Part shown: in pieces, positions 1 through 64,000 of the stretch
How positions within the stretch are numbered: position 1 is the stretch's first letter
How the letters are laid out: the number at the start of each line of letters is the position of its first letter
Source: Escherichia coli
Lineage (GTDB): Bacteria; Pseudomonadota; Gammaproteobacteria; Enterobacterales; Enterobacteriaceae
Strand: one strand, 5' to 3'
Length of the DNA stretch: 64,000 nucleotides
Assembly: GCF_003334385.1 (NCBI RefSeq)
Contig: NZ_QOWN01000006.1
The notes under the pieces: generated by a model
Databases searched by the model: none
Told to the model about the DNA's origin: nothing
What the model saw: only the letters and a program-made list of their open reading frames with translations
Translations under genes and position numbers: made by a program

Positions 1-498
1 GGCACTGCCGGTTCTAAACATCGGGCGATTCTGGCTATCGATGATCTGAATACGTAGACCTTCCTGGACCAGATCGATTTTGAGATGGGGACGTAACGCC
101 CGCAGTTTCGGATCGGACTCTATCAACTGGTCGAGATCACCCCGCAATTTCCGCAATCGACTTTGCTCCATGCGTTTTTTCAGCTCTTCGATGTTCGGCT
201 GCTTATTCACTTCCCCCTGGCTTTGGGTGTAATCATCACCACCGCCGGGAATTGGGCTTTCACTATTAGAAATGCGATCGCCGCCCGTAACCGCAGTCGC
301 CAGTGGAGTCCGGAAGTACTCCGCAATCTGAATCAGCTCTTTTGGGCTGGAGATGGAGATCAGCCACATCACCAGAAAAAAGGCCATCATCGCAGTCATA
401 AAGTCGGCATAAGCAATCTTCCACGATCCATGTGCTGCCCCGTGGCTTTTGGCTTTGCGTCGTTTGACGACAATAATCGGATGCGCTTGATTCTTCAT
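1..498 (-). CDS. motB: Flagellar motor stator protein MotB, 5' portion (first 166 codons; 3' end lies beyond window start)
   Basis: Reverse complement of 481-498 reads ATGAAGAATCAAGCGCAT (MKNQAH), the MotB N-terminus; start overlaps motA stop (ATGA coupling); in frame to position 1. Confidence 0.9.
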
Positions 499-1382
499 GC
501 TTCCTCGGTTGTCGTCTGTTGTTGCGGATTTTTCACCGCACGCACATGCTCTTCCAGTTCAATAAACGACGGACGTTCGCTGGAATAGAGCGTTTTGCGA
601 CCAAACTCAACGGCGATAGGCGGTGCGTAACCGTTCAGATTAGAAAGCAGAGTGACTTTGACGCACTGCATCATTTTGCTGGTTTCGGCGCTTTTCTGAC
701 GTAAAACAGTCGCTAATGGGGAAATAAATCCGTAAGCCAATAAAATGCCGAGGAAAGTCCCCACCATCGCATGTGCGATAAGCGCACCCAGCTCGGCGGC
801 AGGACGATCGGCTGAACCTAACGCGTGAACGACCCCCATTACAGCCGCAACAATACCAAACGCCGGAAGTGAGTCCCCGACCAGCGCCAGACTGTTCGCC
901 GGGACTTCTGCCTCGCTTTCGTGCGTCTCAATCTCTTCATCCATCAGAGCTTCGATTTCGAAGGTGTTCATGTGACCGCTGATAATCAGGCGCAGATAAT
1001 CGACGATAAAATCAAGCATGACGCTATCCGCGAGGATGCGTGGGTAGCTGGCGAAGATCTCGCTCTCACGGGGATTTTCAATATCACGTTCCAGCGAAAA
1101 CATCCCCATCTGCCGCGATTTCGCCATCAACCGATAAAGCAGAGCCAGCAGATCCATATACATTGCTTTGGTGTATTTGGAGCGACGAAACAGCAACGGC
1201 AGCGCCTTCAGCGTGCCTTTAATCGCTTTGCCATTATTGCCGACGATAAACGACCCAATCCCTGCACCGGCAATAATCACCAGTTCAGCGGGTTGATAGA
1301 GTGCTCCAAGGCTTCCACCGGTCATCAAATAACCGCCGAAAACTGTACCGAGAACAACCAGGTAACCTAATAAGATAAGCAC
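495..1382 (-). CDS. motA: Flagellar motor stator protein MotA (295 aa)
   Basis: ORF translation matches MotA in length and sequence; position downstream of flhDC. Confidence 0.96.
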
Positions 1383-1449
1383 GACATCATCCTTCCACTG
1401 TTGACCATGACAGGATGTTCAGTCGTCAGGCGTTAACGCGCGATTGGGG

Positions 1450-1483
1450 CAAAAAAAAGCAGCGGTACGTCGTTACCGCTGCT
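1450..1483 (-). terminator. Intrinsic terminator after flhC (10-bp stem AGCAGCGGTA/TACCGCTGCT followed by T8 on minus strand)
   Basis: Perfect inverted repeat 1459-1483 with A8 on plus strand (U-tract on minus transcript). Confidence 0.75.
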
Positions 1484-1543
1484 GGAATGTTGCGCCTCAC
1501 CGTATCAGTTAAACAGCCTGTACTCTCTGTTCATCCAGCAGTT
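1450..1543 (-). ncRNA. motR: Candidate MotR sRNA (motA 5'UTR-derived, sigma28-dependent)
   Basis: Sigma28-type promoter inside flhC 3' end (1552-1578) plus terminator at 1450-1483 would yield a ~95-nt RNA; published MotR is described as derived from the motA 5'UTR (recalled). Confidence 0.45.
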
Positions 1544-2087
1544 GTGGGATAATATCGGCAGGATTCTGGGAAAGTTTACGTCTTTTTACTGCCCGGGATG
1601 GCGGTTGACATAAGCTGCAGGCAAAGCTGCCAACAGGCTGGTGAGCGTGGGTAATAAAATTGCCGCCGCAGCAGTTGCAGCTGGAAAGTTGCAGTAATCC
1701 ACTTTCAACAAACCGCACCAATGTCCAGGCACGGGTTAATGCCAGCAGTGGTCCTTCTTCTGCTTGTGGGCACTGTTCAAGGTATAAACGGTAGGCTTTG
1801 ATCACCGCATCGACGCCATTACACAAACCGGTTTTCAGTAAAAACTGCCATGCATTACAGAACATCGAAGCATGAACGTTTTGTTCCCAGGTCATAAACC
1901 AGTCGGTTGAGAATGGCAGCATGCCTTTCGGCGGTGGGCTTCCGCGCAGTTCTTTATAAAGTTTTATCAGGCGTCCGCGACTTAACTGTGTTTCGCTTTC
2001 CAGCATCTGCAAACGAGCGCCCAGGGTGATCAATTCCATTGCCAGCTGAATATCCCGCGCTTCCTGAACAATGCTTTTTTCACTCAT
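1509..2087 (-). CDS. flhC: Flagellar master regulator FlhC (192 aa)
   Basis: ORF translation matches FlhC including the C-terminal Cys cluster; adjacent to flhD. Confidence 0.96.
1552..1578 (-). promoter_or_regulatory. Sigma28 (FliA) class 3 promoter for motAB-cheAW: TAAACTTT-N11-GCCGATAT
   Basis: Minus-strand match to sigma28 consensus TAAAGTTT-N11-GCCGATAA located within the 3' end of flhC. Confidence 0.65.
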
Positions 2088-2089
2088 GA

Positions 2090-2440
2090 TCAGGCCCTTT
2101 TCTTGCGCAGCGCTTCTTCAGGCTGATTAACATCATTCAGCAAGCGTGTTGAGAGCATGATGCCGGTATGAATTTGCTGGAGATCGTCAACGCGGGAATC
2201 TTGCGTCAACTGAGTAATCGTCTGGTGGCTGTCAAAACGGAAGTGACAAACCAGTTGATTGGTTTCTGCCAGCTTAACCATTTGCGGAAGAGTCAGTGCC
2301 GCTAACGTTGTCGCCATTTCTTCATTTATGCCGAGACGAAACATAGCGGACGCTTTGTCCTGAACAATCAAACGCTGTGCAAGTAGTAAATATGACAAGT
2401 TGATGTCATAAATGTGTTTCAGCAACTCGGAGGTATGCAT
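2090..2440 (-). CDS. flhD: Flagellar master regulator FlhD (116 aa from MHTSELL; ORF extends to 2449)
   Basis: ORF translation matches FlhD; start trimmed to the annotated [12 protein letters not shown]. Confidence 0.95.
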
Positions 2441-3219
2441 TATTCCCACCCAGAATAACCAACTTTATTTTTATGCGGTTTCACCGCACCCCGTGATGTC
2501 GCCGGGAAGCCCCGGTAAAAAATAATTAGCATTAGAATAGTTGCGATAAGCTGCAATAAGCAGAACCACCTTTTTGGTTTAATATGTCCTTACAAATAGA
2601 AATGGGTCTTTACACTTATCTAAGATTTTTCCTAAATCGACGCAACTGTACTCGTCACTACACGCACATACAACGGAGGGGGGCTGCGATTTTCAATAAT
2701 GTGTGATGCAGATCACACAAAACACTCAATTACTTAACATAAATGTATAAGTCATACTTTTGTTTTGGGTGTATTTCAATCTGTTAAAAAGTTTTTCGCT
2801 ACGCTAGCAAGCAAAAATGAAACAGGAATAATCGAAATGGGATGTTGCGCACAGTCAAAATAACTCACCGTAAATAATCATCTGCTATAAATAATCACTT
2901 TCATGCAATACCAGATAAGCTATTTTTAAACAGACACTTACCGCACAACAAACTAATTAAATACAAAGAAAGGCAACAATCAACTTAATGTTAATGAAAT
3001 GTTTTACATATATTAACCACTTGTTTAATGCGGAGAATCAGTACACTATTTTCTTATAATTACATTTGAAATTATATGATCACCGGGAGTGATTGATTAA
3101 TTGTCTTTACTAATAATCAGGCTAATATTTACCTGTTTGACCGAGTTGGGATTGCGTCGTTTCTCCATTAGGAGTAAAGCTTTAATGTCACCTGAAGTTC
3201 ACAGAATAAGGAACAGGTT
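2441..3219. promoter_or_regulatory. flhDC promoter, long 5'UTR and AT-rich upstream regulatory region; divergent uspC promoter
   Basis: About 780 bp AT-rich non-coding region between divergent flhD and uspC; known regulatory hub in E. coli; no IS element present. Confidence 0.7.
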
Positions 3220-3648
3220 ATGAGCTATAGCAATATTCTTGTCGCTGTTGCGGTTACACCGGAAAGTCAGCAACTGCTGGCAAAAGCGGTATCTATCGCC
3301 AGGCCAGTAAAGGGACACATCAGTTTAATTACTCTCGCTTCCGACCCGGAAATGTACAATCAATTAGCTGCGCCGATGCTTGAAGATTTACGCAGCGTGA
3401 TGCAGGAAGAAACGCAAAGCTTTCTTGATAAGTTAATTCAGGATGCGGGGTATCCCGTTGACAAGACGTTTATTGCCTACGGTGAGTTAAGCGAACATAT
3501 TCTGGAAGTATGTCACAAGCATCATTTCGATTTGGTGATTTGCGGTAATCACAATCACAGTTTCTTTTCGCGAGCATCCTGCTCGGCGAAAAGAGTTATT
3601 GCCTCAAGTGAGGTCGATGTGCTGTTAGTTCCACTTACGGGAGATTAA
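3220..3648 (+). CDS. uspC: Universal stress protein C (142 aa)
   Basis: ORF translation matches UspC/YecG; position between flhD and otsA. Confidence 0.93.
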   Translation: MSYSNILVAVAVTPESQQLLAKAVSIARPVKGHISLITLASDPEMYNQLAAPMLEDLRSVMQEETQSFLDKLIQDAGYPVDKTFIAYGELSEHILEVCHKHHFDLVICGNHNHSFFSRASCSAKRVIASSEVDVLLVPLTGD

Positions 3649-3654
3649 CCGCTC

Positions 3655-7007
<3,353 letters not shown>

Positions 7008-7021
7008 CATACTCTCCTTAC

Positions 7022-8536
7022 TCAGGCAACAGCCTGGCTGACTTTAGGCATCGCAAGGCTCAGTGCCTGACGCTCATCTGCCTGCTCGTGTAACAATTCA
7101 CCGGCGATTTCACCTTCCCGCATCACCACAATCCGGTCGGCAACGCCGAGGACTTCAGGTAAGTCGCTGGAGGCAAACAGCACCGCCACGCCCTGCGCCG
7201 CCAGCGCATAAATTACGTTATATATTTCGTGCTTAGCGCCAACATCAATGCCGCGCGTAGGTTCATCCAGCAAAATGACCTTCATCTCTTCCGATAACCA
7301 GCGGCCCAGAATGGCTTTTTGCTGATTTCCGCCTGAGAGATTCATGATCAGTTGCTCCGCGCCCGGCGTTTTGATGTTGAGCGAACGAATGTGGTGATCG
7401 GCATTGTTTTCTTCCCAACCGTTGTTGATTACACAACCGCCGAGCACATGTTTACGTCTGGCACTGATGTTGATATTGTCGCGAACGGAGTGCACGGGAA
7501 TAATGCCTTCCGCTTTGCGATCTTCCGGGCAGAGCATCATGCCTGCGGCAATGGCGTGGCTCGGTTTACGAATATCGATCGGCTGTTGGTCGATATAAAC
7601 CTGACCGGCGGTGATTTGCGTCCCGCCAAACATGCCTTTCATTAATTCGCTACGCCCCGCCCCTACCAGACCAAACAGCCCAACAATTTCACCACTGCGA
7701 ACCGCCAGACTTATTGGCGTACGCACGCCTGGTGCTTTCACAGCATCAAGACGTAGGCGCTCCTCGCCATAACTACGCGGTTGCCAGCCGTAGATATCGC
7801 CAATGTCGCGCCCGACCATCGCCTGCACCAGCGCGTCGTGGTCAACCTGCTGCATATCGGTAAAGGTTTTGACATAACGTCCATCTTTAAAGACAGTAAT
7901 GGCATCGCTGAGGGCAAATATTTCTTCCATACGGTGAGAAACGTATAAGATTACCCGCCCCTCTTTTCGCAGTTCACGAATAACGCGGAAAAGATTGTCG
8001 ATTTCACGGGCAGAGAGGGAGCTGGTTGGCTCATCAAAGGCGATAATTTTGGCGTTACGCGCCAGCGCTTTGGCGATTTCAACCATCTGCCACTGACCAA
8101 TGGAGAGATATTTCAGCGGCGTGTCCGGGTCAATATCCATACCAAGATGTTTAAGTTGTAAACCCGCCTCATAATTCAGCAATGAGCGATTCACAATGCC
8201 GCCTTTATGCGGCAGCTGGCCGAGATAGATGTTTTCCGCGACGGTCATTTCCGGCACGAGATGCAGTTCCTGGTAAATAATCGCCACGCCCGCGTTAAGT
8301 GCTGCGGTCGTGTCGGAAAAGGACATTTCCTGCCCATTAATCACTACAGAACCCGTGGTTGGCGCATAGTTGCCGCTGAGGATTTTTAAGAGAGTTGATT
8401 TTCCTGCGCCATTTTCACCCATCAACGCATGAACCTGACCGGCATAGCAGTCAAAACTAATATCCGTCAGCGCCTTAACGCCGGGAAACGTTTTACCGAT
8501 GCCGCGAAATGAGAGATACGGGGTAGACTGTTGCAT
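7022..8536 (-). CDS. araG: L-arabinose ABC transporter ATP-binding protein AraG (504 aa)
   Basis: Duplicated ABC ATPase with Walker [10 protein letters not shown]; matches AraG from [10 protein letters not shown]. Confidence 0.95.
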
Positions 8537-8605
8537 AACGTCTCCGTGAATCACTGGTCGTTCACACCCCCTCTGCATCATGCAGAGGGGAATTTTTCCG
8601 GCAAA

Positions 8606-9595
8606 TTACTTACCGCCTAAACCTTTTTTCTCCAGTTCTTCTTTAAAGTTGTCACGCGTGATCAGTACCACGTCGGTAACTTCGGTAAATTTTGGCGGTT
8701 CAACGTCTTTTGCTACCCAGTTGTAAAGCATTTCGCTGGATTTATAGCCATGTACGTCCGGGCTTGGCAGCAGGGAACCGTAGAAGCCGGTTGCCTGTGC
8801 TTTAGACAGTTCGCTCACCGCATCCACACCGTTAATGCCAATGCCGATGATATCGGCCGCTTTAAAGCCCTGACCTTCCGTCGCGCGTACGCCGCCCAGC
8901 ACGGTGCTGTCGTTCATACCGACGATCAGCCAATGTTTAACTTCCGGATGTTGAACCAGCATTGAGTTGGCAGCGTCAAATGCCCCCGGGATGTCGTTAG
9001 ATTTGGTAGGTACCTGATAAATTTGTTTTTCCGGGAATCCGGCCGCTTTCAGCGCATCCATAGATCCCGTAGTACGGCGGCGGGCGGTATCCAGTTCGTT
9101 GGCGGTAATCGCCATCACCGCGCTTTCTTTGACATCCCAGCCACGTTTCTGCATCTCTTTATACAGTTCCTGGCCCTGACGTTCGCCAATTTTAGTCGCC
9201 GCCATCATCACCAGCGGAACGGTATCCATTGGCTTACCTTTGGCGTTAACAAACTGGTCATCCACGGCAATGACTTTCATATCGTAGCCACGCGCTTTCG
9301 CGACGATGGCAGAGCCGAGTTTGGGGTCCGGAGTACAAATAACGAAACCTTTTGCGCCACTGGCAGCCAGGCTGTCGATCGCGTTCAATGTTTTTTCGCC
9401 ATCCGGCACGGCAATCTTAATAACCTCAAACCCTAAATCCTTCCCGGCTTTATCGGCAAACTTCCATTCGGTCTGGAACCACGGCTCTTCCGGTTGCTTC
9501 ACCAGAAAACCGAGCTTCAGGTTCTCCGCCATAGCGGATTGTGACATAACGGCTGCCAGACCAATGGCTGCCAGGGCTTTAGTAAATTTGTGCAT
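8606..9595 (-). CDS. araF: L-arabinose periplasmic binding protein AraF (329 aa)
   Basis: Matches AraF from MHKFTKALAAIGLAAVMSQSAMA (signal peptide). Confidence 0.95.
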   Translation of the reverse strand: MHKFTKALAAIGLAAVMSQSAMAENLKLGFLVKQPEEPWFQTEWKFADKAGKDLGFEVIKIAVPDGEKTLNAIDSLAASGAKGFVICTPDPKLGSAIVAKARGYDMKVIAVDDQFVNAKGKPMDTVPLVMMAATKIGERQGQELYKEMQKRGWDVKESAVMAITANELDTARRRTTGSMDALKAAGFPEKQIYQVPTKSNDIPGAFDAANSMLVQHPEVKHWLIVGMNDSTVLGGVRATEGQGFKAADIIGIGINGVDAVSELSKAQATGFYGSLLPSPDVHGYKSSEMLYNWVAKDVEPPKFTEVTDVVLITRDNFKEELEKKGLGGK

Positions 9596-10391
9596 GGTTC
9601 TCTCCAGCTTTAGTGTCGTTTTGTGTAGGGCAAAAACGAATGACATTCGTTAAATTAATCGGAAAACAAAGCATTACCTTTTAACTAAAAGATAAGTGAC
9701 TGTGTTGACATAGTTTTAGCGAGAAATTAATTCTCCATAGGAGAGCAATATCACATCGCAGAATTACAGTGAGAACGTGCATAAATTTAGCGGGAAAAGA
9801 CATAAGGGAAAGCCAATTTGTCAGACAAATTGTCGAATGCACAGCAGATTAATCCATAAGATTAGCCTAGAAATCCTTGTTGTCTTTGGTACCCATGCGG
9901 GATGTCTTCTTTTTAACCAGTCAATAGGCCGCATTACCTGGCGTTGAGTTTTTGAAATGGTGTAATAACCGCAACTCAAAGATGTGGAAAATGCACGTCA
10001 TTCATTTCGTCATTAATTATCACTGTGCTCATTAATTAACAGAACACGTATAATGAGAGCCATCTCGCAAAAATGAAAAAACGTTTTATAAAATCATCAC
10101 TTCATCATGAATTCAAATTCATTGATTAATATCAACAAGATACAAAAAGCACTATCATTAAAATTCATTGCAGTTACATTGATTTCATCAATGAAATGTA
10201 AAAATATATAAACTTGATGATTTAAGCATTTTCTTATACCCGTTCAGACGTTATTCTTATTTCAGATCATCGTCAGAATTGACTCCACGATCACATTTCG
10301 GACCGGCAGAAAGGAATTATTCTGCAAACAGTAATTATGGTGTTTTGATTTATCTTGCACCTCTCCACTTCTGGATATAAGGATATTAGGT
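9596..10391. promoter_or_regulatory. AT-rich araFGH promoter region (AraC/CRP-controlled in E. coli) and ftnB upstream region
   Basis: About 800 bp AT-rich intergenic region between divergent araF and ftnB. Confidence 0.55.
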
Positions 10392-10895
10392 ATGGCAACC
10401 GCTGGAATGCTTCTCAAACTCAACTCTCAAATGAACCGCGAGTTTTACGCATCCAATCTCTACCTTCACCTGAGTAACTGGTGTTCTGAACAGAGTCTGA
10501 ACGGCACCGCCACTTTCCTTCGCGCCCAGGCACAGAGTAATGTGACCCAAATGATGCGCATGTTTAACTTTATGAAGAGTGTCGGCGCTACCCCCATCGT
10601 TAAAGCCATTGATGTTCCCGGTGAAAAACTGAACTCTCTGGAAGAACTGTTCCAAAAAACGATGGAAGAATACGAGCAACGTTCTAGTACGTTGGCACAG
10701 TTAGCCGATGAAGCGAAAGAACTGAATGATGATTCAACCGTCAATTTCCTGCGCGATCTGGAAAAAGAACAGCAGCATGATGGTCTGTTGCTGCAAACCA
10801 TTCTTGATGAAGTGCGCAGTGCGAAACTTGCGGGTATGTGCCCTGTGCAGACCGACCAACATGTTCTGAATGTCGTGTCACACCAGCTGCATTGA
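10392..10895 (+). CDS. ftnB: Ferritin-like protein FtnB (167 aa)
   Basis: ORF translation matches FtnB/YecI; ferritin fold, paralog of FtnA. Confidence 0.93.
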
Positions 10896-10973
10896 TCATC
10901 ATCGGCGCTAATGCATTGCGCCGATGAAGGTTTTGAGAAACCGCTGCCTCATCTGTTTGAAGCAGCGGTTTTT

Positions 10974-11225
10974 TTAATGGGATTCACCCTGTGGGGTAAA
11001 CTTGAGTTCAATAAGCGCGATGGCTTTTTGGATTGCCCGCATGGTGACCGGGTCTGCGGCGGCGGGATGGTTAGTAAAGTCGATATTCTTCAGCTGACTG
11101 GACATTTTTTCACGAACTTCAACGGGCGCGATTACATCGAGAACATCCAGAATTTGTTTGATAACCAACTGGCAAGCAACCACATCAGAAACCAATTCCT
11201 GATCGGCATTCAGCGGCTGGGACAT
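10974..11225 (-). CDS. yecJ: DUF2766 family protein YecJ (83 aa)
   Basis: ORF translation matches YecJ. Confidence 0.88.
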
Positions 11226-11311
11226 CGTAAACTCCTGATAGCATTTTGAAAGCCGTTATAGTAGCGACTTCACATCTTCAGCGATAGTCACATCCACCGT
11301 CATCAGGACAC

Positions 11312-11339
11312 AAAAAAACCTGCCGGAGCAGGTTTTTTG
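11312..11339 (-). terminator. Intrinsic terminator downstream of azuC (hairpin AACCTGC-CGGA-GCAGGTT flanked by A/T tracts; potentially bidirectional)
   Basis: Inverted repeat 11317-11333 with A7 upstream and T6 downstream. Confidence 0.7.
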
Positions 11340-11426
11340 TTATCGGAACATATTGCCTGGCGGTACGTCTTTGAACGTCTTGCAATAGTTATTGAACATA
11401 CTTTTCAGGATTTTGCGCAGTTTCAT
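11340..11426 (-). CDS. azuC: Small protein AzuC (28 aa: MKLRKILKSMFNNYCKTFKDVPPGNMFR)
   Basis: Manual translation of minus strand gives exact 28-aa AzuC sequence; carried on the IsrB transcript. Confidence 0.88.
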   Translation of the reverse strand: MKLRKILKSMFNNYCKTFKDVPPGNMFR

Positions 11427-11688
11427 CGCGGCACTCCGACCATTTGTTATACAGGTGTTATTGTCTTTGCGCTTATAATATGACAACCATCACAAAAATC
11501 AATCTTTATGTGATACAAATCACATAAATACCCCTTTAATGTTATAAAAATGATAATCAAAAAACAGCCCCCCTATTTCTGACACCTACAGATGGCAAGA
11601 AATAGCGCCTGCCAGGCGTCTTTTCCGGCCATTGTCGCAGCACTGTAACGCGTAAAATAGTGCTTTCTCTTACTCTTCTGGCTGGACC

Positions 11689-12012
11689 ATGAGACTTCTG
11701 ATTCTGACTCTTTCATTAATAACGCTGGCGGGGTGTACGGTTACTCGCCAAGCCCATGTGAGCGAAGTTGACGCGGCAACAGGTATTGTACGGTTAGTTT
11801 ATGACCAGGCTTTTTTGCAGCATGCCCATACCGATCGTTATGTCAGTCGCGGGATCGCCGATCGCGCATGCCAGCAGGAAGGCTATACCCACGCGGTCCC
11901 CTTTGGTCAGCCAGTAGGCAACTGTAGCCTTTTTGCGGGTTCCTTATGTTTGAATACGGAATTCACTTTGTCATATCAGTGCCATCATTCCGCCTTCCCT
12001 GTCTTTCTCTAA
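11689..12012 (+). CDS. yecR: Lipoprotein YecR (107 aa), FlhDC-regulated
   Basis: ORF translation matches YecR with lipobox LAGC. Confidence 0.9.
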   Translation: MRLLILTLSLITLAGCTVTRQAHVSEVDAATGIVRLVYDQAFLQHAHTDRYVSRGIADRACQQEGYTHAVPFGQPVGNCSLFAGSLCLNTEFTLSYQCHHSAFPVFL

Positions 12013-12182
12013 ATATTTTAATCAGCGAGGGGATCTTCGCTGATTAAAGAAATAGCGGTAATGCGTTTTATTCCCATTCGTATTTTTAATAATTGAAGTT
12101 TATATTTTACCTTTTGCAAATAATAAAATAACAAATTATAGTGACGCCACAGCAACAAATATAACCTTTGTGGAGCACTATC

Positions 12183-12680
12183 ATGCTGAAACCAGAAATG
12201 ATTGAAAAACTTAATGAGCAGATGAACCTGGAACTGTACTCTTCACTGCTTTATCAGCAAATGAGCGCCTGGTGCAGCTATCATACCTTCGAAGGTGCTG
12301 CCGCGTTCCTGCGCCGTCACGCCCAGGAAGAGATGACGCATATGCAGCGTCTGTTTGATTACCTGACTGATACCGGCAATTTACCGCGTATTAATACCGT
12401 TGAATCTCCGTTTGCTGAATATTCCTCACTTGATGAATTATTCCAGGAAACCTATAAACACGAACAATTAATCACCCAGAAAATTAACGAACTGGCTCAT
12501 GCTGCAATGACCAATCAGGACTACCCAACATTTAATTTCCTGCAATGGTATGTTTCTGAGCAGCATGAAGAAGAGAAACTGTTCAAATCGATTATTGATA
12601 AATTAAGCCTGGCAGGCAAAAGCGGCGAAGGTCTGTATTTTATCGACAAAGAACTCTCTACCCTCGACACACAAAACTAA
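12183..12680 (+). CDS. ftnA: Ferritin FtnA (165 aa)
   Basis: Matches FtnA from [13 protein letters not shown]. Confidence 0.96.
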
Positions 12681-12687
12681 TGCTCTC

Positions 12688-12713
12688 CGGCGGCAGGTTT
12701 ACTGCCGCCGTTT
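12688..12713. terminator. Bidirectional intrinsic terminator between convergent ftnA and yecH
   Basis: Hairpin CGGCGGCAG-GTTTA-CTGCCGCCG followed by TTT. Confidence 0.7.
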
Positions 12714-12717
12714 CAAA

Positions 12718-12957
12718 TCAGTGACGGCAAATCTTACTCTGATCGGTCGAAAAACCGTCTTTCGAAGGTATAAATTTGCCTTTTGCTGCCAGAAACGCTA
12801 CCAGCTCTCCCGCTGTCATCCCTTCTGCCGAGCAGGTGTGAAAACGTGCCTGTTCACCAAAACGCGCTTTAATCGCAGCTTCCAGACTGGCATGCGTATA
12901 TTGCTCGCCTGATTCAATCATCATATTTAACACTTCATGACCGTGAATAGAGTCCAT
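12718..12957 (-). CDS. yecH: DUF2492 family protein YecH (79 aa)
   Basis: ORF translation matches YecH. Confidence 0.88.
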   Translation of the reverse strand: MDSIHGHEVLNMMIESGEQYTHASLEAAIKARFGEQARFHTCSAEGMTAGELVAFLAAKGKFIPSKDGFSTDQSKICRH

Positions 12958-13147
12958 CGTCCCTCCTCAAAAAAAGCCTAGCGTAGCGATTGCCGCTTAT
13001 GAAGACTTTGCGCCAGCGCAGGACTGAATGCTTTTTATTGTACATTTATATTTACACCATATGTAACGTCGGTTTGACGAAGCAGCCGTTATGCCTTAAC
13101 CTGCGCCGCAGATATCACTCATAAAGATCGTCAGGACAGAAGAAAGC

Positions 13148-14359
13148 GTGAAAAACAGAACCCTGGGAAGTGTTTTTATCGTGGCGGGAACCACAATTGG
13201 CGCAGGCATGCTGGCAATGCCGCTGGCTGCGGCCGGTGTTGGTTTTAGCGTTACGTTAATCTTGTTGATTGGGCTTTGGGCGTTGATGTGCTACACGGCG
13301 CTATTACTGCTGGAGGTGTACCAGCATGTTCCGGCAGATACCGGTCTGGGCACGCTGGCAAAACGCTATCTGGGACGCTACGGTCAATGGCTGACGGGCT
13401 TCAGTATGATGTTCTTAATGTATGCTCTGACTGCGGCATACATCAGCGGTGCCGGTGAATTGTTGGCCTCCAGCATCAGCGACTGGACAGGTATTTCTAT
13501 GTCGGCAACCGCTGGCGTGCTGTTGTTCACTTTTGTTGCCGGTGGCGTGGTTTGTGTCGGAACTTCACTGGTCGATTTATTTAACCGTTTTCTGTTCAGC
13601 GCCAAGATTATTTTTCTGGTGGTAATGCTGGTACTACTGCTGCCGCATATTCACAAAGTGAATCTTTTAACCCTGCCGTTGCAACAGGGGCTGGCTCTGT
13701 CTGCAATCCCGGTGATTTTTACGTCGTTTGGTTTTCACGGTAGCGTGCCGAGTATTGTCAGCTATATGGATGGCAACATTCGTAAGCTACGCTGGGTGTT
13801 TATAATCGGTAGTGCGATCCCCCTGGTGGCATATATTTTCTGGCAGGTGGCGACGCTTGGCAGCATTGATTCAACAACCTTTATGGGATTGCTGGCTAAT
13901 CATGCTGGATTAAACGGGCTGTTACAGGCGTTACGCGAAATGGTGGCCTCTCCGCATGTTGAGCTGGCAGTGCATTTATTTGCTGATTTAGCCCTCGCCA
14001 CGTCATTTCTCGGCGTTGCGTTAGGCTTATTTGATTATCTGGCTGATTTATTTCAGCGTTCAAATACCGTTGGTGGACGGTTGCAAACTGGTGCAATTAC
14101 GTTTCTGCCGCCGTTGGCGTTTGCACTGTTTTATCCACGAGGATTTGTGATGGCGCTGGGTTACGCCGGTGTGGCGCTGGCGGTACTGGCATTGATTATC
14201 CCTTCGCTGTTGACCTGGCAAAGCAGAAAGCACAATCCTCAGGCGGGTTACCGGGTCAAAGGTGGTCGTCCGGCGCTGGTGGTGGTGTTTCTCTGTGGTA
14301 TTGCTGTGATTGGCGTGCAATTTTTGATTGCGGCAGGGTTGTTACCAGAAGTGGGGTGA
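13148..14359 (+). CDS. tyrP: Tyrosine:H+ symporter TyrP (403 aa)
   Basis: ORF translation matches TyrP; polytopic membrane protein. Confidence 0.95.
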
Positions 14360-14420
14360 TCAGATAGCCTCAAATTCCTTATTGGGTGCCAGAATTAACG
14401 CTGACACCCAATTTGGCCTC

Positions 14421-15086
14421 TTAATGCAGGCAGCACTGCTTAAATTTCTTACCACTACCGCACGGGCAAGGATCGTTACGCCCCGGTTTCTCTTCTGCTT
14501 TGATCGGTTGCTGAACAGCTTTTTCCTGCGGATGCGCCATCCAGTACGCATGTAGATCAAGCGCCGCCAGTCGAATGGCATCTACGCTCTCTTCAAACGC
14601 TTCTGGCGACATCTTTTCTACCCGCTCGAAGTTTTCCTCAGTACCGTGCAGCGCAATCGCCTCCAGCGCTGGTTTTAACGAATCGGGCAACGTTGACCAG
14701 TCAGAAAGTGCCACGCCCCGCATATAGCCAAAGCACCACTCCTCAACAATCGTCAGCTCGCTGCCATCAACTTCTCGCAAGCCGAATAACGGCTCAAACT
14801 GCTCCGGGAATTCGTTCAGACGCTCTGCGGTATCGGCCATATGTTGAAAAGCCAGATTCATAAAGCGCGTCATCTCTTTCTCTGACGCCCAGCGCGGCAC
14901 ATAGTCAGCCCCACCCCACACGGCAACCAGCCACTGTTCCGGTTCAATCTCTTGCGGAGAACTCAACACCGCCGTCAATAAACCGTCCAGCTCCGCCACA
15001 TCAAGGATGGCGTGGTCAGTGTTGTATTTGGTCAGAATATCGTCCAGCCATTCCAACTCACTTTCGTTTAACGGTCCCGTTTTCAT
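14421..15086 (-). CDS. yecA: SEC-C motif metal-binding protein YecA (221 aa)
   Basis: ORF translation matches YecA; C-terminal [13 protein letters not shown] motif. Confidence 0.93.
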
Positions 15087-15211
15087 ACGCTTTTCCTTGT
15101 GGATCTCAACTCGCCAGCACCTATCTTACATGCCGGTCCGTATCAGAGATACTTTTTGAGTGGCTTTGCTGGTGATTAAAAATTAAGGAGGGTGTAACGA
15201 CAAGTTGCAGG

Positions 15212-15240
15212 CACAAAAAAACCACCCGAAGGTGGTTTCA
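15212..15240 (-). terminator. Intrinsic terminator of the pgsA-glyW-cysT-leuZ transcript
   Basis: Minus-strand hairpin GAAACCACCTTCGGGTGGTTT followed by T-tract. Confidence 0.8.
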
Positions 15241-15291
15241 CGACACTGCTTATTGCTTTGATTTTATTCTTATCTTTCCCATGGTACCCGG

Positions 15292-15378
15292 AGCGGGACT
15301 TGAACCCGCACAGCGCGAACGCCGAGGGATTTTAAATCCCTTGTGTCTACCGATTCCACCATCCGGGCTCGGGAAGAA
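15292..15378 (-). tRNA. leuZ: tRNA-Leu (87 nt)
   Basis: Reverse complement matches E. coli leuZ tRNA sequence as recalled (GCCCGGATGGTGGAATCGGTAGACACAAGGGATTTAAAATCCC...CCA). Confidence 0.95.
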
Positions 15379-15390
15379 AGTGGAGGCGCG

Positions 15391-15464
15391 TTCCGGAGTC
15401 GAACCGGACTAGACGGATTTGCAATCCGCTACATAACCGCTTTGTTAACGCGCCAAATTCTTCA
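15391..15464 (-). tRNA. cysT: tRNA-Cys (GCA), 74 nt
   Basis: Reverse complement matches E. coli cysT (GGCGCGTTAACAAAGCGGTTATGTAGCGGATTGCAAATCCG...). Confidence 0.95.
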
Positions 15465-15507
15465 GGCCTTTCAGCCAGACATCCGCTTGACGCCGATGTC
15501 TTTTAAA

Positions 15508-15584
<77 letters not shown>

Positions 15585-15735
15585 ATTCATCAAGCAATCA
15601 GTTAATCACTTGATTTTATTATCGTCTGGCAATCAGTGCCGCCGTTCGATGCGTTGCATTCTACTTACCTGGCGCGATGAGTCAACGATATTTTTCACCA
15701 CTTTTGATCGTTTGCTGAAAATTACGCCGAAACGA

Positions 15736-16284
15736 TCACTGATCAAGCAAATCTGCACGCGCAGCGCTCAAATATTGCAACATTGACCACAGAGTCAGTA
15801 CCGCAGCCACAAAGAAAAGTGCAATACCGGCGTACTCAACCCAAATGTTCGGACGCCACAGCAGCCATGCCAACGCCACCATCTGGGCAGTGGTTTTCAC
15901 TTTCCCAATCCAGGAGACGGCCACGCTACTGCGTTTACCCAACTCCGCCATCCATTCGCGTAGCGCAGAAATAATAATTTCACGGGCGATCATCGTTGCC
16001 GCCGGTAATGTCACCCACCAGCTGTGATAATGCTCGGTTACCAGCACCATGGCGATAGCCACGAGAACTTTATCTGCCACAGGGTCAAGGAAAGCACCAA
16101 ACCGGGTACTCTGGTTCCAGCGGCGTGCCAGAAAACCATCGAACCAGTCAGTCACCGCCGCGACGCAGAAAATGAGCGCGGCGGCAAACGGCGACCAGGT
16201 GACAGGCAGATAAAAGACCAATACAAAGAATGGGATAAGGATGACACGGAACAGTGTAAGCAACGTAGGGATATTAAATTGCAT
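15736..16284 (-). CDS. pgsA: CDP-diacylglycerol-glycerol-3-phosphate 3-phosphatidyltransferase PgsA (182 aa)
   Basis: ORF translation matches PgsA. Confidence 0.96.
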
Positions 16285-16340
16285 AATGACGGGTAACTAT
16301 CTGTTGTCAGTAAGATTACCCCTATGTTGCTACAGAGACA

Positions 16341-18173
16341 TCAATGTTTCAACGACCAGAAGATCTTTTCTGCCAGACCTTGCGAAATACCCGGCACTTT
16401 TGCAATTTCCTCGACGCTGGCGTTACGTAAACCTTGCAAACCGCCCATATATTTCAACAACATTTGCCGACGTTTTGGCCCGACGCCTTCAATGGTTTCC
16501 AGGGAACTGGTATTTTTGACCTTCGCCCGTTTTTTACGGTGCCCGCCAATCGCGTGATCATGTGATTCATCGCGAATATGCTGGATAACATGCAGCGCGG
16601 GTGAATCTGGCGGCAAACTAAATCCCTCACCTTCCGGCTCAAAGAACAGCGTTTCCAGTCCAGCCTTACGATCTGCTCCTTTGGCAACGCCAAGTAGCAG
16701 CGGATGATTTTTATCCCATGAGACATCCAGTTCGGCGAAGACATTTTTCGCCTGCGCAAGCTGGCCTTTGCCGCCGTCGATAAGGATCACATCCGGGATC
16801 TTACTGTCGTCAATGGCTTTACCATAACGCCGACGCAGCACCTGATTCATCGCCGCATAATCATCGCCCGGCGTGATGCCTGTAATGTTATAGCGCCGAT
16901 ACTCCGCACGCAGCGGGCCGTTAGCATCAAACACCACACAGGAAGCGACGGTTTGTTCGCCCATGGTATGGCTGATGTCAAAGCACTCCATCCGCTTCAC
17001 TTCCGGCAATTTCAACACGCTGGCAAGCGCGGTCAGTCGCTGGTGAACGGTAGATTGCTGCGAAAGTTTGCTGGTTAAGGCCGTCGCCGCATTGGTGCGC
17101 GCGAGTTTCAGATAACGCGCCCTATCGCCGCGAGGTTTGGTTTGAACATTAATCTTGCGTCCCGCCAGTTCTGAAAGGGAATCGGCGAGCAGCGTTTTAT
17201 CGCTAAGATTAAAATCGAGCAGGATCTCACCCGGTAAGGTGCGCATCTGGCTGCCTTGTAAATAGAACTGGCCTACGAAGGTTTCTACCACCTCGCTCAG
17301 TTCCGTACCGCCAGGCACTTTCGGGAAATAGCTGCGGCTGCCGAGCACTTTGCCCTGACGAATGAACAATACGTGGACACAAGCCATGCCCGCATCGAAC
17401 GCCACACCAATAACGTCGAGGTCGTCGCCGGTATTGGAAACGAATTGTTTTTCGGTGACGCGTCGCACCGCCTGAATTTGGTCGCGAATACGTGCAGCTT
17501 CTTCAAACTCCAGATTCTGGCTGGCAGTTTCCATACGACTAATGAGTTGCGTAAGCACCTGATCATCTTTGCCAGACAAAAACAGGCGCACATACTCGAC
17601 CTGCTGAGCGTATTCTTCTTCACTCACCAGTCCTTCAACGCACGGTCCCAGACAGCGCCCTATCTGGTATTGCAGACACGGACGCGAGCGATTGCGATAA
17701 ACACTATTTTCGCACTGGCGAATGGGGAAAATCTTTTGCAGTAGCGCCAGTGTTTCACGTACGGCATAGCCATTCGGGAACGGGCCGAAATATTCACCTT
17801 TGGCATGCTTCGCACCACGATGCATCGCCAGACGCGGGTGGGTATCACCACTCAGGAAGATAAAAGGATATGATTTATCATCGCGTAGCAAAACGTTGTA
17901 ACGCGGCTGATAGAGTTTGATGTAGTTGTGTTCCAGCAACAGCGCTTCGGTTTCTGTGTGAGTAACCGTTACATCAATTTGCTGGATCTGGGCGACCAGC
18001 GCTTCGGTTTTGCGCGAAGCGAGGTTGCTACGGAAATAGCTGGAAAGCCGTTTTTTCAGGTCTTTCGCTTTGCCGACATAGATAACCGTACCACCAGCAT
18101 CGTACATGCGATAAACGCCTGGCTGGCTGGTTACGGTTTTTAAAAACGCTTTTGCGTCAAACTGATCACTCAC
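16341..18173 (-). CDS. uvrC: Excinuclease ABC subunit C UvrC (610 aa)
   Basis: ORF translation matches UvrC (GIY-YIG N-terminus). Confidence 0.97.
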
Positions 18174-18826
18174 TGACTTGATAATGTCTCCGCATTACAC
18201 AGACCATGGCGAATTGCCAGGTGAGTCAGCTCAACATCGCCATGAATGTTTAGTTTACTGAACATACGATAGCGGTAGCTGTTCACCGTTTTCGGACTGA
18301 GATTGAGCTGTTCTGAGATCTCATTGACCTTCTGGCCCTTGGTGATCATCAGCATAATCTGCAATTCACGTTCAGACAAACTGGCAAATGGGCTTTCTGT
18401 TTTTTCTGGTTCGATCTGGCTTAACGCCATTTGTTGAGCGATGTCAGAAGCAATGTAACGCTGCCCTGAATAGACAGAACGAATCGCACTCACGACTTCC
18501 TGCGGAGCCGCGCCTTTGCTGAGGTAGCCCGCAGCACCGGCCTGCATGACTTTCGCTGGTAAAGGGTTTTCTGTATGGACGGTAAGCATGATGATTTTGA
18601 CATCAGCTGTGGAACGCGCGATTTTACGCGTCGCCTCAAGACCGCCAATGCCCGGCATACTCATGTCCATTAGCACCACGTCAACGGCATTTGTCCGGCA
18701 CCACTTAACGGCGTCTTCACCGCACGATGCCTCACCGACGACTTTTATACCCTTTATATCTTCCAGAATGCGTCGTATCCCTGCGCGCACCAGTTCGTGG
18801 TCATCAACAAGTAGAACGTTGATCAA
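18170..18826 (-). CDS. uvrY: Response regulator UvrY (BarA/UvrY two-component system), 218 aa
   Basis: ORF translation matches UvrY; receiver plus LuxR-type HTH; 4-nt overlap with uvrC start. Confidence 0.96.
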
Positions 18827-19218
18827 AGGAATATCTCCAGAAATAGGGATAACGCTACTGATAGTTAGTCATTCGTATATTAGCGGTTTTTATTGCAACT
18901 TTGAAACGTTAAAAATGGTGGGTATTCGATTTTTCTCTCGTTTTTGTCAATTCGATTGTCCACAGTTATGGTCACGCCCGTCACCAACGGCTTACCGGAT
19001 CGTTTCACAGTAAGCCCTGCGACGAAATGTGACAAAAATTACCTTTATTCAGCAAAAATGAAAATCAGCCCGCTGAATATGTAACATTAATTAACCCGAA
19101 CAATACGGGCAAAAAACATTCATGATAAAAATATTTATTGGTCATTATATTAACGCATTTAATAGCACCGTTGACGATACGCTCAAAAAACAACCACTGC
19201 TATTTTTAGCAAAGCTTA

Positions 19219-19227
19219 TGGTATACT
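19219..19227 (+). promoter_or_regulatory. Putative extended -10 element (TGgTATACT) for yecF
   Basis: Sequence motif about 60 nt upstream of yecF start; not verified. Confidence 0.4.
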
Positions 19228-19284
19228 CCGCCGCCTTAACATTTTTCACCGCAAATTTTCATTGCAACATGACGAGGAAAATAA

Positions 19285-19509
19285 ATGAGTACGCCTGATT
19301 TTTCTACTGCCGAGAATAATCAAGAACTGGCAAATGAAGTCTCCTGCCTGAAAGCGATGCTGACGCTGATGCTGCAGGCGATGGGACAAGCTGACGCGGG
19401 CCGCGTGATGTTAAAGATGGAAAAACAGCTTGCGCTGATCGAAGACGAAACCCAGGCTGCAGTATTTTCCAAAACGGTTAAGCAAATTAAACAAGCCTAC
19501 CGTCAGTAA
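19285..19509 (+). CDS. yecF: DUF2594 family protein YecF (74 aa)
   Basis: ORF translation matches YecF. Confidence 0.88.
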
Positions 19510-19512
19510 TAT

Positions 19513-19548
19513 AAAACCGGCTGATAGCGTGCCTTTCAGCCGGTTTTT
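19513..19548. terminator. Bidirectional intrinsic terminator between convergent yecF and sdiA
   Basis: Hairpin AAACCGGCTGA...TCAGCCGGTTT flanked by A/T tracts. Confidence 0.7.
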
Positions 19549-19576
19549 GCATCTGGCACGCAGGACAGAAAAGAGA

Positions 19577-20299
19577 TCAAATTAAGCCAGTAGCGGCCGC
19601 GTAACAGGCAACCTGGGTCTTATTCGGTGCATTGATTTTTTTCTGCATGTTTTTCTGATGGAAATTGACCGTATTCTCAGAGATTGACAAAATCATCGCT
19701 ATCTCTGCTGATGTCTTCCCTTCCGCCGTCCATTTCAAAATTTCTTTTTCGCGCTTGCTGAAATTCATCTCTGGCGTCATCACTATTTCATCATTTAAAC
19801 GCATCAGAGCCATCAGACTTTCGCGCACCAGTAACTGCATTTTTAATTGCAGTTCATCACTAAGAATGGGTATTTCGCGCGCGCTGCTACGGGAAAAGGA
19901 CAAAAAGCCCAGCGCCCGGTTTGGCAGCATTAAATACTGAGTGACACCGCGGCGTAAACCATGTGCGCGCGCGGCTTCCCATAACGGCTGTGCTTCGCTG
20001 AATAAGTCATCATTCCACATTAAATGGCCCTGACTAAAGTTTTCAGGGTTCAGCACCGGATCAATTGCGAGAAAGTTTTTTGCCTGATAATAACTAACCC
20101 ACGCCTCAGGGTAATTGGTGTAGAAAGCCACTTTAGGTCGCGTGAATGGTACCGGGTGGCGAACACATAACGAATAGTAATCGTACTCTAGCTGCTGAGC
20201 CTGAAGCTCTATTTCATGGTAGACCTCTTCTGCGGCCTCCATCCTCTGAAAACGCAACAGCATCGTGCGACGCCAGCTGAAAAAATCCGTATCCTGCAT
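19577..20299 (-). CDS. sdiA: LuxR-family quorum-sensing regulator SdiA (240 aa)
   Basis: Matches SdiA from MQDTDFFSWRR. Confidence 0.96.
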   Translation of the reverse strand: MQDTDFFSWRRTMLLRFQRMEAAEEVYHEIELQAQQLEYDYYSLCVRHPVPFTRPKVAFYTNYPEAWVSYYQAKNFLAIDPVLNPENFSQGHLMWNDDLFSEAQPLWEAARAHGLRRGVTQYLMLPNRALGFLSFSRSSAREIPILSDELQLKMQLLVRESLMALMRLNDEIVMTPEMNFSKREKEILKWTAEGKTSAEIAMILSISENTVNFHQKNMQKKINAPNKTQVACYAAATGLI

Positions 20300-20346
20300 A
20301 GTAAACCGCAACGCCCCTGAGAGTGAGTATCATTTATAATGATAAT

Positions 20347-20524
20347 TCAAACTATCACATAAATAAGATTTATATATAATTTATATTATTCAGGCAATGA
20401 ATTACTTTTGCAAGCCATCGCATTCTCTTATGTTATTAATGAGTTATGCTGATTTGTTAAGCTGTTTTATCACGCTTGAAATGGCGTCCCGCCCCGACAG
20501 ATGAATCGTCGGGGCTGATTTTTT
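20347..20524 (+). ncRNA. sdsN: Candidate sigmaS-dependent sRNA SdsN (178- and 137-nt forms)
   Basis: Two TATAAT -10 boxes (20335-20340, 20375-20380) give predicted starts about 178 and 137 nt upstream of a plus-strand terminator at 20491-20524, matching the published SdsN178/SdsN137 sizes adjacent to sdiA (recalled). Confidence 0.55.
20491..20524 (+). terminator. Intrinsic terminator (GCCCCGAC-loop-GTCGGGGC followed by T-tract)
   Basis: 8-bp GC-rich stem followed by TGATTTTTT on plus strand. Confidence 0.75.
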
Positions 20525-20528
20525 CTTA

Positions 20529-21281
20529 TTATTGCAGCAGAAACTTCTCGAGGAACTGGCGGGTGCGAGGCTGCTGGGGATCGGCAAATAACGCTTTTGC
20601 TGCCCCCTGCTCGACTATCCGCCCCTGGTCCATAAAAATCGCCCGGTCCGCAACATCCCGGGCAAAGCTCATTTCGTGCGTTACAATCACCATCGTGCGC
20701 TTTTCCTGCGCCAGCTGACGGATGGTGTTCAGGACTTCGCCCACCAGCTCTGGATCCAGCGCCGACGTTGGCTCGTCAAACAAAATCACCTCAGGACGCA
20801 TTGCCAGCGCACGTGCAATCGCAACACGTTGCTGTTGACCGCCAGACAAACGACGTGGATAGCTGGTTTCTTTACCGGCCAGCCCAACTTTCGCCAACAG
20901 CTCGCGAGCGCGCGCCGTGGCCTCTTCTTTCGGTTCGCCTTTGACGATCACCGGCCCTTCAATAATGTTTTCCAGCACCGTACGATGCGGAAACAAATTA
21001 AAGTTCTGGAAGACAAACCCGACGTGCTGACGCAACTGGCGAATCAGCGATTTTTGCTGACTTAATGAACGTGCAGTATCAATAGTGATATCGCTAACGG
21101 TGATAGTTCCCGCTTCCGGTTGTTCCAGCAGATTTATGCTGCGTAGCAACGTGGTTTTGCCGGAACCACTCGGACCGATAATTGCCACCACTTCGCCAGG
21201 CTTTACCTCAAGGTCGATACCGTGCAGCACCGTCTGACCGTGAAATTTTTTCACCAGGTTCTTAACTTCAATGGCACTCAT
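20529..21281 (-). CDS. tcyN: Cystine ABC transporter ATP-binding protein TcyN (YecC), 250 aa
   Basis: ABC ATPase, Walker A GPSGSGKTT; matches YecC. Confidence 0.94.
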   Translation of the reverse strand: MSAIEVKNLVKKFHGQTVLHGIDLEVKPGEVVAIIGPSGSGKTTLLRSINLLEQPEAGTITVSDITIDTARSLSQQKSLIRQLRQHVGFVFQNFNLFPHRTVLENIIEGPVIVKGEPKEEATARARELLAKVGLAGKETSYPRRLSGGQQQRVAIARALAMRPEVILFDEPTSALDPELVGEVLNTIRQLAQEKRTMVIVTHEMSFARDVADRAIFMDQGRIVEQGAAKALFADPQQPRTRQFLEKFLLQ

Positions 21282-21946
21282 TTTGGTTCTCTCTCCTGGC
21301 GATTAAGTTGATTCTCAAAATGGTTCTGCAACGTCGATAATACTGTCGCCATGATCCAGTAGATGAGCGAAGCCGCCAGGTACATGGTGAACACCTCCAG
21401 CGTGCGCGAGGTAATCAACTGCGCCTGACGGAACAGCTCCGGCACCTGAATTGTCGCGGCCAGCGACGTATCTTTTACCAGGCTGATAAAGCTGTTCGAC
21501 AGCGGCGGCAACGCCACCCGCGCCGCCTGTGGCAAAATCGCGCGACGCATAGTCTGCCATGGCGTCATACCAATACTGGCAGCTGCTTCCCACTGACCTT
21601 TATCAATAGAAGAAATGGCGGCGCGCAGCGTTTCGGCAGCATAGGCGGCAGTGTTGAGCGACAGACCAATCATTGCTGACGGAATGGGATCTAATTCGAT
21701 ACCAAACTGCGGCAGGCCGTAATAGATCATAAACAGTTGTGCGATGAGCGGTGTACCACGAAAAATAGAGATATAAAAACGCGCCAGCCAGCGCACGGGC
21801 CAGATTGGCGACAGGCGCATCAGCGCGAGAATAAACCCGAGCAGTAAGCCAAAAAACATGCCGCCGATACTGAGTTGCAGCGTATACCCAGCCCCTTTCA
21901 GCAGGAACGGCAAGGAATCAATAACCAGTTGTATACTTTCTTGCAT
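21278..21946 (-). CDS. tcyL: Cystine ABC transporter permease TcyL (YecS), 222 aa
   Basis: ORF translation matches YecS; 4-nt overlap with tcyN. Confidence 0.94.
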   Translation of the reverse strand: MQESIQLVIDSLPFLLKGAGYTLQLSIGGMFFGLLLGFILALMRLSPIWPVRWLARFYISIFRGTPLIAQLFMIYYGLPQFGIELDPIPSAMIGLSLNTAAYAAETLRAAISSIDKGQWEAAASIGMTPWQTMRRAILPQAARVALPPLSNSFISLVKDTSLAATIQVPELFRQAQLITSRTLEVFTMYLAASLIYWIMATVLSTLQNHFENQLNRQEREPK

Positions 21947-21960
21947 GAGCGTTCCCGGAG

Positions 21961-23852
<1,892 letters not shown>

Positions 23853-23939
23853 ATTCACCCCGAATGTTGTTATGTCTGTTTGCAGTGTAGAGCCATTGTT
23901 TGTAAACACAAAAACAACTCCGCTACATCTTATTCTTAT

Positions 23940-24491
23940 TTAATATATATCAGAAGAAGGCAGGCTGGAGGATTTCTGCACAAGTCCGGTACAGGTTTGG
24001 CGCTGATAGTGTTGATACTTCCGTAACGCGATGCGGTAATTGTTGGTGCTGGTGGTGGGCAGCCACGGGGCGAGGATTTCATCAAGGAAACCGTCCTGCA
24101 GCTGTTCGAGGGAAATATTTTGCTCGTGTAGATGATTCCCCAAACGGCGCAAACGAACGACATATTCACGCACCGTACCTGGGCTCATTTCAGTTTGCTC
24201 AAAAAGAAATTGCTTAAAGCCGATAATATCGAAAAAATCACTCTGCGTTTTGCAGTGTAAATCACCGCAAAATCGGCACAATGCCGCCCATGATTGTTGT
24301 TCCACTTGCCAGCCATTTTCATCAAGCAGCGTGTCCAGGCGGGAAATCTCGATTTTATTCACTATTTTGCCGTCGCGAACTAAGGTAATGCGATCGAGTA
24401 ATTTACGGCAATGCGCACAATGGGTCTGGCTGTGTTTAAAGTCTTTAAGATAGCGGCTTAATGGCCGTCTTTTCAGGTGCTGCACCATCAT
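23940..24491 (-). CDS. fliZ: Regulator FliZ (183 aa)
   Basis: Matches FliZ from MMVQHLKRRPLSRYLKDF. Confidence 0.95.
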   Translation of the reverse strand: MMVQHLKRRPLSRYLKDFKHSQTHCAHCRKLLDRITLVRDGKIVNKIEISRLDTLLDENGWQVEQQSWAALCRFCGDLHCKTQSDFFDIIGFKQFLFEQTEMSPGTVREYVVRLRRLGNHLHEQNISLEQLQDGFLDEILAPWLPTTSTNNYRIALRKYQHYQRQTCTGLVQKSSSLPSSDIY

Positions 24492-24536
24492 TAAGAACTC
24501 CTGGTAGTCAAAGTTAAAGTGCGGCATTTACTGACG

Positions 24537-25256
24537 TTATAACTTACCCAGTTTAGTGCGTAACCGTTTAATGGCCTGGCTGTGTAACTGACTGACCCGC
24601 GATTCCCCGACCTCCAGCACCGCGCCAATCTCTTTGAGATTCAGCTCTTCCTGGTAATAGAGGGTTAATACCAGTTTTTCGCGCTCCGGCAGCGTTTCGA
24701 TAGCTTCCATCACCCGCTGGCGCAGATTACTGTCCAGCAGTTGTTGTAGCGGGTTTTCTCGCTGATGATCATCAGTAACCAGTTCGATGCTATCGCCGTG
24801 CTCTTCGCGCCACTCATCGTAGGAGAAGAGCTGGCTGTTATTGGTGTCGAGCAACATTTGGCGATAATCGGCAATATCGATCCCTAAACGTTCCGCTACC
24901 TCAGTTTCCGTGGCGTTGCGGCCAAGTTCCTGCTCCAGTTGCCCTATTGCCTGTGCCACTTCACGCGCGTTGCGTCGCACGCTGCGCGGCACCCAGTCAC
25001 GGCTGCGAAGTTCATCCAGCATAGCGCCACGGATACGCTGCACTGCGTAAGTTGTAAATGCCGTTCCTTGTAGGGCGTCATAGCGTTCGACGGCATTAAG
25101 TAACCCAATGCCGCCCGCCTGTAGCAGATCGTCAAGTTCCACGCTCGCGGGCAGTCGAACCTGCAGGCGCAATGCTTCGTGACGCACCAGCGGGACATAA
25201 CGCTGCCACAGCGAGTGTTTATCCATTACACCTTCAGCGGTATAGAGTGAATTCAC
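24537..25256 (-). CDS. fliA: Flagellar sigma factor FliA (sigma28), 239 aa
   Basis: ORF translation matches FliA. Confidence 0.97.
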   Translation of the reverse strand: MNSLYTAEGVMDKHSLWQRYVPLVRHEALRLQVRLPASVELDDLLQAGGIGLLNAVERYDALQGTAFTTYAVQRIRGAMLDELRSRDWVPRSVRRNAREVAQAIGQLEQELGRNATETEVAERLGIDIADYRQMLLDTNNSQLFSYDEWREEHGDSIELVTDDHQRENPLQQLLDSNLRQRVMEAIETLPEREKLVLTLYYQEELNLKEIGAVLEVGESRVSQLHSQAIKRLRTKLGKL

Positions 25257-25281
25257 GATAAACAGCCCTGCGTTATATGAG

Positions 25282-25289
25282 TTATCGGC
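25282..25289 (-). promoter_or_regulatory. GCCGATAA -10 element of the sigma28-dependent fliA promoter (fliA also has an FlhDC class 2 promoter in this region)
   Basis: Minus-strand GCCGATAA located about 30 nt upstream of fliA start. Confidence 0.5.
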
Positions 25290-25376
25290 ATGATTATCCG
25301 TTTCTGCAGGGTTTTTAATCGGACGATTAGTGGGTGAAATGAGGGGTTATTTGGGGGTTACCGGTAAATTGCGGAC

Positions 25377-25405
25377 AGAAAAAACCCCGCCGGTGGCGGG
25401 GAAGC
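25377..25405 (-). terminator. fliC intrinsic terminator (CCCCGCC-ACCG-GCGGGG followed by T6)
   Basis: Minus-strand GC-rich hairpin followed by TTTTTTCTG. Confidence 0.8.
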
Positions 25406-25419
25406 ACGTTGCTGACAAA

Positions 25420-25545
<126 letters not shown>

Positions 25546-25575
25546 CGTCAGTCTCAGTTAATCAGGTTAGGACGA

Positions 25576-27288
25576 TTAACCCTGCAGCAGAGACAGAACC
25601 TGCTGCGGTACCTGGTTAGCTTTTGCCAGCACGGAGTTACCTGCCTGCTGAATAATCTGCGCTTTCGACATGTTGGACACTTCGGTCGCATAGTCGGCGT
25701 CCTGAATACGGGACTGCGCTTCGGACAGGTTGGTAGTGGTGTTGTTCAGGTTGGTGACTGCGGAATCCAGACGGTTCTGCACGGCACCCAGGGAAGAACG
25801 GAATTTGTCTACGGATGCGATAGCATCGTCCAGCGCTTTCAGCGGATCCGTGGTCGCTTCAGATTTACCTGTAGCTTCAGTGGTCAGAGAGCCGTCAGCC
25901 GCTTTATACAGAGCCGCGCCGTCATCATCCAGAATATTGCCGTTAGCAAATTCGTGATAAGTTTCTGTGACAGTCTTGTTGGCCGCAGTCGTCAGTTCAC
26001 CCTCAGCACCAATATTTACGGTCGCTCCACCTGTAGTAGCAGTTACTGCACCATCAGCGGCAACGTCATAAGACTGTGCGCCGTTAGCTACGGTATAAGC
26101 CTGACCGGTTAACGCAGTGTTCATATCTTCGGCGGATACCGTCGCGCCCTTAATATCCACATTGTTGCTAACCTGGGTGAAGTCAACGGTCATGCCGCTG
26201 CCGAAGGTAATCTTCGCATCAACTGCATCATGACCATTCGCACCGTTGAAAATACCGTCCAACGTTGCCGCGGCTGGGCCGCCGGCCTGGTTTTTCGTCA
26301 GGTTACCGTCAGCACCAATGTATAAAGCATCGCCATTAGTATCCGTCAGGGTACCATCGCTGGCAATTTTAACTTCCTGAGCGCTACCACCGATGGAGAT
26401 CTGAGCCGTGTTATCGCCGTTTGCTGCATAGGCTTTCAGAACATCAGCAACTTTAGTTGAGCCCGCAGTACCATCACCATTAGTAAGTGCGGTTGCGTCA
26501 AATGAATAAGACTTGCTGGTTGCGTTGTAGGTATATGCAGTAGAAGCCGCTACGCCTAACCCATTGTTTGTGCCAGCATAACCGCTAATAGTGCTGCCGC
26601 CACTAACGCTAGCCAGCACATCGGTAGCTGTTGCTGCATTAAAGGTAGTAACAGTAGATTTAGTCCAGGTGCTATTGCCACTGACAACTGCACTTTGGGA
26701 GAAGCCCGCAGCGGTCAGATCTGCTTCAGTGGCTTTTGCATTATCAACAGCGCCTTTACCGTTGACGTTGAAGCTGGTCAGCTTCAGTGTAGAAGAGTCG
26801 ATTTTTTTCAGGTCAATCGTGATGGTTTCACCATCATTTGCGCCCACCTGAATTTTCATTGAACCGTCTTTGGACAACACATTCACGCCATTGAACTGGG
26901 TCTGACCAGATACGCGGTCAATTTCATCAAGACGAGATTTGATTTCGTCCTGGATGGAGTCCAAGTCAGAATCGGAGTTAGTACCGGTAGTGGCCTGAAC
27001 CGTCAGTTCACGGATACGCTGTAAGTTGTTGTTGATTTCGGACAGCGCGCCTTCGGTGGTCTGCGCAACGGAAATACCGTCGTTGGCGTTACGTGCAGCC
27101 TGAGTCAGGCCTTTAATGTTAGAAGTAAAACGGTTAGCAATCGCCTGACCCGCGGCGTCATCCTTCGCGCTGTTAATACGCAAGCCAGAAGACAGACGCT
27201 CGATAGAACTCGACAGCGCAGACTGGTTCTTGTTGATATTATTTTGAGTGATCAGCGAGAGGCTGTTGGTATTAATGACTTGTGCCAT
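25576..27288 (-). CDS. fliC: Flagellin FliC (570 aa) with conserved termini and a variable central domain
   Basis: N-terminus MAQVINTNSLSLITQNNINKNQSALSSSIERLSSGLRINSAKDDAAGQAIANRF and C-terminus ...VLAKANQVPQQVLSLLQG are canonical; central region is Thr/Ala/Gly/Ser-rich. Confidence 0.97.
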   Translation of the reverse strand: MAQVINTNSLSLITQNNINKNQSALSSSIERLSSGLRINSAKDDAAGQAIANRFTSNIKGLTQAARNANDGISVAQTTEGALSEINNNLQRIRELTVQATTGTNSDSDLDSIQDEIKSRLDEIDRVSGQTQFNGVNVLSKDGSMKIQVGANDGETITIDLKKIDSSTLKLTSFNVNGKGAVDNAKATEADLTAAGFSQSAVVSGNSTWTKSTVTTFNAATATDVLASVSGGSTISGYAGTNNGLGVAASTAYTYNATSKSYSFDATALTNGDGTAGSTKVADVLKAYAANGDNTAQISIGGSAQEVKIASDGTLTDTNGDALYIGADGNLTKNQAGGPAAATLDGIFNGANGHDAVDAKITFGSGMTVDFTQVSNNVDIKGATVSAEDMNTALTGQAYTVANGAQSYDVAADGAVTATTGGATVNIGAEGELTTAANKTVTETYHEFANGNILDDDGAALYKAADGSLTTEATGKSEATTDPLKALDDAIASVDKFRSSLGAVQNRLDSAVTNLNNTTTNLSEAQSRIQDADYATEVSNMSKAQIIQQAGNSVLAKANQVPQQVLSLLQG

Positions 27289-27364
27289 GATTCGTTATCC
27301 TATATTGCAAGTCGTTGATTACGTATTGGGTTTCCACCCGTCGGCTCAATCGCCGTCAACCCTG

Positions 27365-27391
27365 TTATCGTCTGTCGTAAAACAACCTTTA
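27365..27391 (-). promoter_or_regulatory. fliC sigma28 promoter TAAAGGTT-N11-GACGATAA
   Basis: Minus-strand match to sigma28 consensus about 80-105 nt upstream of fliC start. Confidence 0.75.
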
Positions 27392-27483
27392 GAATTTTTT
27401 TCACAAACAGCCATTTTTTGTTAGTCGCCGAAATACTCTTTTCTCTGCCCCTTATTCCCGCTATTAAAAAAAACAATTAAACG

Positions 27484-27510
27484 TAAACTTTGCGCAATTC
27501 AGGCCGATAA
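27484..27510 (+). promoter_or_regulatory. fliD sigma28 promoter TAAACTTT-N11-GCCGATAA
   Basis: Near-perfect sigma28 consensus about 45-70 nt upstream of fliD start. Confidence 0.8.
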
Positions 27511-27553
27511 CCCCGGTATTCGTTTTACGTGTCGAAAGATAAAAGGAAATCGC

Positions 27554-28960
27554 ATGGCAAGTATTTCATCGCTGGGAGTCGGGTCAGGCCTGGATTTAAG
27601 TTCAATCCTTGATAGCCTCACCGCCGCGCAAAAAGCGACGCTAACCCCTATTTCAAATCAGCAATCGTCGTTTACCGCTAAACTTAGCGCCTACGGTACG
27701 CTGAAAAGCGCGTTGACGACTTTCCAGACCGCCAATACTGCATTGTCTAAAGCCGATCTTTTTTCCGCCACCAGCACTACCAGCAGCACCACCGCGTTCA
27801 GTGCCACCACCGCGGGTAACGCCATCGCCGGGAAATACACCATCAGCGTCACCCATCTGGCGCAGGCGCAAACCCTGACCACGCGCACCACCAGAGATGA
27901 TACGAAAACGGCGATCGCCACCAGCGACAGTAAACTCACCATTCAACAAGGCGGCGACAAAGATCCGATTACCATTGATATCAGCGCGGCTAACTCGTCG
28001 TTAAGCGGGATCCGTGATGCCATCAACAACGCAAAAGCGGGCGTAAGTGCGAGCATCATTAACGTGGGTAACGGTGAATATCGTCTGTCAGTCACATCAA
28101 ATGACACCGGCCTTGACAATGCGATGACACTCTCGGTCAGCGGTGATGATGCGCTACAAAGTTTTATGGGCTATGACGCCAGTGCCAGCAGCAACGGCAT
28201 GGAAGTCTCGGTCGCCGCCCAGAATGCGCAGCTGACGGTCAACAACGTCGCCATTGAGAACAGCAGCAACACCATCAGCGACGCGCTGGAAAACATCACC
28301 CTGAACCTGAACGATGTCACCACGGGCAACCAGACGCTGACCATCACTCAGGACACCTCCAAAGCGCAAACGGCGATTAAAGACTGGGTGAATGCCTATA
28401 ACTCGCTAATAGATACCTTCAGCAGCCTGACCAAATACACCGCCGTAGATGCGGGAGCTGATAGCCAAAGCTCTAGCAATGGCGCACTGCTCGGCGACTC
28501 CACGCTGCGGACGATTCAGACGCAGTTGAAGTCGATGCTGAGTAATACCGTCAGTTCTTCCAGCTATAAAACGTTGGCGCAGATTGGTATCACGACCGAT
28601 CCCAGCGATGGCAAACTGGAACTGGATGCCGACAAACTCACCGCTGCACTGAAAAAAGATGCCAGCGGCGTAGGTGCATTGATTGTTGGCGATGGTAAAA
28701 AAACCGGCATCACAACCACCATCGGCAGCAACCTGACCAGTTGGCTTTCGACAACGGGCATTATTAAAGCCGCTACCGATGGCGTTAGTAAGACTCTGAA
28801 TAAATTAACTAAAGACTACAACGCCGCCAGCGATCGCATTGATGCGCAGGTCGCGCGCTACAAAGAACAATTTACCCAACTGGACGTTTTAATGACCTCG
28901 TTAAACAGCACCAGCAGCTACTTAACGCAGCAGTTCGAAAACAACAGTAATTCCAAGTAA
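27554..28960 (+). CDS. fliD: Flagellar filament cap protein FliD (468 aa)
   Basis: ORF translation matches FliD. Confidence 0.96.
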   Translation: MASISSLGVGSGLDLSSILDSLTAAQKATLTPISNQQSSFTAKLSAYGTLKSALTTFQTANTALSKADLFSATSTTSSTTAFSATTAGNAIAGKYTISVTHLAQAQTLTTRTTRDDTKTAIATSDSKLTIQQGGDKDPITIDISAANSSLSGIRDAINNAKAGVSASIINVGNGEYRLSVTSNDTGLDNAMTLSVSGDDALQSFMGYDASASSNGMEVSVAAQNAQLTVNNVAIENSSNTISDALENITLNLNDVTTGNQTLTITQDTSKAQTAIKDWVNAYNSLIDTFSSLTKYTAVDAGADSQSSSNGALLGDSTLRTIQTQLKSMLSNTVSSSSYKTLAQIGITTDPSDGKLELDADKLTAALKKDASGVGALIVGDGKKTGITTTIGSNLTSWLSTTGIIKAATDGVSKTLNKLTKDYNAASDRIDAQVARYKEQFTQLDVLMTSLNSTSSYLTQQFENNSNSK

Positions 28961-28984
28961 TCAATATTCATCGGGAGACAGGTC

Positions 28985-29395
28985 ATGTACGCGGCAAAAG
29001 GCACCCAGGCCTATGCACAAATTGGCGTCGAAAGCGCCGTAATGAGCGCCAGCCAGCAGCAGCTGGTCACCATGCTATTTGATGGAGTGCTGAGCGCACT
29101 GGTTAGAGCGCGCCTGTTTATGCAGGACAACAATCAGCAAGGCAAAGGCGTCTCTTTGTCAAAAGCGATCAACATCATTGAGAACGGACTGCGGGTGAGT
29201 CTTGATGAAGATAGCAAAGACGAATTAACCCAAAACTTGATTGCTCTTTATAGCTATATGGTCAGGCGTTTGCTGCAAGCCAATTTACGCAACGATGTCT
29301 CCGCAGTCGAAGAAGTGGAAGCATTAATGCGCAATATTGCCGATGCCTGGAAAGAGTCGTTACTCTCCCCTTCTTTGATTCAGGACCCAGTCTGA
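28985..29395 (+). CDS. fliS: Flagellin-specific chaperone FliS (136 aa)
   Basis: ORF translation matches FliS. Confidence 0.96.
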
Positions 29396-29760
29396 TGAAC
29401 CATGCACCGCATTTGTATTTCGCCTGGCAACAACTCGTCGAAAAAAGCCAGCTCATGTTACGCCTGGCAACGGAAGAACAATGGGACGAACTCATCGCCA
29501 GCGAAATGGCGTATGTGAATGCGGTGCAGGAGATAGCACACCTGACTGAAGAGGTTGCCCCGTCCACCACGATGCAGGAGCAGCTCCGCCCGATGCTGCG
29601 CCTGATTCTCGACAACGAAAGCAAGGTAAAGCAGTTATTACAGATTCGTATGGATGAACTGGCGAAACTGGTCGGTCAGTCATCGGTGCAAAAATCGGTG
29701 TTAAGTGCCTATGGCGATCAGGGCGGCTTTGTGCTGGCTCCGCAAGATAACTTCTCGTGA
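29395..29760 (+). CDS. fliT: FliD chaperone / anti-FlhDC factor FliT (121 aa)
   Basis: ORF translation matches FliT; start overlaps fliS stop. Confidence 0.95.
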
Positions 29761-29837
29761 ATCTTAACGAGCTAATGGTTCGCGAATAATCCGATTACGG
29801 CTACGCTTCTAATGTTCCCCTTGAATGGAGTCGAAGA

Positions 29838-31325
29838 ATGCGTAATCCCACGCTGTTACAATGTTTTCACTGGTATTACCCGGAAGGCGGTAAGCTCTGG
29901 CCTGAACTGGCCGAGCGCGCCGACGGTTTTAATGATATTGGTATCAATATGGTCTGGTTGCCGCCCGCCTATAAAGGCGCATCGGGCGGGTATTCGGTCG
30001 GCTACGACTCCTATGATTTATTTGATTTAGGCGAGTTTGATCAGAAAGGCAGCATCCCTACTAAATATGGCGATAAAGTACAATTGCTGGCCGCCATTGA
30101 CGCCCTGAAACGTAATGACATTGCGGTGCTGTTGGACGTGGTAGTCAACCACAAAATGGGCGCGGATGAAAAAGAAGCTATTCGCGTGCAGCGTGTAAAT
30201 GCTGACGACCGTACGCAAATTGATGAAGAAATCATTGAGTGCGAAGGCTGGACGCGTTACACCTTCCCCGCCCGTGCCGGGCAATACTCACAGTTTATCT
30301 GGGATTTCAAATGTTTTAGCGGTATCGACCATATCGAAAACCCTGATGAAGATGGCATATTTAAAATTGTTAACGACTACACCGGCGAAGGCTGGAACGA
30401 TCAGGTTGATGATGAATTAGGTAATTTCGATTATCTGATGGGCGAGAATATCGATTTTCGCAATCATGCCGTGACGGAAGAGATTAAATACTGGGCGCGC
30501 TGGGTGATGGAACAAACGCAATGCGACGGTTTTCGTCTTGATGCGGTCAAACATATACCGGCATGGTTTTATAAAGAGTGGATCGAACACGTACAAGAAG
30601 TTGCACCAAAGCCGCTGTTTATTGTGGCGGAGTACTGGTCGCATGAAGTCGATAAACTGCAAACGTATATTGATCAGGTGGAAGGCAAAACCATGCTGTT
30701 CGATGCGCCGCTGCAGATGAAATTCCATGAAGCATCGCGCATGGGCCGCGACTACGACATGACGCAGATTTTCACGGGTACATTAGTGGAAGCCGATCCT
30801 TTCCACGCCGTGACGCTCGTTGCCAATCACGACACCCAACCGTTGCAAGCCCTCGAAGCGCCGGTCGAACCGTGGTTTAAACCGCTGGCGTATGCCTTAA
30901 TTTTGTTGCGGGAAAATGGCGTTCCTTCGGTATTCTATCCGGACCTCTACGGTGCGCATTACGAAGATGTCGGCGGTGACGGGCAAACCTATCCGATAGA
31001 TATGCCAATAATCGAACAGCTTGATGAGTTAATTCTCGCCCGTCAGCGTTTCGCCCACGGTGTACAGACATTATTTTTCGACCATCCGAACTGCATTGCC
31101 TTTAGCCGCAGTGGCACTGACGAATATCCCGGCTGCGTGGTGGTCATGTCGAACGGGGATGATGGCGAAAAAACCATTAATCTGGGAGAGAATTACGGCA
31201 ATAAAACCTGGCGTGATTTTCTGGGGAACCGGCAAGAGAGCGTAGTAACCGACGAAAACGGTGAAGCGACCTTCTTTTGCAACGGCGGCAGCGTCAGCGT
31301 GTGGGTTATCGAAGAGGTGATTTAA
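29838..31325 (+). CDS. amyA: Cytoplasmic alpha-amylase AmyA (495 aa)
   Basis: ORF translation matches AmyA; GH13 motifs. Confidence 0.96.
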
Positions 31326-31331
31326 ATTCAT

Positions 31332-31350
31332 CCCCGGCGGCAAGCCGGGG
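31332..31350. terminator. Bidirectional intrinsic terminator between convergent amyA and yedD
   Basis: Hairpin CCCCGGC-GGCAA-GCCGGGG. Confidence 0.7.
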
Positions 31351-31358
31351 AGATTTCA

Positions 31359-31775
31359 TTACGGCAGTGGCGTCGGTAACGGCGCTTTATCCAGCGCGGC
31401 GGCACACTCTGCCGTCGGGCGATCCACACGCTCCATCGTCATACCATCGTACTCAATGGTGTTACCGTCACGCTCAACCTCGTATAGCTCACGTTTTACG
31501 GTAACGTTAGTGAGATCATCAGACATCAATGTCAACTTACCCGGCACGGCAATCACCCGCTGCCACTGACGGCAATCAAGAGTATCGCCCTCTTTAGTGA
31601 CAATCAGGCTGCCTATCGCTTCCGGGCTGACCAGCGCACGTTGCGGCCCTTTGGTCTGCCAGTAGCCCGCCAGCCAGTCCGGCGCGGGGGTTTTCACGAC
31701 ATTGTTATAGTTTTCGACTTCGGCACAGCCCGCCAGCAACATGAGCGCGCCTGCAATTGCGAGTTTTTTCATCAT
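31359..31775 (-). CDS. yedD: Lipoprotein YedD
   Basis: ORF translation matches YedD; lipobox LAGC. Confidence 0.9.
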   Translation of the reverse strand: MMKKLAIAGALMLLAGCAEVENYNNVVKTPAPDWLAGYWQTKGPQRALVSPEAIGSLIVTKEGDTLDCRQWQRVIAVPGKLTLMSDDLTNVTVKRELYEVERDGNTIEYDGMTMERVDRPTAECAAALDKAPLPTPLP

Positions 31776-31958
31776 TCGTCCTGCATGAGAAGAAAAGAGG
31801 ATTGTGGCATTAAAGCCCTGATGTCGCCAGCCTTTACAGGTTCAGAGAGAAATTTGATCTAACTATTATTTTTGTGAATTATTACCCCGAAAATAAATTT
31901 GCATGATGTATGATTCGCGACTCTTGTTTCAAACCTTCTGAGTTCAGAGGCTACATTC

Positions 31959-33164
31959 ATGTCATGGCAGCAATTCAAACACGCCTGGTTGATTAAATTC
32001 TGGGCACCCATCCCTGCGGTCATCGCGGCGGGTATTCTCTCCACTTACTATTTTGGCATTACTGGCACCTTTTGGGCTGTCACGGGTGAATTTACCCGTT
32101 GGGGCGGCCAGCTCCTGCAGCTGTTTGGCGTCCATGCTGAAGAGTGGGGTTATTTTAAAATTATCCATCTGGAAGGATCGCCATTAACCCGCATCGACGG
32201 GATGATGATCCTCGGCATGTTTGGCGGCTGCTTTGCCGCAGCGCTGTGGGCCAACAATGTCAAACTGCGCATGCCACGCAGCCGTATCCGCATTATGCAG
32301 GCCATTATTGGCGGTATTATCGCTGGTTTTGGCGCGCGTCTGGCAATGGGCTGTAACCTGGCGGCGTTCTTTACCGGTATTCCTCAGTTCTCGCTGCATG
32401 CCTGGTTCTTTGCCATCGCCACTGCCATTGGTTCATGGTTTGGCGCACGCTTTACCCTGCTGCCCATCTTCCGTATTCCCGTGAAAATGCAGAAAGTTTC
32501 TGCCGCCTCACCGCTGACGCAAAAACCGGATCAGGCGCGGCGTCGTTTTCGTCTCGGGATGCTGGTCTTTTTCGGCATGCTGGGCTGGGCGCTGCTCACG
32601 GCGATGAACCAACCCAAACTGGGGCTGGCAATGCTGTTTGGCGTCGGCTTTGGTTTACTGATTGAACGTGCGCAAATCTGCTTTACTTCGGCGTTCCGCG
32701 ATATGTGGATCACCGGACGTACCCACATGGCGAAAGCAATCATTATTGGTATGGCGGTGAGTGCCATCGGGATCTTCAGTTACGTACAGTTAGGTGTTGA
32801 ACCCAAAATCATGTGGGCGGGACCAAACGCGGTAATTGGTGGTTTACTGTTTGGTTTTGGCATCGTGCTGGCAGGCGGCTGCGAAACCGGTTGGATGTAC
32901 CGCGCGGTAGAAGGTCAGGTGCACTACTGGTGGGTCGGTCTGGGCAATGTGATCGGCTCAACCATTCTGGCGTATTACTGGGATGATTTCGCTCCGGCGC
33001 TGGCCACCGACTGGGACAAAATCAACCTGCTGAAAACCTTTGGCCCGATGGGTGGCCTGCTGGTGACATATTTGCTGTTGTTTACTGCGCTGATGTTGAT
33101 TATCGGCTGGGAAAAACGCTTCTTCCGCCGTGCGGCACCGCAGACTGCTAAGGAGATCGCATGA
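31959..33164 (+). CDS. yedE: Inner membrane protein YedE (YeeE/YedE family; selenium/thiosulfate-related transporter), 401 aa
   Basis: ORF translation matches YedE. Confidence 0.93.
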   Translation: MSWQQFKHAWLIKFWAPIPAVIAAGILSTYYFGITGTFWAVTGEFTRWGGQLLQLFGVHAEEWGYFKIIHLEGSPLTRIDGMMILGMFGGCFAAALWANNVKLRMPRSRIRIMQAIIGGIIAGFGARLAMGCNLAAFFTGIPQFSLHAWFFAIATAIGSWFGARFTLLPIFRIPVKMQKVSAASPLTQKPDQARRRFRLGMLVFFGMLGWALLTAMNQPKLGLAMLFGVGFGLLIERAQICFTSAFRDMWITGRTHMAKAIIIGMAVSAIGIFSYVQLGVEPKIMWAGPNAVIGGLLFGFGIVLAGGCETGWMYRAVEGQVHYWWVGLGNVIGSTILAYYWDDFAPALATDWDKINLLKTFGPMGGLLVTYLLLFTALMLIIGWEKRFFRRAAPQTAKEIA

Positions 33165-33394
33165 AAAATATCATTCCTGATTACCGTCTTGATATGGTGG
33201 GTGAACCCTGCCCTTATCCGGCAGTCGCAACCCTTGAGGCGATGCCGCAGTTAAAAAAAGGTGAGATCCTGGAAGTGGTGAGCGACTGTCCGCAGTCGAT
33301 CAATAATATTCCACTGGATGCTCGTAATCACGGCTATACGGTGCTGGATATTCAGCAAGACGGGCCGACCATTCGTTATTTAATTCAGAAGTAA
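33161..33394 (+). CDS. yedF: TusA-like sulfurtransferase-fold protein YedF (77 aa)
   Basis: ORF translation matches YedF with CPxP motif (GEPCPYP); 4-nt overlap with yedE. Confidence 0.93.
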   Translation: MKNIIPDYRLDMVGEPCPYPAVATLEAMPQLKKGEILEVVSDCPQSINNIPLDARNHGYTVLDIQQDGPTIRYLIQK

Positions 33395-33502
33395 TCCCTC
33401 ATTCCCGCTGTGGCCAACAGCGGGAATATCGTTGCCTCTGTACCACATAGATTTTACCCGCCCCCTCTCCTATTCTTTTCAGTGTGCTCTCAGGAGGTTG
33501 CT

Positions 33503-34171
33503 ATGTGTGGACGCTTTGCCCAATCCCAAACGCGTGAAGATTACCTTGCGCTTCTCGCGGAAGATATTGAACGCGATATTCCCTATGATCCCGAACCCAT
33601 TGGCAGATACAACGTCGCGCCGGGAACCAAAGTTCTTCTGCTCAGTGAACGTGATGAACACCTTCATCTGGATCCGGTTTTCTGGGGATATGCTCCCGGA
33701 TGGTGGGATAAACCGCCGCTGATTAACGCCCGCGTAGAAACTGCGGCCACCAGTCGTATGTTTAAACCGCTCTGGCAACATGGTCGGGCAATCTGTTTTG
33801 CCGATGGCTGGTTTGAGTGGAAAAAAGAAGGCGACAAAAAACAGCCTTATTTTATCTATCGTGCTGACGGACAACCTGTTTTTATGGCCGCGATAGGTAG
33901 CACACCGTTTGAGCGCGGTGACGAAGCCGAAGGATTTTTAATTGTCACTGCAGCAGCAGACCAGGGTCTGGTAGATATTCATGACCGCCGCCCGCTGGTA
34001 CTGTCGCCAGAAGCTGCGCGGGAATGGATGCGGCAAGAGATTGGCGGTAAAGAAGCATCAGAAATTGCTACCAACGGCTGTGTGCCAGCAAACCAGTTCA
34101 CCTGGCACCCGGTATCGCGCGCGGTAGGTAATGTCAAAAACCAGGGCGCGGAGTTAATTCAACCTGTTTGA
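33503..34171 (+). CDS. yedK: SOS-response-associated peptidase YedK (abasic-site processing, HMCES ortholog), 222 aa
   Basis: Matches YedK from MCGRFAQSQTREDYL (catalytic Cys2). Confidence 0.94.
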   Translation: MCGRFAQSQTREDYLALLAEDIERDIPYDPEPIGRYNVAPGTKVLLLSERDEHLHLDPVFWGYAPGWWDKPPLINARVETAATSRMFKPLWQHGRAICFADGWFEWKKEGDKKQPYFIYRADGQPVFMAAIGSTPFERGDEAEGFLIVTAAADQGLVDIHDRRPLVLSPEAAREWMRQEIGGKEASEIATNGCVPANQFTWHPVSRAVGNVKNQGAELIQPV

Positions 34172-34563
34172 TAAGCCAGGAGACTATTGATCAATAATAC
34201 TGCGTCATAAGAAATCTCTATTAGACAAAGTAGACGCTCCTTCCACATGCGCCACAAGAAACCTCTATTCCAGTGACACAATTACGCCTGATTATTTCCC
34301 TAGCCCGGAATATGAATAAAAACATCAACAAAGATTAAATTATTCAAACGTTACTGTTGCGTCTGCGGTCGTAACAACATCCGACGTGGTGATGTGTATC
34401 AAATGAGGCCTCTGATGATCAGAGGGTTTATCGCGTATACGGATCGTGGATGGCAGAAAACTTTCAGAATCAGGTTTCCATTTTAAACCAGAAATTGAGT
34501 GAGTTTGCCCCATCCATGCCCCACGCGGTGAGATCGGATGTAATTAACAACAGGTTACAAAAC

Positions 34564-34878
34564 CTACACCTGCATGCTCATCACTTCCTGATACGCCGCC
34601 ACCAGCTTATTACGCACCTGAATCCCCATTTGCATAGAAACTGAGGCTTTTTGCATATCGGTCATCACATCGTTTAACGCCACGCCGGGTTCACCGAGAG
34701 TGAATTTTTCTGCCTGCGTGCGGGCAGCTGTTTGTGTATCACTAATGCGATCGAGCGCGGCGTGCAGCTGCCCGGCAAAACTAATGGTCGGTTGCGGCAG
34801 TGATTCCTGCGCACGCGCACTCATCGCCGTAGCCTGTAACTGGCTGATAACCCCTTCAATCCCCTGTATCGCTGACAT
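34564..34878 (-). CDS. fliE: Flagellar hook-basal body protein FliE (104 aa)
   Basis: Matches FliE from [15 protein letters not shown]. Confidence 0.96.
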
Positions 34879-35092
34879 TCTCGTCTCCCGGATAATTTCT
34901 GGTAGCAAAGCCTACCAGTAAGTCAATAAGACAAAGGCGCTAAATAACAACAAAAAAACGGGTTTATTGGCGGATAGAAAAAAACGAAAGCACAAATAAT
35001 GGGAGCGTCAATTTTTCGAGTTTGCTGACCCGGGAGTGAGTCTTGTTCCACTTTGCCAATAACGCCGTCCATAATCAGCCACGAGGTGCGCG
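34879..35092. promoter_or_regulatory. Divergent fliE / fliF class 2 (FlhD4C2-dependent) promoter region
   Basis: Intergenic region between divergent fliE and fliFGHIJK; known class 2 architecture. Confidence 0.6.
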
Positions 35093-38417
<3,325 letters not shown>

Positions 38418-38418
<1 letters not shown>

Positions 38419-39791
38419 TGACCACGCGCCTGACTCGCTGGCTAACCACGCTGGATAACTTTGAAGCCAAAATGGCGCAGTTGCCTGCGGTACGTCGCTA
38501 TGGGCGATTAACCCGCGCTACCGGGCTGGTGCTGGAAGCCACCGGATTACAATTGCCGCTCGGCGCAACCTGTGTCATTGAACGCCAGAACGGCAGCGAA
38601 ACGCACGAAGTAGAAAGCGAAGTCGTTGGCTTTAACGGTCAACGGCTGTTTTTAATGCCGCTGGAGGAAGTGGAAGGTGTCCTGCCCGGCGCGCGGGTTT
38701 ATGCCAAAAACATTTCGGCTGAAGGACTGCAAAGCGGCAAGCAGTTGCCGCTCGGTCCGGCGTTATTAGGTCGCGTTCTGGACGGCAGCGGTAAGCCGCT
38801 CGATGGCCTGCCCTCCCCCGATACGACGGAAACCGGTGCGCTGATTACCCCGCCATTTAACCCGTTGCAACGTACACCGATTGAACATGTGCTGGACACC
38901 GGCGTGCGCCCAATCAATGCCCTGCTTACCGTTGGGCGTGGGCAGCGTATGGGGCTGTTTGCCGGGTCCGGCGTTGGTAAAAGTGTGCTGCTGGGGATGA
39001 TGGCACGTTACACCCGCGCCGATGTCATTGTCGTGGGTTTGATTGGTGAACGCGGACGCGAAGTAAAAGATTTTATTGAGAATATCCTCGGTGCCGAAGG
39101 GCGTGCACGCTCCGTGGTGATTGCCGCTCCGGCGGATGTCTCTCCGCTTCTGCGAATGCAAGGTGCCGCCTATGCCACGCGCATTGCCGAAGATTTTCGC
39201 GATCGTGGTCAGCATGTGTTGCTGATTATGGACTCCCTCACCCGCTACGCGATGGCCCAGCGTGAAATTGCGCTGGCGATTGGCGAACCACCCGCCACCA
39301 AAGGTTATCCCCCGTCGGTGTTTGCCAAATTACCGGCACTGGTCGAGCGTGCCGGAAATGGCATTAGCGGCGGCGGATCGATTACCGCGTTTTATACCGT
39401 GCTCACCGAGGGCGATGACCAGCAGGACCCCATTGCCGACTCCGCGCGGGCAATCCTCGACGGTCACATTGTGCTGTCTCGCCGACTGGCGGAAGCCGGG
39501 CACTATCCGGCTATCGATATTGAAGCGTCGATCAGCCGCGCAATGACGGCGTTGATCAGCGAGCAACATTACGCGCGAGTGCGCACCTTCAAACAGCTGT
39601 TGTCGAGTTTTCAGCGTAACCGAGATCTGGTTAGCGTCGGCGCGTATGCCAAAGGCAGCGATCCGATGCTCGATAAAGCCATCGCCCTGTGGCCGCAGCT
39701 GGAGGGCTATTTGCAACAAGGCATTTTTGAACGCGCGGACTGGGAAGCGTCTCTCCAGGGGCTGGAGCGTATTTTCCCGACAGTGTCATAA
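38418..39791 (+). CDS. fliI: Flagellum-specific ATPase FliI (457 aa)
   Basis: ORF translation matches FliI; Walker A GSGVGKS. Confidence 0.97.
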
Positions 39792-39809
39792 CCCAGGAGA
39801 TAACGGCAG

Positions 39810-40253
39810 ATGGCAGAACATGGCGCGCTGGCGACCCTGAAAGATCTGGCAGAAAAAGAGGTAGAGGATGCCGCGCGCCTGCTGGGTGAAATGCGTCGCG
39901 GGTGTCAGCAGGCGGAAGAACAGCTCAAAATGCTGATCGATTATCAGAATGAATATCGCAATAACCTCAACAGCGATATGAGTGCCGGGATGACCAGCAA
40001 CCGCTGGATCAACTATCAGCAGTTTATCCAGACGCTGGAAAAAGCCATTACTCAGCATCGCCAGCAACTTAATCAGTGGACGCAGAAAGTTGACATTGCC
40101 CTGAACAGCTGGCGAGAAAAGAAACAACGTTTGCAGGCCTGGCAGACACTGCAGGAACGGCAATCCACGGCGGCACTGCTTGCAGAAAACCGCCTCGATC
40201 AGAAAAAGATGGATGAGTTCGCCCAGCGCGCCGCCATGAGGAAACCTGAATGA
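39810..40253 (+). CDS. fliJ: Flagellar export protein FliJ (147 aa)
   Basis: ORF translation matches FliJ. Confidence 0.96.
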
Positions 40254-41377
40254 TTCGCTTAGCGCCCTTAATTACCGCCGACGTTGACACCACCACATTG
40301 CCTGGCGGCAAAGCCAGCGATGCTGCACAAGATTTTCTCGCGTTGTTGAGCGAAGCATTAGCAGGCGAGACAACTACCGACAAAGCGGCCCCCCAGTTGC
40401 TGGTGGCAACAGATAAGCCCACGACAAAAGGCGAGCCGCTGGTCAGCGAGATTCTTGCCGATGCGCAACAAGCGGATTTACTGATCCCTGTGGATGAAAC
40501 ACCGCCTGTCATCAACGACGAACAATCCACATCAACACCATTAACCACCGCTCAAACGATGACGATGGCTGCGGTGGCTGGCAACAATACGGCAAAAGAC
40601 GAAAAAGCGGATGATCTGAATGAAGACGTCACCGCAAGCCTGAGCGCCCTTTTTGCGATGTTGCCGGGTTTTGACAATACGCCCAAAGTGACTGATGTGC
40701 CGTCAACCGTGTTACCGGCAGAGAAACCAACGCTCTTCACAAAACTGACTTCTGCGCAACTCACAACAGCACAGCCTGATGATGCCCCCGGCACGCCAGC
40801 TCAGCCATTAACACCGCTGGTAGCAGAAGCCCAGAGTAAAGCGGAAGTCATCAGCACACCTTCACCGGTGACCGCTGCCGCCAGCCCGCTAATCACTTCA
40901 CACCAGACACAGCCACTGCCCACCGTCGCCGCGCCTGTGTTGAGTGCACCGCTGGGTTCTCACGAATGGCAACAATCATTAAGCCAGCATATTTCGCTGT
41001 TCACCCGCCAGGGGCAACAAAGTGCAGAGTTGCGTCTGCACCCGCAGGATTTAGGTGAAGTGCAAATCTCCCTCAAAGTGGATGATAACCAGGCGCAAAT
41101 CCAGATGGTTTCACCGCATCAACACGTACGCGCCGCCCTGGAAGCAGCGCTTCCGGTACTGCGAACGCAGCTGGCCGAAAGTGGCATTCAGTTAGGGCAA
41201 AGCAACATCAGTGGCGAAAGCTTTAGTGGTCAGCAGCAGGCCGCTTCCCAACAACAGCAAAGCCAACGCACAGTAAACCATGAACCTCTGGCGGGGGAAG
41301 ACGACGATACGCTTCCGGTTCCCGTCTCTTTACAAGGGCGTGTAACAGGCAACAGCGGCGTTGATATTTTCGCCTAA
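40250..41377 (+). CDS. fliK: Flagellar hook-length control protein FliK (375 aa)
   Basis: ORF translation matches FliK; Pro/Thr/Ala-rich central region. Confidence 0.96.
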
Positions 41378-41481
41378 CGTCAGAGATAGCACCGTAATCC
41401 GCGTCTTTTCCCCGCTTTGTTGCGCTCAAGACGCAGGATAATTAGCCGATAAGCAGTAGCGACACAGGAAGACCGCAACAC

Positions 41482-41946
41482 ATGACTGATTACGCGATAA
41501 GCAAGAAAAGCAAGCGATCGCTTTGGATCCCGATTCTGGTATTCATTACCCTCGCGGCCTGTGCCAGCGCAGGTTACAGCTACTGGCATTCGCATCAGGT
41601 TGCCGCTGACGACAAAGCGCAGCAACGCGTCGTACCCTCCCCGGTCTTCTACGCGCTGGATACCTTCACGGTCAATTTGGGCGATGCGGATCGCGTGCTT
41701 TATATCGGCATAACCCTGCGCCTGAAAGATGAAGCTACCCGCTCGCGGCTGAGTGAGTATTTGCCGGAAGTCCGTAGCCGTTTGCTGTTACTGTTTTCGC
41801 GTCAGGATGCTGCCGTACTGGCGACAGAAGAAGGCAAGAAAAACCTGATTGCCGAGATTAAAACCACGCTTTCCACCCCGCTTGTTGCCGGGCAACCGAA
41901 ACAGGATGTCACCGACGTGCTGTATACCGCTTTTATTCTGCGATAA
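41482..41946 (+). CDS. fliL: Flagellar basal body-associated protein FliL (154 aa)
   Basis: ORF translation matches FliL. Confidence 0.96.
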
Positions 41947-41950
41947 CGAC

Positions 41951-42955
41951 ATGGGCGATAGTATTCTTTCTCAAGCTGAAATTGATGCGCTGTTGAATGG
42001 TGACAGCGAAGTCAAAGACGAACCGACAGCCAGTGTTAGCGGCGAAAGTGACATTCGTCCGTACGATCCGAATACCCAACGACGGGTTGTGCGCGAACGT
42101 TTGCAGGCGCTGGAAATCATTAATGAGCGCTTTGCCCGCCATTTTCGTATGGGGCTGTTCAACCTGCTGCGTCGTAGCCCGGATATAACCGTCGGGGCCA
42201 TCCGCATTCAGCCGTACCATGAATTTGCCCGCAACCTGCCGGTGCCGACCAACCTGAACCTTATCCATCTGAAACCGCTGCGCGGCACAGGGCTGGTGGT
42301 GTTTTCACCGAGTCTGGTGTTTATCGCCGTGGATAACCTGTTTGGCGGCGATGGACGCTTCCCGACCAAAGTGGAAGGTCGCGAGTTTACCCATACCGAA
42401 CAGCGCGTCATCAACCGCATGTTAAAGCTGGCGCTTGAAGGCTATAGCGACGCCTGGAAGGCGATTAATCCGCTGGAAGTTGAGTACGTGCGTTCGGAAA
42501 TGCAGGTGAAATTTACCAATATCACCACCTCGCCGAACGACATTGTGGTTAACACGCCGTTCCATGTGGAGATTGGCAACCTGACCGGCGAATTTAATAT
42601 CTGTCTGCCATTCAGCATGATCGAGCCGCTACGGGAATTGTTGGTTAACCCGCCGCTGGAAAACTCGCGTAATGAAGATCAGAACTGGCGCGATAACCTG
42701 GTGCGCCAGGTGCAGCATTCACAGCTGGAGCTGGTCGCCAACTTTGCCGATATCTCGCTACGCCTGTCGCAGATTTTAAAACTGAAACCCGGCGACGTCC
42801 TGCCGATAGAAAAACCCGATCGCATCATCGCCCATGTTGACGGCGTCCCGGTGCTGACCAGTCAGTACGGCACTCTCAACGGTCAGTATGCGTTACGGAT
42901 AGAACATTTGATTAACCCGATTTTAAATTCTCTGAACGAGGAACAGCCCAAATGA
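41951..42955 (+). CDS. fliM: Flagellar motor switch protein FliM (334 aa)
   Basis: Matches FliM from MGDSILSQAEIDALLNGD. Confidence 0.97.
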   Translation: MGDSILSQAEIDALLNGDSEVKDEPTASVSGESDIRPYDPNTQRRVVRERLQALEIINERFARHFRMGLFNLLRRSPDITVGAIRIQPYHEFARNLPVPTNLNLIHLKPLRGTGLVVFSPSLVFIAVDNLFGGDGRFPTKVEGREFTHTEQRVINRMLKLALEGYSDAWKAINPLEVEYVRSEMQVKFTNITTSPNDIVVNTPFHVEIGNLTGEFNICLPFSMIEPLRELLVNPPLENSRNEDQNWRDNLVRQVQHSQLELVANFADISLRLSQILKLKPGDVLPIEKPDRIIAHVDGVPVLTSQYGTLNGQYALRIEHLINPILNSLNEEQPK

Positions 42956-43365
42956 GTGACATGAATAATCCGGCCGATGACAACAACGGCGCAATGGACG
43001 ATCTGTGGGCTGAAGCGTTGAGCGAACAAAAATCAACCAGCAGCAAAAGCGCTGCCGACGCGGTGTTCCAGCAATTTGGCGGTGGTGATGTCAGCGGAAC
43101 GTTGCAGGATATCGACCTGATAATGGATATTCCGGTCAAGCTGACCGTCGAGCTGGGCCGTACGCGGATGACCATCAAAGAGCTGTTGCGTCTGACGCAA
43201 GGGTCCGTCGTGGCGCTGGACGGTCTGGCGGGCGAACCACTGGATATTCTGATCAACGGTTATTTAATCGCCCAGGGCGAAGTGGTGGTCGTTGCCGATA
43301 AATATGGCGTGCGGATCACCGATATCATTACTCCGTCTGAGCGAATGCGTCGCCTGAGCCGTTAG
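42952..43365 (+). CDS. fliN: Flagellar motor switch protein FliN (137 aa)
   Basis: ORF translation matches FliN. Confidence 0.97.
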   Translation: MSDMNNPADDNNGAMDDLWAEALSEQKSTSSKSAADAVFQQFGGGDVSGTLQDIDLIMDIPVKLTVELGRTRMTIKELLRLTQGSVVALDGLAGEPLDILINGYLIAQGEVVVVADKYGVRITDIITPSERMRRLSR

Positions 43366-43367
43366 TG

Positions 43368-43733
43368 ATGAATAACCACGCTACTGTGCAATCTTCCACG
43401 CCGGTTTCTGCTGCGCCACTGCTGCAGGTCAGCGGCGCACTCATCGCCATTATTGCCCTGATCCTCGCTGCTGCCTGGCTGGTAAAACGGTTGGGATTTG
43501 CCCCGAAACGCACTGGCGTTAACGGTCTGAAAATTAGCGCCAGTGCTTCGCTGGGCGCGCGTGAACGGGTTGTGGTGGTCGATGTGGAAGATACACGGCT
43601 GGTGCTCGGCGTTACCGCAGGGCAAATCAATCTGCTGCATAAACTTCCCCCTTCAGCACCAACAGAAGAGATACCGCAGACCGATTTTCAGTCGGTCATG
43701 AAAAATTTGCTTAAGCGTAGTGGGAGATCCTGA
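43368..43733 (+). CDS. fliO: Flagellar biosynthesis protein FliO (121 aa)
   Basis: Matches FliO from [10 protein letters not shown]. Confidence 0.93.
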
Positions 43734-44470
43734 TGCGTCGTTTGTTGTCTGTCGCACCTGTCCTTCTCTGGCTGGTTACGCCCCTCGCCTTCGCGCAACT
43801 GCCGGGTATCACCAGCCAGCCGCTGCCTGGCGGTGGACAAAGCTGGTCGCTCCCGGTGCAGACGCTGGTGTTCATCACCTCGTTGACGTTTATTCCGGCA
43901 ATTTTACTGATGATGACCAGTTTCACCCGCATCATCATTGTTTTTGGTTTATTGCGTAACGCGCTGGGAACGCCCTCCGCGCCACCTAACCAGGTATTGC
44001 TGGGGCTGGCACTATTTTTGACCTTTTTTATTATGTCACCGGTGATCGATAAAATTTATGTCGATGCGTACCAGCCATTCAGCGAAGAGAAAATATCAAT
44101 GCAGGAGGCGCTGGAAAAAGGGGCGCAGCCGCTACGTGAGTTTATGCTGCGTCAGACCCGTGAGGCAGATTTAGGGTTGTTTGCCAGACTAGCGAATACC
44201 GGCCCGTTGCAGGGACCTGAAGCCGTGCCGATGCGCATTTTGCTCCCGGCCTACGTGACCAGCGAGTTGAAAACCGCATTTCAGATAGGCTTCACGATTT
44301 TCATTCCTTTTTTGATTATCGACCTGGTGATTGCCAGCGTGTTGATGGCATTGGGGATGATGATGGTCCCCCCCGCCACCATTGCTCTGCCCTTTAAACT
44401 GATGCTGTTTGTACTGGTGGATGGTTGGCAATTGCTGGTCGGTTCGCTGGCGCAGAGCTTTTACAGCTAG
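43733..44470 (+). CDS. fliP: Flagellar export apparatus protein FliP (245 aa)
   Basis: ORF translation matches FliP. Confidence 0.97.
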
Positions 44471-44479
44471 AGAGGCAAA

Positions 44480-44749
44480 ATGACACCTGAATCGGTCATG
44501 ATGATGGGGACTGAAGCGATGAAAGTCGCGCTGGCACTGGCTGCCCCGCTGTTGCTGGTGGCGCTGGTCACGGGCCTTATCATCAGTATTTTGCAGGCCG
44601 CCACCCAGATCAACGAAATGACGCTGTCGTTTATTCCAAAAATCATCGCCGTATTTATTGCCATTATTATTGCCGGACCGTGGATGCTCAATCTGTTGCT
44701 GGATTACGTCCGCACCTTGTTCACTAACCTGCCGTATATCATCGGGTAG
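44480..44749 (+). CDS. fliQ: Flagellar export apparatus protein FliQ (89 aa)
   Basis: ORF translation matches FliQ. Confidence 0.97.
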
Positions 44750-44756
44750 CCGTACT

Positions 44757-45542
44757 ATGTTGCAGGTGACAAGCGAACAATGGCTATCCTGGTTAAGCCT
44801 CTACTTCTGGCCGTTACTGCGCGTGCTGGCGCTCATTTCTACCGCGCCAATTCTGAGCGAACGCAGCGTGCCGAAACGGGTAAAACTGGGTCTGGCAATG
44901 ATGATCACGTTCGCAATTGCCCCATCATTACCTGCCAACGATGTTCCTGTTTTTTCGTTCTTTGCTCTGTGGCTGGCCGTGCAGCAGATCCTGATCGGCA
45001 TTGCGCTTGGTTTTACCATGCAATTTGCCTTTGCCGCTGTGCGAACCGCTGGCGAAATTATCGGCCTGCAAATGGGGCTGTCATTTGCGACGTTTGTCGA
45101 TCCGGCCAGCCATCTCAATATGCCCGTTTTAGCGCGTATCATGGATATGCTGGCGTTATTGCTGTTCCTGACATTTAACGGTCATTTATGGTTAATTTCA
45201 CTGCTGGTCGATACCTTTCACACCCTGCCAATTGGTGGCGAACCGTTGAACAGCAATGCGTTTCTGGCACTCACCAAAGCAGGGAGTTTGATTTTCCTTA
45301 ACGGGCTGATGCTGGCGTTACCGCTCATTACTCTGCTGCTGACCCTGAATCTGGCATTAGGTTTACTGAATCGTATGGCCCCGCAATTATCCATTTTTGT
45401 TATTGGATTTCCATTAACTCTGACTGTCGGTATCTCTTTAATGGCGGCATTAATGCCGTTAATTGCGCCTTTTTGCGAACATTTATTCAGTGAAATTTTT
45501 AATTTGCTGGCTGATATTATTAGTGAATTGCCATTAATATAA
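44757..45542 (+). CDS. fliR: Flagellar export apparatus protein FliR (261 aa)
   Basis: Matches FliR from [19 protein letters not shown]. Confidence 0.96.
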
Positions 45543-45831
45543 TTCCGTAACGTTTATCATGTTATCCTAAGGATTATCCGAAAAATAATACCTACGAACA
45601 TCTTCCAGGATACTCCTGCGGCGAAATATTTGTTTTAAGCTCACTCACATATCGCAACATTTACTTTACTTTAAGACAATTCCAGGCAAATTATACAACA
45701 CTTTACGGGATAGTAAGTCCGCCTGAAAAATCGCGAGAGTAGCGCATTAGGTGACCCATGTTGTTCCGTTTAGTCATGATGAAATATTCAGGTAAGGGGA
45801 ATTATCGTTACGCATTGAGTGAGGGTATGCC
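45543..45831 (+). promoter_or_regulatory. rcsA promoter region (AT-rich; autoregulated and H-NS-silenced in E. coli)
   Basis: AT-rich intergenic region upstream of rcsA; regulation from established knowledge, sites not mapped here. Confidence 0.5.
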
Positions 45832-46455
45832 ATGTCAACGATTATTATGGATTTATGTAGTTACACCCGACTAGGTTTAACCGGGTATCTGTTGAGTAGA
45901 GGGGTTAAAAAAAGAGAAATCAACGACATTGAAACCGTTGATGACCTTGCCATAGCTTGTGATTCACAGCGCCCTTCAGTGGTGTTTATTAATGAGGACT
46001 GTTTCATCCATGATGCTTCTAACAGTCAGCACATCAAGCACATCATTAATCAACATCCCAATACGTTATTTATCGTTTTTATGGCAATTGCCAATGTTCA
46101 TTTTGATGAATATCTATTGGTCAGAAAAAATTTATTGATCAGTTCTAAATCGATTAAACCGGAATCTCTCGACGATATCCTTGGCGATATTCTGAAAAAA
46201 GAGACAACGATAACCTCGTTTTTAAATATGCCGACGTTATCATTGAGCCGAACCGAATCGAGTATGTTGCGAATGTGGATGGCAGGTCAGGGAACCATTC
46301 AAATCTCTGACCAAATGAATATCAAAGCCAAGACCGTTTCATCGCATAAAGGTAATATTAAACGTAAGATCAAAACGCATAATAAACAGGTTATCTACCA
46401 TGTCGTCCGACTGACGGATAATGTGACTAATGGTATTTTTGTCAACATGCGCTAA
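45832..46455 (+). CDS. rcsA: Capsule synthesis co-regulator RcsA (LuxR-family), 207 aa
   Basis: ORF translation matches RcsA. Confidence 0.96.
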
Positions 46456-46461
46456 CACATT

Positions 46462-46487
46462 CTGACTGGTGGTTTCCCACCAGTCAG
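46462..46487. terminator. Bidirectional intrinsic terminator between convergent rcsA and dsrB
   Basis: Hairpin CTGACTGGTGG-TTTC-CCACCAGTCAG. Confidence 0.7.
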
Positions 46488-46498
46488 GCTGAATAAGA

Positions 46499-46777
<279 letters not shown>

Positions 46778-46849
46778 CTATACTTAAGAGATGCCAGGCG
46801 GACTTAACGACTGGCGGCAACAACAGAGTAACGGTTGCGAGGAAAGATG

Positions 46850-47077
46850 ATGAAAACCGCAAAAGAGTACAGCGATACCGCAAAACGTGAGGTCAGCGTC
46901 GATGTCGATGCCCTGCTGGCGGCGATCAATGAAATTAGCGAAAGCGAAGTTCATCGCAGCCAGAACGATTCTGAACACGTTAGCGTCGATGGACGTGAAT
47001 ATCATACATGGCGTGAATTGGCGGATGCCTTCGAACTGGATATTCATGACTTCAGCGTCTCTGAAGTGAATCGTTGA
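46850..47077 (+). CDS. yodD: Stress-induced protein YodD (75 aa)
   Basis: Matches YodD from MKTAKEYSDTAKREV. Confidence 0.9.
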   Translation: MKTAKEYSDTAKREVSVDVDALLAAINEISESEVHRSQNDSEHVSVDGREYHTWRELADAFELDIHDFSVSEVNR

Positions 47078-47090
47078 ATGCACAATAAAA

Positions 47091-47177
47091 AAATCCCGAC
47101 CCTGAGGGGGTCGGGATGAAACTTGCTTAAGCAAGAAGCACTTAAAAAATTCGTTACACCAGGAAATCTGATGTGTT
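47091..47177 (-). ncRNA. dsrA: DsrA small regulatory RNA (87 nt)
   Basis: Reverse complement reads AACACATCAGATTTCCTGGTGTAACGAATTTTTTAAGTGCTTCTTGCTTAAGCAAGTTTCATCCCGACCCCCTCAGGGTCGGGATTT, matching DsrA as recalled. Confidence 0.93.
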
Positions 47178-47356
47178 CATCACCTTATCCGCAATTTTTT
47201 TCGCTGACAAGAAAATATTCGCGATATGAATGATTAACGCTACTTATGAATAGAAATGTGACGTGCGTCACCCCTTGGTGGCTCTGGCGTCAACGGGATC
47301 GCTCCCGAAAAAATCATCTTTGATTATTTGTGCTGTTTTGAGAATCATCCTGGTAA

Positions 47357-49881
<2,525 letters not shown>

Positions 49882-49959
49882 CCTGACGACTCCCAACCTG
49901 CTTTTTTATGATTCTGGCATAACCTGGCGATAGCGTACCGCAAAACAGCGATAATTTTA

Positions 49960-50105
49960 TAATGGTGGCATGATAAGACGCGACAGACATCGATAGTTTT
50001 ATAACGTAGGCATGATAAGACGCGATAGCGTCGCATCAGGCAATTCAGTGCAGACACTGGCACACCCGACCGGATGCGACGTGAGCGCCACATCCGGTCG
50101 GGTGT
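49960..50105. repeat. REP/BIME-type palindromic repeat cluster
   Basis: Duplicated GGCATGATAAGACGCGA units plus palindromic CCCGACCGGATGCGACGTGAGCGCCACATCCGGTCGGG. Confidence 0.75.
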
Positions 50106-50118
50106 TAATGATACCCTT

Positions 50119-50301
50119 TCAAACTTCTTCCGCAGGACGACTTCCCTCCCCCGGAACAAGCTCGGTTTCATGAAAAGCTTCCCGCTTGACCCCGTAACCG
50201 TCATACCAACGACACTCAACCATACCGCTGGAGTATCCGGTGACAATCATCCGCGGGCCGCCCTCTTTAACCGTAACTTCCTCACTAACCATAAAGCTCA
50301 T
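50119..50301 (-). CDS. yodC: Small protein YodC (60 aa)
   Basis: ORF translation matches YodC. Confidence 0.85.
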   Translation of the reverse strand: MSFMVSEEVTVKEGGPRMIVTGYSSGMVECRWYDGYGVKREAFHETELVPGEGSRPAEEV

Positions 50302-50379
50302 ACTCGCCTCCTTTTTTCGAGTGAAACTTGTTCACCTTAGTTGAAGATGGCGAATTTTGCATAATAGCCTGTGCGAGTA

Positions 50380-51297
50380 TTAATGTGCCTGACCGCGTAT
50401 TTTCGCTACGGCTTTCACTCCCAGCACCACGATGCCGCCGATGATAAATCCAAGAATCAGATTTAAAACAGTCGGTAATATCATCGCCACCACTGCACTT
50501 TGCTGCCCGGCGAAATGTTCAATGGCGTGATGCAGCGGCGCAATACCATGTACCACAATCCCGCCGCCGACGAGGAACATCGCCAGCGTGCCGACAATCG
50601 ATAACGCTTTCATCAGCCAGGGCGCGATAATCAATAATCCTTTACCTAATGCCTGCATCAGCGCGCTGGATTTTTCCGCCAGCCAATACCCCAGGTCATC
50701 AATCTTAACGATAACCCCTACCAGACCGTAGACGCCCACGGTCACTACCAACGCGATGCCTGAAAGCACCAGCACCTGATTAAGCAACGGCGCTTCGGCC
50801 ACAATCCCCAGCGTGATGGCGACGATTTCGGCAGACAATATAAAATCGGTACGAATCGCCCCTTTTATTTTGTCCTTTTCAAACTTCAGCGGATCCTGCG
50901 CCGCCAGCTTCTCCAGACGCTGCTGGCTCTGCGCCGGATCTTCTTTATGTTTACGCGCCTCCAGCATATGCAGCACTTTCTCTACTCCTTCAAAGCAGAG
51001 AAACGCGCCACCAATCATCAACAGAGGCGTAATCGCCCACGGGATAAACGCACTGATGATCAGCGCCAGCGGCACCAGAATCACTTTATTAATCAGCGAT
51101 CCTTTCGCCACGCCCCAGACCACGGGAAGTTCCCGGTTGGCCCGCACGCCTGAAACTTGTTGCGCATTGAGCGATAAGTCATCCCCTAATACACCGGCGG
51201 TTTTCTTCGCCGCCAGTTTGCCCATCACGGAGATATCGTCCAGCAGTGTGGCGATATCATCGAGCAACGTCAGTAAACTACTCCCGGCCAAAAGCAT
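50380..51297 (-). CDS. yedI: DUF808 inner membrane protein YedI (305 aa)
   Basis: ORF translation matches YedI. Confidence 0.93.
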
Positions 51298-51469
51298 TCC
51301 CTCTCATTTTTATTGTTGAAGGGTGTAAGTATGAAGCAAAAACGGCAGCTCTGATACTTGCTTCACAGGTCAACATTTTTTTAACAATCAAGTGCAATTA
51401 TATCTCTCGCCAGCAGAATGATTTTCACGTTTACTATGAACCACCTTTTTATTTCCACCGTGAGGGATT

Positions 51470-52390
51470 ATGCGTTTCCGCCAGTTGTTACCGCTTTTTG
51501 GCGCGCTGTTTGCGTTGTATATCATTTGGGGCTCAACCTATTTTGTCATTCGGATTGGCGTGGAAAGCTGGCCTCCGTTAATGATGGCAGGCGTTCGATT
51601 CCTGGCAGCCGGTATTTTATTGATGGCATTTTTGCTACTGCGCGGACACAAACTCCCCCCGCTACGTCCGCTGCTCAATGCCGCGCTGATTGGCCTGTTA
51701 TTGCTGGCTGTCGGTAATGGCATGGTGACGGTTGCCGAACATCAAAATGTTCCTTCCGGCATCGCCGCCGTAGTGGTTGCAACCGTGCCCCTCTTTACCC
51801 TGTGCTTCAGCCGCCTGTTTGGCATTAAAACGCGCAAACTGGAATGGGTGGGTATTGCCATTGGGCTTGCCGGAATCATCATGCTCAATAGCGGTGGAAA
51901 TTTAAGCGGCAATCCGTGGGGCGCGATTCTGATTTTAATCGGCTCGATTAGCTGGGCGTTTGGCTCGGTTTATGGCTCGCGCATTACCTTACCTGTAGGG
52001 ATGATGGCGGGTGCGATTGAGATGCTGGCGGCAGGCGTGGTGTTAATGATCGCGTCGATGATTGCAGGTGAAAAACTGACGGCACTCCCTTCCCTTTCAG
52101 GCTTCCTTGCGGTCGGCTATCTGGCGCTGTTTGGTTCGATTATCGCCATTAACGCTTATATGTATTTAATCCGCAACGTCAGTCCGGCTCTCGCCACCAG
52201 CTACGCCTACGTTAACCCGGTGGTCGCGGTCTTGCTGGGTACGGGACTGGGCGGAGAAACGCTGTCGAAGATTGAATGGCTGGCGCTCGGCGTAATTGTC
52301 TTCGCGGTGGTACTGGTCACGTTGGGAAAATATCTCTTCCCGGCAAACCCCGTAGTTGCGCCAGTTATTCAGGACGCATCAAGCGAGTAA
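51470..52390 (+). CDS. yedA: EamA/DMT-family transporter YedA (306 aa)
   Basis: ORF translation matches YedA. Confidence 0.93.
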   Translation: MRFRQLLPLFGALFALYIIWGSTYFVIRIGVESWPPLMMAGVRFLAAGILLMAFLLLRGHKLPPLRPLLNAALIGLLLLAVGNGMVTVAEHQNVPSGIAAVVVATVPLFTLCFSRLFGIKTRKLEWVGIAIGLAGIIMLNSGGNLSGNPWGAILILIGSISWAFGSVYGSRITLPVGMMAGAIEMLAAGVVLMIASMIAGEKLTALPSLSGFLAVGYLALFGSIIAINAYMYLIRNVSPALATSYAYVNPVVAVLLGTGLGGETLSKIEWLALGVIVFAVVLVTLGKYLFPANPVVAPVIQDASSE

Positions 52391-52849
52391 ATGAATCCCC
52401 TGCGTGTCGATCTGCGCGCTGGCACCTTCGCCGCAGATCCACTCTTCCAGACGCTCGCTAAGCGCTTCATCCGTCAGCTTCTCGCGCCCACGTAATGCAC
52501 ACTCCCAGACAATCAATACGCGCCAGCCGAGTTCCTGCAAACGACTGATATCGCGGCGATCGCGTTCAACATTTTTACCTATCTTCTCCAGCCAGAACTC
52601 GGTTCGAGTCGCAGGCACTTTAAACAGATAGCAGTGATGATGATGCCAGAAGCAGCCGTGGGTAAATATCACGCAGCGATATTCATCAACGACAAAATCC
52701 GGGCGTCCGGGCAGACTGGCGTCCTGAACGCGAAATGCCAGGCCCTGCCCGGTTAACAGACTGGCGAGGCGCTTCTCTATCGCCGTATCACGCGTGGCAA
52801 TCGCGCGCATATTTTTGCTGCGAGTGGCCTTATCGTGAACGTCGGCCAT
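52379..52849 (-). CDS. vsr: Very-short-patch repair endonuclease Vsr (156 aa)
   Basis: Matches Vsr from [17 protein letters not shown]; start lies inside dcm 3' end. Confidence 0.95.
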
Positions 52850-54248
52850 GTTGTGCCTCTTGCTGACGCAACGCCACCGCCTGTTTGATTTTTGGCTCAA
52901 GCAGTTTTGCCACCGCGGCAAAGACCGGCACGACCACCGAGTTACCGAACTGGCGATAGGCCTGAGTGTCCGAAACCGGAATGCGGAATTTCGCTTCTCC
53001 CGGCGCTTCAAAACCCATTAAGCGCGCGCATTCCCGAGGCGTTAACCGACGTGGACGATGTTGCTGATTCAGCGGATCGTCAAAGTCTTTCTCACCCGTG
53101 GCCATATCCCAGCCGCGATCGATTAAAATTTCCGCGCCATCTTTGTAATAACGCGCAGACAGCGTACGCGTGACGCTTTGCGGATTGTTAGGATAGACCA
53201 TTCCATAACCGAAGCCGTTACCGCGCGCCTGATGTTTTTTCGCATAACGATAGAGGTACTTCCACAGCACCGGCGTCAGGATATATTTCGCCTCGACCAT
53301 CGGGTCCAGCAGCTGTGCCAGCGTCACTCGCTGTGCAGGGAAACATTCGCTGATATCACGCAGAGTAAAATCGGCTTTCAGATTCAGATCGCGACGAAAA
53401 CCCACCAGCACGATGCGTTCACGGTGCTGCGGCAGAAAATGTTTACCATCGATGATTTTCGGATCGTCCGGCCCGTTATCTTCTGCATCAGCCACGTCAT
53501 AGCCCAGTTCGTCCAGCGTCTGCATGATGATGCGGAACGTTTTACCCTGGTCGTGGCTTTTCAGGTTTTTGACGTTTTCGAGCACAAACATCGCCGGACG
53601 ACGCGCGTCGATAATGCGCACCACATCAAAGAACAGCGTGCCCTGAGTATCGCAGGCAAAACCGTGCGCCCGCCCGAGCGAGTTCTTTTTCGATACGCCA
53701 GCCAGCGAAAATGGCTGACAAGGGAAACCGGCCAGTAAAACATCGTGTTCAGGAATGTGTTTACGAATATGTTCCGCCGCCGCCTCATCACTCACGCCTT
53801 CTTTATGGCTGAGGGTGATGTCGCGGATATCTTCATTAAAATGATGCGTCGCCGGGTCGCAATAATGATTGGCTTTATAAGTGCGTACCGCATGTTTGTT
53901 CCATTCGCTGGTAAACACGCATTGTCCGCCAATCGATTCAAAACCGCGACGGATGCCGCCAATTCCGGCAAATAGATCGATAAAGCGAAACGCATAATGC
54001 GGATGATGTGCCGGTGGTTTGGGTAACAACGTTTGCAGATGGGCGAACTCTTTCTCACTTAAACGGTGCCATGCCGAGTCATTCGCCAGCGCACGTTTTA
54101 AAATTGCCGCGCTCCAGTGATTCTCACCCACACCATTAAGCTGCGCCACCAGCGTTTTAACATCATAAATTTGCAGCAGTTTCTCCAGCATTGCCTGTGC
54201 GGCATTCCCGGTGCTGTATGAATCGGTTACTGATATATTTTCCTGCAT
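52830..54248 (-). CDS. dcm: DNA-cytosine methyltransferase Dcm (472 aa)
   Basis: Matches Dcm from [14 protein letters not shown]; C5-MTase motifs FAGIGG and PCQPFS. Confidence 0.96.
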
Positions 54249-54314
54249 AGATTTCACCGGCCATCTGAGATGGCCGACAGGTTAACATAATTACAGCCAT
54301 TTAGGGCCACGCGC

Positions 54315-55010
54315 TCAGCCAGCGGATGAAAACGCATCTATCACCTTGTGATCGACACCTTCATTCTCCCCCGCCAGTTCGGCACTGAGCTTCGCCATAA
54401 ACTCGACTAAAAAATGCGCGTTGTGCTGCGCCAGCTGCTTGCCTCTTGCGGTTTGCATGGTTTGCGGTAGCTTCAGCAACTTAGTCTGGAAATGATCCAG
54501 CGCGTAGCGTTTATCATCAAGCGGGCGATGCTGTGCGAGCGGATCTTCACCATCAAACAGCGCCACGCCCAATGCCCCTGAAACGGCAAACACGCGCGCC
54601 AGGCCAATCGCTCCCAGGGCTTCCAGCCGATCTGCATCCAGGACGATTTTAGCTTCCGTGGTTAAGGGGGCGATTTGCGCGCTGAAACTGTGAGCGGCAA
54701 TGGCATGACAAACGGCCTCAATTTTCTCCGCCGGAAATTGCACGAACTCTTCACGGAGCAGGCGACGCGTCTCTTCTGCTGCCAGGATTGAAGAACGCTG
54801 CCTTTGCGGATGATTTTTCGCCAGGCTCACAATATCGTGAAAATAACAGGCGGTTAAAATCACCAGCATATCGACGTCGTCATCTGCCGCCAGCTTCTGT
54901 GCCGTAGCCCAGACGCGGCGAAAATGACACACGTCATGGGCCGCGTCCTGGTGCTGATGATGGTTTTTCAACCAATTTTCGAACTGTGCCTGCCAGTGTT
55001 GTAAGTCCAT
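54315..55010 (-). CDS. yedJ: HD-domain phosphohydrolase YedJ (231 aa)
   Basis: ORF translation matches YedJ. Confidence 0.93.
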
Positions 55011-55049
55011 ACGCGCTCCGTTGCCAAAGAGTCGCCACCTTAGCAGTTT

Positions 55050-55415
55050 TTATTCATAGCGTCTGCTACGTGCGGGACGAGGTCGGGTGTACCAGGCAAT
55101 GCTGCCTAACAATGCCCCGACCAGAGCCATAAATAAAAATCCGACCAGTGCCCCTAACCACTTTCCCGCGGTAGAGCCTAAATCGCTTTCAAATCCCGAC
55201 ACGGGGGCATCGGGGATCCGGCTCATCACCCAGATGTAACGCGCCATTGCCCAGACGAAATAGCCACACCATGTATAGAAAGCCCACAAAGCCAGTTTGC
55301 CGCCAGGGCTGCGAGAGAGTCTCTCTTCCATCTTTGTCGAACCGTATTCCATTTTGAGATAACCCGGAAAATTCAGACTTAGTACTATTATGTGATAAAA
55401 GTCACATTTTTCCAC
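55050..55415 (-). CDS. yedR: Inner membrane protein YedR (start uncertain; ORF extends to 55433)
   Basis: ORF translation matches YedR; a GTG start at 55415 gives the 121 aa I recall for K-12. Confidence 0.8.
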   Translation of the reverse strand: MEKCDFYHIIVLSLNFPGYLKMEYGSTKMEERLSRSPGGKLALWAFYTWCGYFVWAMARYIWVMSRIPDAPVSGFESDLGSTAGKWLGALVGFLFMALVGALLGSIAWYTRPRPARSRRYE

Positions 55416-55643
55416 ATTGGATGAGCCAGTCAAGACTCACTCATTTTTTGAACAAATAGATAATTTTTGCGCAACGGCAGTGAATACAGGAAAAATCGTT
55501 TTGAGCGATTTTATTTATCTTTGATATCGGCTTTATTAATTCATTTAATCAATATATTAGCACTGATTACAATTATACCTTTTTATTATTCTGTGTCATG
55601 ATGCTTACGTTATTAGCCTTTTATCGTCTTGTTTATATTTTTT

Positions 55644-55669
55644 GGGCCGGCATGATGCCGGCTTTTTTT
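55644..55669 (+). terminator. Orphan plus-strand intrinsic terminator (GGGCCGGC-ATGAT-GCCGGC followed by T7) with no upstream plus-strand gene
   Basis: GC-rich hairpin 55644-55662 followed by TTTTTTT 55663-55669; nearest upstream plus-strand CDS is absent. Confidence 0.6.
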
Positions 55670-55980
55670 ATACCTTCATTAATGTGCGCGTGATCACACC
55701 AAGTGTTTAGCGCAACAATCATTGATACTCCCTATCTTTCCGCTTAACTCATAACATATTGATATACATTTATAATTTTCATGAATATTTATATTTGGAA
55801 TTCATGATTCTGAATTATATTAAATAGATTAGAAACATTTTGAAATCTTTTAAATACATTTGTTGCATGTAATCCTTAAAATAAAATGAAGTTCATAGAA
55901 TAGTATCCAAATGTGCTTTTTTTTGGATAACGGCACTTATTGATATATTCATGAAGATTATAATCACAAGGGAATACATA

Positions 55981-57039
55981 ATGAAAAGAAAAGTTCTGGC
56001 AATGCTGGTCCCGGCGTTATTAGTTGCTGGCGCAGCAAATGCGGCTGAAATTTATAATAAAAATGGCAATAAACTGGATTTGTACGGCAAGATGGTTGGT
56101 GAGCGCATTCTGACCGACCGTGAAAATGGTGAAAAAGGCGATAATTCTCAAGATACCTCTTATGCCCGTGTAGGCGTGAAAGGTGAAACTCAGATCAACC
56201 CTGAATTGACTGGTTACGGTCAGTTTGAACTAGACCTGGAAGCATCAAACAGACACAACCCTGACCAAACTCGTTTGGCTTATGCTGGTTTGAGTTACAA
56301 AGATTTTGGTTCATTCGACTATGGTCGTAATGTCGGTGTCGCGTATGATGCAGAAGCATTTACTGATATGTTTGTTGAGTGGGGCGGTGATTCATGGGCT
56401 GGTACTGACCTGTTCATGACCAACCGTACCAACGGTGTTGCAACCTATCGTAACACAGATTTCTTTGGCATGGTTGAAGGTCTAAATTTTGCTCTGCAAT
56501 ATCAGGGTAAAAATGAAGGTACAGGCAACTACAAAGCAAATGGCGATGGCCATGGTTTATCTGTAACTTACACTATTGACGGTTTCTCATTTGCTGGTGC
56601 TTACGCAAACTCTGATCGTACTGATTTCCAGTCTAGTGATAGTAAAGGTGAAAAAGCAGAAGTTTGGGCACTGTCAACAAAATATGATGCCAACAACGTC
56701 TATGCTGCTGTGATGTACGGTGAATCTCACAACATGAATTCCGACGACGGTGATGTTGTGAACAAAACACAAAACTTCGAAGTTGTTCTGCAATATCAGT
56801 TCGACTTCGGTCTGCGTCCATCCATCGGTTACTCCTATTCTAAAGCACTGGACGTAGCAGGTTACAAAGATTCTGATCGTCTGAACTACATTGAAATCGG
56901 TACCTGGTATTACTTCAATAAGAACATGAACGTATATACCGCTTATCAGATCAACCTGCTTGATAAGAGTGATTATGTTCTCGCTCATGGACTGAACACC
57001 GACGACCAACTCGCATTTGGTATCGTCTACCAGTTCTAA
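55981..57039 (+). CDS. yedS: Outer membrane porin YedS, intact (352 aa), OmpC/OmpF family
   Basis: Signal peptide MKRKVLAMLVPALLVAGAANA, trimeric porin hallmarks and C-terminal ...FGIVYQF; same position as the yedS pseudogene fragments of K-12. Confidence 0.93.
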   Translation: MKRKVLAMLVPALLVAGAANAAEIYNKNGNKLDLYGKMVGERILTDRENGEKGDNSQDTSYARVGVKGETQINPELTGYGQFELDLEASNRHNPDQTRLAYAGLSYKDFGSFDYGRNVGVAYDAEAFTDMFVEWGGDSWAGTDLFMTNRTNGVATYRNTDFFGMVEGLNFALQYQGKNEGTGNYKANGDGHGLSVTYTIDGFSFAGAYANSDRTDFQSSDSKGEKAEVWALSTKYDANNVYAAVMYGESHNMNSDDGDVVNKTQNFEVVLQYQFDFGLRPSIGYSYSKALDVAGYKDSDRLNYIEIGTWYYFNKNMNVYTAYQINLLDKSDYVLAHGLNTDDQLAFGIVYQF

Positions 57040-57083
57040 TCAGCCAACGCGCCGCGGCGTGTTACTGTAAAACTTAACACTAG

Positions 57084-57118
57084 CCTGAGTTCGTCCCTCA
57101 TCGAACTCAGGCTTTTTT
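57084..57118 (+). terminator. yedS intrinsic terminator
   Basis: Hairpin GCCTGAGTTCG-TCCCTCA-TCGAACTCAGGC followed by TTTTTT. Confidence 0.85.
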
Positions 57119-57630
57119 ATTGGCATTTTATCTCCCTCTGCGGCACGCGCAATTGCCAAAGCATATCGATACAGCACCTTACCCTGCCCCTGCTGGCACA
57201 ATAACATCTACCAGCGACTCTTCCAGCCAAGACCCAAATGCATTTCTTTATGAATTAATCTGCAACAAAACCGCCTCCCATATAGAAATATTTGCAAAAA
57301 TAGTGCATGAAATACGCTTTTTCTCTACCAATCCGGGATATAAATATTCATCAGCACCACAATATTCCACAGCACTAAATCTCTCCCCGTCGCCCCGTAC
57401 CTCTGATAATGGTCTAAAATCATTGAGGCCACTTGCGACGACGTTGCTCAATAAGGAAAATTTGGCGTGAATAATATTCAACACCAGTGCAGCATCATCA
57501 TTACATACTTACACCCGCCGACGACCGCTTTCGATATATTGACTCAATTTTCCAGCCTGGTTAAAAATAGCGACCAGCTCAGTCGAAAATATAGTGACTA
57601 CCCTAACTAAGCAACAATAAGGAATACACT

Positions 57631-58482
57631 ATGACTGTTCAAACAAGTAAAAATCCGCAGGTCGATATTGCTGAAGATAATGCATTCTTCCCTTCAGAAT
57701 ATTCGCTTAGCCAATATACCAGTCCCGTCTCTGATCTTGATGGCGTGGACTATCCAAAACCGTATCGCGGTAAGCATAAAATTCTGGTGATCGCCGCGGA
57801 CGAACGTTATTTGCCAACCGATAACGGAAAACTGTTCTCGACCGGTAACCATCCGATTGAAACGTTGCTGCCGTTGTATCATCTCCATGCTGCAGGTTTC
57901 GAATTCGAAGTGGCGACCATTTCCGGTCTGATGACCAAGTTTGAATACTGGGCTATGCCGCACAAAGATGAAAAAGTAATGCCATTCTTTGAGCAGCATA
58001 AATCGTTGTTCCGCAATCCGAAGAAACTCGCGGATGTTGTCGCCAGCCTCAACGCTGACAGCGAATATGCAGCAATCTTTGTTCCTGGTGGTCATGGCGC
58101 ACTTATTGGTTTACCAGAAAGCCAGGACGTAGCTGCTGCTTTGCAGTGGGCAATCAAAAATGACCGTTTTGTTATCTCCCTTTGCCACGGCCCGGCGGCT
58201 TTTCTGGCGCTTCGCCACGGCGATAACCCACTGAATGGTTATTCCATTTGCGCATTCCCAGACGCCGCAGACAAACAAACGCCAGAGATAGGCTATATGC
58301 CGGGTCATCTCACCTGGTACTTCGGCGAAGAGCTGAAGAAAATGGGCATGAACATTATTAATGACGACATCACCGGGCGAGTACATAAGGACCGTAAAGT
58401 TCTCACCGGCGACAGTCCTTTCGCAGCGAATGCGTTGGGTAAACTGGCGGCGCAGGAAATGCTGGCAGCTTATGCGGGTTAA
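57631..58482 (+). CDS. hchA: Glyoxalase III / chaperone Hsp31 HchA (283 aa)
   Basis: ORF translation matches HchA (DJ-1/PfpI family). Confidence 0.96.
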   Translation: MTVQTSKNPQVDIAEDNAFFPSEYSLSQYTSPVSDLDGVDYPKPYRGKHKILVIAADERYLPTDNGKLFSTGNHPIETLLPLYHLHAAGFEFEVATISGLMTKFEYWAMPHKDEKVMPFFEQHKSLFRNPKKLADVVASLNADSEYAAIFVPGGHGALIGLPESQDVAAALQWAIKNDRFVISLCHGPAAFLALRHGDNPLNGYSICAFPDAADKQTPEIGYMPGHLTWYFGEELKKMGMNIINDDITGRVHKDRKVLTGDSPFAANALGKLAAQEMLAAYAG

Positions 58483-58518
58483 TCCCTGTTACGTATGAAT
58501 GTAAGCGCATAATCAATC

Positions 58519-58556
58519 GCAGCCACGTTAATACTCACGACGTGGCTGCGTTTTTT
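58519..58556 (+). terminator. hchA intrinsic terminator
   Basis: Hairpin GCAGCCACG...CGTGGCTGC followed by TTTTTT. Confidence 0.8.
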
Positions 58557-58589
58557 CATGGTTGATTTATGGCGTACTGAAGCCCTATG

Positions 58590-59948
58590 TTAATTTCTTT
58601 GCGGTAACATAATCCGGAACACATTATGCTTATTGAGATAGTGATACGTAGCACTTCCCCCATGTAATTCGGCAATCGCTTTGACTAAAGAAAGACCAAG
58701 TCCCTGACCTACGGAATGACGCGAATTATCTCCCCGCCAAAATCTACGGAAGAGTTTTTCAGGCTCATGAATTTTCGTTCCAGGACTGGCGACATCAATA
58801 TTAAGATAGCCGTTGGTATCAAGAAAACTGGTTATCTCAATACGCGATTTTTCTGGTGAATATCTAATGGCATTAACAATAAGATTCGATAACATTCGTT
58901 GCAGTAAAATTTTATCCGCAAAGATTTGCTGATTGCACTCGACCTTAAAGCAAATCTCTTTCTCGTCTGAAAGGTATTCAAGATAATCCAACAAATTTTC
59001 GACTTCCTTATTGAGAGAAAGCGAGTCCAGTTTCACCAAAACATTGTTTTTATCTGCCCGGGCAAGAAACAGTATGTTCTCTGTTAACCGCGAAATATTT
59101 TCCAGCTCTTCAATGTTACCGGCAATTGTTTTTTGATATTCAGCGATACTTCTGGTTTGACTGAGCGTAACCTGATTCTGACCCAGTAATGCATTAATGG
59201 GCGTTCTAAGTTCATGAGCGAGATCGTCAGCAAATTGACTTAGGCGTTCAAAATCTTTGACTAAAGCATGATGCATTTTATTCAACGCCTGCCCAAGAGG
59301 TTTTAGTTCTCTCGGTAATGCGCTAACCTCAACAGGCTCCCGGCTATCGTTATAATTCAGCGCTTCCGTTACACCACTCAACTTTTTGATCTCTCGTAAC
59401 CCCGTTCGGATTAACAGCGGACTTAATACTGAGCACAGTATAATGGCGACAATGCAAATTATAATGCTATTGATTTTATACTGTTCAAGCATGTTATGTC
59501 TGGCTGAAGCCAATTTAGCCACAGTAACCGTTAATGATGGCGAAACTTCATCAATATTAATTCGTAAAGCATCTATCTCTGTATCATTAATAATGCTTCT
59601 GTAAATGCCAGCTGCGCTGATTGTCTCACTAGCAGGTATGTTATTTAACATGCCATCACTGACATTTGTCCGGTTAACAATTTTATTGATGCTATCACCA
59701 TGAATGATCAAGATATCCTGACTAACATCCATCATCCGGTTAAAGTACACAGGTAACGTATCTGGATTTACCCCATCAATTAACAACTGCTTGATCTGTG
59801 CTGTCCGGTTAATGAGTGTTGTATCATCGCGCCATTTCAACTCACTTGCCAGGCCATTATAGAGAGTCCAGACAATTCCAGCACCAGCAACAGACAGTAG
59901 CAATATAAAAAGCAAGGTTAAACGGACGGTTATAGACAATCTTTTCAT
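58590..59948 (-). CDS. hprS: Sensor histidine kinase HprS/YedV (452 aa)
   Basis: ORF translation matches YedV; HisKA H-box (ELRTP) and HATPase domain. Confidence 0.95.
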   Translation of the reverse strand: MKRLSITVRLTLLFILLLSVAGAGIVWTLYNGLASELKWRDDTTLINRTAQIKQLLIDGVNPDTLPVYFNRMMDVSQDILIIHGDSINKIVNRTNVSDGMLNNIPASETISAAGIYRSIINDTEIDALRINIDEVSPSLTVTVAKLASARHNMLEQYKINSIIICIVAIILCSVLSPLLIRTGLREIKKLSGVTEALNYNDSREPVEVSALPRELKPLGQALNKMHHALVKDFERLSQFADDLAHELRTPINALLGQNQVTLSQTRSIAEYQKTIAGNIEELENISRLTENILFLARADKNNVLVKLDSLSLNKEVENLLDYLEYLSDEKEICFKVECNQQIFADKILLQRMLSNLIVNAIRYSPEKSRIEITSFLDTNGYLNIDVASPGTKIHEPEKLFRRFWRGDNSRHSVGQGLGLSLVKAIAELHGGSATYHYLNKHNVFRIMLPQRN

Positions 59949-60619
59949 TATTTTTTTACCGCTACGAACGAATATCCCATCCCACGGATTGTGGCAATTA
60001 GCTTTTCAGGAAAAGGATCATCAACTTTTGCGCGGAGCCTGCGAATGGCGACGTCCACCGTATTGGTATCACTATCAAAGTTGATTCCCCAAATTTCACT
60101 CGCAATAACCGTTCTGGGTATAATTTCGCCAGCTCTGGAGGCCAGTAGCCAAAGTAACTGAAACTCCTTGCGCGTCAGTGTAATACTGATATTGTCCCTG
60201 CTCACACTTTGACTAACAGAGTCCATTCTTAAGCCGCTGATTTCTAATGTTGAATTCAAAGCGTGATGTTGCCTTAATTGTGCCCGAACCCTTGCCAGCA
60301 ACTCAGAAAATGAAAAAGGTTTTACCAGATAATCATTTGCCCCACTGTCCAGCCCTCTGACTCTGTCATCGACAGAATCCCTTGCAGTAAGGCAAATAAC
60401 AGGGGTTTGCTTTGCTGTTCTTAACGTTTGTAAGATCTGCCAGCCATCCATACCCGGAAGCATAATATCCAGAATGATCAATGCATAATCATCCTTCAGC
60501 GCAAGATAAAGCCCATCTCTGCCATCAGAAACGGCATCAATGACATAACCCGCTTCGGAAAGCCCCTGCGTTACCCACTCCTGGGTCCTTTGATTATCTT
60601 CAATAAGTAAAATCTTCAT
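59948..60619 (-). CDS. hprR: Response regulator HprR/YedW (223 aa from MKILLIEDN; ORF extends to 60730)
   Basis: OmpR-family receiver plus winged helix; start trimmed to the conserved receiver N-terminus; 1-nt overlap with hprS. Confidence 0.93.
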   Translation of the reverse strand: MKILLIEDNQRTQEWVTQGLSEAGYVIDAVSDGRDGLYLALKDDYALIILDIMLPGMDGWQILQTLRTAKQTPVICLTARDSVDDRVRGLDSGANDYLVKPFSFSELLARVRAQLRQHHALNSTLEISGLRMDSVSQSVSRDNISITLTRKEFQLLWLLASRAGEIIPRTVIASEIWGINFDSDTNTVDVAIRRLRAKVDDPFPEKLIATIRGMGYSFVAVKK

Positions 60620-60751
60620 GAAAATAATATGCCATAAATCATATGTTATAGAAACAGCCTGGTTCATTACAAAATTGTAATGCTGCTGTAAGGTTACCCT
60701 GGACGCTTTTTCGCTATCCTCAAAACTCATTCACATGACAAGGATATAAAC

Positions 60752-61165
60752 ATGTTAAAGCGTTATTTAGTACTCTCCGTAGTAACGGCTGCATTTTCAT
60801 TACCTTCTTTGGTCTATGCTGCACAACAAAACATTCTTAGCGTGCACATTTTGAACCAGCAAACAGGAAAACCCGCTGCCGACGTGACAGTCACTCTTGA
60901 AAAGAAAGCGGACAACGGCTGGTTACAACTTAATACCGCCAAAACAGATAAGGATGGACGAATTAAGGCACTGTGGCCCGAGCAAACTGCAACTACGGGC
61001 GATTACCGTGTCGTATTTAAAACCGGGGACTATTTCAAGAAACAAAATCTTGAAAGTTTCTTCCCTGAGATCCCCGTTGAATTTCATATTAATAAAGTGA
61101 ACGAGCATTATCATGTGCCTTTATTACTTAGCCAATATGGGTATTCAACCTATCGTGGCAGTTAA
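60752..61165 (+). CDS. hiuH: 5-hydroxyisourate hydrolase HiuH/YedX (transthyretin-like periplasmic protein), 137 aa
   Basis: ORF translation matches YedX; C-terminal YRGS motif. Confidence 0.95.
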
Positions 61166-61267
61166 TGCATAAATATGTAAAAGCAGATCTCTGCTACTGT
61201 TAGGGAGGACACTCCCTGACAGATTAACAGTAAACGGCTCTTGCTGGCTAACGACAAAAAAGTGTGA

Positions 61268-62278
<1,011 letters not shown>

Positions 62279-62914
62279 ATGCGTCTGACAGTAAAACAGG
62301 TGACATGGCTGAAAGTTTGCCTGCATCTTGCCGGATTGTTGCCGTTTCTCTGGCTGGTCTGGGCGATCAATCACGGTGGACTGGGTGCCGATCCGGTGAA
62401 AGATATTCAGCATTTTACCGGTCGCACTGCACTGAAATTTTTGCTGGCGACCTTGTTAATCACACCTCTGGCACGCTACGCAAAACAGCCGTTATTGATA
62501 CGCACTCGCCGCCTGTTAGGCTTATGGTGCTTTGCCTGGGCGACACTGCATTTAACCAGTTACGCATTGCTGGAGCTGGGCGTGAATAATCTGGCGTTAT
62601 TAGGCAAGGAGTTAATTACCCGGCCTTATTTAACGTTAGGAATTATCAGCTGGGTTATTTTGCTTGCTTTAGCGTTTACTTCAACCCAGGCGATGCAGCG
62701 AAAACTCGGCAAGCACTGGCAACAGTTGCATAACTTCGTCTATCTTGTCGCGATCCTGGCCCCAATACATTATTTGTGGTCAGTGAAGATTATTTCACCG
62801 CAGCCACTCATCTACGCTGGGCTGGCGGTACTGCTTTTAGCCTTACGGTATAAGAAGTTGCTTTCCCTTTTTAACCGGTTACGCAAGCAGGTTCACAACA
62901 AATTATCTGTATAA
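62279..62914 (+). CDS. msrQ: Heme-binding membrane subunit MsrQ/YedZ (211 aa)
   Basis: ORF translation matches YedZ; start abuts msrP stop. Confidence 0.95.
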
Positions 62915-62947
62915 CTTCATATTGCCGACAAAGTACGCGTTATCCCT

Positions 62948-62981
62948 GCCGGATGCGGCGCGAGCGCCCTATCCGGCCTAC
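62948..62981. repeat. REP element (GCCGGATGCGGCGCGAGCGCCCTATCCGGCCTAC)
   Basis: Canonical REP consensus downstream of msrQ. Confidence 0.8.
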
Positions 62982-63170
62982 GCAGATCACATCAAGTTAT
63001 GTTTCGTTTGTCATCAACCTCAAATCATCGACATAATTTATTATATTTCAATAAGATAGATAAGCACACCTGAGAGAACTATTCTCTTGTCTCCTAAGAG
63101 TTGTTGCATTTTGTTATATGTTACAATATAACATTACACATCATATACATTAACTCTGGAGGAAACTGTT

Positions 63171-63821
63171 TTGGCGATTCGTCTTCATAAACTGGCTGTT
63201 GCTTTAGGTGTCTTTATTGTTAGCGCTCCTGCCTTTTCGCATGGTCATCACTCACACGGCAAACCCTTAACAGAGGTCGAACAAAAAGCTGCTAATGGTG
63301 TTTTTGATGATGCCAATGTACAAAACCGAACGCTCAGTGACTGGGATGGAGTCTGGCAATCCGTTTATCCTTTACTGCAAAGTGGCAAACTTGACCCCAT
63401 CTTTCAGAAGAAAGCGGATGCAGATAAAACCAAAACATTTGCTGAAATTAAAGATTATTATCGCAAAGGTTATGTGACAGACATCGAGATGATTGGCATT
63501 GAGGACGGCATTGTCGAATTCCATAGAAATAATGAAACAACATCCTGTAAATATGATTACGATGGATACAAAATACTCACCTATAAATCAGGCAAGAAAG
63601 GCGTTCGTTACTTATTCGAATGTAAAGATCCTGAAAGCAAAGCCCCTAAATATATACAATTTAGCGATCATATAATTGCACCACGAAAATCATCTCATTT
63701 TCACATTTTTATGGGTAATGATTCCCAACAGTCTTTATTGAATGAAATGGAAAACTGGCCAACGTATTATCCCTATCAGTTGAGTAGCGAAGAAGTGGTC
63801 GAGGAGATGATGTCTCATTGA
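63171..63821 (+). CDS. zinT: Periplasmic zinc/cadmium-binding protein ZinT/YodA (216 aa)
   Basis: ORF translation matches ZinT; His-rich N-terminus after signal peptide (HGHHSHG). Confidence 0.95.
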
Positions 63822-63909
63822 TTTTTTTGCGCTGACTTCAGTTATTTAACAGAACAGTGCCTGGTAGTAACAACAATAATTTGCCAAGACAAATAAGTAA
63901 GACAAACTC

Positions 63910-63941
63910 AGACACGCTCATACTTGAGTCGTGTCTTTTTT
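63910..63941 (+). terminator. zinT intrinsic terminator
   Basis: Hairpin AGACACG...CGTGTCT followed by TTTTTT. Confidence 0.7.
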
Positions 63942-64000
63942 ATTATGTCTGTAGAAAAAAAATGCGAAAAAGGCGAACAATAAATACACAACTCAGCCAT

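Follow-up and report, generated by a model that had tools for sequence, protein, structure and literature searches.

How does one short stretch of DNA at the flhC-motA junction of Escherichia coli come to encode both a small RNA and the leader of a flagellar mRNA? We addressed this question in a 64,000-nt stretch of contig NZ_QOWN01000006.1 (hereafter the window), for which a preliminary description had placed a sigma-28 promoter inside the 3′ end of flhC, upstream of a terminator, and had proposed that transcripts from it either stop as a MotR-like RNA or continue into motAB. We found that the locus is almost certainly E. coli motR, which yields the 95-nt MotR by termination and the motAB-cheAW mRNA by read-through. 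This arrangement has already been published and annotated (b4828, with a dedicated paper in 2023), so the first interpretation is right but not new. New here are the conservation figures from 80 loci, the compensatory changes in the upper terminator stem, the constraint on flhC codons 181-187, and the possible pairing between MotR nt 5-12 and nt 60-67. The sequence elements, the gene identity, and the conservation were computed in this work, while the literature supplies the dependence on sigma-28, the size of the RNA, its binding to Hfq, and its function. The genes around the junction are as follows.

Window start to 498, minus strand: motB, which runs off the window start (ORF list).
495 to 1382, minus strand: motA coding sequence with a GTG start at 1382-1380, the first gene of the read-through mRNA (ORF list, RefSeq annotation).
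1509 to 2087, minus strand: flhC coding sequence, host of the promoter and of MotR nt 1-37, stop codon at 1511-1509 (ORF list, annotation).
2090 to 2449, minus strand: flhD.

The promoter that drives both RNAs lies within the last codons of flhC and consists of the following elements.

1571 to 1578, minus strand: sigma-28 (FliA) -35 element TAAACTTT, flhC codons 170-172 (sequence read, pattern statistics).
1570 to 1560, minus strand: spacer CCCAGAATCCT, 11 nt (sequence read).
1552 to 1559, minus strand: sigma-28 -10 element GCCGATAT, flhC codons 176-179 (sequence read, pattern statistics).
1545, minus strand: transcription start +1 (A), common to MotR and the motAB-cheAW mRNA (annotation, primer, MotR* numbering).

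A direct read of the sequence returned the promoter at 1552-1578 on the minus strand, where the preliminary description had put it, exact to the base. The site matches the sigma-28 consensus TAAAGTTT-N11-GCCGATAA at 14 of 16 positions with a spacer of 11 nt. When the degenerate pattern TAAANTTT-N10-12-GCCGATAW was searched, two matches were found in the 64-kb window, the second of which is the fliD promoter, versus none in 100 dinucleotide shuffles. The -10 element encodes Ala177-Asp178 of FlhC (GCC GAT). This is the flhC-internal FliA promoter of motA studied by Fitzgerald et al. (2014, 2018), with the same GCCGAT specifying Ala177-Asp178, and it is conserved across the Enterobacterales. Fitzgerald et al. 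(bioRxiv 188474) describe it as well characterised, bona fide, and the most conserved FliA promoter, report that FliA also binds it in Salmonella, and state that it constrains FlhC Ala177-Asp178. Elsewhere in the window, a weak sigma-28-like site with three mismatches was observed at 4784-4810 (plus strand), antisense within a 477-aa ORF (3655-5088); it is probably not meaningful, as ∼0.7 such matches are expected by chance.

We then compared the RNA that would start at this promoter with the annotated small RNA.

1451 to 1545, minus strand: MotR small RNA, 95 nt (100% identity to RefSeq motR b4828).
1498 to 1500, minus strand: MotR seed, nt 46-48, reading GUG, which the published M1 mutation converts to CAC (from primers SM467/SM468 set against the window).

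In RefSeq NC_000913.3, the ncRNA motR (b4828, "small RNA MotR") is annotated at 1977208..1977302 on the minus strand, overlapping the 3′ end of flhC. The 95 nt of MG1655 motR match 1451-1545 (minus strand) of the window exactly, at 100% identity, and an RNA that had been estimated at roughly 95 nt is thus 95 nt exactly, from 1545 to 1451. The first 37 nt of MotR are the last 12 codons of flhC plus its stop codon (nt 35-37). Position 1545, an A inside flhC codon 181, is 7 nt past the -10 element and is the 5′ end of b4828; the MotR 5′ end (ACAACUGCUGG...) agrees with the position of the flhC-internal promoter, and the start itself was mapped by Melamed et al. (2023). Two published reagents fit the same nucleotide. 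The cloning primer SM001 for motR begins 5′P-ACAACTGCTGGATGAACAGAGAGTAC (ACAACTGCTGG...), that is, with the same 5′ end as the A at 1545, and MotR* is published as carrying GAG in place of TGC at positions 6-8 (Melamed et al., 2023; eLife 12:RP87151), where the bases counted from 1545 read T, G, C. Since both the 5′ end of SM001 and the MotR* positions fit, the +1 at 1545 is independently confirmed. The seed G46-U47-G48, the pairing of which is known from the paper, is unchanged in the window and lies just downstream of the flhC stop codon.

The proposed origin of the RNA also held, in that the coordinates agree with both RefSeq b4828 and the report that MotR originates from the motA 5′ UTR (Melamed et al., 2023; eLife 12:RP87151; PMC10578931). 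The same authors placed the MotR promoter in flhC and found it to be common to motAB-cheAW, showed by northern blot in MG1655 that MotR expression is fliA-dependent, recovered a ∼95-nt MotR band by Hfq co-immunoprecipitation in MG1655, and observed pairing of MotR with fliC and rpsJ in probing assays (PMC10578931). Rfam 15 covariance models gave no match at E ≤ 1 in window positions 1-6000; because no Rfam family covers MotR, its membership rests on identity to the RefSeq entry and on the published description, not on a curated model. MotR folds with the terminator hairpin at its 3′ end, and the folding z-score of the whole RNA is modest (-1.82).

The 3′ end of MotR is formed by two elements.

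1458 to 1483, minus strand: intrinsic terminator stem-loop AGCAGCGGUA-ACGACG-UACCGCUGCU, MotR nt 63-88 (terminator scan, folding).
1451 to 1458, minus strand: U8 tract that ends MotR, the first U of which doubles as the last stem pair (sequence, b4828 3′ end).

A terminator scan found what had been claimed between the sigma-28 promoter and motA, namely a hairpin at 1483-1458 with a 10-bp stem (6 GC pairs) and a 6-nt loop, followed by the U8 run at 1458-1451. The annotated 3′ end of b4828 is 1451, the last U of U8, and base 1450 is the first G past the run. The hairpin follows the flhC stop codon (1511-1509) and precedes the motA GTG (1382-1380). No other convincing terminator-like site was found around there; two further scan matches are weak and lie inside the flhC coding sequence. 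Being the sole convincing terminator past flhC, the hairpin most likely also ends flhDC transcripts, a dual use that is suggested by its position. Literature searches for the flhDC 3′ end, the flhDC terminator, or attenuation in the motA leader returned nothing relevant, and the Term-seq study of Adams et al. (2021) with its supplements, in a text of uncertain completeness, gave no match to motA, flhC, or MG1655 coordinates.

Transcripts that pass the hairpin have been described: Melamed et al. (2023; PMC10578931) ascribed longer bands to read-through of the MotR terminator, which had been supposed. Such transcripts carry a 163-nt leader ahead of motA, which includes the following positions downstream of the terminator.

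1383 to 1450, minus strand: remaining motA 5′ UTR, only in read-through transcripts.
1396 to 1390, minus strand: motA Shine-Dalgarno sequence GGAAGGA.
1417 to 1412, minus strand: possible anti-Shine-Dalgarno sequence CAUCCU.

Within this leader we observed that CAUCCU (1412-1417) can pair with the motA Shine-Dalgarno region AGGAUG (1388-1393) on the minus strand, and that a UCCU-like box ∼20-25 nt upstream of the motA Shine-Dalgarno sequence recurs in Enterobacteriaceae. Of 68 single-sequence folds, however, only 41 had the motA Shine-Dalgarno sequence paired, and no consensus structure or helix emerged from RNAalifold applied to the UTR beyond the terminator.

These elements give the following sequence of events, which none of our observations contradicts. 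When FliA (sigma-28) is active, RNA polymerase starts at the A at 1545 from TAAACTTT-N11-GCCGATAT and, 95 nt on, runs into the intrinsic terminator, the stem of which spans 1483-1458 and the U8 run of which ends at 1451. RNAs released at this point are the Hfq-binding small RNA MotR; its seed (∼nt 46-48; window 1500-1498) pairs within coding sequences, fliC and rpsJ among them, and MotR promotes flagellar synthesis. Transcripts that read through, with their long leader, become the motAB-cheAW mRNA, and the hairpin most likely ends flhDC transcripts too. One short DNA stretch can in this way be coding sequence, promoter, small RNA gene, mRNA leader, and terminator, and the motR locus connects flhDC, at the top of the flagellar hierarchy, with motAB-cheAW at its bottom, as has been published already.

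To see how far this arrangement extends, we scanned one genome per species with FlhC and obtained 80 Enterobacterales loci, 79 of them with motA adjacent. The sigma-28 motif is kept in all 80, with the -35 element as TAAACTT[T/A] and the -10 element as GCCGATA, and in 78 of the 79 motA-adjacent loci the -10 element ends 43 nt ahead of the last base of the flhC stop codon. The exception, in Enterobacter cloacae DSM 26481 (L069), has lost one nucleotide from the C run in its spacer (CCC to CC), leaving a spacer of 10 nt; the deletion also frameshifts flhC, the ORF of which runs on to a later stop, and this flhC may be a pseudogene or an assembly error.

A hairpin of the AGCAGCG...CGCUGCU type followed by a U tract was found in 70 of the 80 loci, all of them Enterobacteriaceae and Erwiniaceae; hairpins with 9-nt loops or bulges (Pseudocitrobacter, Mangrovibacter, and one C. 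freundii) were counted after direct folding. A U run of at least 5, typically 7-9, is likewise present in 70 of 80, and the predicted RNA measures 88-96 nt in 69 of the 70 hairpin-keeping loci and 115 nt in one. In an alignment of 67 sequences, the lower 7 bp of the terminator hardly change: four are the same throughout, and the other three show one or two exceptions. Compensatory changes occur at the upper 3 bp, in 5, 6, and 17 of the 67 orthologs, and nt 38-59 of MotR vary freely.

Serratia, Pectobacterium, and Brenneria (L071, L073-L079, and L081) also keep the flhC-internal promoter, and most of them keep the first ∼19 transcribed nucleotides. They have unrelated hairpins instead of the AGCAGCG terminator, with U tracts that are weak or absent, and longer leaders of 133-218 nt between flhC and motA. 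Because the hairpins are unrelated and the U tracts poor, production of a MotR-like RNA by termination is doubtful in these genera.

We also followed the constraint on flhC at the codon level, using 72 distinct flhC genes of 579 nt. Synonymous-codon entropy averages 1.27 bits over codons 1-168 and falls to ∼0 at codons 167-172 (-35 element), 176-178 (-10 element), and 182-187 (MotR nt 2-19), all within codons 167-187 at window positions 1524-1586 on the minus strand. Codons 181-187 have the lowest synonymous entropy of the 177 seven-codon windows and are thus the most constrained. The constraint on transcribed flhC codons exceeds the promoter effect of Fitzgerald et al., and the promoter alone does not explain it; relative to that work, nucleotide constraint here extends to the -35 codons 167-172 and to the transcribed codons 181-187, an extension that the accessible text of that work does not describe.

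How is the ratio of termination to read-through set? Melamed et al. (2023) speculated on a feedback loop in which S10, induced by MotR, favours read-through at the motR terminator; this published proposal invokes S10-NusB, not RNA refolding. A complementarity within MotR itself would offer a simple alternative, formed by two segments.

1534 to 1541, minus strand: MotR nt 5-12 (CUGCUGGA), 5′ strand of a hypothetical antiterminator, including MotR* positions 6-8 (speculative).
1479 to 1486, minus strand: MotR nt 60-67 (UCCAGCAG), 3′ strand of the hypothetical antiterminator (speculative).

Nucleotides 5-12 are perfectly complementary to nt 60-67, which comprise the flank and the lower 5′ arm of the terminator. 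Speculatively, nt 5-12 (flhC codons 182-185) would pair with nt 60-67 before the 3′ arm emerges, so that hairpin formation would be delayed and a leaky terminator would let a set fraction of sigma-28 transcripts into motAB-cheAW. On flhDC mRNA, ribosomes that translate flhC as far as the stop (nt 35-37) might instead occupy or unwind nt 5-19, and the terminator would then form fully. A built-in antiterminator that flhC translation blocks could in this manner make the same hairpin strong for flhDC and partial for motA. We consider this model unlikely.

In nascent RNA of 67-82 nt, the antiterminator helix has a predicted probability of ∼1.0, which drops to ∼0 with the MotR* mutation (nt 6-8), and full-length MotR favours the terminator (-26.9 versus -23.1 kcal/mol). 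Among dinucleotide shuffles, 0.8% contain a perfect 8-bp helix over the lower arm (P = 0.008), and the energy gap between the nascent and terminated forms is 7.0 kcal/mol versus 12.7 ± 2.4 kcal/mol in shuffles, of which 22 of 1000 have so small a gap. Across the 67 orthologs, 99.4% of cells allow the helix to pair; C61 and C62 are invariant and U60 nearly so, though all three lie outside the terminator stem, and the region of the 5′ strand is the very minimum of synonymous entropy in flhC. MotR* was published as "more abundant", and its mutation would destroy the helix. If true, the antiterminator would account both for the higher MotR level brought about by the accidental MotR* mutation and for the invariance of the synonymous sites in codons 181-187 and of the unpaired UCC before the stem.

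However, the helix shows zero covariation, six of its eight pairs never varying and hence being uninformative either way, and the nascent minimum free energy has a z-score of only -1.24. A generic measure, sequestration of the terminator 5′ arm, was reached in 212 of 500 shuffles and was dropped as evidence, and the statistics were computed only once the helix had been noticed. In Pectobacterium and Brenneria the 5′ segment persists although its CCAGCAG partner is missing, so another constraint acts on the MotR 5′ segment. The abundance of MotR* could equally reflect RNA stability. Finally, a strain in which flhC was replaced by thyA showed normal motility in the work of Fitzgerald et al. (bioRxiv 188474), which suggests that read-through is not strictly dependent on the 5′ strand. 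Melamed et al. (2023) made no mention of an alternative structure in MotR, and we found no later paper on one.

Classical attenuators, such as the trp and pyrBI leaders, have a terminator between the promoter and the first gene and produce either a short RNA or the full mRNA. The motR locus resembles them in having a terminator before its first gene and, in silico, a mutually exclusive upstream helix. It differs from them in that no leader peptide or ligand sensor was identified, and in that the alternative helix is a prediction without covariation.

A second alternative is that the 95-nt RNA is incidental, the hairpin serving only to end flhDC transcription and the stopped sigma-28 transcripts being non-functional attenuation products. 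The hairpin does sit at the place expected of an flhDC terminator, and many 5′ UTR fragments have no known function. Against this, two families share the hairpin and the predicted length of the RNA, and Melamed et al. (2023) found MotR bound to Hfq and, by probing, paired with fliC and rpsJ; we regard a mere by-product as very improbable.

The other sigma-28-dependent small RNAs bear on how the 3′ end arises. UhpU, FliX, and FlgO share with MotR membership of the FliA regulon, Hfq binding, and a 3′ stem-loop, but derive from 3′ UTRs, FliX and FlgO being processed from their parent mRNAs and UhpU having its own internal promoter; MotR alone among them is 5′ UTR-derived and made by premature termination (Melamed et al., 2023). 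That the 3′ end of MotR comes from endonucleolytic processing of a long motA leader, as the precedent of FliX and FlgO might suggest, or that motA has a separate promoter downstream of the hairpin, has next to no likelihood, given an annotated 3′ end that coincides with the final U of a canonical hairpin and U8 run, longer bands that Melamed et al. (2023) attributed to terminator read-through, and the result of relaxed sigma-28 and sigma-70 scans, which show no promoter-like site in 1383-1449, the interval in which a motA start would have spoken against the preliminary description.

We also compared the window with K-12. MotR of E. coli K-12 (b4828; Melamed et al., 2023; eLife 12:RP87151) has the same 95-nt sequence, +1, terminator, and flhC/motA position, so that the element itself is without difference. 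MG1655 and the window are base-for-base identical over window positions 1..2701, and a 401-nt region was found in 5377 of 5426 complete E. coli genomes. The strain differs elsewhere: IS1H is absent upstream of flhD, and the fliC ORF encodes 570 aa. Despite the MG1655-identical flhDC-motA region, these two features indicate that the strain is not K-12, and MotR expression in it is accordingly an extrapolation.

The first mismatch to MG1655, a single one, is at 2702, and identity ends at 2746, the site of the MG1655 IS1H upstream of flhD; the window continues there to a 142-aa ORF at 3220-3648 (plus strand). By coordinate transfer, the antisense RNA AsflhD (MG1655 b4839, 1978176..1978395) falls at window positions 2419-2638 (plus strand), where it overlaps the start and leader of flhD in a stretch identical to MG1655. 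Further along, the 570-aa ORF at 25576-27288 (minus strand) is a FliC/FljB-family flagellin by RefSeq matches, with a length that differs from that in K-12, and the 468-aa ORF at 27554-28960 (plus strand) is fliD by the same means. Between these two ORFs lie two divergent sigma-28 consensus sites, at 27365-27391 (minus strand) and 27484-27510 (plus strand), which we take to be the fliC and fliD class 3 promoters because of the identities of the flanking ORFs.

Follow-up and report, generated by a model that had tools for sequence, protein, structure and literature searches.

The flhDC-uspC locus

The window, i.e., the whole stretch of 64,000 nucleotides of E. coli DNA that was analyzed, contains flhD and flhC on the minus strand, followed by motA and motB', and the divergently transcribed uspC, downstream of which lie otsA, otsB and araHGF (ORF list). 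The coordinates of flhD (2090-2440) and uspC (3220-3648) are the same in the RefSeq annotation of E. coli VG48B2, a strain that is collinear with the window and differs from it by two bases in the first 20 kb. The original prediction had described an AT-rich region of approximately 780 bp upstream of flhD, and this description proved accurate: the region measures 779 bp, its limits of 2441 and 3219 are exact and its G+C content is 35.2%. The features of the locus are as follows:

1-498, minus strand: motB' (ORF list)
495-1382, minus strand: motA (ORF list)
1451-1545, minus strand: MotR sRNA region, overlapping the 3' end of flhC; 100% identity to the MG1655 annotation
1509-2087, minus strand: flhC coding sequence, 192 aa, intact (ORF list, translation and RefSeq annotation of the collinear VG48B2); DNA identical to MG1655
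2090-2440, minus strand: flhD coding sequence, 116 aa, ATG at 2440, intact (ORF list, translation and VG48B2 RefSeq annotation); DNA identical to MG1655
2419-2638, plus strand: AsflhD antisense RNA region; 100% identity to the MG1655 ncRNA asflhD (2677-2896 of the MG1655 locus sequence)
2441-2638, minus strand: flhD 5' UTR, 198 nt, start at 2638; identical to MG1655
2441-3219, no strand: flhD-uspC divergent intergenic regulatory region, 779 bp, uninterrupted
2645-2673, minus strand: putative sigma-70 promoter flhDp, with -35 TTGTAT (2673-2668), a 17-bp spacer and -10 TACAGT (2650-2645)
2702-2717, no strand: CRP site TGTGA-N6-TCACA, predicted from sequence, centre 71.5 bp upstream of the start
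3121, no strand: private SNP (G; A in other genomes), located 99 bp from the uspC ATG and 483 bp from the flhD start, upstream of both
3220-3648, plus strand: uspC coding sequence, 142 aa, ATG at 3220, intact (ORF list, translation and VG48B2 RefSeq annotation)

The G+C content of the flhD-uspC region compares with 49.5% for the whole window, and falls to 28.5% between 2901 and 3100. Only 1% of the 779-bp segments within the 64 kb are equally AT-rich; the araF-ftnB spacer is similar in this respect (34.7% G+C).

Two independent anchors agree in placing the flhD transcription start at 2638. The asflhD annotation of MG1655 ends at 1,978,395, which corresponds to window position 2638, 198 nt upstream of the flhD ATG. 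In addition, the IS5 target TTAA, placed at -99 to -96 from the flhD start in PMC5100188, coincides with the TTAA at 2734-2737. Read from the sequence relative to this start, the putative flhDp hexamers match the consensus at 8 of 12 positions, from which we infer a weak promoter. A consensus sigma-70 scan of the region yielded no match of at least 9/12 and was therefore uninformative for locating flhDp, which was placed from the annotated start. The absence of such a match fits a weak, activator-dependent promoter, and the predicted CRP consensus site near -71.5 lies upstream of it. Soutourina and colleagues reportedly mapped the flhDC CRP site at -71.5 in 1999. In published K-12 work, flhDC is activated by cAMP-CRP (PMC3634460) and the flhD leader is targeted by the sRNAs ArcZ, OmrA/B, OxyS and McaS (PMC3634460), as well as by AsflhD/RNase III (PMC9600491).

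The flagellar genes in the window (motA, flhDC, fliZ, fliA, fliC, fliD, fliS, fliT and fliE to fliR) are all intact ORFs. Over 1-20 kb the window is best matched by VG48B2, and over 22-46 kb by WP7-S17-ESBL-04, FDN-9/24 and EcE.CRE.COL. As fliC (25576-27288, minus strand) encodes a 570-aa flagellin and the closest genomes are those of environmental, animal and human isolates, the source strain is not K-12.

Several other observations were made along the window. VG48B2 shows only 88-90% identity to it around fliC-fliD, with its own fliC annotated as fragments, and WP7-S17-ESBL-04, the best match for 22-46 kb, diverges again beyond about 47.4 kb; this change of best match along the sequence points to a recombination mosaic around the flagellin locus. 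AP022177 displays indels relative to the window beyond about 49.9 kb. The diguanylate cyclase gene dgcQ (yedQ; 48187-49881, minus strand) is an intact 564-aa ORF in the window, whereas both closest relatives have it annotated as a pseudogene, VG48B2 because of a frameshift and WP7-S17-ESBL-04 because of an internal stop. In the window, yedK is followed directly by fliE (34172-34563), whereas the yedK/fliE junction of VG48B2 is occupied by an island with an IS200/IS605 transposase, ybcM, ybcL and emrE, making this a variable spot beside fliE-R. A borderline Rfam match to the ES036 (CssrF) sRNA was found in the fliA-fliC spacer (25470-25511, plus strand; 38.1 bits versus a gathering threshold of 37.6). 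The other Rfam matches were expected ones, i.e., DsrA (47091-47177), RseX (55580-55669) and three tRNAs (15285-15584).

An uninterrupted flhD-uspC region with empty IS targets

With a 979-bp query across the region, matches were obtained in 5,423 of the 5,426 complete E. coli genomes; among the matches listed, the one-piece ungapped alignments to this query spanned 978-980 bp. The region therefore carries no insertion or deletion with respect to the species-wide form and, since the alignment to IS-free genomes is ungapped and of the same length, insertion of an IS of any family is excluded. Alignment to both IS-free and IS-containing flhD upstream sequences, as the original prediction had proposed, gave the same picture: the region has the length of the IS-free form and is collinear with MG1655, the sole structural difference being the 768-bp IS1H that is present in MG1655 and missing here.

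The region was also searched with a library of K-12 elements only, consisting of IS1, IS2, IS3, IS5, IS30, IS150, IS186 and IS911 fragments from the MG1655 annotation, with IS4 outside the set. By BLAST, these eight elements gave no significant match in the flhD-uspC region, the only hits being chance 8-11-mers (E >= 0.2), and no match anywhere in the 64-kb window. The terminal 20-mers of each library element matched the region no better than they matched shuffled sequences. Furthermore, the ORF list holds no ORF of more than 40 aa in the region, and those of 40 aa were without an NCBIfam match; nor did Rfam, at gathering thresholds, place any family inside it. The longest exact direct and inverted repeats were both of 10 nt, and repeats at least as long occurred in 43% and 80% of dinucleotide-preserving shuffles, respectively. 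The original claims that the region is continuous, that it holds no transposase ORF and that it has no terminal inverted repeats are thus borne out by the gapless alignment, by ORFs of at most 40 aa with no family match, and by IS ends and repeats at shuffle level.

Two sets of candidate repeats were considered and rejected. Pairs of 13-nt near-repeats lying 775 and 751 bp apart (2474/3249 and 2451/3202), distances that are close to the length of IS1 plus its duplication, were dismissed as target duplications because one copy lies inside uspC, the copies are imperfect, there is no IS1-like DNA between them and their size is at chance level. The best inverted pair, 17 nt at 76% complementarity, was likewise rejected as the ends of an IS or MITE, being at chance level and within sequence gaplessly common to thousands of genomes. 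Neither IS terminal repeats nor target-site duplications, the signs named in the original prediction as counting against it, were found in 2441-3219.

In-silico PCR with the primers flhDCF3 and yecGR1 (PMC1174868) gave a product of 1,531 bp for the window, the published size for the IS-free allele being 1,525 bp (PMC1174868). The same primers gave products of 2,307 bp for the MG1655 IS1 allele, 2,308 bp for strain B-1109 and 2,730 bp for the IS5 allele.

As the original prediction had stated, this region is a hotspot for IS insertions that activate motility in laboratory strains, which is documented for K-12 (PMC5100188, PMC1174868, PMC5493358). IS1 and IS5 insertions as far as -476 are described as raising flhDC expression and motility in K-12 (PMC5100188, PMC1174868, PMC5493358). 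Eight insertion positions were mapped from other genomes, and in the window each of them is present once and unoccupied. The distal IS5 positions published for K-12, at -166, -315 and approximately -476, correspond to YTAR tetranucleotides present at 2804, 2953 and near 3110, which are likewise single-copy and empty. The target sites, with their occupants elsewhere, are:

2727-2735, no strand: empty single-copy target CAATTACTT, duplicated around IS1 in the near-isogenic B-1109
2734-2737, no strand: empty IS5 target TTAA (-96 to -99), filled elsewhere by IS5 (W3110, MC4100, DH10B and further K-12 strains) or by ISKpn26 (two clinical isolates)
2738-2745, no strand: empty target CATAAATG, which flanks IS1H as a duplication in the MG1655 reference
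near 2762: IS1-associated rearrangement in WGS1363
2775-2783, no strand: empty target TTCAATCTG, duplicated around IS1 in NCTC9008
2804-2807, no strand: empty CTAG at -166, published IS5 position (PMC5100188, citing Lee and Park)
about 2817-2826: IS1 in NCCP12480
about 2846-2855: IS1 in EC19
2953-2956, no strand: empty CTAA/TTAG at -315, published IS5 position in motile MG1655 stocks (PMC1174868 and PMC5100188)
near 3030-3043: IS1-associated rearrangement in OZ040994

The hallmarks of the IS-activated K-12-type allele, i.e., an IS1, IS3 or IS5 at approximately -90 to -480 together with a target-site duplication, are absent from the window. Those of the wild-type IS-free allele are all present, namely the divergent flanking genes, the 779-bp collinear length, the lack of IS DNA and the size of the PCR product. 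Taken together, the data confirm that the region 2441-3219 is IS-free.

An IS might nevertheless have been carried by some or all cells of the source culture and yet be missing from the sequence, through heterogeneity or assembly collapse. Mixed stocks are known for MG1655, with about half of the colonies of one ATCC stock carrying IS5 in the flhD upstream region (PMC1174868), and the near-isogenic B-1109 bears an IS1 at 2727-2735. A consensus sequence such as this one may thus be compatible with an IS-bearing subpopulation. We regard this explanation as very improbable, however, since the window passes cleanly through the site with no duplication, break or IS fragment, an assembler would as a rule end a contig at an IS instead of passing over it, there is no K-12-type IS in the 64 kb and about 97% of genomes are IS-free here. 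Still more improbable is that a former IS has been excised, so that the present sequence would be a revertant rather than the ancestral allele. Precise excision would be traceless, and nothing specific to the window speaks for it; moreover, no leftover target duplication or indel distinguishes the region from thousands of other genomes, and not a single less-motile revertant was obtained among 5,000 colonies descended from a motile IS5 variant (PMC1174868).

Occupancy of the hotspot across complete E. coli genomes

For a census of complete E. coli genomes, queries were used that are short enough for even an IS1 to split the match. The promoter-proximal half (2405-2835) matched 5,413 genomes. 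A single place accounted for 80% or more of the query in 5,271 of them, whereas this half was interrupted, i.e., found in two places, in 139 of the 5,413. The distal half (2800-3255) matched 5,419 genomes, being uninterrupted in 5,371 and split in 51. An IS-free region is therefore the species norm, seen in about 96-97% of complete genomes, and the IS-free state of the window is a correct yet ordinary finding.

Using a junction-specific query, the MG1655-type IS1 junction was found in 62 genomes, mostly MG1655 derivatives. The junction of IS5 at TTAA was found in 56, comprising 54 K-12 laboratory strains (e.g., W3110, MC4100, DH10B and MC1061) and two clinical isolates with ISKpn26. Approximately 118 of the 139 promoter-proximal interruptions (62 + 56) thus represent one of two laboratory K-12 junction alleles. 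Occupancy of the hotspot is very largely a feature of laboratory K-12, with scattered cases in other isolates.

The ISKpn26 element, a member of the IS5 family, lies at the TTAA corresponding to window 2734-2737 in the human clinical isolates 2021CK-01361 (NZ_CP107720.1) and NZ_CM190152.1. As this is the TTAA used by IS5 in K-12, the hotspot has also been struck outside K-12. Separately, 13 of the 5,426 complete genomes had no match to 2405-2835, and EC291 and EC06 matched only at its uspC-side edge; the missing flhD-proximal region in these few genomes suggests flhDC deletions in some isolates.

Regulation of flhDC and comparison with known alleles

Over positions 1-2745, base 2702 is the only difference between the window and MG1655, hence motA, flhC and flhD are identical to those of K-12, as are the 198-nt leader and the regions of MotR and AsflhD. 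At base 2702 the window has T where MG1655 has C, so that the promoter-proximal CRP half-site on the flhD strand reads TCACA, the consensus, as opposed to TCACG. The exact 61-mer around this base was found in 3,162 genomes for the window allele and in 403 for the K-12 allele; the window thus has the majority allele and K-12 a minority, slightly degenerate form. With flhD, flhC, the 5' UTR and the promoter otherwise equal to those of MG1655, the cis-regulatory region is wild type.

At position 3121 the window has G, whereas MG1655, VG48B2, strain 300709 and B-1109 all have A. None of the 4,081 genomes matched contained the exact 61-mer around this base, and none of the census genomes matched 2800-3255 at 100%. 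The G may be a private change (a singleton mutation) or a sequencing error. A small minus-strand hairpin (3135-3118) is made more stable by this G; the terminator-like structure, of five pairs with an 8-nt loop, was judged to be insignificant. At 3103 the window has G and MG1655 has A, the window agreeing with VG48B2, strain 300709 and B-1109. At 3405, within uspC, it has G where MG1655 has T, in agreement with VG48B2 and B-1109, and strain 300709 likewise shows no mismatch.

Based on these observations, we interpret the locus as the wild-type IS-free flhD-uspC region of a non-K-12 E. coli, with flhDC under species-typical cis control (probability approximately 0.93), a reading that no feature of the sequence speaks against. 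Continuity, the lack of IS DNA, the empty targets, a promoter and leader almost identical to those of K-12, and the base rate in the population are direct observations, and it is the absence of any insertion, footprint or indel that leads to normal species-typical control in cis. By analogy with published K-12 work, flhDC would be read leftwards from a single weak sigma-70 promoter starting at 2638, which would depend on cAMP-CRP bound at 2702-2717, centred at -71.5. The 198-nt leader (2441-2638) would then be acted on by sRNAs and by the antisense AsflhD. The AT-rich DNA at about 2720-3200 is probably the stretch from which H-NS, LrhA, OmpR, RcsAB and others repress the promoter, the regulators of the flhDC upstream region being listed in PMC5493358. 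In laboratory K-12, IS1 or IS5 inserted in this same stretch would relieve repression and raise motility.

The original inference of native flhDC regulation is upheld at the cis level, the sequence being wild type and the 431 bp nearest flhD being 100% identical in about one in five complete E. coli genomes, HS and B strains among them. We nonetheless considered whether the region, although IS-free, might not be native in the K-12 sense, with 2702T and/or 3121G altering the expression of flhDC or uspC and hence the control of motility. The former turns TCACG into TCACA within the CRP site, where the K-12 allele is the minority one. The latter is seen in no other matchable complete genome, and lies in a zone where IS elements as far as -476, according to the K-12 reports, still act. 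As the CRP-site allele differs from that of K-12 and there is one private SNP, expression need not equal that of IS-free K-12. On the other hand, 2702T is the common E. coli allele and hence itself the native state, it sits at the outer edge of the CRP half-site, a position that matters less for CRP recognition than the inner G and A bases, and 3121 may be a sequencing error. We therefore consider this alternative to be unlikely.

A related suggestion, which we put forward with somewhat less conviction, is that the degenerate TCACG half-site of K-12 may partly explain both the poor motility of IS-free K-12 and its ready gain of IS elements. If this were true, flhDC expression would be sufficient without any IS in strains with TCACA, such as the source of the window and most E. 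coli, and native motility could be predicted from the window allele. IS insertion at the hotspot would then be, in part, a K-12-specific compensation.

Returning to the reading of a wild-type IS-free region, its bearing on phenotype is limited. The original prediction had held that the intact region matters for interpreting motility. This holds insofar as flhDC is not IS-activated, but the IS-free allele does not predict motility, and IS-free K-12 stocks are in fact poorly motile (PMC1174868, PMC5493358). Motility is not readable from this cis region; in wild strains it would depend on trans factors outside the window, where the genes for the trans regulators lrhA, ompR, hns, crp and csrA are located. 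For the user of this genome, the finding means that flhDC is not IS-switched as in MG1655, W3110, MC4100, RP437 and DH10B, so that motility phenotypes are not to be extrapolated from those laboratory strains. The practical value of this is small. As the IS-free state is the default in approximately 97% of genomes, it is of little informative value; this would be different for a laboratory strain of K-12, which the source is not. It is the default state of the species at a thoroughly documented locus, and as such already known rather than a discovery.

Among known systems, the window most resembles the IS-free allele carried by the poorly motile BW25113 and MG1655 isolate 'B', and by most natural isolates, e.g., HS, with which it shares the flanks, the 779-bp length and the empty targets. 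From K-12 it differs at 2702 (T/C), 3103 (G/A), 3121 (G/A) and 3405 (G/T). The MG1655 reference allele, in contrast, has IS1H at 1,978,503-1,979,270 of NC_000913.3, with flanks that are 99.9% identical to the window on both sides; the window lacks both the 768-bp IS1 and the duplication of CATAAATG (2738-2745). In the allele of the W3110/MC4100/DH10B/RP437 type, IS5 occupies the TTAA at -99 to -96, whereas the window has the same target and flanks with the site empty. Finally, B-1109 (NZ_CP117971.1) is near-isogenic, with only a few SNPs relative to the window over 1-20 kb and 22-46 kb, yet differs in having an IS1 with a 9-bp duplication of CAATTACTT, 89-97 bp upstream of the flhD start (2727-3512 in the B-1109 locus sequence). 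Given that B-1109 is nearly identical over 44 kb and bears an IS1 at the hotspot, the site is usable in this genetic background.

Follow-up and report, generated by a model that had tools for sequence, protein, structure and literature searches.

The minus-strand reading frame at 11340-11426 of the DNA analysed here is, with near certainty, azuC of Escherichia coli K-12, a gene carried on the 164-nt dual-function RNA AzuCR (formerly IS092/IsrB). The gene is real and already known, being annotated in RefSeq and having been characterised in detail in 2022, and the first-pass annotation of this DNA, which had read the frame as the small protein AzuC, identified it correctly. In what follows, the window is the whole stretch of 64,000 nucleotides that was analysed, and positions are given in its numbering unless a genome record is named.

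Identity and reading frame of azuC

The 901-bp segment 1987500-1988400 of NC_000913.3 was found to be an exact substring of the window, in plus orientation. This match fixes the offset at 1976533, so that the window corresponds to E. coli K-12 MG1655 NC_000913.3 1976534-2040533. In that record the azuC CDS (b4663, "small regulatory membrane protein AzuC") is annotated at 1987873-1987959 (minus strand), which is 11340-11426 in the window, and it is overlapped by the ncRNA azuR (b4434, "small regulatory RNA AzuR") at 1987843-1988001 (minus strand), or 11310-11468. Direct translation of the minus strand of 11340-11426 yields an ATG start, 28 codons, and a TAA stop at 11342-11340. The frame opens ATG AAA CTG CGC and closes TTC CGA TAA, and its product, up to the stop, is MKLRKILKSMFNNYCKTFKDVPPGNMFR. 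Our re-translation agrees with the one first given for this 28-codon frame, and the annotated azuC CDS of a second MG1655 record encodes the identical 28 residues.

A search of NCBIfam aligned residues 2-27 of the 28 to NF033642 (stress_AzuC, "stress response protein AzuC", an equivalog family) at 75.9 bits, against a cut-off of 30 (E = 1.3e-21). With the same coordinates and translation as RefSeq azuC and this family score, the name AzuC stands. A mismatch on comparison with the annotated azuC/isrB locus had been named as the refuting outcome, and the comparison gave zero mismatches. The small-protein reading held in that AzuC is real and the isrB locus had been named; what it left out was the riboregulator half, azuR (b4434), which is encoded by the same bases.

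At 28 aa, AzuC falls under the 60-aa threshold of the ORF track, as the first-pass annotation had stated, and the accompanying warning that the gene would be missed is valid for raw length-filtered ORF lists. It does not extend to RefSeq. A 501-bp query around the ORF located the locus in 5420 of 5426 complete E. coli genomes, and azuC, yecJ, and yecR were annotated beneath the match in all 15 among the matches listed (of 5420). Standard annotation calls azuC in essentially every E. coli genome.

The choice of start codon can be settled from the published transcript. In an ORF list with a minimum length of 20 aa, the azuC frame is given as a 48-aa ORF with a TTG start, 11340-11486 (minus strand). 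That this maximal ORF of the frame is the true product is extremely improbable. The published transcription start site (TSS), 11468, is downstream of the TTG at 11486, which falls between the -35 and -10 hexamers of the promoter; the ATG at 11426, the earlier choice, is therefore the correct start. Across genera, indels in the leader are not multiples of three, and the leader is poorly conserved outside the FnrS site and the Shine-Dalgarno sequence; RefSeq and NCBIfam both adopt the 28-aa form. Seven nt 5' of the ATG, a Shine-Dalgarno GGAG can be read at 11434-11437 (minus strand). Longest-ORF calling would put a wrong N-terminus on azuC, at TTG 11486 within the promoter spacer. The locus can serve as a positive control, given that a true 28-aa gene and its right start codon were recovered from raw sequence alone.

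Orthologues were sought in one genome per species by scanning contigs with a degenerate DNA pattern for the N-terminal 11 residues. The scan gave 60 matches, of which 55 were clear AzuC orthologues from about 20 Enterobacteriaceae genera, 54 of them 27-28 aa in length. The hosts were Escherichia, Citrobacter, Klebsiella (oxytoca group), Raoultella, Kosakonia, Leclercia, Buttiauxella, Cedecea, Siccibacter, Franconibacter, and others. Five matches from unrelated phyla (L011, L012, L022, L024, and L049) were discarded as chance, and one azuC, in Enterobacter sp. EA-1 (L033), is frameshifted and present as a 34-aa version. Salmonella and Klebsiella pneumoniae were not found among the N-terminal-pattern matches (one genome per species), which may be a true absence or an artefact of the fixed N-terminal pattern. 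Most Escherichia AzuC proteins are 28 aa long and end in NMFR, with N or D at position 12, while those of most other genera are 27 aa long and end in AMF or GMF, with E12. Three loci that are labelled as other than Escherichia (L030, L035, and L044) have the 28-aa form ending in MFR.

To read the mode of evolution, we took codons 12-27, the part outside the constraint of the search pattern. Among 44 distinct sequences, the numbers of variable columns at codon positions 1, 2, and 3 were 3, 4, and 14, and the mean pairwise differences per site were 0.049, 0.090, and 0.365. Eleven of these 16 residues are invariant, though most of their codons vary synonymously. Variation concentrated at third positions, together with invariant residues, indicates purifying selection on the AzuC protein. 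The same pattern effectively refutes the view that IsrB is solely a non-coding sRNA whose 28-codon ORF is fortuitous and untranslated. That view can draw on the first description of the RNA as the sRNA candidate IS092/IsrB (PMC8915982), on the shortness of the ORF, and on the plentiful chance ORFs of 20-50 aa in the region, yet we consider it hardly credible. A frame of 27-28 codons is kept in 54 of 55 species loci, GGAG occurs 5-12 nt 5' of the ATG in 55 of 56 sequences, and AzuC is reported to be made in the cell, on the evidence of SPA-tagged protein and of ribosome binding (PMC8915982).

Beyond its conservation, the AzuC peptide has a net charge of +6, and for its residues 1-20 we computed a helical hydrophobic moment of 0.53, a value matched by 1% of shuffles. 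The computed moment and charge agree with what would be expected of the published amphipathic, membrane-associated peptide, for which membrane localisation has been reported (PMC8915982).

Promoter, leader, and terminator of AzuCR

AzuCR is 164 nt long with its TSS at NC_000913 1988001, which is 11468 in the window (PMC8915982). Start and length together place the 3' end at 11305, so the RNA covers 11305-11468 on the minus strand, with RefSeq azuR ending five bases short of it at 11310. The leader is a 42-nt 5' UTR. The interval of 11305-11430 originally assigned to the feature has as its lower bound the very base at which the 164-nt RNA is published to end, and its upper bound leaves out the 42-nt 5' UTR.

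A promoter scan found a sigma-70 promoter at 11475-11502 (minus strand), made up of a -35 hexamer TTGATT (11502-11497), a 16-nt spacer, and a -10 hexamer TATTAT (11480-11475). Counted from the published TSS, the -10 hexamer occupies -12 to -7, the canonical hexamer-TSS distance. The proximal of two CRP-type sites, TGTGA-N6-TCATA at 11479-11494 (minus strand), has one mismatch to TGTGA-N6-TCACA, is centred at about -18.5, and overlaps the promoter spacer and the -10 hexamer. We regard it as a candidate CRP target, and its position fits the reported repression of AzuCR transcription by CRP (PMC8915982). The distal one, a perfect TGTGA-N6-TCACA palindrome at 11509-11524 (minus strand), is a putative site centred at about -48.5. 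A 2025 study placed repressor sites for FNR (11506-11525), PhoP (11513-11530), and NarP (11527-11543) within genome positions 1988039-1988076 (PMC12266141), which we converted to window coordinates with the offset of 1976533, and the distal palindrome overlaps the FNR and PhoP sites. Elsewhere in the window, two more perfect TGTGA-N6-TCACA palindromes occur at 2702-2717 and 55391-55406; allowing up to one mismatch, there are 6 matches in the window against 1.95 expected.

The leader contains the FnrS pairing site CACCUGU at 11451-11457 (minus strand), transcript nt 12-18. FnrS pairing at this place, 25-31 nt 5' of the azuC ORF, was demonstrated by compensatory mutations (PMC8915982), and the 5' end of FnrS in the K-12 record, GCAGGUG, is complementary to it through 6 Watson-Crick pairs and 1 G-U pair. 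A windowed duplex scan, which ignores accessibility, returned as its best duplexes FnrS nt 4-39 with AzuCR nt 31-108 instead of the proven 7-nt site, and this result was set aside.

At the other end of the unit, an intrinsic terminator occupies 11312-11338 (minus strand). The hairpin, AAAAAACCUGC-UCCG-GCAGGUUUUUU, has a UCCG loop between the stem arms AAAAAACCUGC and GCAGGUUUUUU and spans 11338-11313, and the seven-U run spans 11318-11312; the sequence through the hairpin can also be given as AAAAAACCUGC-UCCG-GCAGGUUUUUUU, and the RNA fold has 11 bp. Its folding energy is -18 kcal/mol (z = -5.2), a stability that none of 200 shuffles attained. Hairpin and U-tract begin two bases past the stop, which bears out the earlier statement that the ORF ends directly at an intrinsic terminator. 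A simple terminator scan of the window did not list this hairpin, we think because the A/U extension of the stem takes up most of the U-run. With a sigma-70 promoter and an intrinsic terminator of its own, AzuCR is predicted from the sequence to be a discrete unit; Northern data on it have been published (PMC8915982).

The elements of this unit recur across the orthologous loci. TATTAT is kept as the -10 hexamer in 55 of 56 sequences, and the terminator, as CCTGC-N4-GCAGG-T6, is likewise present in 55/56. The distal CRP palindrome is found with up to one mismatch in 52/56, and the composite of -35, proximal CRP site, and -10, TTGAT..GTGA-N6-TCATATTAT, is exact in 46/56. For the FnrS site, CACCTG[CT], 42/56 sequences match exactly and 51/56 with one mismatch allowed. 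An RNAalifold analysis of 54 transcripts showed the terminator as the sole robust helix, itself invariant, and the other short helices were without convincing covariation. To what is known of AzuCR the cross-species data add a little: the unit as a whole, from promoter to terminator, has been kept in no fewer than 55 Enterobacteriaceae species, which belong to about 20 genera.

Neither the gathering threshold nor a limit of E up to 1 brought up an AzuCR or IsrB family in Rfam 15; we read this as the family missing from the library, not as evidence against membership in AzuCR. Sub-threshold matches to STnc370 and rsmX were rejected, as they align solely to the terminator hairpin. The STnc370 match lies at 11280-11344 on the plus strand, opposite to azuC, and scores 33.4 bits against a gathering score of 54. 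It aligns to the symmetric A6-stem-U7 hairpin, which could terminate transcription in both directions, though no convergent gene ends there. The other gathering-level Rfam matches in the window were DsrA, RseX, three tRNAs, and a borderline ES036/CssrF (38.1 bits vs 37.6); the coordinates listed for those matches are 47091-47177 (minus), 55580-55669 (plus), 15285-15584 (minus), and 25470-25511 (plus). A further terminator-like hairpin, CGCCTGGCAGGCG followed by CTATTTCTTG, was seen at 11606-11618 (minus strand) between the divergent genes azuC and yecR, on the 5' side of the AzuCR promoter. No gene ends there on that strand, and with 1 such hairpin found against 1.0 expected, it is probably due to chance.

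Base pairing with cadA and galE

As a riboregulator, AzuR base pairs with cadA close to the ribosome-binding site and with galE within the coding sequence, and both genes are thereby repressed (PMC8915982). The pairing region of AzuR is located within the azuC ORF, and translation and pairing interfere mutually (PMC8915982). We examined the pairing with a 30-nt windowed RNAduplex scan, a method that ignores accessibility. Whole-length RNAduplex runs, in which AzuCR was paired with cadA or FnrS, were discarded for giving unrealistically long duplexes with large internal loops.

In the windowed scan, the best duplex with cadA joined AzuCR nt 85-113 to cadA positions -13 to +16 at -26.2 kcal/mol, an energy equalled by 2 of 40 shuffles. 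On the AzuCR side this corresponds to a predicted seed region at 11356-11384 (minus strand), or codons 15-24, with borders that we infer. For galE, several duplexes of similar energy were obtained, all of them within the CDS, and the published site was not singled out by the scan. This in-silico support is consistent with the paper but weak, and the proof of pairing comes from the published compensatory mutations.

Within the predicted pairing region of the ORF, no extra synonymous constraint was detected, with a diversity of 0.30 vs 0.33 in the rest of the ORF. Several third positions are near-invariant across genera, those of TGC15 (53/53), GTA21 (49/53), CCG22 (49/53), and GGC24 (42 of 43 glycine codons). 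A 3-bp pairing is also possible between the CCG/GCC of codons 22-23 and the CGG that immediately precedes and overlaps the Shine-Dalgarno sequence, with pair types CG, UG, and UA.

One might ask whether the transcript is the AzuC mRNA alone, its riboregulation being an artefact of overexpression with no physiological role. Target repression was mostly seen from plasmid overexpression (PMC8915982), and our own analysis lends this some colour, in that the cadA duplex barely beats shuffles, galE is ambiguous, and the pairing region carries no excess of synonymous constraint. We nevertheless judge it quite unlikely. Compensatory mutations restore the repression of both cadA-gfp and galE-gfp, cadA-gfp is higher in a chromosomal azuCR deletion, and AzuCR co-immunoprecipitates with Hfq and ProQ (PMC8915982); in addition, RefSeq lists azuR as a regulatory RNA. 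The preferred reading remains that of one RNA with two functions, and the biology of AzuCR is a good example of a dual-function RNA whose coding and base-pairing regions overlap and compete.

Neighbourhood, proposed mechanism, and related systems

The annotated neighbours of azuC are yecJ, downstream on the same strand, the divergent yecR, and the adjoining ftnB and ftnA. The azuC-yecJ pair spans 10974-11426 (minus strand), and its arrangement was compared across loci L007-L066. Of the 55 species loci, 45 have yecJ 3' of azuC and in the same orientation, usually with its ATG 160-210 nt past that of azuC. Most Buttiauxella loci depart from this adjacency. The AzuCR paper never mentions yecJ (PMC8915982), and a search of NCBIfam with YecJ (DUF2766) gave no match. 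The conserved adjacency is the only observation made here that goes beyond the literature consulted on AzuCR. It is doubtful that it reflects an undescribed functional or transcriptional coupling. If it does, transcription might run past the AzuCR terminator into yecJ in a regulated way, or YecJ could act in the GlpD, membrane, or acid-stress pathway of AzuC.

The other flank varies between genera. In Escherichia, yecR starts merely about 260 bp upstream of azuC, whereas about 2.3 kb separates the two genes outside Escherichia. In Citrobacter sedlakii (L020, 6971-9113), a DHA2-like MFS transporter, below NCBIfam cut-offs, and a PRK09273/RpiB-like protein lie between azuC and yecR.

We propose the following mechanism for the locus, combining our sequence features with the literature. 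The predicted sigma-70 promoter, with one CRP-type site beside it and another across it, would drive a short minus-strand transcript running from 11468 to 11305. This transcript would consist of a 42-nt leader bearing the FnrS site and GGAG, the 28-codon ORF, and a terminator starting two bases past the stop. The ORF would give rise to a cationic amphipathic peptide at the inner membrane, and AzuC is reported to bind GlpD, on the evidence of co-purification, and to stimulate it (PMC8915982). Through its in-ORF region the same RNA would repress cadA through pairing at the ribosome-binding site and galE through pairing internal to its coding sequence, with translation and base pairing in competition. 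Transcription would be repressed by CRP and also by FNR, NarP, and PhoP, as the literature describes. At the RNA level, FnrS with Hfq is reported to repress AzuC translation, and ProQ to stabilise AzuCR (PMC8915982).

Set against AzuC/AzuCR as described (IsrB, IS092; b4663/b4434; NF033642), the locus in the window is the type locus itself, with identical nucleotides, coordinates, protein, promoter, terminator, and neighbours. The nearest mechanistic analogues of AzuCR are SgrS/SgrT, Spot 42/SpfP, and VcdRP, and all of them lack a sequence relationship to it. SgrS/SgrT of E. coli is, like AzuCR, an enterobacterial sRNA with two roles, pairing with mRNAs and encoding a small protein that acts on carbon metabolism (PMC8915982). 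Its coding and pairing regions are separate and serve the same pathway, whereas those of AzuCR overlap, compete, and act in partly different pathways (PMC8915982). Spot 42, which encodes SpfP, and the Vibrio RNA VcdRP resemble AzuCR as carbon-metabolism sRNAs that also encode proteins of 15-29 aa (PMC8915982). Spot 42 is repressed by CRP, as is AzuCR, and VcdP stimulates an enzyme, as AzuC does (PMC8915982). The protein partners differ, being CRP and citrate synthase in these two systems and GlpD in the case of AzuC, and VcdRP, unlike AzuCR, encodes its protein and pairs with its targets through distinct regions (PMC8915982).

Follow-up and report, generated by a model that had tools for sequence, protein, structure and literature searches.

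The small regulatory RNA gene sdsN in the spacer between sdiA and tcyN of an Escherichia coli genome

The genes sdiA and tcyN of Escherichia coli are separated by a spacer of 229 bp (20300-20528 of the window, the whole stretch of 64,000 nucleotides that was analysed), and the question raised by this spacer is what the feature on its plus strand, for which the initial annotation proposed the name SdsN, represents. Judged by its sequence, the feature is sdsN, a gene for a small regulatory RNA that has been described before in E. coli, and we regard this reading as nearly certain. Transcripts of the locus would start at about 20347 (SdsN178) and about 20388 (SdsN137) from two promoters and share one terminator at 20524; published papers describe them as RpoS- and Hfq-dependent repressors of nfsA, hmpA and narP. 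The identity, position, strand, gene ends, terminator and promoter boxes come from the present analysis, and the RpoS and Hfq dependence and the targets from published papers. The 5' ends of the 178-nt and 124-nt forms, together with the segments assigned to pairing with narP (nt 2-9) and with nfsA and hmp (nt 95-101), are predictions made here. The features of the locus are as follows, nucleotide (nt) numbers being those of SdsN137.

19577-20299, minus strand: sdiA, the divergent neighbour (K-12 annotation carried over by alignment)
20335-20340, plus strand: -10 box TATAAT of the upstream sdsN promoter (SdsN178), an exact match about 6-7 nt before 20347
20347-20524, plus strand: SdsN178 transcript, with its 5' end predicted by counting 178 nt back from the common 3' end
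20375-20380, plus strand: -10 box TATAAT of the downstream sdsN promoter (SdsN137), an exact match about 7-8 nt before the annotated 5' end at 20388
20388-20524, plus strand: SdsN137, the annotated sdsN (b4719), placed by ungapped alignment to NC_000913.3 1996921-1997057
20389-20396, plus strand: predicted narP seed, nt 2-9 (UUCAGGCA), forming 8 perfect pairs with narP +2 to +9 (UGCCUGAA)
20401-20524, plus strand: putative processed form SdsN124, which would start at nt 14 if it has the same 3' end
20482-20488, plus strand: predicted nfsA/hmp pairing segment, nt 95-101 (UGGCGUC), by far the best nfsA site
20491-20524, plus strand: intrinsic terminator common to all isoforms and likely Hfq-binding 3' module, with an 8-bp G+C-rich stem followed by UGAUUUUUU
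20529-21281, minus strand: tcyN, the convergent neighbour, an ORF of 250 aa named tcyN in K-12 and other E. coli records

Identity, ends and published function of sdsN

The RefSeq record of K-12 MG1655 (NC_000913.3) carries a 'small regulatory RNA SdsN' (sdsN, b4719) of 137 nt at 1996921-1997057 on the plus strand, flanked by sdiA (1996110-1996832) and tcyN (1997062-1997814), both on the minus strand. In an ungapped alignment with 20290-20540 of the window, the K-12 gene matches 20388-20524 on the plus strand, 133 of its 137 bases being identical (97%) without gaps. The name given to the locus by the initial annotation is therefore upheld, the annotated gene lying on the predicted strand and at the predicted location between sdiA and tcyN, and the proposed RNA of about 137 nt corresponds to the annotated one in strand and at both ends. 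The window differs from K-12 by four substitutions, at 20463 (T for A), 20473 (C for G), 20490 (C for A) and 20501 (A for G), all of them in the 3' half of sdsN and one within the terminator loop. In SdsN137 numbering they are nt 76, 86, 103 and 114, of which nt 103 adjoins the predicted nfsA segment. In flanking genes, strand, ends, both TATAAT boxes and terminator stem the two are alike, and there are no indels.

The annotated 3' end of sdsN is the last T of the U-tract, at 20524. Given this common 3' end, a 178-nt RNA must begin at 20347, 41 nt before the start of SdsN137 and equivalent to 1996880 in K-12, a position reached by arithmetic from the length rather than by mapping. It falls 7 nt past the first TATAAT, and two isoforms sharing a terminator are described in the literature (PMC5736990), in agreement with the RNA of about 178 nt that had been proposed. 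The fold predicted for SdsN137 (-37.6 kcal/mol, z = -2.51) is better than those of shuffled sequences, and SdsN178 folds at -39.8 kcal/mol (z = -1.96).

Existing annotation of this RNA is sparse outside the curated K-12 record. Searched at gathering scores, Rfam 15 gave no match over 20312-20528 and appears to be without an SdsN model; at relaxed thresholds MicC, VrrA and Spot 42 were matched (E 2 to 9), and we rejected these as chance matches driven by the terminator. The Rfam matches elsewhere in the window, at 47091-47177 (minus strand), 55580-55669 (plus strand), 15285-15584 (minus strand) and 25470-25511 (plus strand), were to DsrA (102.5 bits), RseX (96.8 bits), three tRNA genes and, marginally, ES036/CssrF (38.1 bits against a gathering score of 37.6). 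No annotated feature lay under the spacer match in 40 sampled E. coli records, whereas the curated MG1655 record does carry sdsN.

Published work assigns SdsN137 and SdsN178 to two RpoS-dependent promoters with one shared terminator, and reports repression of NfsA (PMC5736990). [quoted passage not shown] SdsN is Hfq-dependent and represses narP, a control that is lost in the point mutant SdsN137-1 (PMC9262595), and sdsN is among the members of the Crl regulon (PMC6469107). The confirmed targets nfsA and hmpA encode a nitroreductase and an NO dioxygenase, respectively, and SdsN is described in the literature as shielding cells from nitrofurans.

Taken with these reports, the locus would be transcribed on the plus strand from both promoters, from starts at about 20347 and 20388 to the one terminator ending at 20524. 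The SdsN RNAs would accumulate RpoS-dependently in stationary phase, as the literature has it, and together with Hfq would act in trans as base-pairing repressors at the translation initiation regions of nfsA, hmpA and the response regulator gene narP. The sequence has a G+C-rich 3' hairpin, a U6 tail and internal U-rich stretches, features that resemble those of Hfq-dependent small RNAs, and it fits the pattern of a standard member of that class. The primary SdsN paper is that of Hao, Updegrove, Livingston and Storz (Nucleic Acids Res 2016), the abstract of which is said to describe SdsN178 as a poor regulator owing to unusual Hfq binding, and to report its cleavage to SdsN124, a repressor of nfsA and hmpA.

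Promoters, terminator and neighbouring genes

Both TATAAT boxes noted by the initial annotation are exact and stand at the right distance from the two 5' ends, and the two sdsN promoters are 40 bp apart. The hexamer occurs 27 times in the window against 26.3 expected and so is not enriched, which means that the two boxes carry meaning through their position alone. Each promoter combines a perfect -10 box with an A+T-rich discriminator and no convincing -35 element, properties that are compatible with recognition by sigma-S. A C at -13 is typical of sigma-S promoters and favours them, and the base found there is T in the upstream promoter and A in the downstream one. Of the sigma-S-type -10 features that the initial annotation suggested looking for, the -13 C is absent from both boxes. 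As read here, the promoter sequence neither proves nor disproves RpoS dependence of sdsN.

The first half of the spacer has a G+C content of only 25-28%. On its sdiA side, the ORF list carries the sdiA frame on to a TTG at 20311 and so gives 244 aa, against 240 aa from the curated start, the ATG at 20299; two SdiA homologues in the databases have been called with an 11-residue N-terminal extension. A promoter-like site faces sdiA on the minus strand at 20413-20385 (TTGCAA at 20413-20408, a 17-nt spacer and AATAAT at 20390-20385). The AATAAT interleaves with the -10 box and start of SdsN137, so the site could be the sdiA promoter.

This arrangement bears on whether, besides acting in trans, the longer isoform or the promoters act in cis on sdiA, through promoter competition or as antisense to the sdiA 5' UTR. 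The predicted start of SdsN178 at 20347 is just 48 nt from the sdiA ATG at 20299, and a leader transcribed from the minus-strand site, the best of its kind, would be antisense to 20347 to about 20378. Against this, the site matches the consensus at only 9 of 12 positions, such matches are not above chance in the region (4 found against 2.1 expected), and no effect of SdsN on sdiA was found in the SdsN literature examined. We therefore consider such an additional cis role unlikely.

At the other end of the spacer, the plus-strand hairpin is formed by GCCCCGAC (20491-20498) and GTCGGGGC (20508-20515) around the loop AGATGAATC, and is followed at 20516-20524 by TGATTTTTT, of which the six T residues are 20519-20524. 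The tract ends 4 nt short of the stop codon (complement of 20529-20531) of tcyN, the gene for the cystine ABC transporter ATPase TcyN. In isolation, the segment 20484-20526 is predicted to fold at -17.4 kcal/mol (z = -2.86), a stability matched by 3 of 200 shuffled sequences. The plus-strand terminator placed at 20491-20524 by the initial annotation, just before the tcyN stop, is accordingly borne out in stem, U6 tract and fold. A scan for consensus terminators did not report the hairpin at 20491-20515, probably because its strict stem encloses a 9-nt loop and the tool has a limit of 8. In the minus-strand direction the hairpin is followed by GGGACGCCATTTCAAGCG, without a U-tract. Since the U-tract follows the hairpin on the plus strand only, it serves only a plus-strand transcript, and the earlier remark that no CDS explains the terminator is fair as regards orientation.

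The same orientation counts against a reading without any small RNA, in which the hairpin would do no more than terminate the convergent dcyD-tcyL-tcyN operon and the A+T-rich sequence would be nothing but the sdiA promoter region. That reading gains from the stable hairpin that all genera examined have beside the tcyN stop, even where SdsN-like sequence is missing, from the conservation across genera of about 70 bp proximal to sdiA, and from the minus-strand promoter-like site at 20413-20385. It is nevertheless very improbable: the U-tract is on the plus strand only, an ncRNA is annotated here in the curated K-12 record, and SdsN has been used experimentally in several papers (PMC9262595, PMC5736990, PMC8139620). 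The operon-terminator and sdiA-promoter roles can coexist with a small RNA and do not replace it.

Variation within E. coli and predicted target pairing

The sdiA-tcyN spacer was found in 5375 of 5426 complete E. coli genomes, in 5369 of them over at least 80% of its length. The spacer is matched at 5386 places, one of which belongs to a plasmid record and not to a chromosome, and three genomes have spacer alleles that are only 90-95% identical. Over 20200-20640 the window allele is identical in 14 of 30 genomes among the matches listed. In E. coli LF4-1 (NZ_CM141450.1) an IS1 element, at about 3124-3980 of the locus (L012) with its transposase CDS at 3179-3876, sits behind the base that corresponds to 20422, some 35 nt into SdsN137, and splits the gene, a natural disruption seen in one of the 5426 genomes.

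We aligned nine E. coli alleles (those of the window, K-12, O157:H7 and LF82 and five others). Both promoters and nt 1-59 are invariant, the exceptions being nt 33 and one downstream -10 box that reads TATTTT; the remaining 14 variable positions lie between nt 60 and nt 134. The upstream -10 box (20335-20340) is unchanged in all nine alleles, and the arms of the terminator stem are fixed around a variable loop. The TATTTT allele, altered at the equivalent of 20378-20379, is that of strain AVS0786, a lineage in which the change may reduce transcription of SdsN137. One allele has paired changes (nt 33 G to A and nt 60 U to C) that are not compensatory in the predicted structure, and the nine alleles, with few differing positions, are too similar to give the fold formal covariation support.

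The pattern of substitutions also bears on whether the transcript, as a small mRNA or with a dual function, encodes the product of the ATG-initiated ORF of 35 codons at 20397-20504 that lies entirely within SdsN137. The first 19 codons specify the same residues in all nine alleles, with two synonymous differences (codons 8 and 17), but constraint on the RNA would account for this constancy just as well; 11 of the 13 variable sites in the ORF alter the amino acid, the O157 and CV261 alleles have lost the stop codon, and the only purine-rich stretch, an AGG 2 nt before the ATG, is too close to serve as a Shine-Dalgarno sequence. Seeing no coding constraint in the nine alleles, we rejected the 35-aa ORF as coding on its substitution pattern, and a coding role for the transcript is very hard to credit.

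As a base-pairing RNA, SdsN was compared with its K-12 targets nfsA, hmp and narP by scoring short-window duplexes with opening energies, that is, with correction for accessibility. Whole-length duplexes of SdsN with nfsA, hmp and narP (RNAduplex) had energies no better than those of shuffled sequences. In the accessibility-corrected scan the best narP site was nt 2-9, a segment that is invariant in the nine alleles and the predicted pairs of which span the narP start codon. For nfsA, nt 95-101 are predicted to form 7 bp with +3 to +9 (GACGCCA) at a total of -10.5 kcal/mol, and for hmp, nt 96-101 are predicted to form 6 bp with +7 to +12 at a total of -5.5 kcal/mol. In the predicted fold nt 95-101 are single-stranded, between the RNA body and the terminator. 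The stretch nt 94-103 is among the parts of SdsN that vary most within E. coli, which is unexpected for a seed and makes the nfsA/hmp pairing assignment tentative. As predictions, these short complementarities are compatible with the reported targets nfsA, hmp and narP.

If SdsN124 has the same 3' end as the other isoforms, its start at nt 14 would remove the narP segment and keep the nfsA/hmp segment. Retention of the latter is in line with the repression of nfsA and hmpA reportedly exerted by SdsN124. The putative 5' end lies within GA|AUU (20399-20403), directly after the GA. RNase E prefers RN|WUU, and the sequence at the putative SdsN124 start resembles this preference.

Comparison with other genera and origin of sdsN

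For comparison beyond E. coli we used the loci of SdiA homologues from Salmonella enterica, two Citrobacter, Enterobacter, Klebsiella and one further relative, and a seventh, shorter locus. The order dcyD-tcyL-tcyN-spacer-sdiA-yecF-uvrY-uvrC is kept in six loci, and the seventh shows the same order from tcyL to uvrC. The tcyN-sdiA spacers of the relatives measure 219-314 bp, and neither nhmmer with all filters off nor blastn with a word size of 7 found SdsN137 in them (E at least 0.4). What is conserved across genera is the sdiA-proximal part only, about 20311-20379 (some 70 bp), with blastn E values of 2e-14 to 1e-3; in Enterobacter this block had no significant blastn match. Folding of eight intergenic regions, that of the window and seven more of which six are certainly not Escherichia, showed a stable hairpin beside the tcyN stop in each, and only in E. 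coli is it accompanied by a U6 tract on the sdsN strand. One extra locus (L023), which has the appearance of an E. coli-like assembly of low quality, contains the SdsN RNA at 95.5% identity. Among the listed members of the SdiA cluster at 90% identity there were only proteins named E. coli and no sister species. Within this sample of E. coli and the relatives named above, the body of SdsN thus appears confined to E. coli, and the promoter block and terminal hairpin appear to be older.

We also scanned species-representative genomes with the 20-mer TTCAGGCAATGAATTACTTT (nt 2-21 of SdsN137), which is invariant in the nine alleles. It matched three Photobacterium contigs and one Endozoicomonadaceae contig; the two matches inspected are non-coding, with similarity that ends at the 20-mer, so all four were treated as chance and rejected as homologues. 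The same scan gave no Escherichia match, not even E. coli, and carries no weight on distribution.

The region upstream of Salmonella sdiA (1963-1981 of locus L019) contains a 17/19 match to the Fur-box consensus, GATATTGATAATCATTATT, for which 0.01 matches are expected by chance; its core, GATAATCATTAT, is preserved in Citrobacter, Enterobacter and Klebsiella as well. The window holds no Fur-box match with 3 mismatches or fewer. The homologous E. coli site, at about 20319-20337, matches at about 12 of 19 positions and overlaps the upstream sdsN -10 box.

Other small RNAs share parts of this biology. SdsR (RyeB) is likewise a stationary-phase, RpoS-dependent, Hfq-associated, trans-acting repressor (PMC9262595; PMC5736990), RprA likewise represses narP by pairing at the translation initiation region (PMC9262595), and FnrS likewise targets nfsA (PMC8139620). 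RprA and FnrS are, however, unrelated to sdsN, map elsewhere and answer to different regulators, the Rcs phosphorelay and FNR. SdsR has no sequence relationship to SdsN and is described as belonging to the conserved 'core' sRNAs of E. coli and Salmonella (PMC5137417), whereas no counterpart of the SdsN body could be detected at the syntenic position in Salmonella, Citrobacter, Enterobacter or Klebsiella.

A publication of 2016 already covers the RNA, its isoforms, its regulators and three of its targets, and they have entered the curated annotation of K-12, so that the identification carries little weight as a discovery; the coordinates 20388-20524 (from 20347 for the long form) fill an annotation gap for this genome. 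The limited distribution of sdsN may itself already be described in the original 2016 paper. The absence of the body from the other sampled enterobacterial genera, with the promoter block conserved, may be of interest for research on the origin of sRNAs. One possible account, which we put forward tentatively and think somewhat less probable than its converse, is that sdsN is a young RNA assembled from older parts, namely the conserved sdiA-proximal promoter block and the tcyN-side hairpin, with the Fur-box-like site having decayed where the upstream -10 box sits. If true, sdsN would be a clean case of the birth of an sRNA in the interval from a divergent promoter to a terminator hairpin that was already in place.

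Follow-up and report, generated by a model that had tools for sequence, protein, structure and literature searches.

The flagellin gene contained in a 64,000-nucleotide stretch of Escherichia coli DNA (hereafter ‘the window’) was found to be of antigen type H32, and it is, in our view, close to certain from the sequence that the window carries an intact chromosomal fliC with the H32 allele in an E. coli that has a K-12-like (phylogroup A) backbone. An initial sequence-only reading had pointed to a non-K-12 H antigen and had left the type unnamed, and comparison with the labelled sequences of a curated flagellin database (supplement of PMC3578835), which served as H references, now provides the name: the encoded protein shows complete identity, over 570 of 570 residues, with the H32 reference gi|12697206, that is, with the flagellin of the O114:H32 type strain K10, which is given as identical to AAP13322 in the Mascot file of PMC3578835. 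By sequence, the H type thus is H32. The exact protein is also represented by the UniRef entry Q9AL29_ECOLX, and it equals WP_001507509.1 of E. coli 1303, a strain published as O70:H32 (PMC4384141) and typed with SerotypeFinder (PMC5422975), the two genes differing at four nucleotides, all of them synonymous. According to the same reading, the variable centre of this gene would be routine rather than notable if it matched a common reference H allele exactly. Such a match to a common reference H32 allele is what was obtained, and the finding is therefore a routine one.

The gene corresponds to a single intact open reading frame of 570 codons plus stop (Table 1). Its product contains the Pfam domains Flagellin_N (PF00669; residues 5–140, E=1.4e-46) and Flagellin_C (PF00700; residues 483–568, E=5e-32) as well as a match to the enterobacterial ‘FliC’ family (residues 347–473, E=2.1e-31), and it scores 729 bits, compared with a cut-off of 619, over its full length (residues 1–570) against NCBIfam NF005953, ‘FliC/FljB family flagellin’. 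Downstream the gene is flanked by fliA and fliZ, and upstream by the divergent genes fliD, fliS and fliT; the order fliZ-fliA-fliC/fliD-fliS-fliT is the same in the window, in K-12 MG1655 and in O157 Sakai. Judged by (i) the presence of both helical domains, (ii) the NCBIfam score and (iii) its position in the locus, where a sigma-28 promoter precedes it, the protein is a FliC/FljB family flagellin. A tblastn search of the 64-kb window revealed no second flagellin gene besides fliC.

Table 1. Location of fliC, its parts and its surroundings in the window.
Feature	Position	Strand	Basis or remark
Segment ~2% diverged from K-12 MG1655, holds fliC	19019..64000	.	Mismatch density versus MG1655; gene positions
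fliC 3′ UTR	25379..25572	-	Homologous to K-12 stretch annotated as small RNA FliX; alignment; Rfam
fliC CDS, flagellin of antigen type H32	25576..27288	-	Open reading frame; Pfam; NCBIfam NF005953; 100% protein identity to H32 reference
Conserved C-terminal part, residues 479–570 plus stop	25576..25854	-	DNA homology to K-12 resumes at 25854
Variable central block, residues 153–478	25855..26832	-	No megablast homology to K-12; specifies H32 antigen
Conserved N-terminal part, residues 1–152	26833..27288	-	DNA homology to K-12 fliC up to 26833
Sigma-28 (FliA) type promoter of fliC, TAAAGGTT-N11-GACGATAA	27365..27391	-	Read from sequence, located by script

When the protein was aligned with the flagellins of K-12 (H48, 498 residues) and Sakai (H7, 585 residues) and with an H30-type flagellin, and identity was scored per 30-residue bin, the two ends and the centre behaved quite differently. 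Relative to H48 and H7, the bins covering residues 1–150 exhibit 90–100% identity and those covering residues 481–570 exhibit 83–100%, with the conserved C-terminal part being identical to K-12 at the protein level, while the bins inside residues 181–480 reach only 3–40%. Thr, Ser, Ala, Gly and Asn together make up 60.7% of residues 171–478, compared with 46% of the N-terminal and 43% of the C-terminal end. The open reading frame, the Pfam matches and the alignment hence agree with what had been read from the letters alone, namely a flagellin of 570 residues with conserved ends and a Thr/Ser/Ala/Gly/Asn-rich central domain which belongs neither to H48, the type of K-12, nor to H7. The span that had been proposed for this domain, 25990–26900 (residues ~130–433), falls into the right gene and mostly into the right block, but is shifted by 70–135 bases toward the N-terminal end; it takes in ~23 conserved codons and omits ~45 variable ones.

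The conserved N- and C-terminal helices of flagellins (D0/D1) pack into the core of the filament and carry the signals for polymerisation as well as for export by way of the flagellar type III system; the conserved D0/D1 parts also hold the surface recognised by TLR5. The central block, in turn, folds into the outer, surface-exposed domains which carry the H epitopes. In the H32 flagellin, the terminal helices would accordingly be expected to form the D0/D1 core of the filament, with polymerisation being predicted, and the central residues ~153–478 would form outer domains on the filament surface that define the H antigen.

The H30 reference is the only close relative of the window protein, and among the 53 E. 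coli H antigens just four related pairs are listed, H30/H32 being one of them (PMC7018530). It is nonetheless very improbable that the gene encodes the H30 antigen instead of H32. The H30 flagellin likewise comprises 570 residues and shares 96% protein identity, and an H30-like centre (~92% DNA identity) occurs in 155 complete genomes including that of strain CE-O153H30; however, the window protein shows 21 residue differences from the H30 reference (gi|30059894; PMC3578835) and none from the H32 reference, and the gene differs at 105 nucleotides from that of CE-O153H30 and at only four from that of the O70:H32 strain 1303. With 21 amino acid differences for H30 versus zero for H32, the H30 assignment was rejected at the level of the sequence. 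As only 21–22 of 570 residues distinguish the H30 from the H32 protein, serological cross-reaction between the two would be plausible. The most improbable reading of all is that the central domain constitutes a novel or mosaic H antigen absent from the reference alleles: even though the centre is unrelated to those of H48 and H7 and is only 54% identical to that of H37, this reading was rejected by the exact, full-length match to the protein of the H32 type strain, and many sequenced genomes share the central DNA at 100% identity. The H37 reference (PMC3578835 supplement) shares 54% identity with H32 over the central block and 75% overall, which makes it a third, more remote relative of the H30/H32 pair.

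The H32 allele is a standard, fairly common and widely distributed one, being present in ~1% of complete E. coli genomes. Of 5,426 complete E. coli genomes searched by megablast for the central region, 67, strain 1303 included, were found to contain it at an identity of at least 99%, and many at 100%. A second group, comprising the 155 genomes to which CE-O153H30 belongs, contains a central region that is ~92% identical, and beyond these two groups nothing in the 5,426 genomes covers the region at megablast level. At least 1,000 contigs of the public collection encode the exact protein. For the matching strains CFSAN064036, WP7-S17-ESBL-04, N18-04097, STB20-1, 1916D6 and 210221272, the literature yielded no useful serotype record. 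We also observed that NZ_CP109924.1, named ‘O125ac:K+:H10 strain C 236-04A’, bears an H30-like fliC centre (92.3% identical to the window); either this entry is mislabelled, or a second flagellin locus sets the H10 phenotype.

The comparison of the window with K-12 MG1655 bears on how the H48/H32 difference may have arisen. Over positions 1–19018 only five mismatches were counted, leaving aside an absent IS1, while the well-aligned 1-kb bins between 19019 and the end of the window contain 4–37 mismatches per kb, mostly 10–35, corresponding to ~2% overall. The switch is abrupt and occurs in the uvrY-yecU intergenic region, with fliC located ~6.5 kb inside the diverged tract. It is this step, from five mismatches before 19019 to ~2% divergence after it, that leads us to place fliC in a recombination tract. 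We thus regard it as highly probable, based on mismatch density, that fliC and the whole fliD-fliR region form part of a recombination tract which spans at least 45 kb, has its left edge at 19019 and extends past the end of the window, and, jointly with this, that the H48/H32 difference stems from a single large replacement rather than from an exchange of the fliC centre alone. Large homologous recombination is the usual route by which H types pass from one E. coli lineage to another. The horizontal exchange that the sequence-only reading had invoked for the central part of the protein is thereby supported, in that fliC lies within a tract of other ancestry than K-12 in a backbone that is near-identical elsewhere. 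In a comparison of the tract made with regard to the recipient, the window and K-12 turned out to be about equally distant from O157 Sakai. The arrangement of the fliC region is itself common: several sequenced isolates, of wastewater, chicken and human origin, share the 25 kb around fliC at ~100% identity. Relative to K-12, the tract represents a clean textbook example of H-antigen reshuffling, and not a new phenomenon.

Several other differences from K-12 were registered in the window. At ~2738–2745 it is devoid of the IS1 element (IS1H) located upstream of flhD/flhDC in MG1655, with flanks almost identical to those of K-12. Between yedK and fliE (34230–34294), both yedL and the K-12 pseudogene yedN are absent, a 64-bp remnant being all that aligns, and yedK almost directly adjoins fliE. 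O157 Sakai has espR effector-like genes at this spot; considering the absence of yedL/yedN here together with the espR genes in Sakai, the yedK-fliE site is therefore a variable islet. Finally, an uninterrupted open reading frame of 362 residues (55951–57039, plus strand) occupies the position of the K-12 pseudogene yedS, and the stretch 56088–57024 has no alignment to K-12 at megablast level.

The GC content and codon usage of the centre versus the flanks had been put forward as a check for recombination. The overall GC content of the variable block is unremarkable (0.503, compared with 0.495 for the window). GC3 is lower in the variable block (0.448) than in the conserved N-terminal (0.566) and C-terminal (0.663) parts, the mean over 46 genes of the window being 0.560 (s.d. 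0.058). Because K-12 H48 (0.272) and H7 (0.361) exhibit the same dip, and in fact a stronger one, a low central GC3 is a general property of the variable regions of E. coli fliC and not peculiar to the H32 allele.

Transcription of fliC would start between fliC and fliD, from the FliA (sigma-28) promoter (Table 1). The intergenic region comprises 265 bp and differs from its K-12 counterpart at two bases, neither of which falls within the sigma-28-type element. A search with TAAAGTTT-N10-12-GCCGATAA, which we take to be the strict sigma-28 consensus, gave no match, since two bases of the fliC promoter deviate from it. On the opposite side of the gene, the 3′ UTR corresponds to the segment directly downstream of fliC where the K-12 annotation places fliX, and it ends in a GC-rich hairpin followed by a T-run (about 25379–25401). 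It also contains REP-type palindromes at 25414–25511, and Rfam reported ES036 (CssrF) with 38.1 bits, just over the gathering score of 37.6, and naRNA4 with 41.9 bits, under the gathering score of 59.5; these matches at 25414–25511 probably reflect repeat elements rather than dedicated RNA genes. Relative to strain 1303, ~15 substitutions are clustered in 25276–25654, most of the other 7.7 kb compared being identical. Three of them fall into the last 80 bases of fliC and are all synonymous, and the others are located in the 3′ UTR; the cluster looks like a small mosaic patch.

The strain can now be labelled H32 by sequence, which aids serotype prediction and epidemiological typing. The significance of the assignment is limited to annotation: H32 is a long-established H type with a reference sequence that has been publicly available since about 2001, and no new surface antigen has been encountered.

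Among known flagellins, that of E. coli H32 (K10 O114:H32; Q9AL29_ECOLX) exhibits no protein difference from the window. The O70:H32 strain 1303 shares the chromosomal locus and is set apart by the four synonymous substitutions in fliC and the small cluster of substitutions in the 3′ UTR. H30 has equal length and architecture, with 96% protein identity overall and ~92% DNA identity in the central region, and differs by 21–22 amino acid substitutions, 20 of which lie in residues 199–478 and one at residue 106, a further one at residue 357 being found in the copy of CE-O153H30. K-12 H48 and O157 H7 share the gene position, the promoter and the neighbours with the window, and match its protein completely or almost completely over ~150 residues at the N-terminus and ~90 at the C-terminus; their centres, however, do not align with that of the window at the DNA level, and their lengths are 498 and 585 residues, respectively, compared with 570. 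A search of the structure database with the H32 central block found no solved structure of an H32 or H30 flagellin, and returned matches to the central parts of the PDB flagellin chains 7SN7, 7SQJ, 7SQD and 7SN4, which are labelled only ‘Flagellin’. The central block alone matches residues 151–453 of 7SN7 with E=2.8e-21, albeit at low similarity, and by sequence the H32 centre is a divergent representative of the outer-domain lineage to which these solved flagellin chains belong.

Follow-up and report, generated by a model that had tools for sequence, protein, structure and literature searches.

The compact yedK-fliE junction of Escherichia coli as a probable reduced prophage scar at the 3' end of fliE

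The yedK and fliE genes of Escherichia coli converge on a short gap, described here for a 64,000-nucleotide stretch of contig NZ_QOWN01000006.1 (hereafter the window). yedK, encoding a 222-aa SOS response-associated peptidase, occupies 33503-34171 on the plus strand, and fliE, encoding the 104-aa flagellar hook-basal body protein, occupies 34564-34878 on the minus strand. Both are open reading frames, and both are annotated by RefSeq in E. coli CP53, where the stretch 33400-35100 is 100% identical to the window and nothing is annotated between the two genes. From the yedK stop (34171) to the fliE stop (34564) the gap spans 34172-34563, or 392 bp, in agreement with the roughly 390 bp given by a first-pass annotation of this DNA. 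That annotation had also seen no open reading frame of 60 aa or more in the gap. Indeed, the largest one lying wholly inside it has 57 aa (34340-34513, minus strand), while a 64-aa frame (34450-34644, plus strand) only starts there and then runs antisense into fliE across the last 27 fliE codons. This 64-aa frame reads through the attachment core described below and corresponds to the frame annotated as the intG pseudogene in MG1655. It exists only because an 11-bp deletion took out an integrase stop codon.

The gap is equally poor in regulatory signals. A scan for terminator-like and promoter-like sites found none within it, as had been suspected for terminators of the two converging genes, and the GC-rich stem followed by a T-run that marks a Rho-independent terminator is lacking there for both yedK and fliE; the sole terminator hit of 33900-35100 lies within fliE. 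Rfam 15 covariance models searched against 33900-35100 at E <= 1 gave no match, and RNA folding of both strands of the whole gap gave a z of about -1.65, which is not significant. Beyond 33400-35100, identity to CP53 is only 97.8-98.9% where the window aligns to it, positions 1-15204 have no alignment, and the 3' end of yedK diverges by 5-13% among E. coli alleles. With a 1.7-kb identical stretch set against the rest of the window, the surroundings of the junction look like a recombination mosaic.

In K-12 (MG1655, CJ236) the same two stop codons lie 2,210 bp apart, and the gap contains yedL, a yedN pseudogene and intG, the last labelled 'cryptic prophage PR-G'. The yedN pseudogene belongs to DUF5503 and is a relative of the EspR leucine-rich-repeat effectors. 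The first-pass annotation had placed in K-12 a segment of several kb carrying yedL, yedN, yedM and intG, and had named an equal 390-bp spacing in K-12 as the observation that would overturn its reading. With 392 bp against 2,210 bp in the alignment, the window is indeed not K-12-like at this junction, and the MG1655 annotation agrees that yedL and yedN lie between yedK and fliE; the size given was too large and the idea of a single segment does not hold. By blastn, all 392 bp of the window gap occur in K-12, divided into three pieces: 33400-34230 aligns up to 59 nt beyond yedK, 34231-34297 equals the 67-bp spacer between yedL and yedN, and 34294-35100 aligns at 97.8% from just beyond yedN to fliF. 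The extra DNA of K-12 therefore forms two separate blocks, a yedL block of 603 bp at window position 34230|34231 and a yedN block of about 1,212 bp at about 34297|34298. Each is made up of a single gene and the 5' region belonging to it, the yedL block also including a hairpin after the stop, and the yedN block has a GC content of 34%. Inspected by eye, the ends of both blocks have no target duplications, microhomology or terminal (inverted) repeats, and no mobility genes are associated with either. A search of the K-12 boundaries for direct repeats or att-like sequences, as had been proposed, thus yields no target repeats at the block ends and an att core at the fliE 3' end.

While yedL and yedN are missing from the window as supposed, intG is not. 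The MG1655 intG feature (b1936, 2012502-2012780) corresponds to window positions of about 34365-34644, and intG is therefore retained here, as a remnant at about 34400-34563. The remnant has the same locus, orientation and sequence as intG/PR-G of MG1655; the two differ towards yedK, where MG1655 has yedL and the yedN pseudogene in addition and the window has spacers only.

These spacers can be followed one by one from the yedK side. The 16 nt past the yedK stop (34172-34187) are common to all junction forms, and homology to the UPEC 536-type loci and to locus L010 stops at 34187; they would represent the original spacer between yedK and fliE. Next, as judged from the blastn breakpoints and the sequences themselves, comes the spacer found in front of yedL in K-12 (34188-34230), followed by the 67-bp spacer between yedL and yedN (34231-34297) and by the non-coding spacer that separates yedN from intG in the K-12 alignment (34298-34399). 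This last segment has no phage match and no RNA-family match. The first two spacers each contain one copy of a 22-nt direct repeat, D1a at 34201-34222 and D1b at 34248-34269, which are 25 bp apart and identical at 19 of 22 positions. Both copies are kept in the window, and the pair brackets the point at which yedL sits in K-12. Alleles with yedN only (locus L005 and strain UTAK-1) have a single hybrid D1 copy, and yedL was therefore lost in them by recombination between two D1 copies.

On the fliE side, 34400-34547 on the plus strand contains the last ~50 codons of a tyrosine integrase gene, as recognized by tblastn, blastn, the mapping of MG1655 and PGAP calls. These 148 bp amount to the last 12% of the gene. 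The encoded protein matches the integrase of Escherichia phage IdasGreatGrand (PP925829) at 40 of 45 aa (89%), over residues 387-431 of 435, with E = 4e-19 in a tblastn search of a phage collection, and that of Enterobacter phage CobraSix (NC_071003) at 84%. At the DNA level, 34400-34583 aligns by blastn to IdasGreatGrand at 170 of 196 nt (87%), through the last ~160 nt of int and 37 nt past its stop. The IdasGreatGrand integrase comprises an Arm-DNA-bind_2 domain and a Phage_integrase catalytic domain. Both phages have a complete integrase (435 aa and 431 aa, respectively) and an excisionase, and their int reads towards the att site as it does in the window. Unlike theirs, the window copy is limited to the last ~12% of int (residues ~383-431 of 435), is frameshifted by a 1-nt deletion at its 5' edge, and has lost its stop codon to the 11-nt deletion. 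So truncated and disrupted, it cannot be functional. In related genomes with near-identical alleles, PGAP annotates an 'integrase' fragment at the same place.

The inverted repeat reported by the first-pass annotation lies within this remnant. It exists, at 34409-34425, which is 9 bp to the right of the 34400-34416 where it had been placed; the repeat scan delineates it as a palindrome, CCTCTGATgATCAGAGG, with 8-nt arms and a 1-nt loop. It aligns to CACTCTGATGCTCAGATGG of IdasGreatGrand, which encodes HSDAQM, and it varies between alleles and from the intact int gene. The comparison indicates that the palindrome arose incidentally as dead coding sequence took up substitutions and a 1-nt deletion. 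A role of its own, as a terminator or an att-like element, was considered and rejected on the strength of the same alignment to integrase coding sequence.

Immediately downstream, at 34548-34583, lies the att core CAACAGGTTACAAAACCTACACCTGCATGctCATCA, which overlaps the fliE stop and the last six codons of the gene and is recognized by its identity to a phage attP and by its repeats flanking prophages. Its first 29 nt, CAACAGGTTACAAAACCTACACCTGCATG (34548-34576), are identical in the window and in the IdasGreatGrand attP, and they contain the reverse complement of the fliE stop and of the last fliE codons. The att stretch at the fliE 3' end reads ...CTACACCTGCATG..CATCA, and similarity between phage and chromosome stops after CATCA in both, leaving the shared segment of identity expected of an attB. 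The proper annotation would thus be an integrase pseudogene fragment at 34400-34547 and an att core at 34548-34583. Such an arrangement recalls e14 and phage 21, which integrate in the 3' end of icd and supply a replacement gene end. As there, a phage copy of the last codons of the target preserves the host protein, in this case FliE; in contrast to e14 and phage 21, the target gene and the integrase lineage are different and only seven codons are replaced. A literature search on the fliE integration site, on intG/PR-G and on the yedK junction found no relevant report in the collection of papers covered.

Full prophages at this position make the att assignment tangible. The IdasGreatGrand int gene, searched against complete E. 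coli genomes, revealed a full-length integrase abutting fliE in six of them. In UTAK-1, the space between fliE and an older int fragment is filled by an intact P22-like prophage of 38.7 kb, with int, xis, portal, capsid and tailspike among its genes; beyond the older fragment come an intact leucine-rich-repeat gene and then yedK. Direct repeats of the core flank this prophage. At its far junction the core...CATCA is followed by TATGACCATG..., the same sequence as that to the right of the IdasGreatGrand attP core, and the fliE-side junction has the phage version of the core, with FliE still ending in MSMQV through a synonymous AGC-to-TCC change in a serine codon. In another example, a 13-kb prophage in decay separates fliE from a compact junction in FLI21, again flanked by direct core repeats and containing a frameshifted int, xis, bet/exo, IS5, a GtrA-family gene and a family-2 glycosyltransferase gene. 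The FLI21 compact junction is identical to window 34172-34583 at 402 of 412 nt, and a phage has therefore integrated into the compact allele itself. With integrated prophages in UTAK-1 and FLI21 that have int at one end and core repeats on both sides, these genomes point to the fliE 3' end as a live attachment site at which the scar would still work as attB. Their junctions make it unlikely that IntG-type phages integrate elsewhere and resemble the fliE side through common int sequence alone. Among IMG/VR viral contigs, more than 120 contain the int 3' motif, mostly 22 nt from the contig end; the exact attP core together with the phage sequence to its right had 0 matches there. Judged from sequence, the fliE 3' end is the probable attB of a family of temperate phages, which would be the cause of the hotspot.

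The window itself is not bracketed by two cores. A single core, at fliE, is found in the window, K-12, yedL-only, yedN-only and O157 alleles, and two copies occur only in the 536-type, IS200/605-type, UTAK-1 and FLI21 loci. Local alignment near yedK did not find another att relic in either the window or K-12 (score 20 against 17.9 +/- 2.3 for shuffled sequence), and it gave a clear positive in UPEC 536 (38 against 19.6 +/- 2.3). Lacking such a relic in the window and K-12-type alleles, we therefore infer, rather than read directly, a prophage origin for 34188-34399.

UPEC 536 provides the clearest view of both ends. Its gap contains a porin gene, ybcM, ybcL and emrE, which presumably resemble part of the K-12 prophage DLP12. 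The right boundary of this island is the int remnant (from 34428) plus core, and the left boundary is a relic of the fliE 3' end, CTACACCTGGATGGACATCA, which starts 16 nt past the yedK stop. This DLP12-like remnant shares with the window its attachment site and the fliE-side int remnant from 34428, and differs in keeping 4.3 kb of cargo and the second core relic 16 nt past yedK, both of which the window lacks. Judging by the left relic, the site before any integration would have consisted of the yedK stop, 16 nt and the fliE stop. A synthetic query for such an unoccupied junction matched the predicted relic exactly over its first 47 nt.

At least seven junction configurations were seen, which supports the earlier suggestion that this junction varies between strains, and a survey of its cargo, likewise proposed then, turned up yedL, yedN/espR, porin-ybcM-ybcL-emrE, IS200/IS605 and prophages. 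All four combinations of yedL and yedN presence and absence occur, including a yedL-only allele, and in strain 2014C-3338 yedL is frameshifted. O157:H7 has a diverged tandem duplication that starts in the middle of yedL, takes in the 67-bp spacer, espR and the spacer after it, and extends to the int remnant; its junction falls at CAACAGGT, inside the att core of the first int remnant, which is joined to the middle of the second yedL. In O157:H7 strain 2-6-2 (locus L006, 14930-15000), the two copies of the espR3/espR4 tandem duplication are only 95.9% identical, and the duplication is therefore either old or assembled from two sources. In strain EC24 (locus L007, 6760-8356), an IS200/IS605 element, with tnpB and tnpA both pseudogenes, has inserted at the stop codon of yedK and changed the final codons of that gene; the left att relic follows shortly after the element, at 8437.

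Frequencies were obtained from 5,426 complete E. coli genomes. The compact junction is present in 1,014 of these (18.7%), and an emrE-type right junction, belonging to the emrE-ybcL-ybcM-type remnant, in about half (2,621/5,426). The yedL block was found in 1,287/5,426 and the yedN/espR block in 1,531/5,426. By comparison, the 136 bp adjoining fliE (34428-34563) occur in 5,302/5,426, or about 98%, and the synthetic unoccupied junction in 0/5,426.

Taken together, the 392-bp spacer is very probably the most reduced allele of a prophage scar, the intG/PR-G of K-12, between yedK and fliE, and every surveyed complete E. coli genome that retains the junction in all likelihood carries that scar. Temperate phages with an IntG-type tyrosine integrase (Arm-DNA-bind_2 plus Phage_integrase) would recombine their attP with the fliE 3' end. 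Their copy of the core would re-create the FliE C-terminus and so keep fliE intact, and the resulting prophage would lie between fliE and yedK with int beside fliE. Later deletions would remove the prophage interior, leaving the 3' end of int and the core at fliE and, towards yedK, cargo that varies between alleles. The window would have been left with non-coding spacers and 148 bp of int, yedL and yedN having gone, most likely by two separate deletions. yedL, yedN and the spacers would accordingly count as former prophage cargo, as their position and the analogy with FLI21 and UPEC 536 suggest. At low stringency, the K-12 yedL/yedN region matched 50,697 phage genomes in its int remnant alone, and this comparison could not show a phage origin of the yedL, yedN and spacer cargo.

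That the compact form arose by two deletions, rather than the K-12 form by two insertions, is a reading towards which we lean. Conversely, the compact allele could be the older one, with yedL (603 bp) and yedN/espR (about 1,212 bp) inserted later and independently, 67 bp apart. The window has both D1 repeats, three intact spacers and clean junctions, each K-12 block is a single gene with its own 5' region, the yedN block at 34% GC looks foreign, and the four presence/absence combinations all exist. This order of events is nonetheless the less probable one, as neither block has the target-site duplications, terminal repeats or mobility genes of an insertion, and the duplicated module of O157:H7, with copies 4% diverged, places genes and spacers side by side long ago. 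The genes are also decaying, yedN being a pseudogene in K-12 and yedL frameshifted in 2014C-3338, which fits loss. Furthermore, a deletion series is seen directly at the locus (38.7 kb, 13 kb, 4.3 kb and 2.2 kb), and the compact junction, at 0.39 kb, is the end point of this decay at one attachment site.

A pristine, never-occupied intergenic region from which intG is absent too would account for the gap having no open reading frame of 60 aa or more and for RefSeq placing no feature there in CP53. It has next to no probability given the integrase remnant and att core, the mapping of the gap onto MG1655 intG, the PGAP 'integrase' fragment in near-identical alleles, and an unoccupied junction in none of the 5,426 genomes. 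The empty site implied by the first-pass annotation is thus replaced by that prophage scar in its most reduced form, with the integrase remnant retained, and alignment to phage integrase genes refutes the pristine-site reading. A further alternative is that selection keeps the segment, as a 3' UTR or terminator of fliE, as a regulatory hairpin formed by the palindrome, or for the 64-aa frame at 34450-34644. The persistence of 34428-34563 in 5,302 of 5,426 genomes, an integrase remnant at the same place in Franconibacter pulveris and the failure to find another terminator for fliE or yedK would all suit it. We consider this improbable: the folds are unremarkable (z about -1.65) and have no Rfam family, the palindrome is not the same in all alleles or in the intact gene, and the 64-aa frame is owed only to the 11-bp deletion of the int stop. 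Persistence is possible even without selection for the segment, since deletions reaching fliE are counter-selected and new integrations supply the int-proximal copy. Improbable too is a broader proposal in which the fliE 3' end is the primary attachment site of a large, apparently undescribed family of P22-like/lambdoid phages and the scar, found in about 98% of E. coli and also in Franconibacter, persists through having been co-opted, either as the fliE 3' UTR/terminator or as a reusable landing pad. If true, a landing pad would put effector, porin and efflux cargo beside the flagellar regulon.

Integration at the fliE 3' end followed by decay of the prophage scar through deletion therefore explains why the junction varies between strains and why it had stood out as an insertion hotspot. 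Seen this way, the compact junction is an ordinary, common allele of an already known and annotated prophage scar. The spacing between yedK and fliE is usable as a simple typing marker and has little importance beyond annotation.

Outside E. coli, a YedK scan of GTDB genomes returned no Escherichia species except a contaminant MAG, and only Franconibacter was informative. Franconibacter pulveris has the order yedE, yedF, yedK, acyltransferase, integrase fragment and fliE, and its homology to the window resumes at 34429. In Franconibacter (locus L082, 8636-8860; locus L084, 6800-12669), a C-terminal integrase fragment adjoins fliE at the same site as in E. coli and an acyltransferase-3 gene follows yedK, with phage tail-fibre-like genes also present in F. 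helveticus. The fliE attachment site thus appears to be used across genera. The closest YedK homologues in other Enterobacteriaceae (63-88% aa identity; loci L011-L089) are mostly not beside yedE/yedF or fliE, and several genomes have two yedK copies, for instance Enterobacter hormaechei (L015, L031) and Citrobacter gillenii (L013, L026), which suggests mobility or duplication of this SRAP gene. A yedS-like porin gene is the neighbour of yedK in some Citrobacter genomes. The window itself has an intact 362-aa open reading frame at 55951-57039 on the plus strand, at the position of a porin gene annotated in CP53; its K-12 counterpart, yedS, we take to be a pseudogene. Relatives of this porin gene adjoin yedK both in UPEC 536 and in some of the Citrobacter genomes.

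Follow-up and report, generated by a model that had tools for sequence, protein, structure and literature searches.

The repeat cluster analysed here is located on a 64,000-nucleotide stretch of Escherichia coli chromosomal DNA (the window, to which all coordinates refer), for which open reading frames (ORFs) and RefSeq matches gave the gene order yedP, dgcQ/yedQ, yodC, yedI, yedA. These genes are:

47375-48190, plus strand: yedP (ORFs and RefSeq matches).
48187-49881, minus strand: dgcQ (yedQ) coding sequence; its start codon is the GTG at 49879-49881, in agreement with RefSeq.
50119-50301, minus strand: yodC coding sequence, 60 aa, with the stop codon TGA at 50119-50121 (ORF list).
yedI, minus strand (ORFs and RefSeq matches).
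yedA, plus strand (ORFs and RefSeq matches).

The identical and near-identical RefSeq matches of yodC are annotated as "YodC family protein". The yodC stop and the dgcQ start are separated by a 237 bp spacer (49882-50118), and the span 49960-50105, flagged in a first-pass annotation of the window as a cluster of REP units, falls inside it. Measured from the dgcQ GTG start, the cluster lies 64-224 bp upstream, 3' of yodC and 5' of dgcQ, and because both genes lie on the minus strand it becomes the untranslated 3' tail of the yodC transcript. The first-pass annotation had assigned this and two further REP sites, near fliC and msrQ, to convergent or operon-end junctions. None of the three is convergent, the neighbouring genes being co-directional in each case: fliC(-)/fliA(-), yodC(-)/dgcQ(-) and msrQ(+)/zinT(+). 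Elsewhere in the window, Rfam matches above gathering scores included DsrA, RseX and three tRNA genes (47091-47177, minus strand; 55580-55669, plus strand; 15285-15584, minus strand).

A scan of the whole 64-kb window with a REP head/tail pattern (GCC[G/T]GATG...ATC[C/A]GGC) returned canonical REPs at 25434-25467 (plus strand, type Y), 25504-25532 (minus strand, type Z1), 50006-50041 (minus strand, type Z2) and 62948-62981 (plus strand, type Y). REP palindromes are indeed present at all three places where they had been reported, and the spans originally given (25420-25545, 49960-50105 and 62948-62981) enclose the scan matches. A search with a fixed-spacing REP consensus, allowing up to three mismatches, gave no matches because the loop lengths of REPs differ. 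Within the yodC-dgcQ spacer we distinguished the following parts:

49882-49944, minus strand: REP-free dgcQ-proximal spacer (alignments).
49945-49986, minus strand: repeat unit B, 42 bp, an orphan half-REP plus flank ATTATAAAATTATCGCTGT.
49987-50028, minus strand: repeat unit C, 42 bp, the 3' half of the Z2 REP plus AT-rich flank GTTATAAAACTATCGATGT.
50006-50041, minus strand: canonical Z2-type REP, GCCTGATGCGACGCTATCGCGTCTTATCATGCCTAC (head/tail scan).
50042-50061, minus strand: linker between the palindromes (alignment to RF02564).
50062-50105, minus strand: Y-derived palindrome, an inverted repeat with a 20-bp stem and a 4-nt loop.

The first-pass annotation had described a duplicated 17-nt unit in this cluster. 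The 17-mer GGCATGATAAGACGCGA is present in exactly two copies, at 49967-49983 and 50009-50025, where 0.02 matches would be expected by chance at up to two mismatches and no shuffle reached two. The copies are therefore real, but the size of the unit was not, since the 17-mer is the core of a 42-bp tandem duplication. The two repeat units (49945-49986 and 49987-50028) are identical at 36 of 42 positions (86%), and TRF reported a period of 42 with 1.9 copies. As a consequence of this duplication unit B holds half a REP (49967-49984, minus-strand sequence CGCGTCTTATCATGCC), and a whole REP is completed only at the yodC-proximal unit. Unit B is also found in a shorter, K-12-type allele of the spacer (alignment to K-12). 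A third, degenerate copy of the repeat at 49897-49944 was considered and rejected: this block is conserved in REP-free Citrobacter and Salmonella, which marks it as dgcQ-proximal sequence and not a REP remnant. On the other side of the cluster, the Y-derived palindrome is fully paired in yodC-sense RNA, G-U pairs included, and the foot of its stem is 13 nt after the yodC stop. Taken together, the cluster is a partly decayed BIME-2-type mosaic composed of one Y-linker-Z2 pair and an orphan Z2 half-REP, and it takes up most of the 237-bp spacer.

Units B and C differ by 14%. When the Z2 flanks were compared by hand count with those of E. whittamii, unit C resembled unit 1 (24/27) and unit B resembled unit 2 (27/28), and the characters are mixed in species with a single unit. 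The sequences hint that the 42-bp repeat may descend from an old two-unit array through an internal deletion and not from a recent local duplication.

The Z2 copy is extragenic and forms a 36-nt imperfect palindrome with internal mismatches (-14.8 kcal/mol, z = -3.7). It carries the foot tetranucleotide GTAG/CTAC, its minus-strand end reading ...ATCATGCCTAC. Used as a 44-nt query, it found at least 40 similar places in each of the 5426 complete E. coli genomes, other loci matching at 90-97% identity with a query coverage of at least 80%. The Y-like palindrome at 50062-50105 lacks GTAG/CTAC, having CCCG/CGGG as its foot, and contains no non-complementary stem base. A blastn search at E <= 1 matched it in 1407 of the 5426 genomes (median of 2 places each), essentially at this locus only. 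Its descent from a Y REP is indicated by E. albertii, E. whittamii and others, which hold recognisable Y REPs (GCCGGAT..GGCG..CGCC..ATCCGGC) at the same position; the second unit of E. whittamii and of strain E69 carries GTAG, and in RF02564 it is the Y half to which the palindrome aligns. With cmscan, the Y-linker-Z2 pair covered positions 1-77 of this Rfam model (naRNA4), including both hairpins, at a score of 43.3 bits (E about 1e-6), which is below the gathering score of 59.5. The comparison with REP/BIME consensus families that the first-pass annotation had proposed is thus favourable to its assignment: the Z2 is multi-copy in 5426 of 5426 genomes, the pair aligns to the whole of naRNA4, and the outcome that would have refuted the assignment, a lack of similarity to any REP consensus, did not arise. 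The element is a BIME-2-type unit whose Z2 is intact and whose Y has drifted out of the family.

BIME-2 elements are pairs of y and z2 that occur in tandem arrays and vary between strains in copy number and linkers (Ton-Hoang et al., PMC3333891); TnpA_REP requires GTAG and a stem mismatch (PMC3333891). A REP325 unit consists of Y and Z2 palindromes joined via a linker, l (Qian et al., PMC4550694). Like BIME-2, REP325 and naRNA4, the focal cluster has Y and Z2 in inverse orientation, joined at the ends opposite GTAG/CTAC by an l-like linker that shares GGTGCC. As is usual for BIME-2, it is intergenic, is transcribed with the upstream gene and appears to vary in copy number and linker across strains and species. 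It differs from naRNA4 and REP325 in its sub-threshold score, in its linker (50042-50061), which resembles the REP325 l linker with a 13-nt insertion, and in a Y palindrome that is devoid of GTAG/CTAC and of the stem mismatch and whose stem has been lengthened to 20 bp. Unlike a BIME-2 tandem array, it comprises one unit plus half a Z2.

The other two REP sites of the window are of different composition:

25434-25532, minus strand: textbook BIME-1 in the fliC 3' UTR, inside the sRNA FliX, made up of a Y REP (plus), a 36-nt L linker and a Z1 REP (minus).
62948-62981, plus strand: single Y REP between msrQ and zinT, starting 33 nt after the msrQ stop.

The fliC BIME-1 is followed by an intrinsic terminator (25385-25401), and this arrangement is present in 3503 of 5426 genomes. 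Both it and the focal cluster are inverse REP pairs that follow a coding sequence. In BIME-1 the GTAG/CTAC ends are connected by a conserved 36-nt L that contains a near-IHF motif, whereas the focal cluster has a Z2, is joined at the opposite ends and has no IHF-like motif. A possible role as an IHF site, which the first-pass annotation had mentioned, is not borne out at the focal cluster: no match to WATCAANNNNTTR was found there even at one mismatch, and the motif with one mismatch occurs only in the L linker of the fliC BIME-1 (25480-25492). The minus-strand stretch 25380-25575 corresponds to the K-12 stretch of the annotated sRNA FliX (b4827), with a reported mean column identity of 97%, and FliX-S includes one of the REPs of the fliC 3' UTR (Melamed et al., PMC10578931). 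Rfam family ES036 (CssrF) matched the L linker at 25470-25511 (plus strand) with 38.1 bits against a gathering score of 37.6; the family seems to describe a BIME-1 linker rather than a locus-specific gene. The fliC gene itself (25576-27288, minus strand) encodes a different flagellin, of 570 aa here versus about 498 aa in K-12 (2002110-2003606), so the window is from a strain other than K-12. The msrQ-site REP region was found in 4937 of 5426 genomes at a coverage of at least 80%. The msrQ-zinT spacer (62850-63100) occurs at a single place in nearly all E. coli genomes and is unusually divergent, with identities from 88% to 100% (92.4% for K-12 XL1-Blue); the best matches at this site are strain 2013C-4538 (100%) and O104:H4 (99.2%).

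The yodC-dgcQ spacer is polymorphic within E. coli. A 401-bp query found a single match in each of 5364 among the 5426 complete E. coli genomes, but the long allele seen here (at least 80% query coverage) was present in 1216 of the 5426 (22%). Among 40 evenly sampled matches, 30 had a spacer of 170 bp, which is 67 bp shorter than the 237 bp of the window. Carriers of this short allele include K-12 MG1655, O55:H7, O103:H2 and O104:H4. According to the alignment, the short allele is missing the Z2 head together with unit C (54 bp) and 13 bp of the Y centre. In addition, long and short alleles show about 11 differences in the ~70 bp around Y and the linker, against almost identical flanks. The comparison of copy number across strains suggested in the first-pass annotation therefore yields a long allele in 22% of genomes and a short allele in most of the others sampled. 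The statement that such repeats are typical of E. coli applies to the kind of element but not to this form of it, as K-12 and roughly three quarters of the genomes carry the decayed, shorter allele.

We also considered whether the long allele is restricted to a phylogroup. This was rejected, there being no simple clade pattern: O104:H4 and O103:H2, which we take to be phylogroup B1, carry the short allele, and at the msrQ site O104:H4 matches the window with 99.2% identity. The rearrangements seen consist of the 42-bp duplication, the 13-bp internal Y deletion, loss of the Z2 head and, in other species, two-unit arrays. The strain differences are most simply read as the usual copy-number and linker rearrangements of BIME-2, with no separate mechanism. 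The absence of a REP annotation at the K-12 yodC-dgcQ junction was dropped as evidence; it is uninformative because the NC_000913.3 record has no repeat_region even at the known fliC REPs. In E. coli AST205 an IS1A copy precedes the dgcQ start by 37 bp (near window position 49918), and a deletion has removed the REP cluster and yodC through the N-terminus of hchA. Targeting of a REP by IS1 was rejected in this case; the insertion point lies outside the REPs and the event was not REP-directed. O104:H4 2009EL-2050, which has the short spacer allele, carries a dgcQ with an internal stop that is annotated as a pseudogene.

The BIME-2-type composition and the strain distribution bear on the idea that the cluster acts at the DNA level as an architectural site, being a gyrase contact of the BIME-2 type or a cruciform contact of the HU/naRNA4 type that affects local topology. 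Its Y-l-Z2 layout is like that of REP325/naRNA4 (PMC4550694), and BIME-2 elements are enriched for gyrase cleavage, mainly at y REPs (PMC6379681). Against this, it is a single unit and not an array, its match to naRNA4 is below the Rfam gathering score, its Y has diverged from the canonical y type preferred by gyrase (PMC6379681), and the focal cluster has no IHF motif. Moreover, the element is absent from most strains, including K-12, the strain used for binding maps. We consider a role of this kind very improbable.

A scan for YodC in species-representative genomes recovered the locus across the Enterobacteriaceae. One Y-l-Z2 unit is present at the locus in E. albertii and three other Escherichia genomes, and two tandem Y-l-Z2 units are present in E. 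whittamii and in "E. coli" E69, where the spacer is 314-315 bp. The second Z2 of E. whittamii and that of E69 have each suffered an internal deletion, different in the two. The two-unit form is absent from the complete RefSeq E. coli genomes. The focal cluster has one and a half units and K-12 a remnant. At the orthologous site the naRNA4 scores ranged from 61.4 bits for E. whittamii, the only unit above the gathering score, through 55-49 (54.6 for E. albertii) down to the 43.3 of the focal cluster, and the search of the K-12 site gave no match.

The arrangement in the sister genera is different. Salmonella and Citrobacter have no REPs at the yodC 3' site; folding showed that yodC is immediately followed there by a hairpin (CGCCCGG/CCGGGCG) and a U-run, an ordinary intrinsic terminator. 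A pattern scanner had missed this terminator because A-U pairs lengthen its stem into the T-run. In Escherichia no T-run follows the hairpins, the sequence after the focal ones being GTGCCAG..., and no terminator-like site was detected in 49700-50400 or in the K-12 spacer. The Escherichia element resembles the Salmonella/Citrobacter intrinsic terminator in its position, immediately behind the yodC stop, and in forming a GC-rich hairpin on the sense transcript, but it has no U-run, is unrelated in sequence and belongs to a genome-wide repeat family. The REP element of Escherichia holds the position of the intrinsic terminator of Salmonella and Citrobacter.

One proposal is that the cluster forms part of the upstream regulatory region of dgcQ, such that long and short alleles express this cellulose-regulating cyclase differently; possible routes would be insulation from yodC read-through, a duplicated AT-rich block resembling an UP or -10 element (TATAAAA), or local supercoiling. 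The cluster is 64-224 bp upstream of the GTG start, Escherichia has no intrinsic terminator between yodC and dgcQ, and the long/short polymorphism is common. In addition, a block consisting of GGTACG, 17 nt, CAGAAT, then GGGAG and then GTG is shared throughout Escherichia and in part with Citrobacter and Salmonella (core 49905-49940, minus strand), and the AT-rich block of unit B is situated just upstream of its GGTACG, 17 nt, CAGAAT portion. We regard 49882-49944 as a candidate dgcQ promoter and 5' UTR, with a putative UP-like AT-rich stretch from unit B upstream. On the other hand, the REPs are located upstream of this cross-genus block, which does not differ between the two alleles, the duplicated AT-rich copy is ~42 bp further from any plausible promoter, and no sigma-70-like promoter was called on the minus strand of the spacer. 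A search of the literature found no TSS or expression data for dgcQ. An allele-dependent effect on dgcQ through this region is, in our view, improbable. A further proposal, which we hold to be quite improbable, is that the yodC-dgcQ BIME is a strain-variable transcriptional insulator, the REP pair having replaced a clean terminator before dgcQ. If that were true, the long/short polymorphism (about 22% versus roughly 75%) would alter the read-through or upstream context reaching dgcQ and would produce heritable strain differences in c-di-GMP and cellulose output.

The focal 186 nt folded far more stably than its shuffles (z = -6.1), and the Y-derived stem reached -41.1 kcal/mol (z = -9.0), a much greater stability than the -13 to -22 kcal/mol of the window's canonical REPs. 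The orphan half-REP alone did not fold (z = -0.5). A strong hairpin 13 nt after the yodC stop was present in all alleles examined, whichever the Escherichia species. Even the K-12 short allele forms a perfect 14-bp stem (-26.8 kcal/mol) with its foot likewise 13 nt from the yodC stop. In the Y region of 15 Escherichia alleles, 90.5% of pair cells were standard pairs, compared with 31-39% when partners were slid, and 6 of the 20 Y-stem pairs showed compensatory changes on both sides. For instance, at pair 11/44 the window has C-G where most alleles have A-U, and at pair 13/42 it has A-U in place of the G-C of most alleles. Since the structure was taken from one of the related sequences, this measure of covariation is inflated, and the figures give support, not proof, for maintenance of the hairpin.

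There are two further views of the cluster. According to one, it is a functionless remnant: a selfish REP/BIME copy would have landed after yodC in an Escherichia ancestor and would since have decayed neutrally, the hairpin surviving solely because palindromes correct themselves at the DNA level. Consistent with decay, the Z2 head and the Y core are missing from roughly three quarters of E. coli genomes, Y no longer has the GTAG/CTAC and stem mismatch needed by TnpA_REP (PMC3333891), and the naRNA4 score drops from 61 (E. whittamii) to 43 for the focal cluster, K-12 giving no match. The micro-region also shows about 11 differences between alleles whose flanks are nearly identical. Upkeep of the palindrome could be templated at the DNA level and not due to selection on the RNA. 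What speaks against neutral decay is that all Escherichia alleles examined have kept a strong hairpin at a distance of 13 nt from the yodC stop, with compensatory changes; furthermore, the ancestral terminator is gone, so that some structure at the 3' end is presumably needed. On balance, we regard the cluster being a mere remnant as fairly unlikely.

According to the view that we prefer, the focal cluster most likely provides the 3'-end hairpin of yodC mRNA, with roles in stabilisation, attenuation of read-through and possibly translational damping, and we consider this reasonably probable. The suggestion of the first-pass annotation that such repeats act as mRNA stabilisers remains the best functional reading. 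Having described the identity of the element, its anatomy, fold, family match, polymorphism and outgroup contrast from direct observation, we infer the functions at the RNA level from published REP biology. The main working part would be the pair of RNA hairpins, above all the 20-bp stem 13 nt after the yodC stop. The hairpins would block 3'-to-5' exonucleases, and in this way set and stabilise the 3' end of yodC mRNA, and they would attenuate read-through towards dgcQ without giving clean termination. REPs less than 16 nt from a stop codon are translation-linked, according to the summary in PMC12306157 of Liang, Rudd and Deutscher (2015). In common with such 3'-terminal, translation-linked REPs, the focal cluster places a stable REP-derived hairpin in the sense transcript 13 nt after the stop of the upstream ORF. 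Because the stem is within this distance of the stop codon, it may stall terminating ribosomes and so damp YodC synthesis. The literature searched yielded no data on yodC transcript 3' ends, half-life or ribosome stalling, and the supplement text of term-seq and SMRT-Cappable-seq work had no yodC entry. Two points count against this view: most E. coli live with a gutted version, which indicates that the full REP pair is dispensable, and the Z2 hairpin and the half-REP add little beyond the Y stem.

Catalogues of E. coli REP/BIME elements go back about 40 years, and differences between strains have been documented as well. The focal cluster is real, but it is an ordinary member of this known kind of element. 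It is mildly notable for the replacement of a terminator by a REP, for a common long/short polymorphism upstream of dgcQ and for its absence from K-12. The last of these has the consequence that REP catalogues and gyrase, HU and transcript maps based on K-12 are uninformative on it. As a worked example, the locus presents a REP pair in place of the Rho-independent terminator of the sister genera, a BIME at several stages of decay within one genus, and compensatory changes that keep a hairpin while the identity of the repeat erodes. Should the spacer allele affect how dgcQ is expressed, it would account for one small part of the differences between strains in cellulose and biofilm regulation.

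Follow-up and report, generated by a model that had tools for sequence, protein, structure and literature searches.

The dcm-vsr operon is the textbook case in which a mutagenic modification of DNA (5-methylcytosine at CCWGG) and its own repair enzyme are genetically paired. In Escherichia coli K-12 it consists of b1961-b1960 and is followed by the convergent gene yedA (b1959). The genes dcm and vsr are co-transcribed as one operon (PMC12907096, PMC4924334). According to PMC4444293, which cites Dar and Bhagwat (1993), dcm partly overlaps vsr, and vsr activity is lost as well in the dcm-6 mutant, which carries a nonsense mutation at codon 45. PMC2715241, citing Macintyre (1999), describes Vsr as being kept low in growing cells and acting in stationary phase. 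The convergent pair yedA-vsr has been included among 165 convergent excludons, occurring in at least 50% of 58 MG1655 transcriptomes (PMC12288877). Our search of the literature on vsr and dcm yielded nothing useful on translational coupling, the primary 1993 study being outside the reach of this search.

The stretch of E. coli DNA analysed here (64,000 nt, hereafter referred to as the window) carries the same locus (Table 1). The gene order, the strands and both overlaps are as in K-12, the gene lengths are the same (dcm 1,419 nt, vsr 471 nt and yedA 921 nt), and there are no structural differences. The initial annotation had placed the vsr start (52849) 20 nt within the 3' end of dcm (52830) in a different frame, with which translation agrees to the base: vsr (156 aa) is read in the +1 frame relative to dcm (472 aa). 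It had also claimed that the vsr stop region overlaps the 3' end of yedA by 12 nt (52379-52390), and this was confirmed by translation of both gene ends. The gene names, the frames and the lengths of both overlaps were given correctly and are identical to those of K-12 MG1655, in which the dcm-vsr overlap and gene lengths were compared directly. The RefSeq annotation agrees in all three genes, their lengths and their overlaps, both for MG1655 and for an E. coli strain identical to the window over positions 51400-54400. The dcm-vsr-yedA layout is real, ordinary and already known, and it matches K-12 exactly.

Table 1. Features of the yedA-vsr-dcm region, in coordinates of the 64,000-nt window
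Feature	Position	Strand	Remarks
yedA, EamA-type drug/metabolite exporter	51470..52390	+	306 aa; TAA 52388-52390; convergent with vsr
yedA/vsr convergent 3'-end overlap	52379..52390		12 nt, TCAAGCGAGTAA on the + strand
vsr, very-short-patch T:G mismatch endonuclease	52379..52849	-	156 aa; ATG 52849-52847, TGA 52381-52379
Terminator-like hairpin with T-run	52791..52817	+ (yedA strand)	antisense to Vsr codons 12-20; consensus match only
dcm/vsr dual-coding overlap	52830..52849	-	20 nt, ATGGCCGACGTTCACGATAA; dcm stop TAA within Vsr codons Asp6-Lys7 (GAT AAG)
vsr Shine-Dalgarno-like AAGAGG	52856..52861	-	in Dcm codons Gln-Glu-Ala, 6 nt upstream of ATG; putative function
dcm, DNA-cytosine (CCWGG) methyltransferase	52830..54248	-	472 aa; TAA 52832-52830; translation, annotation
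yedJ, HD phosphohydrolase	54315..55010	-	same strand, 66 nt upstream of dcm; annotation

The identity of the encoded proteins was examined using profile and structure comparisons. Dcm scored 951.4 bits against NCBIfam NF007772 (cut-off 710) and 350.8 bits against TIGR00675 (cut-off 100.65), and its translation contains the catalytic PCQ and ENV motifs (GFPCQPFS and FVLENVKNL, respectively). Residues 1-118 of Vsr matched NCBIfam TIGR00632 with 182.7 bits (cut-off 97.85), and 154 of 155 residues are identical to those of PDB chain 1cw0_A, the sole difference being T131S. The Vsr translation contains D51, T63, C66, F67, W68, H69, H71, C73, W86, D97 and C117, which, following the crystal-structure literature on Vsr, we take to be the catalytic, zinc-binding and intercalating residues. 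YedA matched the NCBIfam equivalog NF008432 with 513 bits (cut-off 270) over residues 1-291 of 306; its C-terminal tail in the overlap falls outside this profile match. The C-termini read ...QHGRRSR in Dcm and ...VIQDASSE in YedA.

At least 80% of the 3-kb stretch was found in 5,353 of 5,426 complete E. coli genomes, and the 81-nt junction stretches were matched in 5,320 and 5,364 of them. The window differs from K-12 at 43 of 2,779 positions (98.45% identity), with no indel and no change in either overlap: the same 20 nt of the dcm/vsr overlap are present in K-12, and K-12 and three divergent E. coli lineages carry the 12-nt yedA/vsr overlap without any change. Only four amino-acid changes relative to K-12 were observed, i.e. 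Dcm Q163K, Vsr T131S, and YedA L52M and K293N. In the three divergent E. coli strains inspected dcm-vsr-yedA is annotated identically. In some E. coli lineages the yedA/vsr junction seemed to carry a 1-nt indel (80 record bases against 81 query bases). This was rejected as an artefact of gapping by megablast; the genes of these lineages have the usual lengths and overlaps.

We interpret the locus as a canonical dcm-vsr operon, in which vsr has its own start in the +1 frame and is probably translationally coupled to dcm, and whose mRNA overlaps that of the convergent yedA in antisense. The probability of this reading is, in our estimation, about 85%. Dcm methylates the inner C of CCWGG, deamination of the resulting 5-methylcytosine creates a T:G mismatch, and nicking of this mismatch by Vsr begins very-short-patch (VSP) repair. 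Both proteins would be made from one minus-strand mRNA. Ribosomes translating dcm are expected to cross the vsr Shine-Dalgarno (SD) sequence (52856-52861) and AUG (52849) and to halt at the UAA (52832-52830) lying in vsr codons 6-7, whereas Vsr would have a separate initiation event at the vsr AUG, in the +1 frame, with frameshifting presumably not involved. Vsr synthesis would probably depend on dcm translation, so that whichever cell makes the mutagenic methylase would also make the repair enzyme. The composition of the window is consistent with a footprint of VSP repair, as CCWGG is in excess (150 sites versus 88.7 +/- 8.8 expected) and CTWGG/CCWAG are in deficit (31 versus 177.7 +/- 13.9 expected).

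The view that dcm and vsr form a coupled pair and are expressed together is in line with the literature. Coupling would not set a constant Dcm:Vsr ratio, because Vsr is reported to be low during growth and active in stationary phase; controls beyond coupling exist.

The vsr frame is open upstream of its ATG, as far as a TTG at 53011 (210 aa in the list of open reading frames). The true start is nevertheless the ATG at 52849, since it is the annotated one, the protein chain in 1cw0_A begins from Ala2, and the same N-terminus is found in species devoid of dcm. The AAGAGG motif pairs with the 3' end of 16S rRNA with -5.8 kcal/mol, and a purine-rich GAG core recurs at its position in the cross-species alignment described below (49 sequences). 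As in coupled cistrons, the downstream start and its SD sequence are located within the upstream ORF, the vsr ATG lying 20 nt inside dcm and the SD sequence 6 nt further upstream. That vsr initiates independently follows from the unchanged Vsr start and N-terminus in the dcm-less loci inspected.

The arrangement was compared in 80 Enterobacteriaceae species, and an alignment of 49 sequences was built from 48 of these species and the E. coli studied here. The 20-nt dcm/vsr overlap is present in 48 of the 80 species; the TAA is provided by Vsr codons 6-7 in 49/49 sequences, and the vsr start codon in this set is ATG in 46 cases and GTG in 3. Overlaps of 14, 17 or 35 nt occur in 8/80 species, and each of them results from a synonymous or codon change relocating the out-of-frame TAA. 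The two genes are separated in 6/80 species, only a dcm remnant is left in one, and in 17/80 vsr is still found at this locus but the 3 kb upstream of it contain no dcm. Upstream ORFs were listed for 11 dcm-less loci, and in 7 of them vsr lies 11-19 nt behind a yedJ-like ORF. In the alignment the Vsr N-terminus is conserved (or a near variant), whereas the Dcm tail is variable (HGRRSR, HGGRSR, NDGCAQ and others). The length of the overlap would be set by an out-of-frame stop that arises in the conserved N-terminal codons of Vsr, the Dcm tail probably being the less constrained reading. Thus vsr has repeatedly outlasted the loss of dcm. The exact arrangement is not obligatory, because variants of 14, 17 and 35 nt and loci with a separated or absent dcm exist, and Vsr expression can dispense with the overlap, because the genes are separated in 6 species and vsr stands alone in 17. 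The idea that GAT at Vsr codon 6 is selected only where dcm is present was rejected, as 10 of 11 inspected species without dcm have GAT too.

Gene overlaps as such are common. Among the 76 pairs of adjacent annotated genes in the window 17 overlap, i.e. 15 of 53 co-directional pairs (by 1-26 nt, with 10 of these 15 by 1 or 4 nt) and 2 of 11 convergent ones. However, the 20-nt dcm/vsr register recurs in 48 of the 56 species with an overlap. It could be argued that the overlap is a neutral by-product without a regulatory role, the dcm frame merely continuing to the first out-of-frame stop in vsr, with vsr translated via its own SD sequence regardless of dcm translation and the two genes co-expressed by co-transcription alone. 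We find this explanation rather unlikely, though several observations favour it: the overlap length follows the TAA within the Vsr codons, the Vsr reading is kept where the Dcm tail varies, 23/80 species (the 6 separated and 17 dcm-less ones) encode Vsr with no overlap at all, short overlaps are frequent in the window, and a conserved occluding structure was not found at the vsr ribosome-binding site (RBS). On the other hand, PMC4444293, citing Dar and Bhagwat (1993), states that a nonsense mutation at dcm codon 45 removes vsr activity. Moreover, of the 62 species whose dcm is intact, 56 have a dcm frame that continues beyond the vsr start, and dcm-embedded SD sequences are on average weaker than those of dcm-less species (-5.4 versus -7.4 kcal/mol; Mann-Whitney p = 0.006, uncorrected for phylogeny). 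The weaker embedded SD fits a dependence of vsr on upstream translation. The effect of dcm-6 on vsr could alternatively be explained by transcriptional (Rho-dependent) polarity instead of coupling. A sequence scan did not reveal any sigma-70-like site inside dcm or in the yedJ-dcm spacer, and yedJ is possibly a part of the same transcription unit as dcm-vsr.

As for the mechanism of coupling, opening of an occluding hairpin by the ribosome, which is a common though not an obligatory route, is unsupported, because folding of the vsr RBS region is not more stable than that of shuffled sequences (z = -0.39) and the hairpin is unconserved. Such a hairpin, enclosing the vsr SD sequence and AUG, is present in the E. 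coli MFE fold, but this candidate was rejected on both of these grounds: across 48 distinct sequences 67% of its cells retain pairing, and the hairpin is missing from the RNAalifold prediction. At alignment columns 35/84 several pair types occur, but 21 of the 48 sequences are unpaired there.

At the opposite end of vsr, the 12 nt shared with yedA encode the poorly conserved C-terminal tails of both proteins. The junction is tight in all 78 species compared, the extremes being a gap of 28 nt and an overlap of 86 nt, but its length drifts. As intergenic space is absent, the yedA and vsr transcripts must presumably end inside each other's gene, and their mRNAs would overlap in antisense. The initial annotation's remark that the locus leaves little room for separate terminators holds, given that a terminator-like site is absent at the yedA/vsr junction and the gap does not exceed 28 nt in the 78 species. 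Its proposal that a shared terminator be sought downstream led to a negative result, as none lies between or just past the two stops. On both strands the scan was negative for terminator-like sites in the overlap (52379-52390) and immediately past it, and the downstream regions of the two genes did not fold more stably than their shuffled versions (z = -0.25 and +0.25). Intrinsic terminators were found neither for vsr within yedA nor for yedA in the adjoining part of vsr.

The sole terminator candidate is the hairpin at 52791-52817, located inside vsr about 400 nt past the yedA stop, in a region where the scan returned 9 terminator-like sites versus 4.9 +/- 2.3 expected. The Vsr residues KNM and RAIATR fix the T-run and 5 of the 7 base pairs of the stem, and the third positions of R15 and T19 are complementary on the + strand in 38 of 81 species, against an estimated 32 or so expected. 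For these reasons it was rejected as a conserved yedA terminator, and it is probably a by-product of coding.

One might also suppose that the yedA/vsr overlap functions as an excludon, in which yedA read-through lowers Vsr via transcriptional interference or RNase III cleavage. The pair belongs to the E. coli MG1655 'excludome' (PMC12288877), no more than 28 nt is intergenic in any of the 78 species, the 5' region of vsr contains a terminator-like site on the yedA strand, and Vsr is described as low in growing cells in PMC2715241. Nevertheless, pairs with overlapping coding ends score as excludons nearly automatically, the hairpin and T-run are mostly forced by Vsr codons, with R15/T19 pairing little different from expectation, and the overlap length is unconserved. 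We consider this explanation improbable. In such an excludon, yedA transcripts might end at 52791-52817, short of dcm, and this would add to the low level of Vsr in growth. Slimmer still are the chances of the more specific proposal that yedA read-through, antisense to all of vsr and ending at 52791-52817, lowers Vsr but not Dcm. If true, it would account for the scarcity of Vsr in growth despite an mRNA shared with Dcm, and the missing intergenic space (28 nt or less in 78/78 species) would be a selected feature.

It is very improbable that Vsr arises by +1 frameshifting, fused to the C-terminus of Dcm, and not from its own start. The vsr frame is indeed open upstream of the ATG to TTG 53011, but this ATG is preceded by an SD sequence 6 nt upstream, the solved Vsr chain begins at Ala2, and the dcm-less loci inspected retain the MADVHDK N-terminus behind their own intergenic SD sequence. 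Dar and Bhagwat, in 1993, reportedly did not find a Dcm-Vsr fusion, and this reading has effectively been refuted already. Finally, a sequencing or annotation artefact (frameshift error) as the source of the overlaps is hardly credible, considering the lack of indels relative to K-12 over 2,779 nt, the junctions matched in 5,320 and 5,364 of 5,426 genomes, and the arrangement being kept in other genera.

By these results the window is a piece of ordinary E. coli chromosome, and the accepted picture is left unchanged. The comparative additions are modest: the 20-nt register is widely kept among Enterobacteriaceae, the choice of Vsr codons sets its length, vsr has repeatedly survived the loss of dcm, and the yedA/vsr junction stays closed.

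In its general plan the dcm/vsr junction resembles the textbook coupled pairs (ATGA/TAATG), which are likewise co-directional, with the downstream start and SD sequence inside the upstream coding sequence and the stop near the start. However, those pairs overlap by 1 or 4 nt, whereas the dcm/vsr overlap of 20 nt would leave the terminating ribosome 17 nt past the AUG. Convergent excludons are defined by overlapping 3' transcript ends, while at yedA-vsr the coding sequences themselves overlap, and the length of this overlap is evolutionarily unstable (from the 28-nt gap to the 86-nt overlap). Pairs of m5C methyltransferase and vsr genes are known elsewhere, e.g. in Neisseria, where, as here, the function of a Vsr-family endonuclease is associated with that of a cytosine-5 methyltransferase. 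Genetic linkage of the two is usual (PMC12907096). On the other hand, the methyltransferase and vsr genes of the Caulobacter ScmA/VsrA system are unlinked (PMC12907096), unlike those of the E. coli locus described here.

The vsr gene begins inside the 3' end of dcm and ends inside the 3' end of the convergent yedA gene. Gene frames were taken from the ORF list and from direct reading of 52200-53000. Translation bore out the initial annotation, which had the vsr start 20 nt within dcm in another frame (the vsr ATG has a +1 offset relative to the dcm frame); reading of both frames likewise bore out the 12 nt shared by the yedA and vsr ends, and all of its coordinates were correct. A 210-aa ORF in the vsr frame, starting from TTG 53011, is only a mechanical extension of the open frame.

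Features of the dcm-vsr-yedA locus, of related loci and of the rest of the window (window positions unless a locus number, L, of another Enterobacteriaceae species is given)
Feature	Position	Strand	Remarks
vsr	ATG 52849-52847, TGA 52381-52379	-	156 codons; translation
dcm	ATG at 54248, TAA 52832-52830	-	472 codons; translation
yedA	51470 to TAA 52388-52390	+	306 codons; ORF list
dcm/vsr overlap	52830-52849	-	20 nt, ATGGCCGACGTTCACGATAA
yedA/vsr convergent overlap	52379-52390	yedA +, vsr -	12 nt
SD-like AAGAGG of vsr	52856-52861	-	6 nt upstream of ATG; sequence reading
Candidate hairpin, 7 bp, plus CATATTTTTG	52791-52817	+ (yedA strand)	antisense to Vsr codons 12-20, vsr 5' coding region
yedJ-dcm spacer	54249-54314		66 nt
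DsrA	47091-47177	-	Rfam/ARAGORN search
RseX	55580-55669	+	Rfam/ARAGORN search
ES036 (CssrF), borderline	25470-25511	+	38.1 bits vs gathering score 37.6; between fliA and flagellin gene
tRNA Leu-Cys-Gly cluster	15282-15584	-	Rfam/ARAGORN search
Locus with dcm remnant, Klebsiella indica	L035:2836-3555		remnant of 51 aa (residues ~297-347), directly upstream of vsr
Interposed ORF, Buttiauxella	L055:2185-2703; L057:2035-2553		172 aa
vsr of the dcm-less species	~3001 in each of L030, L037-L039, L041, L043, L048, L049, L059, L060, L062, L064, L069, L071, L074, L077, L085		17 loci

The gene identities are supported by NCBIfam scores above the cut-offs: 182.7 bits for Vsr (TIGR00632, cut-off 97.85), 951 for Dcm (NF007772, 710) and 513 for YedA (NF008432, 270). 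Vsr is identical to PDB chain 1cw0_A at 154 of 155 positions, and the first residue of this chain, Ala2, supports ATG 52849 as the true start.

Comparison with K-12 showed the same 20-nt and 12-nt overlaps in the MG1655 annotation (yedA 2029539-2030459, vsr 2030448-2030918, dcm 2030899-2032317). The 2,779 aligned nt contain 43 substitutions (98.45% identity), with no indels, four amino-acid differences in total and no substitution within either overlap. Among 5,426 complete E. coli genomes, 5,353 have a site that spans 80% or more of the 3-kb locus query, with dcm, vsr, yedA and yedJ annotated, and 81-nt queries centred on the two junctions found matches in 5,320 and 5,364. A junction one base shorter in some of these matches is a gapping artefact, as gene lengths and overlaps are identical in three such records.

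A Vsr scan of species-representative genomes yielded 80 Enterobacteriaceae loci, in each of which Vsr, Dcm and YedA were located. The 20-nt dcm/vsr overlap occurs in 48 species (in genera such as Escherichia, Salmonella, Citrobacter, Klebsiella, Enterobacter, Lelliottia, Trabulsiella, Yokenella). Four species (Raoultella, Pluralibacter and one further Enterobacteriaceae) have 17 nt, two (Superficieibacter, GTG start inferred) 14 nt, and two (Siccibacter) 35 nt. The genes lie apart in six species, for the most part Buttiauxella. In seventeen (among them Kosakonia, Phytobacter, K. oxytoca, K. spallanzanii and Pseudescherichia vulneris) vsr still stands at the yedA locus, but the 3 kb upstream of it contain no dcm homologue. 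In Klebsiella indica only a dcm remnant is present; Vsr is 184 aa long and overlaps yedA by 86 nt. This locus looks like one in which dcm decayed by deletion and vsr was kept. A 172-aa opposite-strand ORF separates dcm from vsr in four Buttiauxella species; in L055 and L057 its N-terminus is signal-peptide-like and the dcm-vsr spacing is ~0.9-1.0 kb.

In the 49 sequences of the 20-nt register (48 species and the window) the dcm stop is always TAA, and vsr starts with ATG in 46 and GTG in three; alignment columns of the overlap have a mean conservation of 0.93, those of the 20 nt upstream 0.67. The Vsr N-terminus hardly varies, whereas the same bases encode a variety of Dcm tails (HGRRSR, HGGRSR, NGGRSQ, NDGCAQ and others), and the TAA that ends dcm lies within Vsr codons 6-7 (GAT/AAT/AGT + AAR). 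With GAC as Vsr codon 6, as in Siccibacter, the dcm frame stays open until the next TAA embedded in vsr, at codons 11-12, and the overlap grows to 35 nt; CAT AAC at codons 5-6 ends dcm one codon sooner and shortens the overlap to 17 nt. Hence vsr is the constrained reading, the Dcm tail follows it passively, and the overlap length results from Vsr codon choice; the recurring trait is a dcm frame that runs beyond the vsr start.

Overlap as such is ordinary. According to the RefSeq annotation of the near-identical strain FDN-24 (NZ_CP158147.1) transferred onto the window, overlaps occur in 17 of the 76 pairs of adjacent features: 15 of the 53 co-directional pairs (1-26 nt, ten of them by 1 or 4 nt) and two of the 11 convergent ones, one of these being yedA/vsr. 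Co-directional examples are otsB/otsA (5054-5079; 26 nt, longer than dcm/vsr) and yecU/yecF (19285-19298; 14 nt). The second convergent pair, yedP (+)/dgcQ (-), shares 4 nt (48187-48190) and is also among the published MG1655 excludons, i.e. overlapping transcripts of neighbouring genes (PMC12288877). The conservation of the dcm/vsr register, on the other hand, is not due to chance. Up to 55.6 kb the window and FDN-24 differ by only 0-2 scattered substitutions per kb; a single 1-nt indel follows near 55669, at the 3' end of rseX, and past it identity is ~99.5%.

That Vsr arises as a frameshift fusion is ruled out by the dcm-less loci and by the separated genes of Buttiauxella, and the same natural variants show that the overlap is unnecessary for making Vsr. 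In the dcm-less loci inspected, vsr keeps the MADVHDK start and is preceded by an SD of its own; a GAG-rich core recurs across species at the SD position in the alignment. Dar and Bhagwat are said to have found in 1993 that translation of Vsr begins at a start codon of its own but requires translation of the upstream dcm to be efficient. According to PMC4444293, which cites Dar & Bhagwat 1993, dcm partially overlaps vsr and the dcm-6 nonsense mutation (codon 45) abolishes vsr activity too. Both genes are co-transcribed in one operon (PMC12907096; PMC4924334). An SD that lies within dcm pairs less strongly with the 16S 3' end (mean -5.4 kcal/mol, 48 species) than a free-standing one (mean -7.4, 17 dcm-less species; Mann-Whitney p = 0.006, species treated without phylogenetic correction), and we count this as supporting a putative translational coupling.

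Shuffled sequences fold as well as the vsr ribosome-binding region does (z = -0.39), and the E. coli hairpin enclosing SD, AUG and UAA is 67% paired over 48 distinct sequences and was not recovered by RNAalifold. Coupling, if present, would more likely come from ribosomes delivered or re-initiating near the stop than from a conserved hairpin being melted. Vsr is reported to be scarce during growth and to act in stationary phase (PMC2715241, citing Macintyre 1999), so coupling sets no fixed Dcm:Vsr ratio. The yedJ-dcm spacer gave no match to a sigma-70-like promoter, and the one hairpin in it (54310-54293, minus strand) is weak; in seven of the 11 dcm-less loci with upstream ORFs listed a yedJ-like ORF precedes vsr by 11-19 nt. 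The short spacer and this adjacency suggest that dcm-vsr may be co-transcribed with yedJ.

At the opposite end, vsr faces a convergent yedA in all but two of the 80 species; of these 78, the coding ends overlap by 9-86 nt in 63 and are separated by 0-28 nt in the other 15; in Buttiauxella L055 and L057 the stops abut exactly (overlap 0). Most Citrobacter have an overlap of 9 nt, Escherichia and Salmonella one of 12 nt, and Klebsiella and Enterobacter one of 26 or 29 nt. It encodes the C-terminal tails of both proteins, and its length drifts because these tails fall outside the family profiles, which end at Vsr residue 118 of 156 and YedA residue 291 of 306. A scan of both strands for a shared terminator detected no terminator-like site at the junction or just past it, and the two downstream regions are no more structured than shuffled sequence. 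The candidate hairpin within vsr is not classed as a terminator here: coding for Vsr residues KNM and RAIATR imposes the T-run and five of the seven pairs, and the third positions of R15/T19 can pair on the yedA strand in 38 of the 81 sequences, where our calculation from base frequencies predicts ~32. Overlap of the yedA and vsr transcripts is unavoidable. The published set of 165 convergent excludons of MG1655 includes the pair (PMC12288877), as it would almost any pair with overlapping coding ends.

An excess of CCWGG together with a deficit of CTWGG/CCWAG is a known word bias attributed to very-short-patch repair. Against dinucleotide-preserving shuffles of the 64-kb window (1-64000), CCWGG is 1.7-fold over-represented (150 observed, 88.7 +/- 8.8 expected) and CTWGG/CCWAG nearly 6-fold under-represented (31 observed, 177.7 +/- 13.9 expected). 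This matches the known bias, although codon usage and the fact that CTAG is rare in general contribute to these counts too.

The initial annotation was essentially right in its interpretation: the dcm-vsr overlap is the one known from textbooks, and the convergent yedA next to it is likewise part of an arrangement already described. Our comparative details do not amount to a new kind of system; the overlap length set by Vsr codons, the repeated loss of dcm with vsr kept, and a junction that never opens are small additions.
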